From positions 494,469,675 to 494,533,674 of the forward strand of contig NC_133618.1 in assembly GCF_048593235.1 (NCBI RefSeq): 64,000 nucleotides of DNA. Reading direction: 5' to 3'. Each line of letters starts with the position of its first letter. Positions within the stretch are counted from its first letter, which is position 1. Below the pieces are notes generated by a model. That model did not search any database and had not been told where the DNA came from. It saw only the letters and a list, made by a program, of their open reading frames with translations. Position numbers and translations under genes: made by a program. The stretch is from Sminthopsis crassicaudata. Taxonomy: Eukaryota. Shown piece after piece: positions 1 through 64,000 of the stretch.

Positions 1-165
1 TCAGAATCATATTTTTCAATGCATAAAATAAAGTACTTAGAAATCCAATTATGTTGAAATATAGCTATCAAAATATTATTTTAATGAGATCATACTCATA
101 AAATAGAAGCAGGTAGTAGAATGGACCAAAACCCAGAACCTGACAATTTTTGTTTACAAGAAAGA

Positions 166-571
166 TGTTGCGAGCTGTCGTCTCTAGAAGCTGCTGGATC
201 GCTCTCTGGGAAGAGATCTGCTGTGTCTACTCAAATCTCTCAGACAGATTCTTCTTCCTGTAACGAACCGTTGTCTCCAGGCAGTTGCTGTTAACTCTTG
301 TCCAAAGAAGTGACTTCCCTTCCTGCAGAGAGCCCCGTCAAGCCTGATGCAATTCAGAGTCTTCTTCTCTTCCTGGAGTGCTGTCCTCTTTATCCTCCCA
401 GAGAATGGGCGTGGGATAATGCAAGGGCTTCTGGGAAGAACCACTTCAGCCAATGGGCTTGCTCCTTCTATCAAGTCAACCTGAGTTCTCACCTTGTAAT
501 TGTCCAGAAAACCTGAATTCTCACCTTGTCACTGTCCAGACAACCTCAGTTCTCACCTAGTAATCCCAACA
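166..571 (-). mobile_element. Solo ERV LTR
   Basis: TG...CA termini and a 6-bp TSD GAAAGA (160-165 and 572-577). Similar to 16944-17383 and to the reverse complement of 856-1315. Strand inferred. Confidence 0.85.
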
Positions 572-855
572 GAAAGACATTTAAAAATTAGAGACACATA
601 CAGGGTAAAAATAAAGGACTAATGTGGACTTTATTATGTTTCAGCTGATGAACAAAACAGAGATAAGAATCATGATCTCAGACAACATTAAAGCTAAAAT
701 ACATTTAATTAAAAGAGATAAAACAGGAAACTATACTATGTTAAAAGATACCATAGTTAATGAAGTAAGATCAATATTAAAACATATATGTACCAAATGC
801 TATAGCATTCAAATTTTTAAGTGAAAAGGTAAATGAATTATAGGAAGAAATAGAT

Positions 856-1315
856 TGTTAGGATTACAAGGTGATAACTCAGGTTGTCTAAACAATTCTC
901 TAGTTCAGAAAGGAGTTTGCACCTTTAGACTTGGGGGGGGAGGAGTTTACATGTTTAAAAAAGTTTGCACCTTTAAGAGGAGCAAGTTCATTGGTTGAAG
1001 TATTTCCCGCAGGCCCCTGAGTTCTCACTAGCCCAATCTCTGCTAGGATAAAAGAAGAGAGCAGTCAGGCAAGGAGTTAGTCTAAACCGGGAGATTGAGT
1101 TTAGACGGCAGTCTGGAAGGAGAGAGTCTGGATTGGGGAAGGACAAGAGCTGGAGGAGATTCAGAGCCAAGATTCAGGAAGAAGAGGATTTCGAGATTCT
1201 ACCTTCCCTCTGGCTGGAGGTTCCCAAGAAACCTGCTCACAGAGGAAAAGATTTTACAGAAAAGAGATCTCCTCCCAGAGAAGGATTATAACTGAGAGAC
1301 GATCAGAACATTACA
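856..1315 (+). mobile_element. Solo ERV LTR
   Basis: TG...CA termini and a 6-bp TSD ATAGAT (850-855 and 1316-1321). Opposite orientation to 166-571. Confidence 0.85.
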
Positions 1316-1626
1316 ATAGATAGCAAAATTATGGTAGTGGGGAATTTAAGCCTTCCTATCTCAGAATAAGATATATCTAACCAAAAAATAAATGAGAAAA
1401 ATTAAGGAGATGACAAGAATCTTTAGATAAATTAGATATCATAGATGCCTTTTTCTCAACAGTATGTAACACTTTTACAAAAACTGATCACAGATTAGGA
1501 CATAAAAATTTTACAGTTAAACGTAGAAAAGCAGAAATATTAAATGCATATTTTGCATATTATAATGCAATAAAAATCATATTTAATTAAAAAACTGTAG
1601 AAACACAAATTAAAAATTAATTGGAA

Positions 1627-1769
1627 GGGGCAACTAATTGGTATAGTGTAGTGGTGCAGTGATGTCAGCCCTGAAGTCAGGAGGACCTGAGTTCAAATTT
1701 GACCTCAGTCGCTTAACACTTCTTGGCTATATGAGCCAATTAATCCTAATTGCCTCAGGAAAAAAAAAA
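1627..1769 (+). mobile_element. tRNA-derived marsupial SINE (WSINE1-like), degenerate
   Basis: ggggcaacta...ctgaagtcaggaggacctgagttcaaat...cctaattgcctcagg followed by an A-tail. Confidence 0.75.
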
Positions 1770-1938
1770 TTTAATTGAAAACTAAATAACTTAATCTTAA
1801 AAAATGAGTGGATCAAAGAACAAGTCATAGAAACAATAAATAATTTTATTAAAAAGATTAATAATAATGAGAAAATATACCAAAACTTATGAGATACTGC
1901 AAAAGCAGTAATCAGAGGGAAATTATATTATAATCACC

Positions 1939-2061
1939 AATTATAGGAAGAAATAGATTGTTAGGATTACAACGTGATAACTCAGGTTGTCTAAACAATT
2001 CTCTAGTTCAGAAAGGAGTTTGCACCTTTGGACTTCTGGGGGGAGAGGGAGTTTACATGTT
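1939..2061 (+). repeat. Local duplicate of 836-955 (L1 flank plus LTR 5' end)
   Basis: aattataggaagaaatagattgttaggattacaa...gagtttacatgtt occurs at both places with few differences. Confidence 0.9.
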
Positions 2062-2285
2062 GGGAGCAAAACAAAAGGATTAACAGGAGACAAAAAGTTA
2101 AAAAGATCTCAGACCAGCAATGATAGGTCTAGGTAAACTGGTTGCCAGGAATGGATGCTGTTTAGAGTCCACTTATGCCTGCTTATCTTTTTCCTATAAA
2201 CGTCCACTCATGCACTCCTTGCTTTAATAGAATAAGGAAAGAGACAACAGGGAGGGTGAAGAAGATCCCCGAGGCAGGGCCTTAT

Positions 2286-2416
2286 CTGCTATTGGCTCAG
2301 CACAGATCTGGCCACAATTGCCACAGCATTTCTGAGAACCACAGTATTCCTCATCATTCAGGCAGCTCACCTGACACAGGACAAAGGTGTTCCCCGTGGG
2401 CCCATGCTCTGCTTGG
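2286..2416 (-). pseudogene. Degenerate WAP/four-disulfide-core (WFDC) exon
   Basis: Minus strand: ctgcag acceptor, then (A)KQSMGP (resembles KxGxCP). After a frameshift it reads LCQVSCLNDEEYCGSQKCCGNCGQICAEP, a CxxxCxxDxxxCxxxKCCxxCGxxCxxP pattern. The entry frame hits TGA and the putative donor reads ATAAG. Confidence 0.65.
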
Positions 2417-5400
2417 CTGCAGGGACCTAAGAGCCTTAAGCCCTAATAAGCTACCTGTGCTGCAAGTAAGAGTTCTAGCATGCTGCAGTGTCCATTAAGC
2501 ACTCCAATCCTTCTGTACTCAAAAACTCAGATTTATTGGGTAACTTTCTAGGAGAAAAAACAAAAAAACTCTAAAGTTTCCCTGGCTCAGGCATACAAAA
2601 AGATCCCAAAGGGCAGAACACATAGAACTGACCCAATGGTGGGAGATCTGTCTGACTGGTTTTAGGCTTAGTCCTGCCCAGAAGCTGAGCACTAGCTTAG
2701 AAAAAAAGGATTTATTTTTGCCTGGGGATCCTCAGAATTCCCCTAGCCTTCTTTATAAAATAGCATATGAACTGATGCTGAGTGAAGCGAGCAGAACCTG
2801 GAAAACATTGTACACAACAAGATTGTGTGATAATGAGCTGACAGACTTGGCTCTTTTCAGCAATTCAGTGATCCAAGGCAATCCCAATAAACTTTGAGTA
2901 GAAAATGCCATCCACATCCAGAGAGAGACCTATACAGACTAAATATAGATACACTTAGAGTTATACCTCTTTTTCTTTTTTTCTTTCTCATGATTTTTCC
3001 CTTTTGTTCTTATTTTTCTCTCCCAACCTGATATATGAAAATATGTAAAAAGTAGATGTACATGTATAAACAAAAAATAAATAAATAAATAAAAATTTTA
3101 AAAAGAAAAAAAATCCTGGAAAATCTTATATGAACTGATGCAAAGTGATGTTAATAGAATGAAGAGAATATTGTACACAGTAAATAGTAATGCTAATGAC
3201 AATCAACTGTAAAATATTTAGCTACTATAATAAATACTATGATCTACAACAAAAATAACAGTAGCCAGCATGCTTCTGCCCCCTGGTGGCTCCAAGAACA
3301 AAGACTACCCTTGACAGGGTTAGGATGCTCTGGGGCCTGAACTTGACCTCTCTCAGACAGGGCCCTGTCCTCACGCCCAGGATCCAAGCCAGGTACATCG
3401 GGGCTCTGCTTCAGATTAGAAGCCCTTGCATTAGTAGGTATCTGGGAAAGGGGACAAAGGTCCCAGCCCCAGAACCTCTGGGTTCTGTCCCCCAGCTCAT
3501 CTCTCTGCTGCCTCCCATTAGACCCTAACTTCCAAATCTCCCTCTTCTTTCCTGTGATGTGGACTAGCAGGAAAGGACTCCCCAAGGCTTTGAGAAAGGG
3601 AGGTGAGACCATAAGTGGTAAAGGCAGAGAACAATGACAGGGTTCTTATCGGGAGAGGATGGGTCTAAGTGACCCAACCAGGAGCGGAGGGCAGGGCAGT
3701 GAAAGCAGAAGTGAACATCTACCCATCAGATCAGCAACAGCTGAAACCTGCTCCTCAATTCCCAGGAAAGGGCCCCTGAGGGTGAGGAAGGAGCACCACC
3801 TGGACACTGACAAGTGCAAACACCCAGGGAGGCATTCTCTCCAGTTAATACCTTGACTATTGCCACCTCACTATACAATCCGGGTCCTTTAGCCAGGTTA
3901 TCCATTTTCCCAATTTTTACCACCCCCCCATAGCCTAATTCCTTCTCAGCATCAAGCTCACCTGCCTGACAGGCACTGGCACAAGAAACACTGGATTTAG
4001 TGAAAGAAAACCAGTGTCTGGACCCCAGCTCCCCCATTTGGGCAGCAAGCTGAGTTATCCCTTTTCTATCCCAATCACCATGCCAAAGATGTCCAGCTTA
4101 TGAAAAATGAGAAAGATAGGGTGGTTTCTAGAGATCAGAACTGAGGACAAATACTGAAGCCTGACAACCTTCCAACTGTACAACACCAAACATTTAGCAA
4201 AGATATTAATCCCCACCAAGGAGAGCAGAAAAGCATAGAGAAGTAATAGGGCAAAGCTAGCAAGGATCTTAGTGGCCCCAAATGGAACCAAAATTTATAC
4301 TTTCAGAAAGTTAGGACAAGAGCCTGAAAAGAAAGGAGCCAAGGACATGCCTAGCATTGATCAGAGCCTAGCTCCCAGCCTGCCAAAGGCCAGTAGGAAG
4401 CTCTTGAAATGTTCAATTCCTATAGTCCTCCCTAAGAGTGAGGAGGCCAGGGTCCAAGGGGCAAAACACCCCCTCTCATCCTGTTCATTTCAGAAGGCAA
4501 ATTTCCTTCAGCCACAAATTGAGGTAAGGTACAGATAGGCATGAGAGCAGGAAGCTTGGATCAATGAAAAAGGCACCATGACAGTTTAAGAGACTATTAG
4601 CAAAGAGCAGTGTGTTTATACAGCTTCCCCAAAAGGACAGAAAAATGTGCTAAAGATTTGGGTTATAATAGCCAGGATGCCTGGGAGGAAGGAAGGGGCT
4701 TATACCCCAGACTCCAGCCCAATCAGTATTGCCTCACCTATACTAGCTAGTTTTCAGGGCACTGAGACCCCTCACATATTATATGGCATTACTGCAATCC
4801 TAGGACATAAGCATATTACAGGGTAGCAGCCTCTGCTGGACAAGGTGAACTACTACATTCACAGAAACATCAATGTTTGGGTTCCATATACCCTTAGTCT
4901 TCCTCCCTAAGTGGTTTTCCTAATCTTTTAGGAGATAGATAAGCTCAAAAAGATTTCTAAATTCAGTCCAAAAAACAACTTCACTCAATCAGGACAATTA
5001 TGAAAAGCCCTGAAGGAAGGACCTGAGCTGCTTATTGTGGGCCTAGGCTCATTCTTCAGCACATCTTAAGAAAAATGAAGAAAAAATATTTTCTTATTGT
5101 TACCAGAAACTCTAATGTCTTTGACTCAGTCACGGAACCATATATGACTTTCTCCAGAAAAACAAAGTCCAATCATTAGACTTTATTGGGAAGAAGACAG
5201 GCCAGGACAGCCCTTCCCTGCACATTATGCTTCAGAAGCCAAAGTCAGCAGTGGGATATGGGGCAGAGCAGAAGGGCCAGTCAACAGGGCCATCTGCCAC
5301 AGCCAGGGATACCAAGAGGCCCCCAAAGCCCAGTCACTTTCTGGGACCATGAAGAATCTCTGGAATATCAAGATAGCTAGAGCACTGTATTCTCTAAAAT

Positions 5401-8007
5401 TGGAAGAGAAATACTATCACATAGGGCAGGGAAGACTCTGAGGGGTTCACCCTTCAGGCTCAGCTTTCAGGTGCCTGCTTCTCTACTCCTCAGGCTAAGC
5501 AATGAAGTATCTTTCTCAAACCCTACTCTCTATCCCTCACAAAAACTTCCTGTGGTTCCCCACTCCTCTCAGGATCAAATCCAAATTCCTTAGCCAAAAT
5601 GCAAGGCCCTTCACAATTTTATTCTTACCACCACCTATCCAGCCTCATGGTCAACTTACTCCCCTAGGTAAATTCTCTGTTCCAGTCACAATGAAATCTT
5701 TGTCCCTTGGGTGCAATAGACATGTTCCCACCCAGGTGCATGGAATGCCCTTTCTTTTAAGTCTTGCCAGTAGTATAAGATTCAGTTTTTCCAGGAAGCC
5801 CTCCCTGAAATCTCAGTCCACAGAATCTCTACTCTCTACCCTGACTTCCTTTAGTTCTGATTTTTTTGTACATTCATGGGACATTTAACATAGACTAATG
5901 AAGTCCTTAGTGAAGTGCACAGAGCCCTGAACAAAGCAGGTGTTAAATACCCTCTAACCTAACTACTTCTATTAGGCCTAATACTCAAAAAGATCAAAGA
6001 AAGAATCCTTGCATACAAAAATATTTACAGCAGCTCATTTTGTGGTGGCAAAGAAGAGGAACTAAGAAAGTATCAATCAGCTGGGGAATCAGTGAACAAG
6101 TTATAGTAGAAACAATGTAATGGAACACTATTATATTTTAAGAAAGGATAACAAGAATGGATACAGAGAAACTTAGTAATGCTTGTATGAACTGATGCAG
6201 AATTAAGTGAGCTGAAACAGAGAGAATAATTTGTTAAATGACAACAACATTGTCAAGACAAAGTACCATGAAAGACTTAAGAATTCTGATCAGTCCAATA
6301 ACCAATTATGATTCCAGAGGACCGATGATGATCAATACTAATTATCTCCTGAGGTGAGAGATGCAGGATGCAGATGAGCCATGTGTTTCTAGAAATAGAT
6401 AATGCAGGAATTGAAATTAATTGAAAAAAGAAAATTTAAACAACAGTAAAGTAGGTGTTTCGAATTATATTGATAGTTATGATGAAATGCTAAGCTCAGT
6501 AGAAAACTTCTCAGGAAGGAAACTCCTCAGGGGAGTTTCCCTCAACAAAAATAAAATTGACCACAGCTAGATTTACAGTATTTTCTCTTCAACCAGGCAG
6601 TTTTGATGCACTCTTCAGCCCTTTACACACAAAGGGGGGGGGGGGAATAAGTGGGCAATAGCCAGTCGATCCATGGAAGAAACAGGGAAAAGGACCAGCT
6701 GCCCAGCTATCCCTTCCCAAGTCTCAGATGGGACCTGTACAGAGTTCAAGGCTGAGGTGAAAGGTATTCTCTGAACCCATATCATGGATAATTTTAAAAG
6801 ATGATATCCAAGGGATCTCTTTAGAAAATGAGATAAAATATGGTTTGGCAGAAAGAGTATTGGCCTAGAAAGATGGGGTTCAAGGTTTTAAATCCTTGTT
6901 CTGTCACTATAAGAGCATTGCACATCATATCTTTTCTCTGTTTTACAACAATCTGTTGTAAAACAAGATTGGGCTACATGACTTCTAATGTGATCTGGTC
7001 AAACACAGTTATTTTACAAAAGAAGAAATGAGACACAGAAAAAGGAGGAAATTTGCTGAAAGTCTGCAGGAGATTTTGGACTCAAATCCTGACTCTCTAT
7101 GTCCAGTCTTTTGCCATATATGCCGAAACAGGCCCCTTAGGGAAGTCATGAAACCTTAATACCTCCTTCATGAGGTCCACACCTCTCCCAATTCTGGAAT
7201 CTAGCTTTCCACTATAGATACCTAGACCAGCTTCTGGAACATATCTTTTGCAAACATTCTCTCCTCCCTCTTAGAAACTTCATTAAATTCACTTAGAAGA
7301 TTTTTGGAGGATCCATCTTCCCCTCCCCAGATCTCAAATAGGAAGCCTGGCTAGGAGACAGAAACACCAACAGCTCCTAAAAGCATTATCTAGGTATCCT
7401 CCTTAAGTCCAGAAACTTGGCCATCAGCTCCAAATAATTGTAAATTATATCTAGGTTACCTGAATATACTCTCAGGACTCAGATCCAAGAATCCTGGCAA
7501 AAAAAACCATACATCCATCTTTAAGCAAACATATGGTATCCAAAATACTACCTGTACGACCTTGAACAAGTCAATTAATCTGTTTGAATCTCAGTTTCCT
7601 CATCTGTCAAACAAAAGATTAGACCACATGATTTAAAAAAAAAAAAAAAAAAAAAACCTCTTTTAATTCTAAAATCCTGTATTCCAATGACTGTCTATAA
7701 AGTTCCTTTCAGTGCCCAATCTTTGAACTCTAAGGAAGCCAAAGGATAAAACCTTCCTACTCCATGTGAAGGGAAAGGGGCCTAGAAATAATTAAGAAGA
7801 GAATCACATCTACCAGAATTTCAAAGTTTCAGATAGGGAGGGCATATTTGCTCATTCATTCAATAAACATTTGCTTAGTACTCATTGCATGCACAACATT
7901 ATACTAGATACTGAAGAGATGTAAGATTTAAATAAAATTCAGCCCCCACTATCATGAATCTTAGAACCTAGTAGAAGAATAAGACACAAATACAAACATG
8001 ATTACAG

Positions 8008-8018
8008 ATATATATACA

Positions 8019-8055
<37 letters not shown>
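8008..8055. repeat. (TA)n microsatellite
   Basis: Direct reading. Confidence 0.9.
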
Positions 8056-9117
8056 TAGAGATTTACAAATAAAGATGTAACATAAGGTCTAAAGTATATG
8101 TTACAGTTATGGAAGAAATAAGAGAGGAATCCTAATTCTGAAAAGAGATGGTATCAAAGGTTGAGGTCCCAATTCCAGCTACCTCAGAGTTCAAATGGAA
8201 GGATACTTCCCAGTATTGTCCAAGAATCTCACCCACTGTGTTATCAAACCATCATGATCCTCCTTACTTGACAAAAAAAGGATATTACCACCTGCCTTTA
8301 TTGGGAAGGAAAAAAGTTTCCTTGAGAACAGGGTTCAAGGAAATGAAAATAAGGGTGGGAGAAAAAAAGGAGGAACAAATAAAGGGAATTTTGAGGATCA
8401 AAGACATCCATCTTATCCTAGATTTGGGAAGGGCCTATTCAATAATTCATTCAGAAAAAGATCATATCAGAATTCTTCCCAAGTGAAACCAATGTAAAGG
8501 CAAGAAGATGATGGGAAAGGATTTTTCTGAGGGACTCAACTAAATAAAAGCCTTACAAAGCTAAATGATTACTTAATAATAATAATTGTTATTATGCAAA
8601 TGTATAATCTCATGCATATTATGCAAGAAAAATATAAATAGTAACATCACGTGTGAGCTGCAAAATATTAGCACATATCAAGCAAGACATGACCTCATGG
8701 CTAGAAATATACATTAAAAATTCACTGTCTTTCATAGACTGACAAACAACAAATCCCCCTACTACAAATACAGACTTCAAATACATTCAAGAACTTAGAT
8801 AATATACTATACTGAAGCCAGAATATTATCACAGCTCAAATTGTTGCATATACTTGTCCTAACATAACACTGTCCCATAAAAAAATTAGCACAATTTTCA
8901 AAAGATGTTGCCATAACACATATTCAGAATGCTAACCTATATGAAACAAAAATTTTCAAAATACAAAAAGCTAGCAGAAAAACATCAAAGTGCTGTAAGA
9001 AAAATATGAGGTGTTAAATATCCAGGGGAGGGGAGAGAATTGGCACACAAGGTTTTGCAAGGGTCAATGTTGAAAAATTATCCTTGCATATGTTTTGAAA
9101 ATAAAAAGCTTCAATTA

Positions 9118-11546
9118 GATCACTCCTCGGACTGATCTCGCGACGTGGGACGATCTGCCTTGAGAGCTGCCTCCGCACTAGCCACGGGTGGAGAAGATGG
9201 CGGTCGCAGTGAGAACTTTGCGGGAGCAGCTAGAAAAAGCCAAGGAGAGCTTAAAAAATGTAGACGAGAATGACGTAAGACCCATCCAAGCTAGATTGTT
9301 GGCCCTCTCAGGCCCTGGTGGAGGTAGGGGTCGTGGTAGTTTATTGCTAAGGCGTGGATTCTCAGATAGTGGAGGAGGACCCCCAGCCAAACAGAGAGAT
9401 CTTGAAGGGGCAGTCAATAGGCTGGGAGGAGAGCGTCGGACAAGAAGAGAATCACGCCAAGAAAGCAATGCAGAGGACGATGGTGTCAAAAAGCCGGCTT
9501 TGCAGTCTTCAGTTGTAGCTACCTCCAAAGAGCGCACACATAGAGACCTTATTCAGGATCAAAATATGGATGAAAAGGGAAAACAAAGGAATCGACGTAT
9601 ATTTGGCTTGTTAATGGGCACCCTTCAGAAATTTAAGCAGGAATCAACTGTAGCTACGGAAAGGTAAAAAAGGCGTCAAGAAATTGAACAAAAGCTTGAA
9701 GTGCAAGCAGAAGAAGAAAAAAAAAAACAAGTTGAAAATGAAAGGAGAGAACTTTTTGAAGAAAGACGCGCTAAACACACAGAACTGCGACTTTTGGAAC
9801 AAAAGGTTGAACTTGCTCAGTTGCTATGTGTGAAGGTAGACGCAATGAATTTGCTGAACAAATAAATAAAACGGAGGCTAGGCCTAGAAGACAATCAATG
9901 AAGGAAAAAGAACCTCAGGTGGTGCATAATGAAGAAGAGAAAGTAGAACAAGAAGAGGGTAAGGTGGCTCAGCGTGAGGAAGAGATGGAGACAGGTAATC
10001 AGCACAATGATATAGAAATAGAAGATGCAGGAGAGGAAGAAGAAAAAGAAGTAGGTGCAGTTCATAGTAATGCAGAGAAAGAACAGGAGGAGGAGCAAAA
10101 AAAGGAAACTGAGGTTAAAATGGAGGAGGAGAATGAGATTAGGGGAAAAGAGAAGCAACAGGATAGTCAGCCTGAAGAAATTATGGATGTGAAAGAGGAG
10201 GGAGAAAGTGTCAAAAATGTAGATACAGAAACAGAGGAAATGGGAACTAATCAAGTTGAAAGTGTAGAACCTTCAGAAAATGAGAATAGCAAAGAAATAG
10301 GACCAGAATTGGAAGGTGAAATTCAGCCAAACAAAGAGTATAAACCTATTTCTCCTGTGAAGGAGAATGCTAATGTTCCAGAAATTGAAAATGAATCTGA
10401 AGAGAAACAAGAGAGAGAACCTGAGTCCCAACCAGAGTTTGTGGTTCAACCCCAACCCCAATCCCAGTCCTAGTCCCAGTCCCAGTCCCAGTCTCATACT
10501 CTGCCCTCACTCCAGCTCCAGCCCCAGTCCTTGCCTCAGTCTGAGACTTTGCCTTTAACACTTATAGAGCCACTACCTCAGGTCATGCAAGAAGCAAGGC
10601 ATCTAACTGAGAGGAAAGGGTTTGCTATAGAACCTGTCAAACTTCCTGAGGTACAAATGCCTACGGAAAGGAAAACCAAAACCAAAACCAGGAGCAGAAG
10701 CAGGGGTCGTGCCAGAAACAAAACTAGCAAGAGTAGAAGTCATAGCAGTAGCAGTAGCACCTGAAGTAGTAGTTCAATTAGTAGTAGTAGCGGCAGCAGC
10801 TCCAGAAGTGGCAGCAGTAGCAGTCGGAGTAGTTCCAGTAGCAGCACTAGTACTAGCGGAAGCAGCAGCAGAGACAGTAGTAGTAGCAGCACTAGTAGCA
10901 GTGAGAGTAGGAGTCGAAGCCGAGGTCGGGGACATAACAGGGATAGAAAGCGCAGGAGGAGTGTGGATCGAAAGCCGAGGGATACATCAGGACTAGAAGT
11001 CACAATCACAAGTCTTCAAAAAGTAGTAGCAGAGATACAAAAAGATCGAAGGATAAGAGTTCTCGGTCTGAGAGAAAAAGGTCTATATCAGAAAGTAGTC
11101 GGTCAGGCAAAAGATCTTCAAGAAGTGAAAGAAGTAAATCAGATAGGAAAGACAAAAGGCGTTAATGGAAGAAACAGGCTTCCTTAGCCTATTTGCAGCA
11201 GAAGATTTCTTGATGTATAAAAGGATACCTTTCCTTTTAAGGGGAATGCAGCCTTAAGAATTGCATGTTGTAAAATTCCTTTTGGAAAAAATGAAGACTG
11301 TTTACCAGACATTCTTGTACTTTTTACATAATTTTGTAAAAGTTATTTATCAAAATTATGTGAGGTTTCAAAAAACATGTAAAAAAAAAATAAAAAAGAT
11401 TAACAACCCTTGTCATCTTTTTTAAATATCCCATGCTCTACATTAAGAATCTGTATATTTTAAGGTAAATCTTTTAAGATTATGTGTTCACTTCATATCT
11501 GTATCATACATTGTTTTTGTAGAAATAAATGTACATTAAAGAAAAA
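9118..11546 (+). pseudogene. PNN: Pinin processed pseudogene (retrocopy); CDS-like part 9197-11165
   Basis: Intronless [25 protein letters not shown]...[29 protein letters not shown], a Glu-rich region, QP repeats, a Ser/RS tail and the end DRKDKRR*. Stops at 9665, 10471 and 10762. AATAAA at 11524, a short A-tail, and a 15-bp TSD aaaaagcttcaatta (9103-9117 and 11547-11561). Confidence 0.95.
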
Positions 11547-12154
11547 AAAAAGCTTCAATTAAAAAAAAGAAAAAGAAAAATATGAGTCACCCAACATACC
11601 TGTCACCAGTCTGCTCCTAGAGCTGAATTAAGGATGTTTTCAAGGAGTTCACAGAAGATAAGCTTATATCCCCATTCATTTATTCAACTGCAAAAAGCAT
11701 TTTTTATCCACTTATGAAAAAATGTGCAGAGCATTAAACAGAATATTAATAGCAGGACTGCAACTTGTTCCAAAGCCATTCATCTGATCTCCATTTAAAA
11801 AAATAAAAATAAAATATTATGAGAAGATAAATAGGGATAAGAATCAGATCTATGATTTCAATGATACAGAAAAATCCTAGTTGAATTGAGGAAATTCTTC
11901 ATATCAATGCAAGTTTGAAGAGTTGCCTAGACTAGTAAGAGGTTAAATGACTTGCCCAGACTGATAGATAGTTTAGGAGGCATAATTTTAGCTTAGGTCT
12001 TGCTAGTTCTGAGGCCTAAATACTTCATCTTATGGAAACTTTCTCTAATGATATCAAAATGTCATTCAGGCACAACAAATGTAAAAAGCTATAAATTGTA
12101 CCAAGGAAAATTTGAGACTGATATCTTTGAGTTTGAATACAAAGGTCAAATGGA

Positions 12155-13060
12155 ACACCTGTCAAGATTGGCTAAAATGACAGGGAAAGATAATGCACAA
12201 TGTTGGAGGGGATGTGGGAAAACAGGGACACTGATACATTGTTGGTGGAATTGTGAATACAGCCCAGCCATTCTGGAGAGCAATTTGGAACTATGCTCAA
12301 AAAGTTACCAAACTGTGCATACCCTTTGACCCAGCAGTGTTACTACTGGGCTTATATCCCAAAGAGATCTTAAAGAAGGGAAAGGGACCTCTATGTGCAA
12401 GAATGTTTGTGGCAGCCCTCTTTGTAGTGGCCAGAAACTGGAAACTGAGTGGATGCCCATTAATGGGAGAATGGCTGAATAAATTGTGGTATATGAATAT
12501 TATGGAATATTATTGTTCTGTAAGAAATGACCAGCAGGATGATTTCAGAAAAGCCTGGAGAGACTTACATGAACTGATGCTGAGTGAAATGAGCAGGACC
12601 AGGAGACCATTATATACTTCAACAACAATACTATATGATGATGTATTCTTATGGACATAGCTCTCTTCAACAATGAGATGAACCAAATCAGTTCCAATAG
12701 AGCAGTAATGAACTGAACCAGCTATGCCCAGGGAAAGAACTCTGGGAGATGACTATGAACCACTACATAGAATTCCCAATACTCCTATTTTTGTCCGCCT
12801 GCATTTTTTATTTCCTTCACAGGCTAATTGTACACCATTTCAAAGTCCGATTCTTTTTGTACAGCAAAACAACTGTTTGGATATGTATACATATATTGTT
12901 TTTAATTTATACTTTAACATATTGAACAGGTATTGGTCAACCTGCCATGGGGGTGGGAAGGAAAGGGAAAAATTGGAACAAAAGGTTTGGCAATTATCAA
13001 TAGTGTAAAATTACCCATGCATATATCTGGTAAATACAACCTATAACTTAAAAAAAAAAA
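12155..13060 (+). mobile_element. 5'-truncated LINE-1 (ORF2 C-terminus plus 3' UTR and A-tail)
   Basis: Translation CWRGCGKTGTLIHCWW...IPFDPAVLLLGLYPKE...WLNKLWYMNIMEYY is typical of the L1 ORF2 C-terminal zinc-knuckle region. Confidence 0.92.
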
Positions 13061-13799
13061 TCACTTTGACAGCTGAGTGGAGGATGGAGCAGAGCAAGGA
13101 AATGCTCAAGACCAGGAAATGAACCAGAAGACTATTGCAATAGTCTAGTGATGAAGTCTTGTACCAGGGTAATAAAGAAAAGAGAACATATATTGTGGAG
13201 GAAGAAATGATGAGACATGGCAACAAATCAAAACTCCTGTTTATTTGTACTTCCTTCTGTACTTCCCTCTGTTTTTTGCACATTCTTAAAAAAACCCCAA
13301 AGTAGAGACTCCAAAACTTTTCAAGAAACCCCAGTCCATCTGCTCTTGGAATGTAGTCTAGTACTCGACTATTTCAATTTAGGGATGTAACTATTAGGAA
13401 TGATGTGGCACAGCCTTGGAGAATAGGTGAAAGAAAGGGAGTTAGGCCCTATATTTTTATTTCACTAAGCTATCCCTACAAGGATGTCTGGGCAATCAAA
13501 AGTCTGGGCTATCTCACACCTGGACTCAAACAATAAGCACTTCTTAGTTTCATGAAAGAAGGAGATCATTGTTAGCCCCTATTACCAAACTTTCTACCAA
13601 TGTTGAACCCAATTTGATGACGTCATTTACCCTCCTCTGTTCTTTATTCTCTACTTACCAAATCCCTATAAATTTATCTGTTTGCTCCTTGTTCTTTACT
13701 ATCTTCCACTCTTGGAATTTAACCTGATTTAATTAGCATTACAATTATAACAAAACTCTGAGAATTATCAAAAAAAAAGTTGGAGATGGTCTAAGCATT

Positions 13800-15790
13800 C
13801 AAATTTTTTTGAGACAACTACACCACCAGCCTGAAATCCAAATATTTTGGGGTCTTCTCAACTCCAACTTGATTGGCCATTGCCTTGATAAATGTTCTTC
13901 AGTCTTTCAAACATGTTTTTCTTTGCAATGTTCTTATCCTTGTGTAGATTGTTCTCCTGGTCCTGTTCATTTCATTCTTCATCTGCTCATTCTACCCAGA
14001 ATTCTCTAAAATTCATCTCTTGTCATTTTTCATAACACAATATTTATATTCATATAACACAATTTATTGTCACACTCCTTAAGAGGCAAACTAAAACAAC
14101 TCCCTCCCTTAGATTCTAGTTTTTTGGGTTTTTTTTATTATTCTTCGAGATAAGGACATTTATTTTACATATATTCTTTCCCTTGTATTAATCTACCTTT
14201 CCATATATATATCTTCATTCCTGCATATTTCCCTGTTGGGTTTTATGTTTCTATACCAAATAGGTATGTATATGTATGTGTTGTGTGTGTTCAATCCTCC
14301 TTTGTTTCAGGTGAGGTGAGATTCATCTAGTGATCACTTTCCCCCATCCCTTCCTCCATGTTTATATATTCTTCTTATATAACTTCATAAGAAATCATAG
14401 AGCTCCTTCCAATTGCTCAAATACACTTTCTAGGTTTCTTCTTGATTCTTACTTTGTATTTCAAAGTTGCCATTCAGCTTTGGTTCTTTTCATCAGAAAT
14501 GTTTAAAACTCTTCTATTCCATCAAAGGATTATATTCAATTTTGCAAAAAGTTATTCTTGGTTGTAAACTGGTTTCTTGTGCTTTTAGAATAGCATATTC
14601 TACTTCCTCTTCTAGTTTTAAAAGTTGCCAGGTCCTATGTGATCCTTATCCATAGTAGAAGCTGCCAAGTTGTATCCTGTGTGACTACAATTTTTTAGTA
14701 CTTGAACTGCTTCTTTCTGGATGCATGTAGTATTTTTTTCTTTAATGTGAAAACTTTGGATTTTGGTTATGATATTCCTTCAACTTTTCTTTTTGGGGAT
14801 CCTTTCAAGAACTTTTCAGTGAATTTTATCTTTGCCCTTCTGGCAGTTTTTATTTATGCTTTTTGAAATAGGATAACTAGGTTGTTTTTTTTTTTTTAAA
14901 TAATGGGTTTTGGGGGAGTCTAAAGATTCTTAAATTATCCTTTACCTGTTTTCCAGATCAATTGTTTTCTTATGAGGTGTCTTTTTTTAATTTTTATTTT
15001 CACAAAGTTCCTATATTGTTTTAATACTACGTGCTATTTCAATTATGTATATTTATAGAGTGAATCTAGTTTTCAAAGATTCTATTTCTTAGACAAGATT
15101 TATCATTCTGTTCTAAGATATTTATTCTCCTAATTTTTTACTCCATAGCTTTCATTGCATTTTTAAAATCTCTTATTTCACTTCTGAATTTTCATGTAGT
15201 CTTATTTTTTTTCTTTTGAATTTCTGCTTACAGTTGTTGTAAAGGCACATTCTCTTTCTGAAAGATGTATGGCTTTTCAAATATGTTATATACTAATTGG
15301 TGTTTTCTTTCATCTACTCTCAGCTTTTAGTTCCTGAAACAGGGCTTTATGCCAGGGTTTAAGATCTGTCCCTTCTATAATTTGGTCTGCTTGGAGTTAT
15401 TTCAGGTCTCCTGAGTTATTCAGTACTTTCTTTGGCACCCCAGGACAGTTTTAGGGACCTTAGAGCCCCTGGGCCTGGACTAATCTCTGCAGCACCATAA
15501 TGGCTGACACAAAATTTGTTGGTACCATGTTAGTCACTATGTCATTTTCTGCTGCCACTTATTGAGGCTTCTAAGTCCCCTCTCTTCCCCTCCTCCCCCA
15601 AAATTGTATTATGAAAGCTCCTTGCTCTTGCTGCCTCTGGTTATACAGTCCTGAGAACATGTCTTGTCACTGGTCACATTCATTCTTTCTTCCCTGGTGA
15701 AACTTCTTTTCTTAGTACCAATTAGTCTCTGGTTCTAGAAGTGGAAAAAGTGATTGTATTTTGTCATTACATTTCTTGGTCACAATTCAG
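13800..15790 (-). mobile_element. Old LINE-1 fragments in reverse orientation
   Basis: T-rich, stop-riddled sequence whose reverse complement resembles A-rich L1 sequence. Boundaries approximate. Confidence 0.5.
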
Positions 15791-16943
15791 TCTGATGTGA
15801 ACTTTGGAGATTATTAGGCAACTATCTTGGCAGAAATATCCATAAATATTACTAAATATAAAGTTTATTACTATAATAGAGACAAAGAACACTTAACTGT
15901 TCCTTGACAAAAAGAAAGGAAGATTAATATCCTCAGAACAATCAAAAATATGTTTAAATTTACAAACATACTTTTGAAACAAACAGATCTCACTTCACAA
16001 GCCATTGTAAAGCCTATATACAAATTGTATAGCTTTATACCACTGAATTTGTCTCAATTAATCAAGTTTTATCTTCAGGTGTTGTCTATGATATAGATTA
16101 AGATTCAAGAGTGAAATTAAAAAGTATTCCACATAAATTGAATTAACATGTTAAAAGTATCAAATAAACAATTATCACATATACAGTTATGTTTATAAAA
16201 ATTGAGAGATTTATGATAGTCATTTAAGATCATGTCTGTAAAGCCTCATTACTTAGGACAGCATCCAGCATATGACAGGTATTTATTAAATGCTTATTTA
16301 TTGATTGAATACTCTTATTCACTTATAAAAAGCAGTAATTTTTTTACCCATTTGTGTGACAGCCTACAGTATATTAAATATACCCTAAAAATACCTGCAT
16401 AATGATTTATCCTTGGACTGTTTCTATCTAAACTTCATTGAAAAAGATGAAAATTAGATGACAACAATAACTAAGGTTGAATCATGAGGATTTATTTATA
16501 GAAATGGAGAAGTTTTTGATGTCAATTCAGGACCAGGTCATCTGTTCTAGAAATTACAGAACAATTATCTTTGAAGAGCTCAGAGTTAGTTAATAATGCA
16601 ATAACATATCATTTGCAGGCTGCAAAAATTTAGCATTTACCATAAACCTAGGTAGATAAGATGTAGTACTATTGTAGAGTTGTTTCAATTGTGTCCAATT
16701 CTTTGTAATTCTGTTTGGGGTTTTCTTAGCAAAGATACTGGAGTAGTTTGTCATTTTCTTCTTCAGCTTTTTTTTTTTTTTCTTACAGATGAACAAACTG
16801 AGGCAAACAGGGTTAGGTGACTCATCCAGGTTACACATCTGGTAAGTGTTTGAGACTTCATTTGAATTCAGGTCTTCCAGACTCCAAGCCTGGGTACTCT
16901 ATCCATTGTGCCACCTAGCTGGCTAGATATAGCAGCTAGACTT

Positions 16944-17383
16944 TGTAACGTGCTGTTGTCTCCAGAAGCTGCAGATCGCTCTCTGGGAGGAGATATGCTG
17001 TATCAACTCAAATCTCTCGGACAGATTCTTCTTCCTGTAGAGAGCCGTTGTCTCCAGACTGCCGTTAACTCTGGTCCAGAGAAGTGATTTCCCTTCCTGC
17101 AGAGAGCTGCCTCAAGTCTGGTCTAGAGCAGAGACTCCCTTTTCCTCCAGACCTGCCCTCTTTTATCCTCCCAGAGAATGGGCGTAGGATAATGCAAGGG
17201 CTTCTGGGAAAAATTACTTCAACCAATGAACTTGCTCCTCCTAAACATGCAAGCTCTTCCCCAGGAATTCACAAGTCAAACTCCCAGGAAAGGCCAGAAC
17301 TAGAAAATTGTTAAGTACCGACTTAGCACTTAGTAAAAACCTAATATCTTATTATCTCATTAACACTTAGTAAGAACCTAACA
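16944..17383 (-). mobile_element. Solo ERV LTR, same family as 166-571
   Basis: TG...CA termini, 6-bp TSD AGACTT (16938-16943 and 17384-17389), and long near-identical blocks shared with 166-571. Confidence 0.88.
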
Positions 17384-18726
17384 AGACTTAAATATCAGAA
17401 GCTTCCTATCTTCCAGAGACCAGTAGACAACAAATCCCTAGACAGCATTGCAAATACTAACCTCAAAATACACCAAAAAAAGCTCAAATGAATAAATTGT
17501 GTGGAAATTGGAGCATCATCACACACAACTGAATATAACACTAGATCCATAAAATATTAAGCATAACATTTTAATAGCTGTTGACATACAAAATCTCTAT
17601 GTTGTATGAAACAAAAAAACTTTCAAAACACAGAAAATTAGTTTTAAAAAATCAAAATCATGCTGCAACAGGATAAAAAAGTATATGTTCTTCTGTTTTC
17701 TACTGGAATTGTAAAAAAGGATGCTTTTTAGTGACCCTCCAGAAGACATGCTTACTATTTCTATTCCACTATAAAAAACAAGTATATCTATCTGTACAAC
17801 ATTATCTGTCTTCACAACATTAAGTTGAAAAGGCTAAAAATAGCAAGCAAGCAATTGTCATAGAGACATTTCTATCAGAATGCCACCAAATGAGATGAGT
17901 GAGATAACAATAATAGTGATTGACTTATATAGCATGTTCAAAGTGCTTTATATACATTATTCCATTTGATCCTCATAACAACTCTGTGAAGTATGTACCA
18001 CAGATATTATTCGCATTTTACAGATTAAAAAACTAATGCTTAGAGAATTTAAGCAACTTCTCTATACTCCTGCAACTGCCCCAGACAAGATTCAAAACTG
18101 GGTTTTCACCATCTCTAAGGCCAATGCACTTTTAATTACTCCATGATAACTCTCAGGAAAGGTAAACCACTAGTTTAGGAAGAAAGGGCTGGAGGGCACT
18201 TGCCTCATTGAAGCTTTGTGAAATATCACACCTAGGCCCTGCTCAGGACCTCAGCTTCCTGAGCAATCAGATGTTCTCAGAAATTACTCAGCAAGAAATA
18301 AGGTTGTCAGCAAAGCCTATGGCTCAGTGCCACTCCCTAATCAACTTTTATTTTTTTAATCTCTTTGGAAGAAATTAGGCTTGGGGCAGCTGCCGAATAA
18401 GCTCTTAAAGATAAAAAAAAAAAAAAAAAAGCCTCTTTATAGAAAGCACTTAATAGTATATTATTTTAGGGATTGTTTAATCTAAATCTCTCAATTCCAT
18501 AGATGGGGAAATTATCTAACAGTTCCAAGATGATCTTCAAGCAAACAATCATCAAGACTATCCTTTTAGGGAAATCCTCTAACATTAAACAGGGCTGTTA
18601 GTTAGACCACATGCCCCAGGTATGAAACCTCATAAAAGCTTCATCTCAGCAACAAACTTATCTGCACGTGTATAAGGAGACACCAAAATCCCACAAACGG
18701 CTTTTAGAGGTAACATGGATTCCCAC

Positions 18727-18866
18727 CCAGATTCTAAGGACTGTCCCTGAGTGATGACAGTCACAGCAAAACTTGCAATATTTCTGTAGGCCAGGACAAG
18801 TTACTTGGTGATGCAATATATGTGGCTGGGCTCTGGAATGATCTTGGGACAACCCCAGGCTCCTGC
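18727..18866 (-). pseudogene. Degenerate WAP-domain exon resembling WFDC3 domain 2
   Basis: ctcctgcag acceptor. CPKIIPEPSHIYCIT in one frame joins VTCPGLQKYCKFCC in another; the recalled human WFDC3 domain is [31 protein letters not shown]. Several Cys residues are lost. Lower boundary uncertain. Confidence 0.55.
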
Positions 18867-19639
18867 CTGCAGGAGAGTCACAGGTGGTAATATGACTGTT
18901 ACTAAGTTACAACAAAAAGAATGATAATAGCTACTGTAGACATCAATATACACATGCAAGATTAGGGGTAGACCTGAAGGAAGATTTTCCTGGGGAGTTG
19001 GCCCCAGTAACAAAAATAAGTCACATTTCTCTGATATTTTAACTATCCTCTAATATATATATATTATATATAATACATATATATAATATAAATTATATTT
19101 ATTTATAGATAAAGATATTGAAGTTCACTAAAAAAAAAAAAAAAAAGAAGTAGTTACTTGCCTGGAGACACAATCAATAAATGCCCGATTTAGAACTCCA
19201 ACTCATGTCTTCTGATTTTAAGATTCTTTTCATTATGCCCCACTTTCAAAAACCTAGAATTTGGATGGAGCTACAAACTCCTTCTTTAACTTAGTAGAAT
19301 CAACCAAAATAAGCATCCTGAAATAAATCAGGTAATAAGTCTCTGAGTGATTCTTTTCCTCCTAAAACTTGCTTCTTTGATCCTTTCTTCCAATTTTCAA
19401 CTTTGTCTTATGTTGAGACGAAGACAAGCCCCAAATGATGAGAATGATGTAGACACACCAAATGATGAGACTCAGGAGAGCAACTGGCACCAAATAACGG
19501 GATTCGGTAGCAATTCACATGTGAAGAACTTACAAGGCTTTCTCTTTGTCAAAAGGTACATTTATTTATGAGAAGAAGTTAGACAAAATAAAGAGGTAAA
19601 ATAAGCACCAGGAGAGGTAAATGTGAAATCGATTTGGGA

Positions 19640-20110
19640 AATTATATAGTTAGCAAGCAAAGAGGTTTTAACAATTAACAATAGAAAAGATAAGTTCCCC
19701 AGTGGAACTCACAATTAACCAGGAGAAAAGGGAATAGGCCATCATAAGGTGGGAATATGCTATTGATTGGCAGGCTAAATCCATAGAGGAGTTTAGTACT
19801 CTAAAAGAGTTAGTTAAGCTCTAAAAAGGAGAAGGGTTAAGGAGAAAGAAACCGTAAGGCATGGGAGAAGAGAGAATGGGGTCACACCATGAGGCAGAAT
19901 GCTTTGGTGGGTGAACCCAAAGGGAATTCAGCAAAAATGGCACAGGCCATGGACAGATTTATAGGGGAAATGTAACCTCTGGGGTTTAACACATAACTTG
20001 GCTTTCTGGTTGGATACAATAAGGTGGGGTTACCTAAGAATTCCACAAGGGTGAGACTATAAGACTGAGTTGATTCCCATCAGTGTCCCCTGCTTGCCTC
20101 TGAGAGTAAC
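19640..20110. mobile_element. Old LTR-like interspersed repeat; related partial copies at about 22110-22535 and 24450-24640
   Basis: Shared blocks gcaag(c/g)aaagaggttttaacaattaacaat and cagattta...ataacttggctttctg(g/a)ttggataca. Confidence 0.55.
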
Positions 20111-20971
20111 TTTCTCAATACTTAGGCTTTTTCAGCCAATCCCATCTAGTTGCTCAGGATTTTATCACTTATCCATTAGATTCTTCCCTCTTATTTACAA
20201 ATATGCCCAGATCTTCATCATCCTAAAAAAAAAAAAAAAAAAAAACCTTTCACTTGACCGTATCTGCTTGACCTTTATCATTGCTTCCTTTGACATCTCA
20301 ACTTTAGGAAAAGCTATGATTTTTGCCTCCATTTTCTTATCTCCTATTTAATTCTGAACTCCCCCAATATGACTCAAGCTCCCACTACTCAACTGAAACT
20401 GTTCTTTCCAAGATCAACAATAATCTATTGCTAAATACAAGAGTCTTTTCTCAGTTTACATCTTTCATGACCTCTCTACAGTAGGTATCTCCATCCAATA
20501 TCCTCTCCTTCCTGGGTTGTCCTGACATTGTTTCATCATGGTTCCTACCTGACTACATCTTCTCAATCTCCTTCAAAGGAAGAACATTCATGTTCTACCT
20601 CATGTCTATGAGCCCAAGAACCTCTCATATTCTTTCTCTGTGTGTCTCTCTACTTCCATTGATATCAATTATCTTTTGAAGATGACTCCCAAAGCTATCC
20701 ACTTAGTTACCACCTCTCTTAGATCAAATTTCTTATCTCTAATTGCCTGCTGGGCATCTCCATTTAGTAATCATTTTGTTAGCATCTCAAACTCAACATG
20801 TCCAAAACTGTATTCCTTATCTGTCCCCTTGGTTTTCTTCAAGTTTATTTCAAGTTGTTTCTGAGACCATCTCCAACTTATACTGCTTGTTTGTGTATCT
20901 CTTATTTGTACATAGTTGTGCATATGTTGTCTCCCCCATTACACTGTGAGTCCTTAAGAACAGGGACTGTT

Positions 20972-21646
20972 TGCCCTCTTTGTAGTGGCCAGAAACTGGA
21001 AACTGAGTGGATGCCCATCAATTGGAGAATGGCTGAATAAACTGTGGTACATGCATATTATGGAATATTATTGTTCTGTAAGAAATGACCAGCAGGATGA
21101 TTTCAGAAAGGCCTGGAGATACTTACATGAACTGATACTGAGTGAAATGAGCAGGACCAGGAGATCATTATATACTTCAACAACAATACTATATGATGAT
21201 GTATTCTTATGGACATGACTCTCTTCAACAATGAGATGAACCAAATCAGTTCCAATAGAGCAGTAATGAACTGAACCAGCTATGCCCAGGGAAAGAACTC
21301 TGGAAGATGACTATGAACCATTACATAGAATTCCCAATACTCCTATTTTTGTCCGCCTGCATTTTTGATTTCCTTCATAGGCTAATTGTACACTATTTCA
21401 AAGCCTGATTCTTTTTGTACAACAAAATAACTGTATGGACAAGTATACATATATGATATTTAACTTATACTTTAACATATTTAACATGTATTGGTCAACC
21501 TGCCATCAGGGGAAAGGGTGGGGGAGAAAGAGGGGAAAAATTGGAACAAAAGGTTTTGCAATTGTCAATGCTGAAAAATTACCCATGCATATATCTTGTA
21601 AATAAAAAGCCATAATAAAAACAAAACAAAACAAACAAAAAAAAAA
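20972..21646 (+). mobile_element. 5'-truncated LINE-1 3' end
   Basis: Near-identical to about 12415-13050. A-rich tail and a 16-bp TSD aagaacaggg(a/g)ctgtt (20956-20971 and 21647-21662). Confidence 0.92.
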
Positions 21647-22317
21647 AAGAACAGGGGCTGTTCAAAAAATGTATGCATGGTCCTGGTGACACATAGTGAA
21701 GTGATTCAGGATTTATGATGGAGCCAGCCAGGTGCATCTAGAGAAAGGACTATGGGGACTGAGTGTGAATCACAACATAGTATTTTTGCATTTTTGTTGT
21801 TTGCTTACATTTTTTTTCTTTTGATCTGATTTTTCTTGTGCAGCATAATTGTGGAAATATGTATAAAAGAACTGCGCATGTTTAACATATATTGGGATTA
21901 CTTGCTGTCTAAGAGAGGGGTGGGAGGAAGGAAGGGAGAAAAAATTTAGAGCAAGGTTTTGCAAGGGTGAATGTTGAAAACTGCGTATATTTTGAAAATA
22001 AAAAGCTAAAAAATGGTTTAAAGATGAAAAATCAAAAATAAAATAAAATACATGACAAGAAAAAATTAAAAAAGAAAAAAGAACAGGAGAATAGAAAGAA
22101 TATTATAATTAGCAAGGAAAGAGGTTTTAACAATTAACAATGGAAAAGGCAAGTTCCTCACAATTAAGAAGGAGAAAGGGAATATGCTACAAAGTGGGAC
22201 TATACCATTGACAGGCAGACTAAATCCACAGAAGGGATTAGCAAAGGAAGGCTAACTGACTAGGAGGCTAACCCTAAAAGAGATTTAAGTACCTTAAAAG
22301 AATTCACTATATGGAGC

Positions 22318-22455
22318 CTCTAGGTGGCACAGAAAATAGAGCACAAGCCTTGAAATCAGGAGGACCTGAGTTCAAATTTGACTTCAGACACTTAATACTT
22401 CCTAGTTGTGTGACCCTAGGCAAGTCACCTAACCAATTGTCTCAGGGAAAAAAAA
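22318..22455 (+). mobile_element. Marsupial SINE (WSINE1-like)
   Basis: ctaggtggcacag...ggaggacctgagttcaaat...gcaagtcac followed by an A-tail. Confidence 0.8.
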
Positions 22456-23563
22456 GAAGATACAATGAAGTAGAATACCATAGTGGGCTAAAAAGAGATT
22501 TTGGCAAAAATTTGCATAGGCCAGGGCAGATTTATCCCTTTATCAATACTCAATTTGTGCTAACTTACATGATTTTAAGGCCCTATGGTTTGAGGGCATT
22601 TTTTTTTTCCTTACTGTTTTTGTTTTAACCTTCTCAGATCTGCAAGAAACTAAAAGAGCCAAACCATTATTCCTCTTAATTTTTAAAACATATTTATTAA
22701 ATAAACATTTAAATCATTAAAAGTTGAATTGCTGTCTTTTACTGGGCATTTTTTCCTCCAAAATTGAATTATCCTCTAAAAAAAAGAAAAATAATTTTAA
22801 AAAATCAACAAATATAGTTTTTATGTCTGACAAATACAACATTCCACCCTGACAGCCCCCACCCTACAGGGCTCCATAGACAGGCAAGAGCCAAGTATCC
22901 TTCACCTTCTGATCCTCAGGCCCATTAGTTATCTTTCAGGTACTCAAAGAGAGTTCAGCTTCCTTTTAGTCATCTCATTTACATTTTATAAAAGTATATA
23001 TTAAGTACCTGTGATGAGGTTAGTGGCAGTCAGAGTTAAAATAACAGGTTTTTTCATGAAAAAATTCATGAAACTCTGAATTATTAATTGGCAAGAATGA
23101 AAGTTTATTGTTGGAAAGAAAGCAAGTTTTGCTGAGACTGACTTCTTTAGTGGCAAAGTCCTCTTAGGGAAATGGAGTCTGGCACTGAGAAGAGAATGCC
23201 TTCTCAGTGGGCAGAGGGTCCCAGCAGCTGAGCAAGCTACTTTAGGCCTTCTACAAGTAGTGAGTTTAAGGAAACCTATTATATGGGTAGCTCCTGGTAG
23301 GGGGTTGAGACAACTTAAGCTGATCAGACCAGGATTTCTCAATTGAATGAGAATTAAAATTTCAAAAAGATAAATGGGAGTTGATTTGTCCTTGAATAGT
23401 GTTGCTTCTCTCATCCTGGGAGGATGGGCCCTCTCTCTAGACTCCTTAGAGCCTGGGAGATCCTGATCTCTCAAATCAAAAAGGGGACACAATTTAATTT
23501 TAAAGGGAACAGTTTCTCTCCCCCTTCACCTGCTATTAAGTAATATTGTCAGGCAATAATACC

Positions 23564-23594
<31 letters not shown>

Positions 23595-24015
23595 TTTTTA
23601 ACTCAAGAAGTTACATTCTATTCAAAGAAAATACATATCCATAAAAATAAATACCAAAAACATGTATACATGCATTATACACATATGGAGGAGGGAAGGA
23701 GAGAGACCAGGAAGACCAAAACCACCAGAGTGAATCAAGTAAAGTTCAACTGCTGTAGGAAATAGCACTCTATCTGGAAGAAAACTGGGAATTGATCATA
23801 AATTTGGGCTATGATAATCTGTGGCAGGAAATGGTGGTGGAATGTTGGGAGCACAGTCTTCTCTACCTGCCACAACCTTAACCTGCTCCAAGGACATACT
23901 TACTATACACAACTTCCAAACTCATCCACCTCCATTGAAACCAGGAAGATACTGACCAGAATCAAATCCCCAGTACAGAAGAATGTTCATTGACCGGACA
24001 ACAGGAATTCAGGAG

Positions 24016-24168
24016 GTTTTTTGTTTGTTTGTTTTTTCCTGAGACTGGGGTTAAGTGACTTGCCCAGGGTCACACAGCTAGGAAGTGTTAAGTGTCTGAG
24101 ACCAGATTTGAACTCGGGTCCTCCTGAATTCAAGGCTGGTGCTCTATCCACTGCCACTTAGCTGCCCC
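24016..24168 (-). mobile_element. Marsupial SINE (WSINE1-like)
   Basis: Reverse-complement SINE with TSD aattcaggag (24006-24015 and 24169-24178). Confidence 0.9.
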
Positions 24169-25574
24169 AATTCAGGAGTTCTTGACCTTGACCTTGACAG
24201 TGGCTGGGCCAGACTCATGTCCATGTTCAGGAAGGCAAGGCTGGCTAGGCCCCACCAGGACATCAAGTCTAAGTCATCCAAGATCTCGTTTTCTCTACAA
24301 TATGGCAGAAGGTGGAATAGAAGGGGTAGAAGACGGCTGAGGATGGAGTTGGAGGAGTTTCTGGGGGTTCTTGCCTCTCAGGGTAGGTGTAAAGGACATA
24401 ATGGGGAAAGAAAAACTGGACAGAAACAGAAGCAGAGCAAAAAAACCCTCATGGGCAGATTTACAAAGGAAATTTAACCTCATGGTTTGATATAATAACT
24501 TGGCTTTCTGATTGGATACAGTATTATGGGGTTTCCAAAGAGCTCCATAGGGGTGGCACTATAAGGAAACTCCACTTGAACAAAAGGCTTACTTAGGCCT
24601 GAGATGGCCCTGTCTGTGCCCTTCCCTACTTGCCTCGGGAATATTACAATTTTATTAGTACTTCAGCTTTTCTCTGCTAACTGGACTAGGATCTCCACCT
24701 ATCCTCTCAACTAGTCCTAGACTATTGTCCCATCTTCCTAATTGGCATCCCTTTATCTAGTCTTTGCCCTCTCCTAGCTTTACATAACTATCAAAACAAT
24801 ATTCCTTAAATCACACATCTGATCATGTTATTCCCCTGCTCAAGAAACTAGTTTCTCCCCATTGCTTGTAGCATAAAACATAAATTAGGCATTTATAGCC
24901 TTTCCTACTAAAATATCCATATATTTTGACCCAGAACTTCACTTTGAAGTGGCAACAGACAATCACAATGTCACAAAACTTGGGTTTCATCACAAGAGAA
25001 ATTAATATGCATGTAGAACTCAAAGAGTTCACAATCAGTATGGAAATCTGCATTTTTACAATAGCAGGACAAAGCAAAGAGGAGATGTCCAAAATCTCTA
25101 CCTAGAGAGGCATGGCTTAGGAGGGGGAAAAAGGTGTAGTAAAGGTAGGGAAAGGATAGAACCCTTCCCAAAGGAAAGGAGCAGGTAAAAACAAAAACTA
25201 GCATTCTTTTCCCTGGGAACTGCTGGACTATAAAGATGGGATGGTCTGCTCATCTACAAGGGCCTCAACTGCACAAGCAATTTCTCAGTCTAGTGTAGAT
25301 TGAATGGCACCAAGACACAAGGGAGCCCAGCTTGGGATGCAAACAAAAAATTATGCCATCTAGGGTGGGGGGTGCTTCAACTTGATATATTTGGGGCCTC
25401 CCCTATAGTTTTAGTCCTGTGTTTCTGGAAAATATGACATTTCAAAAAAATAAGTTCAGGGGATCCCTTAAACAGTCTCTGAGAACAAAAGATGAACAAG
25501 CTATGTGCCAGCCCCAGCACTCCTGCTGGGACAAAGTACAAACAAAAACGGTCCTTACTTTTAAGGAACATAGT

Positions 25575-25795
25575 CTATGCCGGGCCTCTTAACCTTTTCC
25601 ACTCACAACCTCTTTTTGCTCAAGAAATTTTTACCGAAACTAAAAAGAAAATGTGAGGATCCTGGATATGCGGGTATTATAAAGTAAATATACAAATCAA
25701 GCATTCATGATACCATAATTCATGATCCTACATTCAGTTACGGGCCCCCCACGGGACGAAAACTACCGCTTAACAAGCTGGGCTCTGTACTACGG
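25575..25795. mobile_element. Possible non-autonomous DNA transposon remnant (hAT/MER-like)
   Basis: Imperfect inverted ends gccgggcctcttaacc / gcttaacaagctgggc around an AT-rich core. Confidence 0.35.
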
Positions 25796-26019
25796 GGAGG
25801 GGATGTTAGGTGGTCCAGGTCAAACCACGGAGCCCGGAGTGTTGTAAATTCCCTTCGTGTGTAGTCTGAAAAATAAAAAGCAATTATAAACATTTTTAAT
25901 AAAATATGTATTTAGTGGCCGGTCCACAGATCACTATTGTCTTGAACAGATCTTTATGCCTCCAAAGCTCTTCTCTTTTATCCCTTAGCTTCAATTCGGA
26001 GAGGAAACGAGGCCGCGGA

Positions 26020-41500: not shown

Positions 41501-44500
41501 GAAACAAATGAGGGAGATGAGGTGAAGGTTTTCACACAATTCAGTTGGATTCGAGGGGCAGTACTGGTGAGAATCCCAAATGTTTTAATTAACTGGGGAG
41601 AAGAGATAGTCAAGAAGATTAATATTCACCATTGACTTTGTGTGATACATTGTTTCAAATAACAAAAAAATTTTATGCAGTATACAAATACCACTAAATA
41701 TAGAATTAACCTTTGATCCCCCAGTCCCTGAAAATAGGTATGGAAAACAATTTTTAAAAAAGAGAGATATTATTAGTGGTGGTACAGATTATGTTACACT
41801 TGAATAATTTTCTGTTTGTTAAAAGAAAGGAAACATAAATACTTAACTTGAAATGTTAATAGCAACATTGTCAATTATGTTCGGTGTAAATTTTGTACTG
41901 GGATTATACCTCATTTTACAGATGGGGAAACTGATCTATACAACAGTTTAGCCAAGGCCACAATGACAATGTAACCAGTGGCTGCTAGTCTAACTGCTCT
42001 GAGCAAAAATGAAGTCTTGACTACTGATCTTGAACAATCACTTTTATCTATTCTCTACTAGGTGGAAACCAAAATCCTGTGAACCAATTCGGAGAGAGGG
42101 TCCTAAGGTATATTATTTGACTATGACATTATTATGACATTAGTAGGTCCCCAACGACCCTGGAGAGTTACTTTCTGTCTGCTATATATCAGGAAAAGGG
42201 GGAGAATCTTGTCTTCCTCTGTGGGTATCCCGATTTCTGAGGTGAATCAACAGTTCTTGTTTTTATTACAAATTGCTTTTTTCAAAAGAAATTTGAGATA
42301 CAGGGAGCAGGGGTATTGGTGTAATCATTTTGTAAGTTAGTAAAATCATGAAAGGAGAAGTCAGTTGACTTTCTGTGATTTATTTCAATTCTCATTGATG
42401 TTCTTCTGAAGAGGAATGTTATCTCTTACTTTTATCTATAAACTAGGAGTCTTTACATCTAGCTACAAGCTGCCTGCTATTGTTCATCTTTTGTCCACTG
42501 AAACTAAATTCCTTGAGGACAAGAAACCAAAATATTTATGAATCCTTATTCACAGAGCTGGGCATGTGGTAAATGATCAGAATATACCTGTTGAGTAAGT
42601 GTTTAAAAAGTAACAACCATTTCAGAAAGAACCATAGACCTCAAGTGAAGATGACCTTGCCTTCAAATGCCAGCACAATTAAGCAACTAATTAAAGTTGG
42701 ACTCTATCTAAATTACCTTTTAGTACTAAAGAGAACACTTGATCCACCTTATCTCACATTGTTTTAGAAGGAGTTTTCCTCTTACCTTTTGAAAGTAGCC
42801 TTCAGCTAGAAATATCAAGCATTCACCTCTTCTTTGATTCAAGAAGCACCAAAACTTAATGAAAAGATCACTGGATGTGGATTCCAGTTTTCAACTTGGC
42901 CACTTTGTAGCTGTGTGACTGACCAAATCATTTCTTGGTTCTAAGCTTCAATTTCTTTATCCACAAAATATGGACAGTGATAACACTTATACCTTCCTGC
43001 TTCAAAAACATGTGATAAAAACAGAGGATGTTGTAATTAACTAATTAGAGGTCAAGGTGGCATTTGTGGTTCTGCCCAACCTGCTTACCTTCTACTTCTC
43101 TGCTCTTTACACAGTGGGACCCAGCTCGGCTGAATGAATCCACCACCTTTGTGCTGGGCTCTAGGGCCAACAAGTAAGAAGTTGGACTCTGACACTTGTG
43201 GGAGGGGGGGTGGCACAAGGGTCCCACAACTGTCACCCTGCTGGGAAAACCCTGATTCAGTCCTCTATTGATTATTGTTTCAGGGCCCTTGGCATGGGAG
43301 GCACTAGAGGGAGGATCTATATCAAGCACCCACATCTTTTTAAGGTGAGTGGCATAACTTCCCCAGAACATTCCCTTCTGGAGTAGGAAGGAACAGTTGT
43401 CAGGAAAGGTAGCCTAAAGGAGCTGCCCATGACCATCCTGTCCTGGCTGTGCAGGGCAGAGAAAACTGAGTGGGAAATAAAGAGGCATCTTCTAAGTCTC
43501 AGCATGGGAGCTTAGGCAAGCTGCTTCATACTCTGGGCCTCTGTTTCCTTATTTGTGAAATTCAACACTGGACAAGGTCCTATCTCTGATGTGCTAGAAT
43601 TTCTATGAAAATGTGAAGAGCCAGGGCCAACTTTTTCAGTCCACCACATGCCACAGCGGGTGTGCTTTTCTACTGCGTTCCTGCCCAATTTCCCTTCCTT
43701 AAAAGCTCATTCTCACCCAGACTCTCATTGTTATCATCTGTTCTCCCCTTTTCCTCCTTTCCTTCCCTCTATCTTCCCAATCCTATCTACAGTCTGGAAA
43801 GCTAGAATTCAGGTGAGAATCTGATGCCATCAGAAATGTGGGACAAAGGAAAAACTTAATTGTTTAGAAAATCTTTGTTATTTTGCTTTATTCTAATTGG
43901 GTTTTGTTTTGTTGTGAGTGGGATTATAAAAGGCTGAGGGAATCCTAGGGAAAGAATGAAAAAGATCAAGAGCTACAGGGTTGGCACTAGCATCACCTCA
44001 TAGGAGATACACTCACCAATACATGGTAAGTTCATGCTCCCATAGAAATCCAATAAGAATGGAAAGGCAGCCTAGCCTGATGGTGCAAAAAGAAAAATGC
44101 AGAATTAAGAGATTAGTTCAGATCCTACTTCCCACTTTAGCTATATGGCTCTTTTATTTTTGAGCATCAGTTTCCTTATCACTAAAAATAGATTAATCCT
44201 ACTTACTCCAGCCATGTCATAAGAGTTGTAAGCTTTTTATGAAACTTAATATTATGGAAATAAGAATTTTTAAAAGCTAAGCATATCTCCCTTTTTAATC
44301 TTCTCGCCCAAACTATTTTTCCTCCAAATTTACTTCAAAGTTTCCTGTTTGTCCAAATTACTTTAGAAGAACACTTTACAAAGATAACAGTAAGGATTTG
44401 TTTGGACTTGGCATTTCTTAAGCACGGCAATCCAACCCACCTAGCCCTGACATACCTGAGAGGTTTACCACACCCTTAAACAGACATAGCCCATGACTTC

Positions 44501-46939
44501 ACCCTACCCCAAAGGATAGCCTGTTCTTGAAACCACTTGTGCTTTAAAAATTAATAGGGTTGAGGGAAGGATGTAGCCTTACCCCTAGGAGACTCTCTGC
44601 TTAAGAGGAGTTGATGGGGAACTACTGATGTAAAAGACCCAAGGATTGCCTGTGGCTACTTGAGACCAGGACAAGACTATCTTTCTCCATGAGATCTGCC
44701 AGAGGGAAAATGGCTTGGGGACATGGATCAGGAGAAGGTCAGACCAGGCTGAACTCTCTATCCTGTGGTTCCCTTCCCTACAGTATGCCGCTGACCCGCA
44801 GGACAAGCACTGGCTAGCAGAACAGCACCACATGAGGGCCACTGGTGGCAAAATGGTGAGTCTCCTCTCCATGGGCTGTTCTCCTGAGAAAGGATCCCTT
44901 GGGATCAGGGGTCAGGCTTTGTGGTGTTGAAAGAAAAGTTCATTTGTCAGGTGTGATATGGAGGATGGCAGGGAAGAGCTTCTGACCCTGACAAAGAAAC
45001 ACACGTCTTCAGCTTCCAGATTGTAAGTCTACAGGTCATCAATCTAGAGCTAAAAAAAAAAGACTTAGGAAATGATCTTATCTCATCCCCTCCTTTTACA
45101 GTTTACTAAAGCACAAAATGAAGATCAAAAGTGGGATTGGAACCCAGATCTTTTGTCTCTAGAATTAGTGCTCTTTTAACTATTGCATAAATGGCATAAT
45201 TCCACTCTTAAATTGTGGCTCTTTGTTGCTAGGTAACTTTAGACAAGTCACTTAACTTCTTGGAACCTCAGTTTCTTCGACTATAAAATATATTTCCTAT
45301 TTCATAAGATTGTTAGGAGGAAAGCTCTTTAAAAACCTTAAAATACTAAAGACCTACTTCATGCTATCTGCTTCATAAGGTTGTTAGGAAGAAAGCTCTT
45401 TGAAAACCTCAAAATACTAAAGAAACGAGAGCAGGAATACCTGCTATTTTACTGATATTGTGTTCGAGAGAAAATAAAAGTATCTTTGCTATTGAGGAAT
45501 TTAAATTCTTTTGAGGAAAACATCCTTATATAAGAGAATAGCAATAAAAATGATAGTCACCTCAGACACTTAATACTTCCTAGCTGTGTGACCCTGGGCA
45601 AGTCACTTAACCCCAATTGCCTCAGCCAAAAATAGAACAACAACAAACTCAGGAAGGAGGGGAGAATGGTCAGTGTTACATTTTACAAAGAGATTAAGTT
45701 GGATGAATACTGAGCAAAGGCCATCAAATTGCTGGTGAAGAGATATTTTGTAAGTTTGGAGAGAGCAGTTTCAGTTAGTTGATGTCAGAAGCCAAATTGC
45801 AAATAGTTAAGAAGTGAATGAGGAGAGGAAATAGAATTATCAAGTATAGCTACTTGATCTAGGAGTTAAGCTGTTAAAGAACGGAGAAAAATAACATCAA
45901 AGCTTGAGTGGGTGGCAGAGTCAGGTAAGGACATGTTATAATTTGGAGAGAAGAATCTAATAAATAGGGAAAGACTTGAAAATTAGAGAAAGTGGGATAT
46001 TCTATTTCCCTTACTTTTCCTAATTCTTCTAGACTCTCGGGGTTAGAAAGGACCTTAGAAGTCCATCCAGCCCCTATCTGAGGCATATCCTGAACAATTA
46101 ATAGCTTAAATCCCTCCTCTTGCAGGAAAGTTGCTACCTTTTGGAGAAACACATTTCACTTTCAAATAGCTAAAGTGTTTTGTTTTGTTTTTTTCTGAGG
46201 CTGTGGTTCAGTGACTTGCCCAGGGTCACACAGCTAGGAAGTGCTAAGTGTCTGAGACCAGATTTGAACTCAGGTCCTCCTGAATTCAAGGCTGGTGCTC
46301 TATCCACTGCACCACCTAGCTGCCCCATAGCTAAAGTATTTTAGAAAATATTCTTTATATTGAACATGGACCTCTAATACTCCACATTTGTATTATTGTT
46401 CCTTCTGGGGTCAAGAAGACTAAATCTAATTCTTCTTGCATATAACAGTCTATGTGACTTTTCTGTCCCCCAGTCTACCTGCTTTTGAGACTGGGCACGT
46501 CACTAGACTAAAGTTTCTCCCAAGCCTCCCTCTCTCATTCGGGAAGCAGTGAAGGAAACCTAAGACCCCTGGTAGCTTTGACCATTCTCCTTGCTTCTGT
46601 ATCTATAGGCCTATCTCCTTATTGAAGAGGACATTCGAGATCTAGCTGCTAGTGATGATTACAGGTGAGAAACCCCTAGTCCCAGCCACAAAATCCTCTT
46701 GTTGCTCCCAGTGGCAAATCCCTTTTCTAAACATGGTCCTTCATCTTTACTATCCTGTTCTTCTGTCCCTTTCCCTCTCACCCCCAACTCGTCTCCCCAG
46801 GGGCTGCCTGGATCTGAAGATGGAAGAATTAAAGCCTTTTGTTCCTCCTTCCTGGATGGCAGAGAAGATGAGGAAATACATGGAAACACTCAGGACTGAG
46901 AATGAACAGCGTCCTAATGAAGTGCCTCCTGAGACATGA
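26731..46939 (+). CDS. DNTTIP1: Deoxynucleotidyltransferase terminal-interacting protein 1 (MiDAC complex subunit), 13 coding exons, 329 aa
   Basis: Exons 26731-26835, 27011-27081, 28114-28210, 36963-37061, 40377-40445, 40742-40798, 41137-41195, 42062-42107, 43115-43173, 43284-43344, 44784-44855, 46609-46664, 46801-46939. All GT-AG, total 990 nt. Peptides NPWNIMIKHRQVQRRGRRSQ, FTDPAISMDLLRAVLQPSINEEIQ, RKGRPP (AT-hook), ALGMGGTRGRIYIKHPHLFKYAADPQDKHWL. AATAAA at 47197. Confidence 0.97.
28848..28876. repeat. (GATA)n microsatellite
   Basis: Direct reading. Confidence 0.9.
29556..29596. repeat. (CA)n microsatellite
   Basis: Direct reading. Confidence 0.9.
33027..33158 (-). mobile_element. Marsupial SINE (WSINE1-like)
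   Basis: Reverse SINE flanked by TSD ggtaaatcactttt. Confidence 0.85.
33720..35870 (-). mobile_element. LINE-2 fragment including RT-region remnants
   Basis: Minus ORF 34173..34619 reads LLNPLHSGFQIYYYTEITTSKVINDLLVVKSNGIFSILTPLDLSVVDDTVEH, a decayed L2/CR1-type RT motif (QSGF..HSTETAL.KV.NDLL...LDLSAAFDTVDH). Confidence 0.75.
35886..36058 (-). mobile_element. Marsupial SINE (WSINE1-like)
   Basis: Reverse SINE with a (gtt)n tail and TSD ggagtaaaagtgttg. Confidence 0.88.
36559..36720 (+). mobile_element. Marsupial SINE (WSINE1-like)
   Basis: ggggcagctaggtggcacaatggatagagcacc...ccccaattgcctcagc followed by a long A-tail. Confidence 0.9.
37600..38890 (-). mobile_element. LINE-1 3'-region fragments, reverse orientation
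   Basis: Reverse complements of the L1 3' UTR and ORF2 C-terminus seen elsewhere in the window. Boundaries approximate. Confidence 0.65.
39520..39665 (+). mobile_element. Marsupial SINE (WSINE1-like)
   Basis: ggggcagctaggtggtacaatggatagagcacc... Confidence 0.88.
46180..46327 (-). mobile_element. Marsupial SINE (WSINE1-like)
   Basis: Reverse SINE with TSD atagctaaagt. Confidence 0.88.
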
Positions 46940-48326
46940 TGCCTAGCTCCTTGGTTGTCCCTGAAACCTTCAAGTGTCCCTCAGACAGGACTCAAGGCCA
47001 GGTGCCCCCTCTTCTGACTTTTGGCACCTGCCTGGGGGAAGCTACACTGCTGCTCCTGAGCCTGTTCTCCAAGAACATCTTTTACACAGGGCCCAAACTG
47101 GTTTGCAGCTGGTTACTGTTCAGCGCCCCTAAAGAGGCATACTTGGTTTTGTGTTTTTGTGAATTTATTGGGTTGGAAAGCAGTTGAATGCTTTGTAATA
47201 AATACAGATGGTAGAACCTGCTGTGGAGACTAGTATATCTAAATGAGAGCAGCCAAATGCTCTAGAGAAAAGGTGGGTGTAGAAAGGAAGGCTGGTGGAG
47301 GCCCTAAGCTCTCAAGACTGAGACTATTACAATAGTAATACCAACTTACATTTCTATATTGCTTTACATTCATTCAATAAATATTTCTTAAGCACTCCCT
47401 ATTGGCAGAGCACTGTATAAGAGCTAAGGAAAATACATTTTTAAAATGCTCATCCTTTATAATCTTTATCTTACTTCAAGACTTAAAGTATCACTTTATC
47501 CATAGAGCCATCCTTGAGCCCCACCTTAATTAGGTTGATGGGGAACTACTCCCTCCTCAAATTACATGCTTTTCTATATTAGTAGCATGATACAGTGAAG
47601 TGACTACTGGACTTGGAATCATCAAGAACTAGGACTTAATACTTTAATACTAAATCATAGATAGGTCTCAGCACTTACCCATACTGTATTAATATCAAAG
47701 ATCCATCACTATTCATGTGTATCTCCCCATAGAGTATATAAAGTCTTTTAAGGCAAGGGTTTGGGTTTTTTGGTCTTTGTACTCCAGCACATTTTCTTAA
47801 CCATAATTGTGTAATTCATACACAGATAAAATCAAATTGCAGCTAATATTTGAGACATACAAAAGTCAAGAGCTGTGTCATGTTGAATATCCTTTGTGCA
47901 GTAGATAGTAGAAGTAGCATGTATTTCCATTTTACAGATGGGGAAACAGACTTGGAAAGATATAACTTGAAAGTGATAAGTGGGGCTCACACATCCTGAC
48001 TCGGAGATGCACTGTTCGAAATTGCAATAAGGCATGGCCTACTTTGTCTCTTCCCACTTCTATAAGAATGCAGGCTCAAGAGGGAAGGCAAATGGAGTGC
48101 TTTCTTACCTCAGCAACCTTTTGTAACTTATATACCCCAGACAATGGACAAACAATTGATTTCTAATTCTCCAATAGAGGACAGACACAGGACATCCAGA
48201 TGCAAGATCTTGATGGGCACATAGATCCATGGAATAATTGTGGGTATTGTGATGGGCTGCCTCACATTCTAATAAGAGGGTGATTCTGTGTTTTAGAAGT
48301 GGTAATTGAAGATGAGGCTATGAGTT

Positions 48327-48460
48327 GGGGTGGCATAGTGGGTAGAGCACCAGCCTTGAATTCAGGAGGACTGGAGTTTAAATGTGGTCTCAGCCACTTA
48401 ACACTTCCTAGCTGTGTGACCCTGGGCAAGTCACTTAACCCCAGCCTCAGGGAAAAAAAA
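48327..48460 (+). mobile_element. Marsupial SINE (WSINE1-like)
   Basis: ggggtggcatagtgggtagagcaccagccttgaattcaggagg followed later by an A-tail. Confidence 0.85.
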
Positions 48461-49225
48461 GAGCTAAGAGCCCCTCTTTCTCCTTCCTTGCTTCTTAATG
48501 GCCTAGACAGTACAGTGATGGCGGCGACCAAGGCAGCCATGGACAGGACTGTGGCCACATGGCCAACAGCCACCAGTGAAGACAAAACTTTTGGAAAATA
48601 TGATCAACACCTGAAGTATCTAGAAATGAAAGATATTGCAGTATACAAAAGTAGAAACCTAAAGGACTTAAACCAGAAATAGCACTTCAGCCTTATCTGG
48701 ATCAGATCACTTTGAGTAAGCAGCCTACAAATTGGATGCACGTTAAAAAAAAATTAGCAAAGTACAAGAAATTAGAGGCAATGAATTCTTTAGCACAGAC
48801 TAACTACAAGAATATTTCATAAGAGCTGAAATGCATGGGATGGAATTTATCAAACTTATATGCTTCTGTTCTATAAAGGGATGTGGTGCTGCTAATCTAA
48901 GGAGAATCCCAGCCTCCAACTTTGGTTGGATGTATAACTTGGGGTACCCCATGATACTTTGCTAAAACTACCTCCCATAACTTCATCTTATTATATATCC
49001 TGAACCAAGGCTCGGAAAACAGGATCAACCCTGTCTAGAGCAGACACAGGTGACAGGATCTGTTCTTCCGGCCTCCTCCCCCAGGGCTCCATCTTTGACT
49101 CTTTGTTGTAAATGTGCCCTCATCACTTTCATAACCTGTTCTTGAACTTGACTGATAAAGGCTGTTTGTAACCAAAAAGAAGCTCTGAAAAGGAGTCGAG
49201 AAACTGGAAAGACAAGACCTGATCT

Positions 49226-49490
49226 GTAATATTCTTCTCTAAAATGTAATCTCTTGTTGGGGTTTTCTTGGGGTCTCTGGAGGCAGCCTTTGTTTCAGTA
49301 CAGTAATCACCCTAAATGCAGCCAGATATTAAAGTCCAAATCCTTTATTGTCTCTTTCCTCGTCTTGTCTCCTTTCCTACAGCTGGTTAGCTGTCTTAGA
49401 AGCCTTCTGTTGTCTTGGTTCTGAGAGCTTGAGTTCTGGCTTCTGAATCTCCCCAACTGCCTTCTCTGGCTTCTGAATCTCCCCTCATTG
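49226..49490 (-). mobile_element. Probable LTR fragment
   Basis: Starts tgtaat, has AATAAA on the minus strand (ctttatt) and internal duplicated ttctggcttctgaatctcccc. No TSD found. Confidence 0.4.
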
Positions 49491-50779
49491 TCATTTGACA
49501 AGTCACTTGTTCCCATCTATATGAAATTAGTTTGGATGATCTCTTAAGTCCCATTTAAGTATGATGTTCTTTGCTTCTACAGGATGACCCTAAACATACT
49601 GAATATAGGTGGTAGATGAGAAACAGTTTACTCCTGCCATTAACTGACTATAGTCAGTTACTGGATAAGTTACCTTCCTTCTGGACTTCATTTAGTGTTC
49701 TCACCTGTAAGATGAGTTACCCACCTATCACTAGACTTCTTCAAAAGGAATTCAAATGACTAAATGATACACAGGTTTTTTTGGTTGGGGTTTTTTTGCT
49801 GCGCAGTGAGTTGATCTGTGATCCCTTACAACTGCCCTTCTGCAATGGTAGGGGGTCTTTAAAATCTTCATGCATATTTATATCATTCTTTTCTAATATT
49901 TGTAAGGCACTTTCCTCACAACCCCTGTTTAGTAGTATAAGTATGATGGACAGTTTACAGATGAGAAAAGTGCAAAGACATCTCGGATTACATAGTTTGT
50001 AAGTAAATAAGCCAGAATAGGAAAGCTAGTCGTCTGACTCCAGTTTCAGCACTATCCAGTATCATGCAGTCCTCCAGCTTAAAATCTAGGAGTCACAACT
50101 CTGGCAGATGAAAGTGTTGGGACTTTTCCAAGTGTTAACCGCCACTCAGTGTAAACGGAGAGACCACTTGCAAACAGCAAGGTGCAAATAAACTAAGTAC
50201 GGGGTAAAGTGTAGGGAATCGGAGGGAAGGCTCTAAGGAGGGATTTGGAAACGCCTCCGGTAGGTGAGATTTAGGTGAAGAAGCTTGCGGGCCTTGATGA
50301 GGAGGGAGAGAATTTCACGAAAGACGGAAAGCCACAAAAAAAAAAAAAAAATTCTGAGCCGAAATTGACCTTCTTGTCCGGGGAACGGCAAGGAGGCCAA
50401 TGTCTCTGGTTGGAAGGGTGGGACACGCTCCAAGCTCCCCCGTTCTGTGGGGAGTCCAGGCTCCAGTGCTGCCGGGTGAGCATCTCTAGAACGGGGAGGG
50501 CTGAGCAGGGCTTTCTTCCTCCCCAAGCCCACCGGGGTTCCCAGCCCTCTCCAGAATGAGTAGCGGTTTCGGGTGGACAGCGGGCGGGGCCTGCTGGGCA
50601 CGCAGCCTCAGGTGACCATTCAGGTCTTGGACGGGATCTTCCAGTTTCCTTTACTCCAGCTTCTCGGCTGTAGATTTAGGAGCCCAGGCTCAGGAAGTGT
50701 CCCAGCCAGACTTGTTTGAATTCACAGCTTTCCCACGTGTACTTTTCTGTGGCCCTTTAAGGATCGCGTTTCCCCGAAG

Positions 50780-51000
50780 GCCACCAATCACCTACGAATT
50801 CGTTACCTAGTGGACAGTTCCAGCAGCCAATCGACTTCTCAGGAACGAGCCCCCTCTGGCCAGTCCCGTTGTTCTAGTTGGGTGGGTTTACAAGTTTCTA
50901 GGTTACGAGGCACGTCGGAGCGGTCCATTGGCTGGATCAAACCCAAGCGTATCCCCGATTGGTGGAGGCCGCCGGAGGGTTACAATTCAAACGCGGGCGG
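50780..51000 (+). promoter_or_regulatory. UBE2C G2/M-type promoter: four CCAAT boxes and a CHR-like element
   Basis: CCAAT at 50784 and 50827, ATTGG at 50927 and 50958 (31 bp apart), TTCAAA at 50986-50991 (reverse CHR TTTGAA), all within a CpG island. Confidence 0.75.
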
Positions 51001-51062
51001 CGGGCCTGGAGCCCCGCAGTTGCCGCCAGGGAGTTTCTCTCTTCCTTTATCTCCGGTCCCCC

Positions 51063-53521
51063 ATGGCTTCCCAGAACCGCGACCCCGCTGCTGCCAGCGC
51101 TACCGCCGCCTCCCGCAAGGGGACCGAGCCTGGGGCGGGCGCGGCTCGCGGGTCCGTAGGCAAGAGGTGAGAGTTCCCGAAGCTCGGGGCCGAGGAAGCC
51201 GGAGAGCCTGCGGCCGGGAGGGAGGGAGGCGGGGGAGCGCACTGCCCCCCAGACGGAGGTCGGGCTGGAGCCTGGGGGGCTCGATGGGAGGAGGCCGGGG
51301 TAAGGCCCCCAGTTCTCGGTAACCGAAACTCCCCCCGCCCCTTCTCTGCAGGTTACAGCAGGAGTTGATGACCCTAATGGTGAGTAGGCACTCGCTGCCT
51401 ATTGGTCAGCCCCAGCAGCCCGGAGGCCCCCGCCTCCCGCTCAGCCCCCCACCATCGAGGCAAAGACCCGCTGAAAGCGACCTCGGCCTCCAGACCCGGG
51501 TTCTGTCTTTTACAGGGGGGACCTGGGAGGAATGTGGACTTTTACAACCACCGCTAACTTTGCCCCCCCCCCCGACTGGTCGCTGGACCTCCCACCCCCA
51601 GCTCTGCGCGTGCCCCTCTCCCACCCCCAAAAACGCCAAACCTGAGTGGGCCAGGTTGTCTTTTATTGGGGTCAGTTATAATCACAACAGTATGGCTTTA
51701 GGCTGCAGCCCTTTCACCCGCGGATTCTCCCCGCCGGAAGGCCTGGGAAGGAGCTTCGGGGCCATCTAAAGCCAGGCTCGGCAGCCCACCCCAGAAAATG
51801 CTTATTCTTCTCCGCAGATGTCGGGAGACAAAGGAATTTCTGCCTTCCCGGAGTCGGACAATCTCTTCAAATGGGTGGGAACCATCCACGGGGCAGCTGG
51901 GACGGTGAGCCTCTGGGACTGGAAGTGGGGGGGACCTGCGCAGTGTGCTCTGTATAACTGAACTAAGGGATTGGGTGAGAGGACGCCTGAGGGGTAGAGG
52001 AGAAAGCCCCACCCCCAAAAGTGAAGCTCTTATGTTTGTAACTCTGAGGCTTTCCTGACCATCTCTAACGCCCAGTGACCTCCGGAGGGCAAATGGTAAT
52101 AACGCAGTGTTGTGTACCGGAGGAAAGGGAGACAGGGCACTTTGGCTCCTGCCTTTTTTCCCTTTGGGCCAAAGTGCCTTCTGTAGCTTAGATGTCCCCT
52201 CAAGCTCAGTCCTGCTCCACTCACTTGTTTATTTGGATGTTTCTTCCTCAGGTATATGAAGACCTAAGGTACAAGCTGTCCTTGGAGTTTCCCAGCGGTT
52301 ACCCATATAATGCTCCCACTGTGAAATTTGTCACACCTTGTTACCATCCTAATGTGGACACCCAAGGCAATATCTGTTTGGACATCCTCAAGGACAAGTG
52401 GTCAGCGCTGTATGATGTCAGGACCATCCTACTATCCATCCAGAGCCTGCTGGGAGGTGATGCCTACTGTCTCTTTAGGCTTTCTTCTTTCTCTTCCCCG
52501 GCTCTCCCCTTCTCTTCCCCGGCTCTCCCCTCCTCTTCCCTCTGAGGTTTAAGATTATTACACTTTACTCTCTTTTCACCATCTTCTAACTCACAGAATG
52601 TCAGAAGCCATCTAGCTTAACCATTACTACACTTGTGAGCCTAATTTTTACAGAGCTCCAATTTCCTAGGCAGTTGTTTTTCTGGACTTCCCTTCTAACA
52701 TGTTGTTTCCACCTACAGAGCCCAACATTGATAGCCCATTGAACACACATGCTGCTGAACTTTGGACAAATCCCACAGGTAAATCCTCTGTTAAAACAAG
52801 AACAAACTTTTCCTTAGATGATTTAAAATGAAAACTTCTGTCCTACATAGATTAAACTCTTTGTCCTTGAGAACATTTAGGCAAATGGTGCTGTGGGTAA
52901 AATGATAACTCTTATCATAGTGGTATTCAAAGAGTAGCTATTGCAAAAATCCTAAGAGATCTTTTAACTAAAATATGTTCTTAAGTGAATGGGATAGAGG
53001 GAACCTTAGCAGAAGGAGCTTGTTGTGTATGGGAACAAACACTGAACTTTGGTTAAGAAGAGAATGAGGGGGCAGCTAGGTGGCACAGTGGATAGAGCAC
53101 CAGCCTTGAATTCAGGAGGACCCTAGTTCAAATCTGGTCTCAGACACTTAACACTTCCTAGCTGTGTGACTTTGGGCAAGTCACTTAACCCCAGCCTCAG
53201 GAAAAAAAAAAAGAGAGAGAGAGAATGAATTCTGCTAGCTTCTAGTTTGCCAGATTTGGAGCAAAAGCACTTCCCCTAGAAACGATTAGCATGGAAAGGA
53301 GTGGTCTAGGATCAAGGAAGAAATGGGAGAAAAATTAAAGGAAGGCTACCTCATTCTAAAATTATTAGATTTAATATTAACCCTTTGGGGTTTTGTCAGA
53401 ACACTGGCATGTCCCTGGAAACCCCCAGGCCAGTTGCTTACCTATTTATCTTCTCTCCCCAGCCTTTAAAAAGTACCTGCTGGAAACCTACATGAAGCAG
53501 GTGACTAGCCAAGAGCCCTGA
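51063..53521 (+). CDS. UBE2C: Ubiquitin-conjugating enzyme E2 C (UbcH10), 6 exons, 180 aa
   Basis: Exons 51063-51166, 51352-51379, 51818-51904, 52252-52456, 52719-52778, 53463-53521, total 543 nt. [10 protein letters not shown]...[11 protein letters not shown], catalytic [25 protein letters not shown] at 53706. Confidence 0.98.
53069..53212 (+). mobile_element. Marsupial SINE in UBE2C intron 5
   Basis: ggggcagctaggtggcacagtggatagagcacc with an A-tail and TSD gagaatga. Confidence 0.9.
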
Positions 53522-54292
53522 CCCTGGCTGCCCAGTCTGCCTTCCCTTCATCTTGTGTGTATGTGTATGTGTGTATGTGTGTGTATCTTTTTCTCTTCCT
53601 CATAATGTCTTCTATCTCTTTTCTTCTGTACAGGACTCTGTATCATAGACTTTTCCTTTTTTTTTCCCTCTTAAACTCTAGACTAGTCCTCAATATTAAT
53701 GTATAAATAAATTTTGGTTTGTTTTTTTTTTTTGTTTTGTTTTTAAAGCTGTTGCTGTGTTGTTTGGCTCTCTTTGGCGGAAGGATGGGGAACTGATGAG
53801 CTGTAAACTGAACCTCATTATAGAGGAAACAATTCCCTGGGGTCTGAGCTAGTCTCTCTAGCAAGCAGTGTACAATGTCAGAGCTAGATAGGACATTAGA
53901 ACATAGGCCATGGAATATTTTGAATTAGAAGGAATCCTGGAGCTGGATTAACTAGCTGATCCAAACCACTTTTCTGTCACAGATGGGAAAATGGAGAACT
54001 AGACATAGCTAAATCAGTGGACCAGAAATTGAGTCTTTTACAATGTAGTTTTGTTCCTTCATCATTATCCTACCTTCCAGCTGTTTTATATTTGTAGTTG
54101 CACTTGAGCCTTATTCTTGAAAATAGTTCCTTCTTATAATGCCCCCTGCTTTGCCCTCCTGGGATTTGAACTGGGAAAGAATATGACTTAGCAACCTTAC
54201 ATTGAAGTGGTTCCCTGGTGTAGAAGACTGACATCTGCTGACTTCTCAAGGGGAAAGGGGAGAGATGTTCCTGTAGTAGGCTACATTCAGCT

Positions 54293-54780
54293 TCATGCTA
54301 CTATACAATGAGATTGAAGCCTGTCGGGAGCCCGGGCACAGCATCCCCGAGGACTCCTCCCAGCTGAGCTCTCAGGGCTGTGTTCTAATGCTTCAGGATC
54401 TCCCACTGTGGCCTCCACACTCCACACAGGTACATTGACCTTGGTCTCCATCTCCAAAAGCATCTCTTCCAGGCGTTGCCCCCATTGGGCCAGTTCTTCA
54501 GGCAGCTCCCCAGCTCTTTCAGAGGTCCTTCCACTGGGCCGTCTCAGACTCCAGCCCTTGGGCCCAAAGGATATAACCCCAGTATTAACCAACTGGGTCC
54601 CAGAGGCTGGAGATGGCAGGGGGAAAATCTGGCTGAGGTCATGGGCCCGACCCAGATCCTGCAGGAAAATTTCCAGGGCAGACAAACAGAGCACCCAGAT
54701 TCGCTCCAGCTCCATTTTCACCTCTTCCTCCTGTCTGCCCCCTGGATCTGTGAGTTCGGCCAGAAGCTGGTTCCGAAGGC
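54293..54780 (-). CDS. RGS9BP (R9AP)-like protein, exon 2 (C-terminal 162 aa, ends in CaaX)
   Basis: Polypyrimidine tract plus caacag acceptor. Open frame GLRNQLLAEL...ELERIWVLCLSALEIFLQDLGRAHDLSQIFPL...QLVNTGV...EEMLLEMETKVNVPVWSVEA...GCCARAPDRLQSHCIVA*. Recalled human R9AP segments: [26 protein letters not shown]...FPL...LVRTGV and EMIDNMEMKVNVPRWTVQA. Confidence 0.85.
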
Positions 54781-55079
54781 CTGTTGGGGGGGGAGGGAAA
54801 GAGAAGGCAAAGAACAGGGGCAGCCACAGGGGATAACAAACGGGGCATTAGATCTCAGTGGCCACAGTGAGAATTTTAAGAGCTCCGGCCTCACTTTGAT
54901 AGATTGAAATAATTCCTAAGGTCCTAGGATCTAGAGAACGGCTAGCAAGTGTGACAGGTATCCTTAGAGGGCCATTTGGCCCACCTCCCTTTACAGAAAG
55001 GAATGCCAGGCAATAAAACAGAAGCAGAATTCGAACTCCGCGTCTGCTCCAAAGGCAGTGCTCTTCCCACTCCGCCGCT

Positions 55080-55620
55080 TGGAAGCCCCCGGCCCTCCCA
55101 CACCTAGCGGACTCCTGCCCCTTCCTTAAGCACCGCCTCCCGCTCCTCCGTCCCCCTTCCCCCTCCCCTCGGTACCCTGTCTGCTCACCCAGACTCAACT
55201 CGAGGCCCCGGCGGCCGCTCTCCTCCAGAGCCCGGCGCAGCCTCCTCCCGTCGGCCGAGCTGCCCACTCCCAGCACCAACTGCCTGTAGCTGGCAGTGAA
55301 CCTGTTGAGCGCTTCGTACGCCGCCCGGCACTCGGCCACAGCCTCCCGGGATTCCCGGGCCTTCTCCCCTGGCCCCGCGCTCCGCATGCCTCCCTCGGTT
55401 TTGGCAATCTCGGCCTTGGCCGCAGCCTGGAGTAGCAAAGCTCGGGCTCTTTCTCTTTCAGCCTCCGCCCTTGCCAGCGGCCAACCCCCTCCCCACCCCT
55501 CCGGGACCCGGAGAAGGCGGAGACAGCCCGAAAGCTCCGGCCCACCAGCTCCCTCTACGCTGCGTGGTCCGACTAGCCTGCGGTTTCCACCTTCCCGCTA
55601 ACCTAGCCCTCTCGGGTTTG
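55080..55620. promoter_or_regulatory. CpG island over the 5' end of the RGS9BP-like gene
   Basis: Locally dense CpG covering exon 1 and about 230 bp upstream. Confidence 0.65.
55189..55387 (-). CDS. RGS9BP (R9AP)-like protein, exon 1
   Basis: First in-frame ATG at 55387, inside a CpG island. MRSAGPGEKARESREAVAECRAAYEALNRFTASYRQLVLGVGSSADGRRLRRALEESGRRGLELSL, then a G|GTGAG donor (phase 1, in frame with exon 2). Recalled R9AP: [36 protein letters not shown]. Confidence 0.85.
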
Positions 55621-56305
55621 ATCCTCGCCTCTCACACCAACTGTATGGCCACTAGCGAAGCACAGACATAGCCCTCCCCCCTTCCTCAGTCTGAACCAGA
55701 CTGCCCTCCAAGCTCCTATAGATAATAGATTATCTCGGTCTTATATGAAGACTTTAAAGATGAAGAGAGCCCCGGATCTGAAATGGCCCATTCCACTTTG
55801 GAATGCCCAAGGTCAGACTTTGAGATAGCTTTAATCATTAAGGATTTTTCCCCTCACCCCAAACCTAAATTGCAGTACTAACATTTATATTTAGAAACAA
55901 AGCTTTTAGGGTTTGCAAAGGACTTTACATTATCCTCACAACAACCTTGTGACTTGGGCTAACGCCCCTTTTGCTATGAACAAATCAGAAAAAAATTGTC
56001 ACAGGCCCCAGTGTTGTCTACATCTAGGTGATGGAGCAGCTCAGACCCTGAGGCCCAGTCCATTTGAGTTTTTGTTTTTTTCCTTTATTAGTGACATTTA
56101 CACATTCCTGGCCCAGAAAAAGGAGAGGGGGGGGAGGGAGAAGAGGGGGAATATTACAATTAGGGAGGGACAGGGCAGCAGAGGGCAAGAGAACAAGGTG
56201 ACAGTCCTGGATGGTCTTGGGGATAGGAACCAGTTGAATTTCTGAGTGAACCCTTGGGTGTGAAGAGTAGGGTGGGACAATACAAGACTGAGCTGTGCTG
56301 GATTC

Positions 56306-56783
56306 TTACTGCACACCCTCCATCATCTTCAGGAACTCTGCAAGGACGGAGAGAGGAGAGGAATCAGAAAAGAGATAGGGAGGAGGTGGGGACCACATCT
56401 GGACCCCGTCCCACATAGGCCTGGCTTACTCAAGTTTATTGATACATGCAATTAAGACCTGGAAAGGAATTCAGAGACCGAGGACTTAAGTCCTTCAGTT
56501 GATAGAAAAACTAAATGACTTGCCAACTTAGGGTGCTTAGCTAGTAAGTGGCAGTGCCCAGCTCAGGTTCACATTAGCTTCAGATACCTTGACACAACAC
56601 TGGCACTCATTTCTAGACTGGAAGCTCCTTGGAAGAGGGACAAGATTATTTTCATCTTTACATCTCTGCACCAGGACAAAGTCCCACATCTGCTTTAGTG
56701 TTTAGTGAAAAGGGTTGTTTATAAATGTTACAGTATATCACATCTGGAAGGGACCTTAGAAATAAAGTCAAACTTCTCATTTT

Positions 56784-56819
<36 letters not shown>

Positions 56820-59800
56820 CTCAAGAAAAAAAAAAAAAAAAAGACTCATCCAAAGCCATATAGCAAGGTGGGAGGCTGAACTAGGATCGGTAGGCTCTGA
56901 GAGCTCCCCATCCCTTGCCGAGACTCCTCGAAAAGCCCCTTCCCACAGAACGTGACTATTCATGCACCCCTCCCCGACTACTCCTCTTCCCCTGGGCCCG
57001 CCCACTTCCAGCGGCAACCTCGGCGCTTACCGTCAAAGTCAATTCGTCCGTCATTGTTCTTGTCTCCATCCTTCATTAAGGACTCAATCTCTTCGTCAGT
57101 CACGTGCTCTCCTGAAGCCCGGAAGATCTCCACTAGCTCTTCAGCATCAATATAGCCATCAGCATTCCTGGGGAGTGGGGGGAGGGGAAGGGAAGAGACC
57201 AGACACTTTTCAGGGAGCCCCTCAGGAGGAGACTGCTCCACAAAGGCGCTGCAATGAATCTGAGGAACCAGTGGGGAGAGGGTCCTTACAGATCCTTTAG
57301 TTCACCCGCCTCAAGGCCGGAGACCAGGGCCCAAGCATGGGGCCCAATGGGGCTTCTCCCTGTCCCCTTGCCACTCCCATACACATAAAGCTTCCCCAGC
57401 TCCCCCAGGTGAGTCCGAACTCCCACGTTCCTGGGGCAGCACATCTCCCCCCACCTCACCCTACCCCCGCCCTGACTGACACCTTCCCGGGGAATCGGCC
57501 CAGCGGGCACCAGTTCGGACCTGTCAAAGATACGGAAACACTCGGCCAGCTCTTCCTCACTCTTTCCCTTCGCATCCTCTTTCATCTGCCGCACCATCAT
57601 GACCAAGAACTCTTCAAAGTCGATGGTGCCGCTGCCTAGGAGGGAGAGGTAGCCTTAAAGGCCCTGTCCAGATGTGGCTGCCCTCCCCTCCCAGCTGGCC
57701 GCAACCCCCAGCTCACCATCTTCATCCACCTCCTCTATGATGGCGTCCAACTCCTCCTTGGTGGGGGTCTGGCCCAGCATCCGCATCACTGTGCCCAACT
57801 CCTTGGTGCTGATGTCACCACCGCCATCAGCATCAAACATGTCGAAGGCGGCTTTGAACTCTGAGAGGGAGGCCCCAGGAATGAAAAGGGTGACCTGCTA
57901 AGAGCCCTAAGTCCACTCCCCTGCCCCTGCCCACAAAAAATACATACTCACCAGCGATCATTTCCTCGCTGAGGAAGGACCGGGCTTCTGCCTGCTGGTC
58001 CGTCTGCAACACACAAGAGAAAGTCAGGGACCAGGTCTCGGGGAAGGAGAAGGGAAAGAGAGAAGGGGAAAGGGGACCTCCAGGAGGGGGCTAAGCTGGA
58101 GAGAGCCAAGCGCTCCCCTGCTGTTAAAGAGCGGTTCAGTTCTGTTTTACTACTCACATGATCTTGGACAGGTCATTCGTTCACTTTCAGGGTCCCTATT
58201 TCCCTATCAGTAAAATGAGGAGATTGATCCAGAAAGTCTCTAAGGTTCNNNNNNNNNNNNNNNNNNNNNNNNNNNNNNNNNNNNNNNNNNNNNNNNNNNN
58301 NNNNNNNNNNNNNNNNNNNNNNNNNNNNNNNNNNNNNNNNNNNNNNNNNNNNNNNNNNNNNNNNNNNNNNNNNNNNNNNNNNNNNNNNNNNNNNNNNNNN
58401 NNNNNNNNNNNNNNNNNNNNNNNNNNNNNNNNNNNNNNNNNNNNNNNNNNNNNNNNNNNNNNNNNNNNNNNNNNNNNNNNNNNNNNNNNNNNNNNNNNNN
58501 NNNNNNNNNNNNNNNNNNNNNNNNNNNNNNNNNNNNNNNNNNNNNNNNNNNNNNNNNNNNNNNNNNNNNNNNNNNNNNNNNNNNNNNNNNNNNNNNNNNN
58601 NNNNNNNNNNNNNNNNNNNNNNNNNNNNNNNNNNNNNNNNNNNNNNNNNNNNNNNNNNNNNNNNNNNNNNNNNNNNNNNNNNNNNNNNNNNNNNNNNNNN
58701 NNNNNNNNNNNNNNNNNNNNNNNNNNNNNNNNNNNNNNNNNNNNNNNNNNNNNNNNNNNNNNNNNNNNNNNNNNNNNNNNNNNNNGCCAATCTTTTGATG
58801 ATAAATTTCTTCTTAGTAGTTAGACCAAGTCTTTGGACAACAGATATACAATCACTCTCTAGACTCAAACTCTTCTTGATTAGGTAGCATTTGATATGTT
58901 GTTCTGCCGTGTCTTTAAAGTTCATGGAGTAGAGAATCTGTATAAAAATTCACCACCACTCCCACTCCCCCAAGACTAATGCCATTTAAAGACTAAGACA
59001 ACTTAGTTGAGGAAAGGGTACATAGAGTATTATCATGGGGCCATCCTTATTCCTTAACAAAGCAAACAATAGAAAGAGAACTAACTGATGGTCTTATCCC
59101 TACTACTCCTCATTCATCAGGCTGAAGGCCCTCCATAGAGGACAGTGTAGATTAGAACTGATAGCTACCAACTATTGGACAGAATATCAGAGATGAAAGG
59201 ACCCTTAGAGATCATTTGATCCAACTCCCTTATTTTATTGAAGAGAAAACTGAGGACCTGAGGGGATTAAGTGATTTGAACAAAGTCATAGAGAAGTGTA
59301 TGGAAGAGTTGGAATTTGACCCAGGACTTTGGACATCAGTACACCATTGACTACGCCATCTTGCTTTAGTGGCGTATATATAACTGCTTACAATTCTTAA
59401 CATTTCTGAGCCTCAGATTTCCTTTGCCAAATAGGGGTGATCCCATATCCCTGCCAGGTTTTGTGAGGTAGTGTAATACAGTGGGGAAAGTCCCAGGTTA
59501 TAGAGCACCAGCCTTGAATTCAGGAGGACCAAAGTTCAAATCTGGTCTCAGACACTTAACACTTCCTAGCTGAGTGACCCTGGGCAAGTCACTTAATCCC
59601 AGCCTCAGGGAAAAAAAAAGAAAGAAAGAAAGAAAGTCCCAGGTTAACTGTGTCCAGACTTCTCCCAGTCCCATAGTCTGGAGTCTGGAGTCCAGTCTGG
59701 AGAAGTCTGGAGACATCTGACCTGGGACTTTCCACACTGGACTACACTGACATTGACTTCATGTGGTACTGTAACAGGCAAGTTAAGTAACTCTGACCTT

Positions 59801-61152
59801 AGTTCCTTCATCTGTAAAAATGAAGGAAATGAACTAGATGATCTTCAAAGTCCTTTCTGGCTCTAGGAATTTTAAAGTATATTCCTCTTGCTTATGAAAG
59901 GGATTTGAAAAGTCTAACCTTAAGGCCCAAAGCTAGAATCTCCATGGGCTCCTTTCCAGCGTGAGAGAACATAGGACCTCTTCCCGTTTCTCCACATCCC
60001 CTCCCCCCTGCCATGTCCCACCTCAGGCCAGAAGATTTGGCTATTCTTAGGCTGAGGCTGTGAGAACAGCTGGACCCAGGCTCTAGTTACTTCTCAAAGA
60101 AGGAATAGCAGGACAGGAAGGGAGGGGCTAAAAGTGGGGATGGGGGTGGAGATATTGAAAACTAAAGAACGCCTCCTTCACGGACTTGTAGAGTATAAAA
60201 CTGAACTAAACCTTAAAGACTAATTGAGCCCACTACTTTAGTCCCCTGTTTTGTAGATTAGGGGGAAATAGAATAATAAGAATAAGCAATGATGAAATTT
60301 GATCCCAGTGCCCTTCATCCAAGTCTGGTACTCTTTTCGCCCTTTGATACCCCAGAACTCCTGTCCAAAGGTCAGAGAAGGCCCTCTGGCTCTGGCTCCT
60401 TCTTCCTATTCCTTGGCAGTCTCTCTGCTCTCTAGCTTCAGTTGTAAGATGACCCAAAGTCTTTGGGATTCTTTGAATAAAAATAGTAAAAGCTAGATAG
60501 GGAGGCAATTGGGGCAGAGAGACTCCATGCTGCCTGATGCCCCAAAAAGGTAGAAGATGGGAGATGGCAGATGCTCTAAGTCCTAGGTCTCCAGGATCCT
60601 CTCTTTTCTGTGGTCAAAGGAGACCACTAACCCCTCATTCCAAGAAAACTTCCAGAGAAAGAATCACGGGAAGTGACTCATGTTGTAGATGCCAAAGCTG
60701 GAGGATGAACTTCTATCCCTCATTTCCAATTCCAACACTTCTCATCACACTATCCTGTTTCTTTGTTGGAGAAGTGAGAGTGGAGGACATTTTGAAGAAA
60801 TTGCTCCTTCTCTCTGGATGACCATATTCCTAATGACTTCACTAATCCTTAAGGCTTAGAGCTAAAAATGACCTTAGACATATTTCTCATTTTGCAATTG
60901 AAGAAAGGTTAAATGACTTGGGTTGGGGAAGAAGGGTTAGAGGCATAGTTGAGTCAAGACTTGTACCCGGGATTCTAAATCTGTGCTTTCCTCTCCCTCA
61001 TCCTCTCACATCTGGGCCAGCAGCCTTGAGTTGCCTGGACTTCCTGGCCTCTTGTGGGGACATGTTTTCCCAAAGTTCAAGGAGAAGGGGATGAGGTTTG
61101 GTTCTCTCCTCAGGAGGGTGATAGGGGTTGGGAAGAGAGGCCCACTTACCAT
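56306..61152 (-). CDS. TNNC2: Troponin C, fast skeletal muscle, 6 exons, 160 aa
   Basis: Minus-strand exons 61150-61152 (ATG), 57952-58003, 57717-57860, 57521-57635, 57031-57167, 56306-56337, total 483 nt. [35 protein letters not shown]...[10 protein letters not shown], with four EF-hands. Minus-strand AATAAA at 56084-56089. Confidence 0.98.
58249..58785. other. Assembly gap (537 N) in TNNC2 intron 1
   Basis: Run of N. Confidence 1.
59479..59739. repeat. Palindromic MITE-like element interrupted by a SINE
   Basis: 22-bp inverted arms at 59479-59500 and 59718-59739, plus inner inverted repeats ccagacttctcc / ggagaagtctgg. Confidence 0.65.
59501..59631 (+). mobile_element. 5'-truncated marsupial SINE
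   Basis: SINE body with an A/(GAAA)n tail and a 15-bp TSD gaaagtcccaggtta (59486-59500 and 59632-59646). Confidence 0.9.
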
Positions 61153-61243
61153 GGTGACTGGTCACGAACACTGCCCCACTGCTGCTCAGTCCAAATGCCT
61201 CTGCACTCCACACCCAAAGGCTCACTACAACCTCAGTCCCCAA

Positions 61244-61251
61244 TATTTGTA
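61244..61251 (-). promoter_or_regulatory. Atypical TATA-like box (TACAAATA) of TNNC2
   Basis: About 95 bp upstream of the exon-1 ATG, which leaves room for a short 5' UTR. Confidence 0.55.
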
Positions 61252-62989
61252 GGGGCTCCTGCTTTTCTTCCCTCCCCCACTCCCTGGGATTGGACACTCT
61301 TGTACCCCCGCCTTCACCAATCCAATTAGCTTCCAGAGTTTAGTTGCACCCACCCCTCCCCAAGACTGATCCCATTACCTAATTTAGCCAAGGCTCCCTG
61401 GGTAAACTTAAACCTTCAAGCAGGTGCCTGTCTTGATGTTCCAAGACCCTTATGGGGAGGTCCCACCCCTCCTCCTACTCCAAGAGTCTTTTCACTGGAC
61501 CCTTGATCTGTTCTAAGCTGGGCCATAACAAGCAATGAGAAGAATGACTGTGGCTAGATAGGAATAAAGCAGTGACATAAAGAATTTTGTCTTAGAGAGA
61601 GAAAGAAGAAGACACTAGAAGTAAGGGATCCCTCTCTTTTGCCTGAATATGTCTGTTGTTGGTTTCCTGGACACTAGTAATGGCTGGTAGATTTTAAGGA
61701 GGATTTGGGGAGGGAGAGTGATAGAGATAAAAGCTAACTTCAGCACATCATAAATGGAAAGCACTACAAAGAACAGACAAAACTGAAGCCCCAAAAGGGG
61801 AGATCTCCTCTTCTCCCAGATCACACTGTGCTATGGGAGCCGGAGAGCAGCCCTAACAATTTCACGATCATCCCCACACCGTCATAGGAGACTGGAACAT
61901 AACAAGCCTCTGATTTGAGAAAACGTGTCCCCACCCAAACTGGGAACAAGACAACTGGAGAGAAAAATGAAGAGGGTTAAGAGAGCCCCATACAGCAGCT
62001 GATCAGAGGGTAAGGGGAGATGGGGGTGGGGAAGGGACCAGGGGATTCAAATGCCAAGGAGAGGGCAGGATGGACAGCAGCAAATGGCACCAGCTTCTTC
62101 CCCTATATATAGACATTCCCAAGAAAAGCATGAGCAGTCCAGCCAGACTAAATAAGGTATCAGCCAGGCTGGGGCATAGGAAAGGGGCCTGGGTAAGTTC
62201 TCTTGGAACCATTTACACCTTGGAAAAGCCAAGGCCCAGAAAAGATTTTAAAATTATCCACAAGGACAGTGGCAATGGTCCTGAGGCACAAAGACAATCC
62301 TCTCATTTTTGCATTCTTACAATGTTCCCTAGCTTATGTTGGGCTTTCCTCATAACAACCATATGAAACAGGTGGTTTAAGTATATATCCCCATTTTGTA
62401 GATGAGGAAACAGGCCCAGAGATATAAACAGCTTGCTTCTGGTCCCACAGCAAGCTAAGACCAGATCAGCTGACTTTAAGACCTGTTGTCATTGTTCAGA
62501 AGTTTTCTGTCTGTGACCCCATTTGATGTTTTCTTGGCAAAGATATTGGAAGTGTTTGCCATTTCCTTTTCCAGACCATTTTACAGATAAGAAAACTGAG
62601 GCAAACAGGGTTGACTTGCCCAAAATCACACAGCTAGGAAGTGTCTGAGACTAGACTCCAATTCTTCCTGACTTCAGGACTAATGTTCTATCTACTATGG
62701 ACACAGCTACCCAAGGAGCTGGATTCCAAGGCCAGTCCTCATTTATTCATTCAGTAGGTTATTTCTTGGATACTACTATATGCTCAGCCCAGTCTTGAAT
62801 GCTCAGCTGTTCTACAAGGAATGACAAAGTGTAAGATGTGCCCTATCTTTTCAGGGAGCTCACATTCTAGACTGAAAGAAAAACATATTAATGATGATGA
62901 GGATGACATCATAGTATCCTTGTAAAAACTGATATTTATGTATTTTTTTATGAATAGCAAAGTTTTAAAATTATCATTAAAAAAATTTA

Positions 62990-63350
62990 ATAATAGCTTT
63001 TTTTATTTTCAAAATACATTCAAAGAAAGTTTTCAACATTTATACTTGTAAAACCTCACAATACAAATTCTTCTCCTTCCTTTTCCCCTATCCCCCTCCT
63101 ATGGACGGCAAACAATCCAATATATGTTAAACATGTGAAATTCCTCCATATATATTTCCACATTTATCATGCTGCATAAGAAAAATCAGAACAAAAAGGG
63201 GAAAAAAGAAAAAAGAAAGCAAACAACAAAAAAAAAAGGTGAAAATACTATGTTGTGATCCATGTTCCATCCCCATAGTCCTTTCTTTGAATACAGATGA
63301 CTCTCTTCATCACAAATCTTTTGGAATTGGTCTGAATAACCTCATAATTC
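62990..63350 (-). mobile_element. LINE-1 3'-end fragment, reverse orientation
   Basis: Same family as about 37860-38230 (aatagctttt...ttttcaaaatacat...gaaaatactatgttgtg). Confidence 0.7.
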
Positions 63351-63759
63351 ATCATCTTATTTGATAAACAAGGCAGATACTATGGGTTTTATCATTTTTA
63401 TTTAAGAAATGAGAAAACTAAGACCCAAGGAGATAAGTACTAATCCCTGGTATTAATATCTCTCTTTACAAGCATCACATCTGATTTTTACCTGTGACAT
63501 AGCTACTACAGAATCTGTAACCTTTAATGTACAGATAAAGAAACACACAAATGGAGGGGTAAAATAACTTTCCCATGGTCATAAAGCAAGGATATGTTAA
63601 GGATCAGATTTGAATACAGGTCTTCCTGACTCCAAGCTTAGTATTTCAAATCCCACAAAGACAAGGGCAATGGTCCCGAAGCACAAAGACAATCATCATC
63701 AGTTTCCCATGAAATGACTTGTCACAAGTCACAAAACACTCATATTAAAAGACAATTTG

Positions 63760-64000
63760 GTGGTGGAGTTGTGAACTGATCCAACCATTCTGGAAAGCAT
63801 TTTGGAATTATCCCAAAAGGACAAGTTAATCACGAATGTCCTTGGATTCAGCAGTCTCACATCTGTATTTCAAAGAGATTATAAAAGAGGGAAAAGGATT
63901 CAAATGTGCAAAAATGTTTGTAGCAGCCCTTTTTATAGTGGCAAGGAACTGGAAATTGAGGGAATGACCATCAATTGGGGAATGGCTGAATAAGTTAAGG
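63760..64000 (+). mobile_element. Old LINE-1 ORF2 C-terminal fragment (runs off the window)
   Basis: ccaaccattctggaaagcattttggaattat...gtggcaaggaactggaaattgagggaatgaccatcaattggggaatggctgaataa. Confidence 0.75.

Follow-up and report, generated by a model that had tools for sequence, protein, structure and literature searches.

The window, i.e., the whole stretch of 64,000 nucleotides of fat-tailed dunnart (Sminthopsis crassicaudata) DNA that was analysed, contained a two-exon gene on the minus strand between TNNC2 and UBE2C. The features of this gene and of its neighbours were as follows.

56306-56335, minus strand: end of TNNC2 (final coding exon at 56309-56335, then the stop), peptide FLKMMEGVQ followed by the stop
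55000-55600, no strand: CpG island spanning the presumed promoter and exon 1 with its start codon, GC 0.63-0.73
55387-55189, minus strand: coding exon 1, 199 nt, with ATG at 55387-55385, encoding residues 1-66 and the first base of codon 67
55189-55387, minus strand: product of exon 1, helix A and the larger part of helix B in a predicted three-helix bundle
55188-54781, minus strand: single coding intron, 408 nt, phase 1, GT..AG
54780-54293, minus strand: coding exon 2, 488 nt, the last three of which (54295-54293) are the TGA stop, encoding residues 67-228
54293-54780, minus strand: product of exon 2, the rest of helix B, helix C, a disordered linker, a heptad/SNARE-like helix and a Cys-rich tail, as predicted
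54338-54343, minus strand: Cys213-Cys214, candidate sites of a putative palmitoylation, invariant in 13 marsupial sequences
54296-54307, minus strand: C-terminal CaaX box Cys-Ile-Val-Ala, the final Ala of which predicts farnesylation
53459-53521, plus strand: end of UBE2C (final coding exon and stop), a convergent neighbour

Joining of both exons yielded a coding sequence of 687 nt, which was translated into 228 aa with 0 internal stops. The intron started with GTGAGC and ended with a pyrimidine tract and CAG. The coordinates and splicing of the minus-strand gene with a phase-1 GT-AG intron and an open 228-aa frame, described in an earlier note on this DNA, were thus reproduced. The note had also placed the start within a CpG island and the gene between UBE2C and TNNC2. 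In agreement with this, the CpG observed/expected ratio at 55000-55600 (0.68-0.85) was well above that of the flanks (at most 0.26), and coding exons of both neighbours were identified on either side. TNNC2 shares the strand of the gene and lies upstream, with its end ~920 nt from the ATG; other TNNC2 exons were detected at 57146-58006 (minus strand). The end of UBE2C was ~770 nt from the stop codon of the gene, and other UBE2C exons were found at 51353-52744 (plus strand).

The spliced protein was identical at 228 of 228 positions to the RefSeq model XP_074149639.1 of Sminthopsis crassicaudata, whose name, "RGS9BP-like", is the automated label that had been suspected. Its identity to 11 other marsupial RGS9BP-like models was 87-96%. 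Judged by sequence, the match to an independent RefSeq model and to the marsupial models is far beyond chance. For genome annotation, the finding is of no consequence, since RefSeq holds exactly the same model. Lamb et al. 2018 (PMC5795056) described three R9AP genes, namely, R9AP, R9AP-B and R9AP-like, with 0, 2 and 1 coding introns, respectively, and already reported the loss of R9AP-like in nearly all placentals, degu excepted. The name RGS9BP3 was used for R9AP-like in a 2025 preprint (10.1101/2025.10.31.685797). The gene is therefore already known, both as a dunnart model in RefSeq and through the paralogue group and its placental loss published in 2018. The family comprises four members: R7BP, R9AP, R9AP-B and R9AP-like. 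Accordingly, the proposal of a third family member stood insofar as the gene is an intact RGS9BP paralogue under selection; it is one of four members, and it had not gone unrecognised.

In a BLASTP comparison with a placental R9AP (lynx), identity was 40% over 178 aa (E = 3e-31), and identity to R9AP in general was 39-40%. All four blocks of similarity to RGS9BP that the note had listed were present in this alignment, and the motifs common to all three R9AP paralogues (G-x-SAD, ER-x-WV, FPL...LV-x-TG and KVNVP-x-W-x-VE) were retained. A tree of 70 proteins was constructed with IQ-TREE using a careful search. The window protein, the marsupial proteins and degu formed one group with support of 100/100. 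This group was nested within the R9AP-like clade of 20 rows (100/100), with turtle, rhea, frog, coelacanth, zebrafish, sturgeon and shark/ray members named, and R9AP-B was its sister group (95/91). The zebrafish R9AP-like member is Q504F3. True marsupial RGS9BP was placed in the separate R9AP clade, and wallaby, sugar glider and bilby were each found to have a separate 237-aa transmembrane-type RGS9BP besides R9AP-like. Because the tree split the two genes and three marsupials have both, the view that this is a distinct paralogue and not a relocated RGS9BP was confirmed. In the precomputed Pfam column, PF28461 was assigned to R9AP, and four R9AP-like clusters carried '-'. A Pfam scan of the exon translations and full-length orthologues with a model set that did not include PF28461 returned no family, and a phmmer search of exon 2 against PDB sequences gave no meaningful match. 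RGS9BP (R9AP) proper was rejected as the identity of the gene based on the lack of a transmembrane helix, the position outside the R9AP clade and the lack of a precomputed PF28461 match.

R9AP-like was found to be kept in jawed vertebrates from sharks to marsupials, with intact copies in 12 other marsupials, and to be absent in nearly all placentals; in elephant, only a relic was present. Since nearly all placentals manage without the gene, it is dispensable in at least the placental lineage. The claim that the gene was kept in marsupials and lost in eutherians therefore held for almost all eutherians, but the gene is not a marsupial peculiarity because the clade extends from sharks/rays to birds. 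For the same reason, and because the locus is the same in turtle and rhea, a marsupial-specific new gene was rejected. One phase-1 coding intron was present in the window, koala, degu, turtle and rhea genes, and exon 1, with lengths of 199 in koala, 193 in degu, 238 in turtle and 175 in rhea, always ended in phase 1. A single coding intron is the criterion for R9AP-like in PMC5795056. An intron in the 5' UTR has also been reported. The zebrafish CDS could not be reconstructed as a simple two-exon gene, in line with the additional teleost introns described in PMC5795056.

The order TNNC2-gene-UBE2C was observed in degu, opossum, koala, bilby, turtle and rhea and also in wombat, sugar glider and brushtail possum. 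In the first six species, SNX21 and/or DNTTIP1 were seen where the flank sequence reached, in the arrangement SNX21-TNNC2-gene-UBE2C-DNTTIP1. Thus, the synteny check suggested in the note located the gene between UBE2C and TNNC2 in nine species, i.e., marsupials, degu, turtle and rhea. The zebrafish gene adjoins ube2c/dnttip1. It was concluded that R9AP-like was already beside UBE2C in bony fishes and has remained there, and that its position between TNNC2 and UBE2C dates back to early amniotes. No mention of this conserved position was found in the literature searched. A retrocopy was rejected given the presence of the intron and the ancestral synteny. Compared with the known R9AP-like group (PMC5795056; XP_074149639.1; Q504F3), the gene had the same clade, intron, TNNC2-UBE2C locus and CaaX tail, and no difference was noted. 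It is very probably the fat-tailed dunnart orthologue of vertebrate R9AP-like (RGS9BP-like/RGS9BP3), an old paralogue of RGS9BP.

The AF2 model contained helices at residues 6-40, 48-77, 85-118 and 154-180 with pLDDT >90, and the helical module was followed by a disordered tail ending in Cys-Cys...Cys-Ile-Val-Ala. The best Foldseek matches were the R9BP family (E 1e-11 to 1e-9) and R7BP (E ~3e-6), with syntaxin-12 and -7 next, and the best structural matches in the PDB were the closed syntaxins Sso1 and Sso2. The family profile matched the Habc domain of syntaxin-12 with E = 4e-7. In the protein, a three-helix bundle and a heptad helix are predicted to form a four-helix module that resembles a closed syntaxin. 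In closed syntaxins (Sso1/Sso2, syntaxin-12/-7), an Habc-like bundle likewise packs against a fourth helix. However, their identity to R9AP-like was only ~10-18%, and their SNARE motif is complete and their anchor a transmembrane one, whereas R9AP-like combines a short heptad helix with a tail of the lipidation type.

The C-terminus differed from that of R9AP. No transmembrane helix was found in the window protein, for which the 19-residue Kyte-Doolittle mean peaked at 1.26 over the full length and at -0.14 within the tail, compared with maximum values of 2.4-3.0 for R9AP and R9AP-B proteins. All 13 marsupial proteins ended in CIVA or CVVA. Across the R9AP-like clade, from sharks to marsupials, Cys was present at position -4 in 40 of 41 proteins, and in all 41, one or more Cys occurred within the 21 residues preceding the last four. 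A lipidation-type motif, i.e., a CaaX box with upstream Cys, is thus present and conserved at the C-terminus, and the modification itself is a prediction. No mention of a clade-wide CaaX/Cys tail of R9AP-like was found in the literature searched; in Lamb 2018 (PMC5795056), CaaX refers to GRKs. The CaaX-plus-cysteine tail across the clade, as read from the protein sequences, appears to be an addition of the present analysis.

The predicted syntaxin-like bundle with a heptad helix and the signature motifs are shared with R9AP (RGS9BP), which serves RGS9-1/Gbeta5L as a transmembrane anchor in photoreceptors. In contrast, R9AP has a C-terminal transmembrane helix, is located at another locus and has an intronless coding region (PMC5795056), whereas R9AP-like has one coding intron. 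R7BP (RGS7BP), the palmitoylated neuronal anchor of R7-RGS/Gbeta5, resembles R9AP-like in its overall predicted fold (Foldseek E ~3e-6) and likewise lacks a transmembrane helix and carries a C-terminal Cys-Cys. For both R7BP and R9AP-like, these tail features point to an attachment that would be lipid-based and potentially reversible. However, R7BP was only 14-17% identical to R9AP-like in the structural alignment. Its Cys-Cys tail follows a polybasic stretch and is of the non-CaaX type. In this tail, CCLVSS, the last Cys is followed by four residues, and there is palmitoylation but no prenylation (PMC2171691), whereas the Cys of R9AP-like is exactly at -4, the true CaaX position. When tails alone were compared, an R7BP-type ending was found in 0 of the 122 profile matches with tails listed. 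RGS7BP was therefore rejected as the identity of the gene based on the low identity and the true CaaX tail.

By analogy with these two anchors, R9AP-like may act as a farnesylated and palmitoylated lipid anchor whose helical module recruits the R7-RGS/Gbeta5 complex, a reading considered somewhat more probable than its negation. The CaaX cysteine would be farnesylated and the upstream cysteines palmitoylated. These groups would hold the protein at the cytoplasmic face of the membrane via lipids rather than by an R9AP-type transmembrane helix. Like R9AP and R7BP, the protein would there use its helical module to recruit a GTPase-activating complex of an R7-family RGS protein and Gbeta5. We infer both the lipidation of R9AP-like and its RGS partner from homology only. 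With about even chances, R9AP-like would represent a third mode of R7-RGS/Gbeta5 anchoring, prenylated and palmitoylated, compared with transmembrane R9AP and palmitoyl-only R7BP. In this mode, a farnesyl group would be attached where X is S or A (fishes, turtles and marsupials) and a geranylgeranyl group where X is L (birds).

A genuine and conserved R9AP-like orthologue could also have ceased to be, or never have been, an R7-RGS/Gbeta5 anchor. Its syntaxin-like module would then serve another partner; for instance, the protein might be a lipid-anchored scaffold on which the module takes part in SNARE-type or other coiled-coil contacts. This possibility is rather unlikely. Placentals keep all four R7 RGS proteins, and yet the gene was lost there. 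The low identity to R9AP (39-40%), the lack of a precomputed PF28461 match and the fact that the neighbours among solved structures are ordinary syntaxins also favour a divergent function, and the role of R9AP-like is not established in the literature (PMC5795056, section 3.1; 10.1101/2025.10.31.685797). On the other hand, the motifs common to the three R9AP paralogues are retained, and in structural comparison R9BP and R7BP rank first, with syntaxins far behind. Moreover, a passage of the preprint 10.1101/2025.10.31.685797, citing Lamb 2018, reports eye expression of all three R9AP copies in frogs and fishes. The anchoring function is considered the more probable of the two.

Whether the reading frame is maintained by selection was judged from codon comparisons. 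For the window-koala pair, dN/dS was 0.21 by NG86 (bootstrap 0.11-0.34) and 0.36 by YN00. A single ML omega of 0.16, common to all branches, was obtained for the five amniote CDS to which the codon analyses were limited (dunnart, koala, degu, turtle and rhea). The CDS of the window gene was 90.6% identical to that of koala, whereas the intron was 77.6% identical with 77 gapped columns. Across 13 marsupial species of American and Australian orders, frames were intact, and 154 of 228 residues were invariant. The dN/dS check proposed in the note thus gave omega of ~0.16-0.36, which is not near 1, and no disabling mutations were found in the 12 other marsupials. R9AP-like is intact and under purifying selection in marsupials.

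Five runs from three studies (X7, X9, X11, X13 and X15), whose type was a guess ('RNA?'), contained 0.49-0.56 of the sampled words of 54200-55600, of which both exons and part of the 3' UTR make up 0.56, and 0.00 of the intron words. This transcript signal, i.e., exons without the intron in the contigs of five RNA-labelled runs, is consistent with splicing. Judged from these runs of guessed RNA type, the data are also consistent with transcription of R9AP-like in marsupials.

A decaying or non-functional ORF, i.e., a pseudogene in the making that was annotated by homology, is therefore highly improbable. Such decay might be suspected from the loss of the gene in placentals and from the degu copy, which has a long branch (0.75 vs ~0.3 in marsupials) and an altered tail. 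However, the intact marsupial frames, the low omega, the conserved splice sites, CpG island and CaaX box and the exon-only contigs argue against it. Relocation of the orthologous RGS9BP in marsupials, which the identity to R9AP and the 'RGS9BP' in the database name might suggest, was refuted by the second, transmembrane-type gene in three marsupials, by the full support with which the tree split both genes, by the coding intron, the CaaX tail and the lack of a transmembrane helix and by the ancestral locus shared with turtle and rhea, and its probability is negligible.

The fixed TNNC2-UBE2C position provides a simple way to score the presence, decay or loss of R9AP-like in any amniote genome. 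For research on G-protein signalling and vision, the residual value of the finding lies in the CaaX-plus-cysteine tail, which offers a concrete, testable hypothesis on membrane targeting. The dunnart is kept as a laboratory marsupial. If the third mode of anchoring is true, marsupials, and possibly degu, would keep a lipid-switchable G-protein shut-off route that was lost in other placentals.

The gene at 54293-55387 was found to have the following structure and surroundings.

55387..55189, minus strand: coding exon 1 (199 nt), with the ATG at 55387
55188..54781, minus strand: single coding intron (408 nt, phase 1), starting with GTGAGC and closing with a pyrimidine-rich tract and CAG
54780..54293, minus strand: coding exon 2 (488 nt), with the TGA stop at 54295-54293
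55000-55600: CpG island spanning the start codon and exon 1 (GC 0.63-0.73, CpG observed/expected 0.68-0.85)
last exon ending near 53521, plus strand: UBE2C coding exons, the neighbour on the stop-codon side
last exon at 56309-56335, minus strand: TNNC2 coding exons, the upstream neighbour, ending FLKMMEGVQ plus stop (within 56305-56341)

Direct translation of the spliced coding sequence (687 nt) gave 228 residues and was open throughout. The gene stands tail to tail with UBE2C, ~770 nt separating the stops, and lies behind TNNC2, head to tail, with ~920 nt between the TNNC2 stop and the ATG. Because of these exon and neighbour positions, the 2.8-kb gap between TNNC2 and UBE2C is mostly filled by the gene. 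The two minus-strand exons, phase-1 GT-AG intron, 228-aa frame, CpG island and flanking genes described in the earlier note were thus all confirmed, coordinates included. The TNNC2 region also contains 537 consecutive N (58249-58785), upstream of its 57980-58006 exon.

The window gene is intact, conserved and under purifying selection. The spliced protein was identical at 228/228 positions to XP_074149639.1 (Sminthopsis crassicaudata), so that RefSeq already carries it under the automated RGS9BP-like label that had been suspected. Exon 2 as a query matched "regulator of G-protein signaling 9-binding protein-like" models from bilby, koala and opossum (86-89% identity) and also one from the rodent Octodon degus (59%); the koala cluster takes in ten marsupial species. 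The window protein was 87-96% identical to eleven other marsupial proteins, with 154 of the 228 columns invariant and no disrupted frames among the marsupial proteins aligned with it. Compared with koala, the coding sequence was 90.6% identical, whereas the intron was 77.6% identical with many gaps. The dN/dS check proposed earlier was in agreement: the window-koala value was 0.21 (NG86; bootstrap 0.11-0.34) or 0.36 (YN00), the window-degu value was 0.25-0.27, and a single maximum-likelihood omega for the whole tree of five amniote coding sequences (dunnart, koala, degu, turtle and rhea) was 0.16.

Several runs from the same organism labelled RNA, a label that is a guess, contain the locus. 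In X7, X9, X11, X13 and X15, which come from three studies, 0.49-0.56 of the sampled words of 54200-55600 were present, and the intron words were at 0.00. Since exon 2 with the 3' UTR part accounts for 0.41 of this interval and exon 1 for 0.14, the share found fits both exons together. This exon-only content is indirect evidence, the run type being guessed, and is consistent with the pattern expected of spliced mRNA.

An exhaustive profile search yielded 122 relatives, source names being obtained for a subset of them, and true RGS9BP (R9AP) proteins, among them those of wallaby, sugar glider and bilby, were added to the tree set. A careful IQ-TREE search over 70 proteins united the window, marsupial and degu proteins in one group (support 100/100) nested in a 20-row R9AP-like clade (100/100). 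This clade includes turtle, rhea, tinamou, tailed frog, coelacanth, sturgeon, bonytongue, seahorse, zebrafish (Swiss-Prot Q504F3), shark and skate proteins, all named RGS9BP-like, and its sister is R9AP-B (newt; 95/91). The transmembrane-type R9AP proteins, marsupial ones included, grouped separately; therefore, the window gene is not a relocated RGS9BP, and this explanation was ruled out.

Lamb et al. 2018 (PMC5795056, section 2.6) described three genes with 0 (R9AP), 2 (R9AP-B) and 1 (R9AP-like) coding introns, and the single phase-1 coding intron common to window, koala, degu, turtle and rhea fits the published R9AP-like criterion. According to the same paper, almost all placentals carry R9AP only, and R9AP-like is known from just one placental, the degu; no further placental copy was found when the degu protein was queried against 5.8 billion clusters. 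The R9AP-like group and its placental loss are thus already known and the window gene already annotated. The reading in the earlier note is thus partly supported: it was right to propose a paralogue distinct from RGS9BP that is kept in marsupials and possibly lost in eutherians (almost all of which lack it, degu excepted), but the gene is not a newly recognised family member, being present in RefSeq and PMC5795056, nor is it marsupial-specific, since the clade reaches sharks and skates. In a precomputed column, Pfam PF28461 is recorded on R9AP proteins and absent from R9AP-like clusters and several teleost R9APs, so that the R9AP-like group seems to escape the model in its present form.

The TNNC2-UBE2C locus of R9AP-like is ancestral. 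The synteny check placed the gene at the same position, between TNNC2 and UBE2C, in opossum, koala, bilby, degu, turtle and rhea (with SNX21 and/or DNTTIP1 alongside wherever the flank examined extended to them) and also in wombat, sugar glider and brushtail possum; the zebrafish gene adjoins an ube2c/dnttip1 model. The elephant TNNC2-UBE2C interval was without an R9AP-like gene. In the elephant TNNC2 model XP_023405639.1 (P0056, "troponin C, skeletal muscle"), ~70 residues within ~160-234 match R9AP-like exon 1, and this tail looks like a gene-model artefact absorbing the relic of a lost neighbour. A second exon-1 relic (54-62% identity), without a start codon at the aligned position, was detected at 2894-3052 of the mammalian Logan contig L003 (SRR14860617), ~900 bp downstream of a TNNC2 EF-hand exon; exon 2 was undetectable in the remaining 2.3 kb. 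To judge from these two relics, placentals appear to have lost the gene by decay in place. Short broken ORFs similar to the L003 relic were also seen in other contigs (P0052, P0054, P0059, P0063, P0106 and P0124).

An AlphaFold2 model of the window protein, made from a 46-sequence alignment with this protein as first row, had a mean pLDDT of 74.7, with confident helices predicted at 6-40, 48-77, 85-118 and 154-180 and disorder in the linker 131-153 and the C-terminal tail. In a Foldseek search of Swiss-Prot models, the top hits were members of the R9BP family (E 1e-11 to 1e-9), followed by R7BP (E ~3e-6, 14-17% identity) and then syntaxin-12 and -7. The closest solved structures were the closed syntaxins Sso1 and Sso2, neither search of solved structures returning an R9AP or R7BP structure, and the family profile matched the syntaxin-12 Habc domain (E = 4e-7). 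The protein is thus predicted to carry a closed-syntaxin-like module. Positions common to the three R9AP paralogues are retained, e.g. the G-x-SAD, ER-x-WV, FPL...LV-x-TG and KVNVP-x-W-x-VE motifs.

The window protein has no hydrophobic segment: the highest 19-residue hydropathy was 1.26 for the whole protein and -0.14 for the tail, whereas R9AP and R9AP-B reach 2.4-3.0. It ends with Cys-Cys, ten residues and Cys-Ile-Val-Ala, and both the Cys-Cys pair and the Ala-ending CaaX box are kept in 13/13 marsupials. A Cys at -4 with at least one more Cys in the preceding 21 residues was present in 40 of 41 R9AP-like clade proteins, the final residue being mostly S or A in fishes, frog, turtles and marsupials and L in birds. 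The sole exception is the annotated degu model (18165-19022 of the degu locus L001), whose last 25-30 residues come from a small third exon, leaving it without a CaaX box. If degu exon 2 is instead translated past the annotated splice site, the product has 220 aa and terminates in Cys-Cys-Arg-Glu-Thr, which again places a Cys at -4. The annotated degu C-terminus is questionable. Intron 1 of this model is mostly assembly gap (5851 N), and the degu branch in the tree is ~2.5 times the marsupial branch length. R7BP differs in having four residues after its last Cys; palmitoylation of R7BP, and its lack of prenylation, have been demonstrated (PMC2171691). No mention of the R9AP-like CaaX tail was found in the literature searched. 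A homologue from the annelid Owenia fusiformis (P0053) ends in a CaaX box, Cys-Thr-Ile-Leu, unlike other invertebrate homologues, which end in a transmembrane helix; the family may therefore have exchanged one anchor type for the other, transmembrane or lipid, more than once.

Going by what is established for CaaX boxes, for H-Ras and other Cys-Cys-CaaX proteins, and for R9AP and R7BP, the window protein would be farnesylated at Cys225, palmitoylated at Cys213/214 and attached to the cytoplasmic membrane face, where it would recruit an R7-family RGS/Gbeta5 complex and so accelerate G-alpha GTP hydrolysis. Lipid-anchored R7-RGS/Gbeta5 recruitment, taken as a whole, was considered somewhat more likely than not; in the main rival reading, which is less likely, the helical module would serve a partner other than R7-RGS/Gbeta5.

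To what was known of R9AP-like, the analysis adds the clade-wide CaaX/Cys tail and the fixed TNNC2-UBE2C position across amniotes, together with the apparent in-place placental relics and the doubtful degu C-terminus. In a frog preprint, a passage citing Lamb 2018 states that frogs and fishes express all three R9AP copies in the eye; therefore, a retinal role for R9AP-like is plausible.

What the first reader, a model, noticed from the sequence alone, without database searches (positions are those of the whole stretch)
54293..54350. Transmembrane anchor replaced by Cys-Cys plus a CaaX motif (CIVA)
Seen: the protein ends ...SPRGCCARAPDRLQSHCIVA* with no hydrophobic stretch long enough to span a membrane. 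Established: R9AP is tail-anchored by a TM helix, R7BP is anchored by a palmitoylated C-terminal Cys pair, and C-aliphatic-aliphatic-Ala is a farnesyltransferase-type CaaX. Inference: this paralog may use a third targeting mode, farnesylation plus reversible palmitoylation as in H-/N-Ras, which could allow regulated shuttling of RGS complexes.
Basis: partly seen in the sequence, partly recalled or inferred. Interest (0 to 1): 0.75.

Follow-up and report, generated by a model that had tools for sequence, protein, structure and literature searches.

The report
Lipid-anchored third RGS9 anchor-protein paralog
This marsupial gene is the little-studied "R9AP-like" relative of the membrane anchors for RGS proteins. 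In jawed vertebrates from sharks to marsupials its usual membrane-spanning tail is replaced by a conserved cysteine pair plus a prenylation (CaaX) signal, which points to a Ras-style lipid anchor that has not been described or tested.

Summary
A two-exon gene on the minus strand (CDS 55387..55189 and 54780..54296, stop 54295..54293) encodes 228 aa ending RGCCARAPDRLQSHCIVA*. No segment is hydrophobic enough to span a membrane.

A public-run contig shows the predicted GT..AG splice. It then runs unspliced through the stop codon for about 540 nt, so that transcript has no alternative last exon with a TM helix.

The gene is the ortholog of the annotated "RGS9-binding protein-like" (R9AP-like) gene. 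It lies between TNNC2 and UBE2C, as in koala, opossum, bilby and degu, and is under purifying selection (dN/dS 0.13-0.21).

Cys at -16, -15 and -4 is identical in marsupials, frogs and caecilians, and turtles keep it with one extra Cys at -5. In a tree built without the tails, the window protein sits in a 100/100-supported clade of 40 representatives: 29 have upstream Cys plus CaaX and none has a TM helix. All 36 TM-bearing relatives lie outside it. CIVA is in a published experimental prenylation-positive set.

Lipidation, RGS binding and shuttling are untested. The gene family is known, but I found no paper describing this anchor. In this scan only a first-reader note on this same window exists. 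Verdict: new variant of a known kind, moderate interest.

The parts
55189..55387 (-). Exon 1 coding part (Met1 to first base of codon 67). It encodes helix 1 and most of helix 2 of the three-helix bundle.
   Evidence: Sequence and frame. Donor GT at 55188/55187. The splice is confirmed by the contig joint. Another contig covers 55270-55469, so the transcript reaches at least 55469.
54781..55188 (-). Single coding intron, 408 nt, GT..AG.
   Evidence: Run X17 contig joins 55188/55189 to 54779/54780, 'skips 408, CT..AC' on the + strand. The same one-intron structure is found in koala, opossum and bilby and is reported for R9AP-like genes (PMC5795056).
54293..54780 (-). Exon 2 coding part plus stop codon (54293-54295). 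It encodes residues 67-228.
   Evidence: It is 86-89% identical to the koala, bilby and opossum 'RGS9-binding protein-like' proteins.
54410..54442 (-). Conserved KVNVPVWSVEA motif at the end of the fourth (SNARE-like) helix. It is the family hallmark shared with TM-anchored R9AP.
   Evidence: Alignments. W186 is invariant in 40 sequences. The model shows helix 156-180 with pLDDT above 90.
54338..54343 (-). Cys213-Cys214 pair (positions -16/-15), the candidate S-palmitoylation site.
   Evidence: Same positions in marsupials, frogs, caecilians and turtles. It aligns with the juxtamembrane Cys of TM-anchored R9AP, R9AP-B and invertebrate homologs.
54296..54307 (-). CaaX box Cys225-Ile-Val-Ala228, the candidate farnesylation site.
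   Evidence: CIVA is listed as prenylation-positive in PMC9231725 S1 File. X = Ala or Ser is described as the farnesylation signal in PMC5795056.
53754..54292 (-). 3' UTR, at least this far, contiguous with exon 2. It converges on the 3' end of the UBE2C-like gene.
   Evidence: X17 contig record 5 covers 53754-54779 without a joint. No AATAAA/ATTAAA occurs on the minus strand before 53375. The contig ends at a genome-encoded A-rich tract (53708-53748 on the minus strand), so the true 3' end is unresolved.

Best explanation
This is the marsupial ortholog of the vertebrate 'R9AP-like' gene, the third paralog of the RGS9 anchor protein family. Shown here: it is intact, spliced, transcribed and under purifying selection. 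It keeps the family's syntaxin-like core (three-helix bundle, a fourth heptad helix and the KVNVPxW[ST]VEA motif) and has no transmembrane helix. Its disordered tail carries a Cys pair at -16/-15 and a CaaX box (CIVA), an arrangement conserved across jawed vertebrates. Inferred mechanism: Cys225 is farnesylated in the cytosol because X = Ala. The protein then meets membrane-bound palmitoyl-transferases that acylate Cys213/214, giving a two-signal anchor of the H-/N-Ras type on the cytoplasmic face of membranes. By homology with R9AP and R7BP, the helical core would recruit an R7-family RGS-Gbeta5 complex to the membrane. Because palmitate is reversible and farnesyl is not, loss of palmitate would be expected to move the protein between plasma membrane and endomembranes. 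It would not be expected to enter the nucleus as R7BP does, because the tail has no polybasic stretch. In evolutionary terms the TM helix of a tail-anchored ancestor was replaced once, before cartilaginous and bony fishes split, and the juxtamembrane cysteines were kept.
For: Gene model and tail. Splice junction and read-through of the stop in a transcript contig. Orthologs and shared TNNC2 / UBE2C synteny. dN/dS is 0.13-0.21 over the CDS, and the two coding differences in run X17 are both synonymous. Tail census, with Cys at -16/-15/-4 in all marsupials, frogs and caecilians and in turtles with an extra Cys at -5. Taxon names. In the tail-free ML tree the window protein lies in a 100/100 clade of 40 rows with 29 Cys+CaaX and 0 TM. 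Its sister is the TM-bearing R9AP-B group (93/77), and hemichordate homologs carry a TM. The CC pair aligns with the juxtamembrane Cys of TM paralogs. The AlphaFold model (pLDDT 79, pTM 0.70) has helices 6-39, 48-77, 85-118 and 156-180, and the tail after residue 185 is disordered. The best fold matches are closed syntaxins (Sso2, Sso1, syntaxin 1; probability 1.00, TM up to 0.72 by target). The PDB profile hit is the syntaxin-12 Habc domain, E 4.6e-4. CIVA, CMVS, CLLS, CTIA, CTVS, CTLS and CVVL are all in a prenylation-positive experimental set. R9AP-like is described with one coding intron and unknown function.
Against: No lipid modification, membrane binding or RGS binding has been measured for any member of this clade. 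The Cys pair lies 10 residues upstream of the CaaX cysteine, much further than in H-/N-Ras (2-5 residues), so its acylation is less certain than the prenylation. The degu ortholog lacks a CaaX in both the annotated model and the unspliced reading, which ends ...VCCRET*. Eleven of 40 clade representatives lack a -4 Cys: percomorph fishes end ...GCVG, and several are probably truncated gene models. Some orthologs have unusual X residues (CLMP, CMLH, CLLH, CVRF). The yeast reporter data are for yeast FTase in a different protein context. The tissue of expression in the marsupial is unknown because run identities are coded, and the run that gave the spliced contig is of unrecorded type.
Confidence: 0.7

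Rival explanations
1. Single-lipid anchor. Only one of the two signals is used: either prenylation alone, with the Cys pair serving another role, or palmitoylation alone as in R7BP, with the CaaX not processed.
For: R7BP works with palmitate plus a polybasic patch and no prenyl group. The Cys pair is 10 residues from the CaaX Cys. Skates and birds keep only a CC directly at the CaaX (CCTIA, CCVVL), so the distal pair is dispensable in some lineages.
Against: Both elements keep exact positions (-16/-15 and -4) over tetrapod evolution while the residues between them change. Lineages that lost the distal pair gained a Cys next to the CaaX Cys, so a second Cys is nearly always present: 29 of the 40 clade rows have Cys+CaaX, and no clade row has a CaaX without an upstream Cys. 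The marsupial tail has no polybasic patch to support a single lipid.
Confidence: 0.17
2. The conserved cysteines are not lipidated at all. They might bind a metal, form disulfides or make a protein contact, and the protein is soluble or is recruited only through partners.
For: Fish and coelacanth tails are very Cys- and His-rich (for example five Cys plus three His in the last 17 residues of the zebrafish protein), which can resemble metal-binding sites. There are no experimental data.
Against: Conservation is anchored to distance from the C-terminus (Cys at exactly -4, followed by aliphatic residues), which is the signature of CaaX recognition and not of a metal site. The tail is predicted disordered. 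Every other family member is membrane anchored.
Confidence: 0.07
3. The gene is decaying in mammals, as shown by its loss in placentals, and the marsupial tail is a relic without function.
For: It is lost in almost all placentals (PMC5795056). The degu copy has a divergent tail and a long branch.
Against: Intact ORFs of 224-228 aa occur in four marsupials separated by dS of 0.26-0.52, with dN/dS 0.13-0.21. The splice sites are conserved. A spliced transcript exists. The tail cysteines and IVA are invariant in all four.
Confidence: 0.03
4. The gene model is incomplete, and the real protein ends in a TM helix supplied by an alternative last exon.
For: No canonical poly(A) signal lies close to the stop. 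The degu annotation uses an extra 3' exon.
Against: The transcript contig runs unspliced from exon 2 through the stop for about 540 nt. No hydrophobic open segment exists on that strand in the intron or within 1.7 kb downstream, which already overlaps the UBE2C-like gene. Independent annotations in three marsupials, seven amphibians and many other taxa end at the same CaaX. The extra degu exon encodes no TM either.
Confidence: 0.03

Closest known systems
R9AP (RGS9BP), the tail-anchored membrane anchor of RGS9-1-Gbeta5L in photoreceptors
   Same: Clear sequence homology: the profile built from this clade hits hagfish and caecilian R9AP at about E 1e-46. It has the same core of three helices plus a heptad helix, and the same KVNVP.W.VEA motif. 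Its juxtamembrane Cys aligns with the Cys pair here.
   Different: R9AP ends in a TM helix of about 25 residues (tail hydropathy 2.7-2.9). This protein has none (1.26) and ends in CaaX. The two form separate, well-supported clades. This gene has one coding intron versus none reported for R9AP.
R7BP (RGS7BP), the palmitoylated anchor and shuttle for R7 RGS-Gbeta5 in neurons
   Same: It has no TM helix, and membrane attachment is through a C-terminal Cys pair. Its tail CCLVSS was noted by its discoverers to resemble a CCaaX with one residue too many (PMC2171691).
   Different: R7BP has a polybasic stretch that doubles as a nuclear-localisation element, is not prenylated and is insensitive to FTI and GGTI. 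Here there is a genuine CaaX at the right distance from the C-terminus, no polybasic stretch, and the Cys pair is 10 residues upstream. I did not recover full-length R7BP sequences, so its phylogenetic relation to this clade was not tested.
H-Ras / N-Ras (also RhoB and paralemmin): the two-signal membrane anchor of CaaX farnesylation plus upstream Cys palmitoylation
   Same: It has a CaaX with X = Ala or Ser plus upstream cysteine(s) in a disordered tail. Bird orthologs end CCVVL/CCTVL/CCGLL, and unlabelled database sequences that group with them end CCRVL; to my knowledge this resembles the RhoB type.
   Different: The protein fold is unrelated (a syntaxin-like helical bundle, not a GTPase). 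The spacing between the palmitoylatable Cys and the prenyl Cys is 10 residues in tetrapods. No lipidation has been shown.
R9AP-like / 'RGS9BP3' as listed by Lamb et al. 2018 (PMC5795056) and a 2025 frog-vision preprint (10.1101/2025.10.31.685797)
   Same: It is this gene family. It has one coding intron, is present in fishes, amphibians and non-placental mammals, and among placentals was found only in the degu. The preprint names the third copy of the RGS9-binding protein RGS9BP3 and says frogs and fishes express three copies in the eye; I take the third copy to be this gene.
   Different: Those papers treat it as an R9AP isoform of unknown function and discuss only the TM segment of R9AP. Their CaaX discussion concerns GRKs. 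The lipid-type tail is not mentioned.

Membership tests
R9AP/R7BP family of R7-RGS membrane anchors (syntaxin-like) | Significant sequence homology to bona fide R9AP | tested here: met
   The profile of this clade hits proteins named R9AP in hagfish and caecilian (P0025, P0026) at E about 3e-46. The exon 2 product is 86-89% identical to annotated 'RGS9-binding protein-like' proteins.
R9AP/R7BP family of R7-RGS membrane anchors (syntaxin-like) | N-terminal three-helix bundle plus a C-terminal heptad/SNARE-like helix | tested here: met
   The AlphaFold model of the koala ortholog (89% identical over exon 2, same length) has helices 6-39, 48-77, 85-118 and 156-180 at pLDDT above 90. The top Foldseek hits are closed syntaxins. 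A PDB profile hit is the syntaxin-12 Habc domain.
R9AP/R7BP family of R7-RGS membrane anchors (syntaxin-like) | Binds the DEP domain of R7 RGS proteins in complex with Gbeta5 | not testable with these tools
   Needs co-immunoprecipitation or a reconstituted GAP assay.
R9AP proper (tail-anchored) | C-terminal transmembrane helix | tested here: not met
   Maximum 19-residue hydropathy is 1.26, versus 2.1-3.2 in the tails of TM relatives. No TM exon lies nearby. The transcript reads through the stop.
R7BP | Polybasic stretch followed by a terminal di-cysteine that is not in CaaX register | tested here: not met
   The last 25 residues hold four scattered Arg, no Lys and no polybasic run. The Cys pair is at -16/-15, and a separate Cys is in exact CaaX register.
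R9AP-like (third paralog, Lamb et al. 2018) | Phylogenetic placement with R9AP-like sequences and one intron in the coding region | tested here: met
   100/100 clade with proteins named R9AP-like from coelacanth, sturgeon, turtle, ratites, amphibians and marsupials. A single phase-1 coding intron is confirmed by a spliced contig.
CaaX-prenylated proteins with a second palmitoylation signal (H-/N-Ras type) | Cys at -4 followed by two aliphatic residues and an X that selects FTase (A, S, M, Q, C) | tested here: met
   The protein ends CIVA. CIVA is in the experimental prenylation-positive set of PMC9231725. The motif is conserved in register in 29 of 40 clade representatives.
CaaX-prenylated proteins with a second palmitoylation signal (H-/N-Ras type) | Upstream cysteine(s) close enough to be S-acylated after prenylation | tested here: inconclusive
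   A conserved Cys pair is present, but 10 residues upstream of the CaaX cysteine. No palmitoylation predictor or assay was available.
CaaX-prenylated proteins with a second palmitoylation signal (H-/N-Ras type) | Demonstrated covalent farnesyl and acyl groups | not testable with these tools
   Needs metabolic labelling, acyl-RAC or mass spectrometry.

The most novel reading that the evidence does not exclude
Jawed vertebrates have a third, so far uncharacterised class of membrane anchor for R7-family RGS-Gbeta5 complexes. In it, the tail-anchor TM helix of an R9AP-type ancestor was exchanged once, before cartilaginous and bony fishes diverged, for a Ras-like prenyl plus palmitoyl module that retains the ancestral juxtamembrane cysteines. 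This would allow an acylation-cycle-controlled distribution of RGS GAP activity that neither R9AP (fixed TM) nor R7BP (palmitate plus polybasic/NLS) provides. The gene was lost in placental mammals, which would explain why it has been overlooked. A corollary is that R7BP's CCLVSS end may be a decayed CCaaX of the same origin.
Probability: 0.5. Interest if true: 0.65.

Novelty: new variant of a known kind. Interest (0 to 1): 0.55.

Why it matters
R7-family RGS proteins (RGS6, 7, 9 and 11) set the speed of G-protein shut-off in photoreceptors, ON-bipolar cells and neurons. Where they act is dictated by their anchors. Textbook accounts list two anchors: R9AP (transmembrane) and R7BP (palmitoylated).

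The comparative data here indicate that most non-placental vertebrates carry a third anchor with a different, potentially regulatable lipid attachment. These include zebrafish, Xenopus, turtles, ratite birds and marsupials. That changes how RGS9/RGS11 localisation should be interpreted in non-mammalian models of vision.

The case also gives a clean natural example of a tail-anchor TM helix being swapped for a CaaX module. It is directly testable with standard tail-fusion, inhibitor and Cys-mutant experiments. Because placentals lack the gene, direct biomedical relevance is limited.

Tried and rejected
- **Pfam:** scanning both exon products gave nothing significant. The best hit was E 0.41 to an unrelated domain, so the family has no matching Pfam model.
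- **PDB:** the sequence search found no R9AP or R7BP structure, only the syntaxin-12 Habc domain. Foldseek E-values were weak (4e-3 or worse), although syntaxins ranked first.
- **Reads:** runs X7 and X8 laid nothing despite their word share. X1 gave an unspliced contig that cannot distinguish DNA from pre-mRNA. Only X17 was informative, and its library type is not on record.
- **Poly(A) signal:** no canonical signal was found on the minus strand between the stop and 53375. The 3' end is therefore unresolved.
- **Alternative TM exon:** rejected.
- **Pseudogene:** rejected.
- **Degu tail as counter-example:** examined. The annotated tail comes from an extra 3' exon, and the unspliced reading keeps a CC but has no CaaX. 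I treat it as relaxed or divergent evolution in the one placental that retains the gene, not as refutation.
- **R7BP relation:** I could not obtain full-length non-human R7BP sequences by reference. Short fragments first suspected to be R7BP (P0089, P0093 and similar) look like exon-limited predictions of another paralog, possibly R9AP-B (not checked by name or tree). The idea that R7BP's tail is a decayed CaaX stays untested.
- **Literature:** searches for any paper linking R9AP-like or RGS9BP to CaaX or prenylation found none.
- **Constraints observed:** I sent no human sequence to any tool, did not touch the N run at 58249-58785, and kept the UBE2C coding exons out of the reads tool.

Full report
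**1. What is in the sequence**

On the minus strand an ATG at 55387 opens a frame that runs to a consensus donor (CTGG|GTGAGC) with GT at 55188/55187. A polypyrimidine tract and an AG precede 54780. From there the frame continues to a TGA at 54295-54293. The joined CDS is 687 nt and encodes 228 aa, ending ...SPRGCCARAPDRLQSHCIVA*. Cys213/Cys214 are at 54338-54343 and the CIVA box is at 54296-54307. The most hydrophobic 19-residue window in the whole protein averages 1.26 on the Kyte-Doolittle scale and lies in a core helix. The tails of TM-bearing relatives score 2.1-3.2.

**2. Is the gene real and is the end of the protein right?**

- I laid public-run contigs on 53530-55900, deliberately leaving out the UBE2C coding exons. 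Run X17 gave a 1138-nt contig that joins 55298..55188/9 to 54779/80..53754. It skips 408 nt with CT..AC ends on the + strand, which is GT..AG on the gene's strand. That is exactly the predicted junction.
- The same contig continues unspliced through the stop codon for about 540 nt. That transcript therefore has no alternative last exon.
- Its two coding differences from the window (54350, 54677) are both synonymous by my codon count. A further contig reaches 55469, upstream of the ATG.
- A six-frame scan of the intron and of 1.7 kb downstream on that strand found no open segment with hydropathy of 1.6 or more.
- No canonical poly(A) signal follows the stop before 53375. The contig ends at a genome-encoded A-rich tract, so the true 3' end is unresolved.
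- Runs X7 and X8 laid nothing, and X1 gave an unspliced contig that could be DNA. The library type of X17 is not on record, so the spliced contig itself is the evidence for RNA.

**3. Identity**

Pfam has no model for this protein. A word-indexed search with the exon 2 product found 'regulator of G-protein signaling 9-binding protein-like' proteins of bilby, koala and opossum (86-89% identity, E about 1e-82 to 1e-85) and of the rodent Octodon degus (59%). The genomic loci of all four show the same order: TNNC2-like gene (160 aa, EF hands), this gene, then a UBE2C-like gene on the opposite strand. The window is collinear with the three marsupial loci over about 12 kb.

Lamb et al. 2018 (PMC5795056, section 2.6) describe three 'R9AP' genes in vertebrates: R9AP, R9AP-B and R9AP-like, with 0, 2 and 1 coding introns. 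They state that R9AP-like is absent from placentals except the degu, and that it is not established how or whether R9AP-B and R9AP-like take part in phototransduction. The present gene fits that description and is its marsupial ortholog. [quoted passage not shown] I take that third copy to be this gene.

**4. Selection**

Codon alignments of the window CDS with koala, opossum and bilby (splice sites recovered exactly) give pairwise dS of 0.26-0.52 and dN/dS of 0.13-0.21 over the whole CDS. For the last 20 codons dN/dS is 0.15-0.55. Within the tail, substitutions fall between the cysteines. Cys213, Cys214, His-Cys225 and Ile-Val-Ala are invariant in all four marsupials.

**5. Conservation of the tail beyond marsupials**

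An alignment-based word search and then a full profile search of 1.84 billion representatives returned 206 relatives.

| Group | Tail ending |
|---|---|
| Frogs | RGCC-x10-CMVS |
| Caecilians | GCC-x10-CLFS |
| Turtles | GCC-x9-CCTAS / CCTLS |
| Coelacanth | CC..C...CVIS |
| Shark | CCIIS |
| Skates | CCTIA |
| Sturgeon / paddlefish | CLMP / CLTS |
| Bonytongue | CMLH |
| Zebrafish (Q504F3, zgc:109913) | CLLS |
| Seahorse | CAWS |
| Rhea, emu, tinamou | CCVVL, CCTVL, CCGLL |

Cys positions counted from the C-terminus are -16, -15 and -4 in every marsupial, frog and caecilian. Turtles have -16, -15, -5 and -4. The intervening residues are poorly conserved. What is held constant is the register relative to the C-terminus, which is what CaaX recognition requires.

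**6. Phylogeny**

I cut the last 30 residues from every sequence so that the trait could not shape the tree. I then built an ML tree of the 83 relatives that cover most of the profile.

- In the careful run the window protein sits in a clade of 40 rows with 100/100 support. That clade contains 29 proteins with upstream Cys plus CaaX, 5 with CC but no -4 Cys (mostly fish tails such as ...GCVG), and 6 with other ends, several of which look like truncated gene models. None has a TM helix.
- All 36 TM-bearing rows lie outside the clade.
- The sister group (93/77) holds TM-bearing R9AP-B-like proteins. Hagfish and caecilian R9AP and a hemichordate homolog also carry TM helices.
- Rooted on the hemichordate, the simplest reading is a single loss of the TM helix at the base of the R9AP-like clade, before cartilaginous and bony fishes diverged.
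- The caecilian Rhinatrema has both a TM-anchored R9AP (P0026) and a CaaX-ended R9AP-like protein (P0008), which confirms paralogy.

**7. How the swap may have happened (inference)**

In a 40-sequence alignment the GCC of the R9AP-like proteins falls in the same columns as the juxtamembrane cysteines that precede the TM helix in the other family members: R9AP-B (RCCRGGQY-TM), an unnamed TM paralog (PCCYPGRR-TM), R9AP (PCDL..-TM) and the invertebrate proteins (RKCVC-TM). The Cys pair therefore looks like an ancestral juxtamembrane feature that was kept when the roughly 22-residue helix was replaced by a short spacer. Many TM paralogs also have a Cys followed by aliphatic residues 6-7 residues from their C-terminus (CVAKLS, CVVKLS, CIALLT). 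An internal deletion plus a slightly earlier stop could have produced a CaaX from that, but this is speculation based on an end-gapped alignment.

**8. Fold**

AlphaFold2 was run on the koala ortholog, which has the same length as the window protein and aligns to it without gaps, using the 40-sequence alignment. It gives pLDDT 79 and pTM 0.70. There are three long helices (6-39, 48-77, 85-118), a low-confidence linker, a fourth helix (156-180) ending in the KVNVPVWSVEA motif, and a low-confidence tail with no long helix from about residue 185. Foldseek ranks closed syntaxins first (Sso2, Sso1, syntaxin 1; probability 1.00, TM up to 0.72 normalised by target, but E only 4e-3). A profile search of PDB sequences finds the syntaxin-12 Habc domain at E 4.6e-4. 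[quoted passage not shown]

**9. Would CIVA be prenylated?**

No predictor was available. The training data of a yeast study (PMC9231725, S1 File) list CIVA in the 'Prenylation (positive)' column. The same column lists CMVS (frogs), CLLS (zebrafish), CTIA (skates), CTLS (turtles), CTVS, CVVL and CTVL (ratites) and CGLL (tinamou). Lamb et al. state that X = Ser or Ala signals farnesylation and X = Leu geranylgeranylation. On that rule marsupials, amphibians and most fishes would be farnesylated and birds geranylgeranylated. These data come from yeast FTase in reporter contexts, so they support the motif as a substrate but do not prove it.

**10. Comparison with the two known anchors**

R9AP is tail-anchored by a TM segment. 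R7BP ends in a polybasic stretch followed by CCLVSS. Its discoverers noted the resemblance to the CCAAX of H-Ras, but with four residues after the last Cys, which should preclude prenylation. They showed palmitoylation-dependent localisation that FTI-277 and GGTI-298 did not affect (PMC2171691).

The present protein differs from both. It has a Cys in exact CaaX register, no TM helix and no polybasic stretch (four scattered Arg in the last 25 residues).

If the protein cycles, I expect it to do so between plasma membrane and endomembranes, as described for H-/N-Ras (my own knowledge, not checked here). I do not expect it to enter the nucleus as R7BP does, because farnesyl is permanent and the NLS-like basic patch is missing.

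**11. Caveats**

- Nothing here shows lipid attachment, membrane binding or RGS binding.
- The Cys pair is 10 residues from the CaaX Cys, further than in Ras proteins.
- The degu protein lacks a CaaX. Its annotated tail comes from an extra 3' exon, and the unspliced reading ends ...VCCRET*.
- Eleven of 40 clade representatives lack the -4 Cys.
- The representative library carries no names, so some rows remain taxonomically unlabelled.
- I did not recover full-length R7BP sequences, so R7BP's relation to this clade is open.

**12. Novelty and verdict**

The gene family is annotated and has been discussed in the literature as R9AP-like. In the searchable literature I found no statement that it lacks a TM helix or carries a CaaX box. 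Database feature annotations could not be checked.

I rate it as a new variant of a known kind: a known anchor family with a different, conserved and testable attachment chemistry. Interest is moderate (0.55). It would be a real surprise for people working on RGS9/R7 anchors in zebrafish, Xenopus or birds. It is predicted from sequence only, and it concerns a gene that placental mammals have lost.

The scan's earlier notes hold only a first-reader note on this same window (s1-181913), which agrees with the gene model.

Noticed in passing
window 50676-53521 (+ strand), 3' UTR to about 53720: A UBE2C-like gene (UQ_con domain in the orthologous loci) converges on the R9AP-like gene. Its AATAAA lies near 53707, and the R9AP-like transcript contig reaches 53754. 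The two 3' ends therefore abut within about 50 nt or overlap. A (TG)n microsatellite sits at about 53555-53590 in the UBE2C-like 3' UTR.
   Followed up: partly
window about 56000-61780 (- strand); N run 58249-58785: A TNNC2-like gene lies upstream of the R9AP-like gene, collinear with the koala, opossum and bilby loci that encode a 160-aa EF-hand protein. A 537-base N run lies inside it.
   Followed up: partly
window 33750-36000: A stretch of about 2.3 kb with strong purine skew on the + strand (GC skew 0.24-0.56, positive AT skew) and no tandem repeat. It is probably one strand of an interspersed repeat, but it was not identified.
   Followed up: partly
L004:16165-17022 (degu locus): The degu R9AP-like annotation spans 9 kb with an intron of about 8 kb, and it adds a short third exon that replaces the native tail. 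Read unspliced, exon 2 ends ...SGCLPTFWVCCRET*, which keeps a Cys pair but has no CaaX. This may reflect relaxed constraint in the one placental that retains the gene.
   Followed up: partly
P0094 (341 aa; unnamed representative in the clade that holds the hemichordate homolog): One member of the otherwise TM-anchored outgroup clade ends ...SRLCTIL, a CaaX with X = Leu and no TM helix. It could be an independent TM-to-CaaX swap or a truncated gene model.
   Followed up: no
P0012, P0106, P0155 (Anabas and two unlabelled, probably fish, proteins): These R9AP-like tails end ...CC..GCVG, with the last Cys at -3 instead of -4. Shortened 'CaX' motifs are reported as prenylatable in the abstract of PMC10541624, so these may not be true losses.
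   Followed up: no
window 26001-28000 and 50001-52000: Two GC-rich segments (GC 0.60 and 0.59 against a background of 0.35-0.42) look like CpG islands. The second coincides with the 5' end of the UBE2C-like gene.
   Followed up: no
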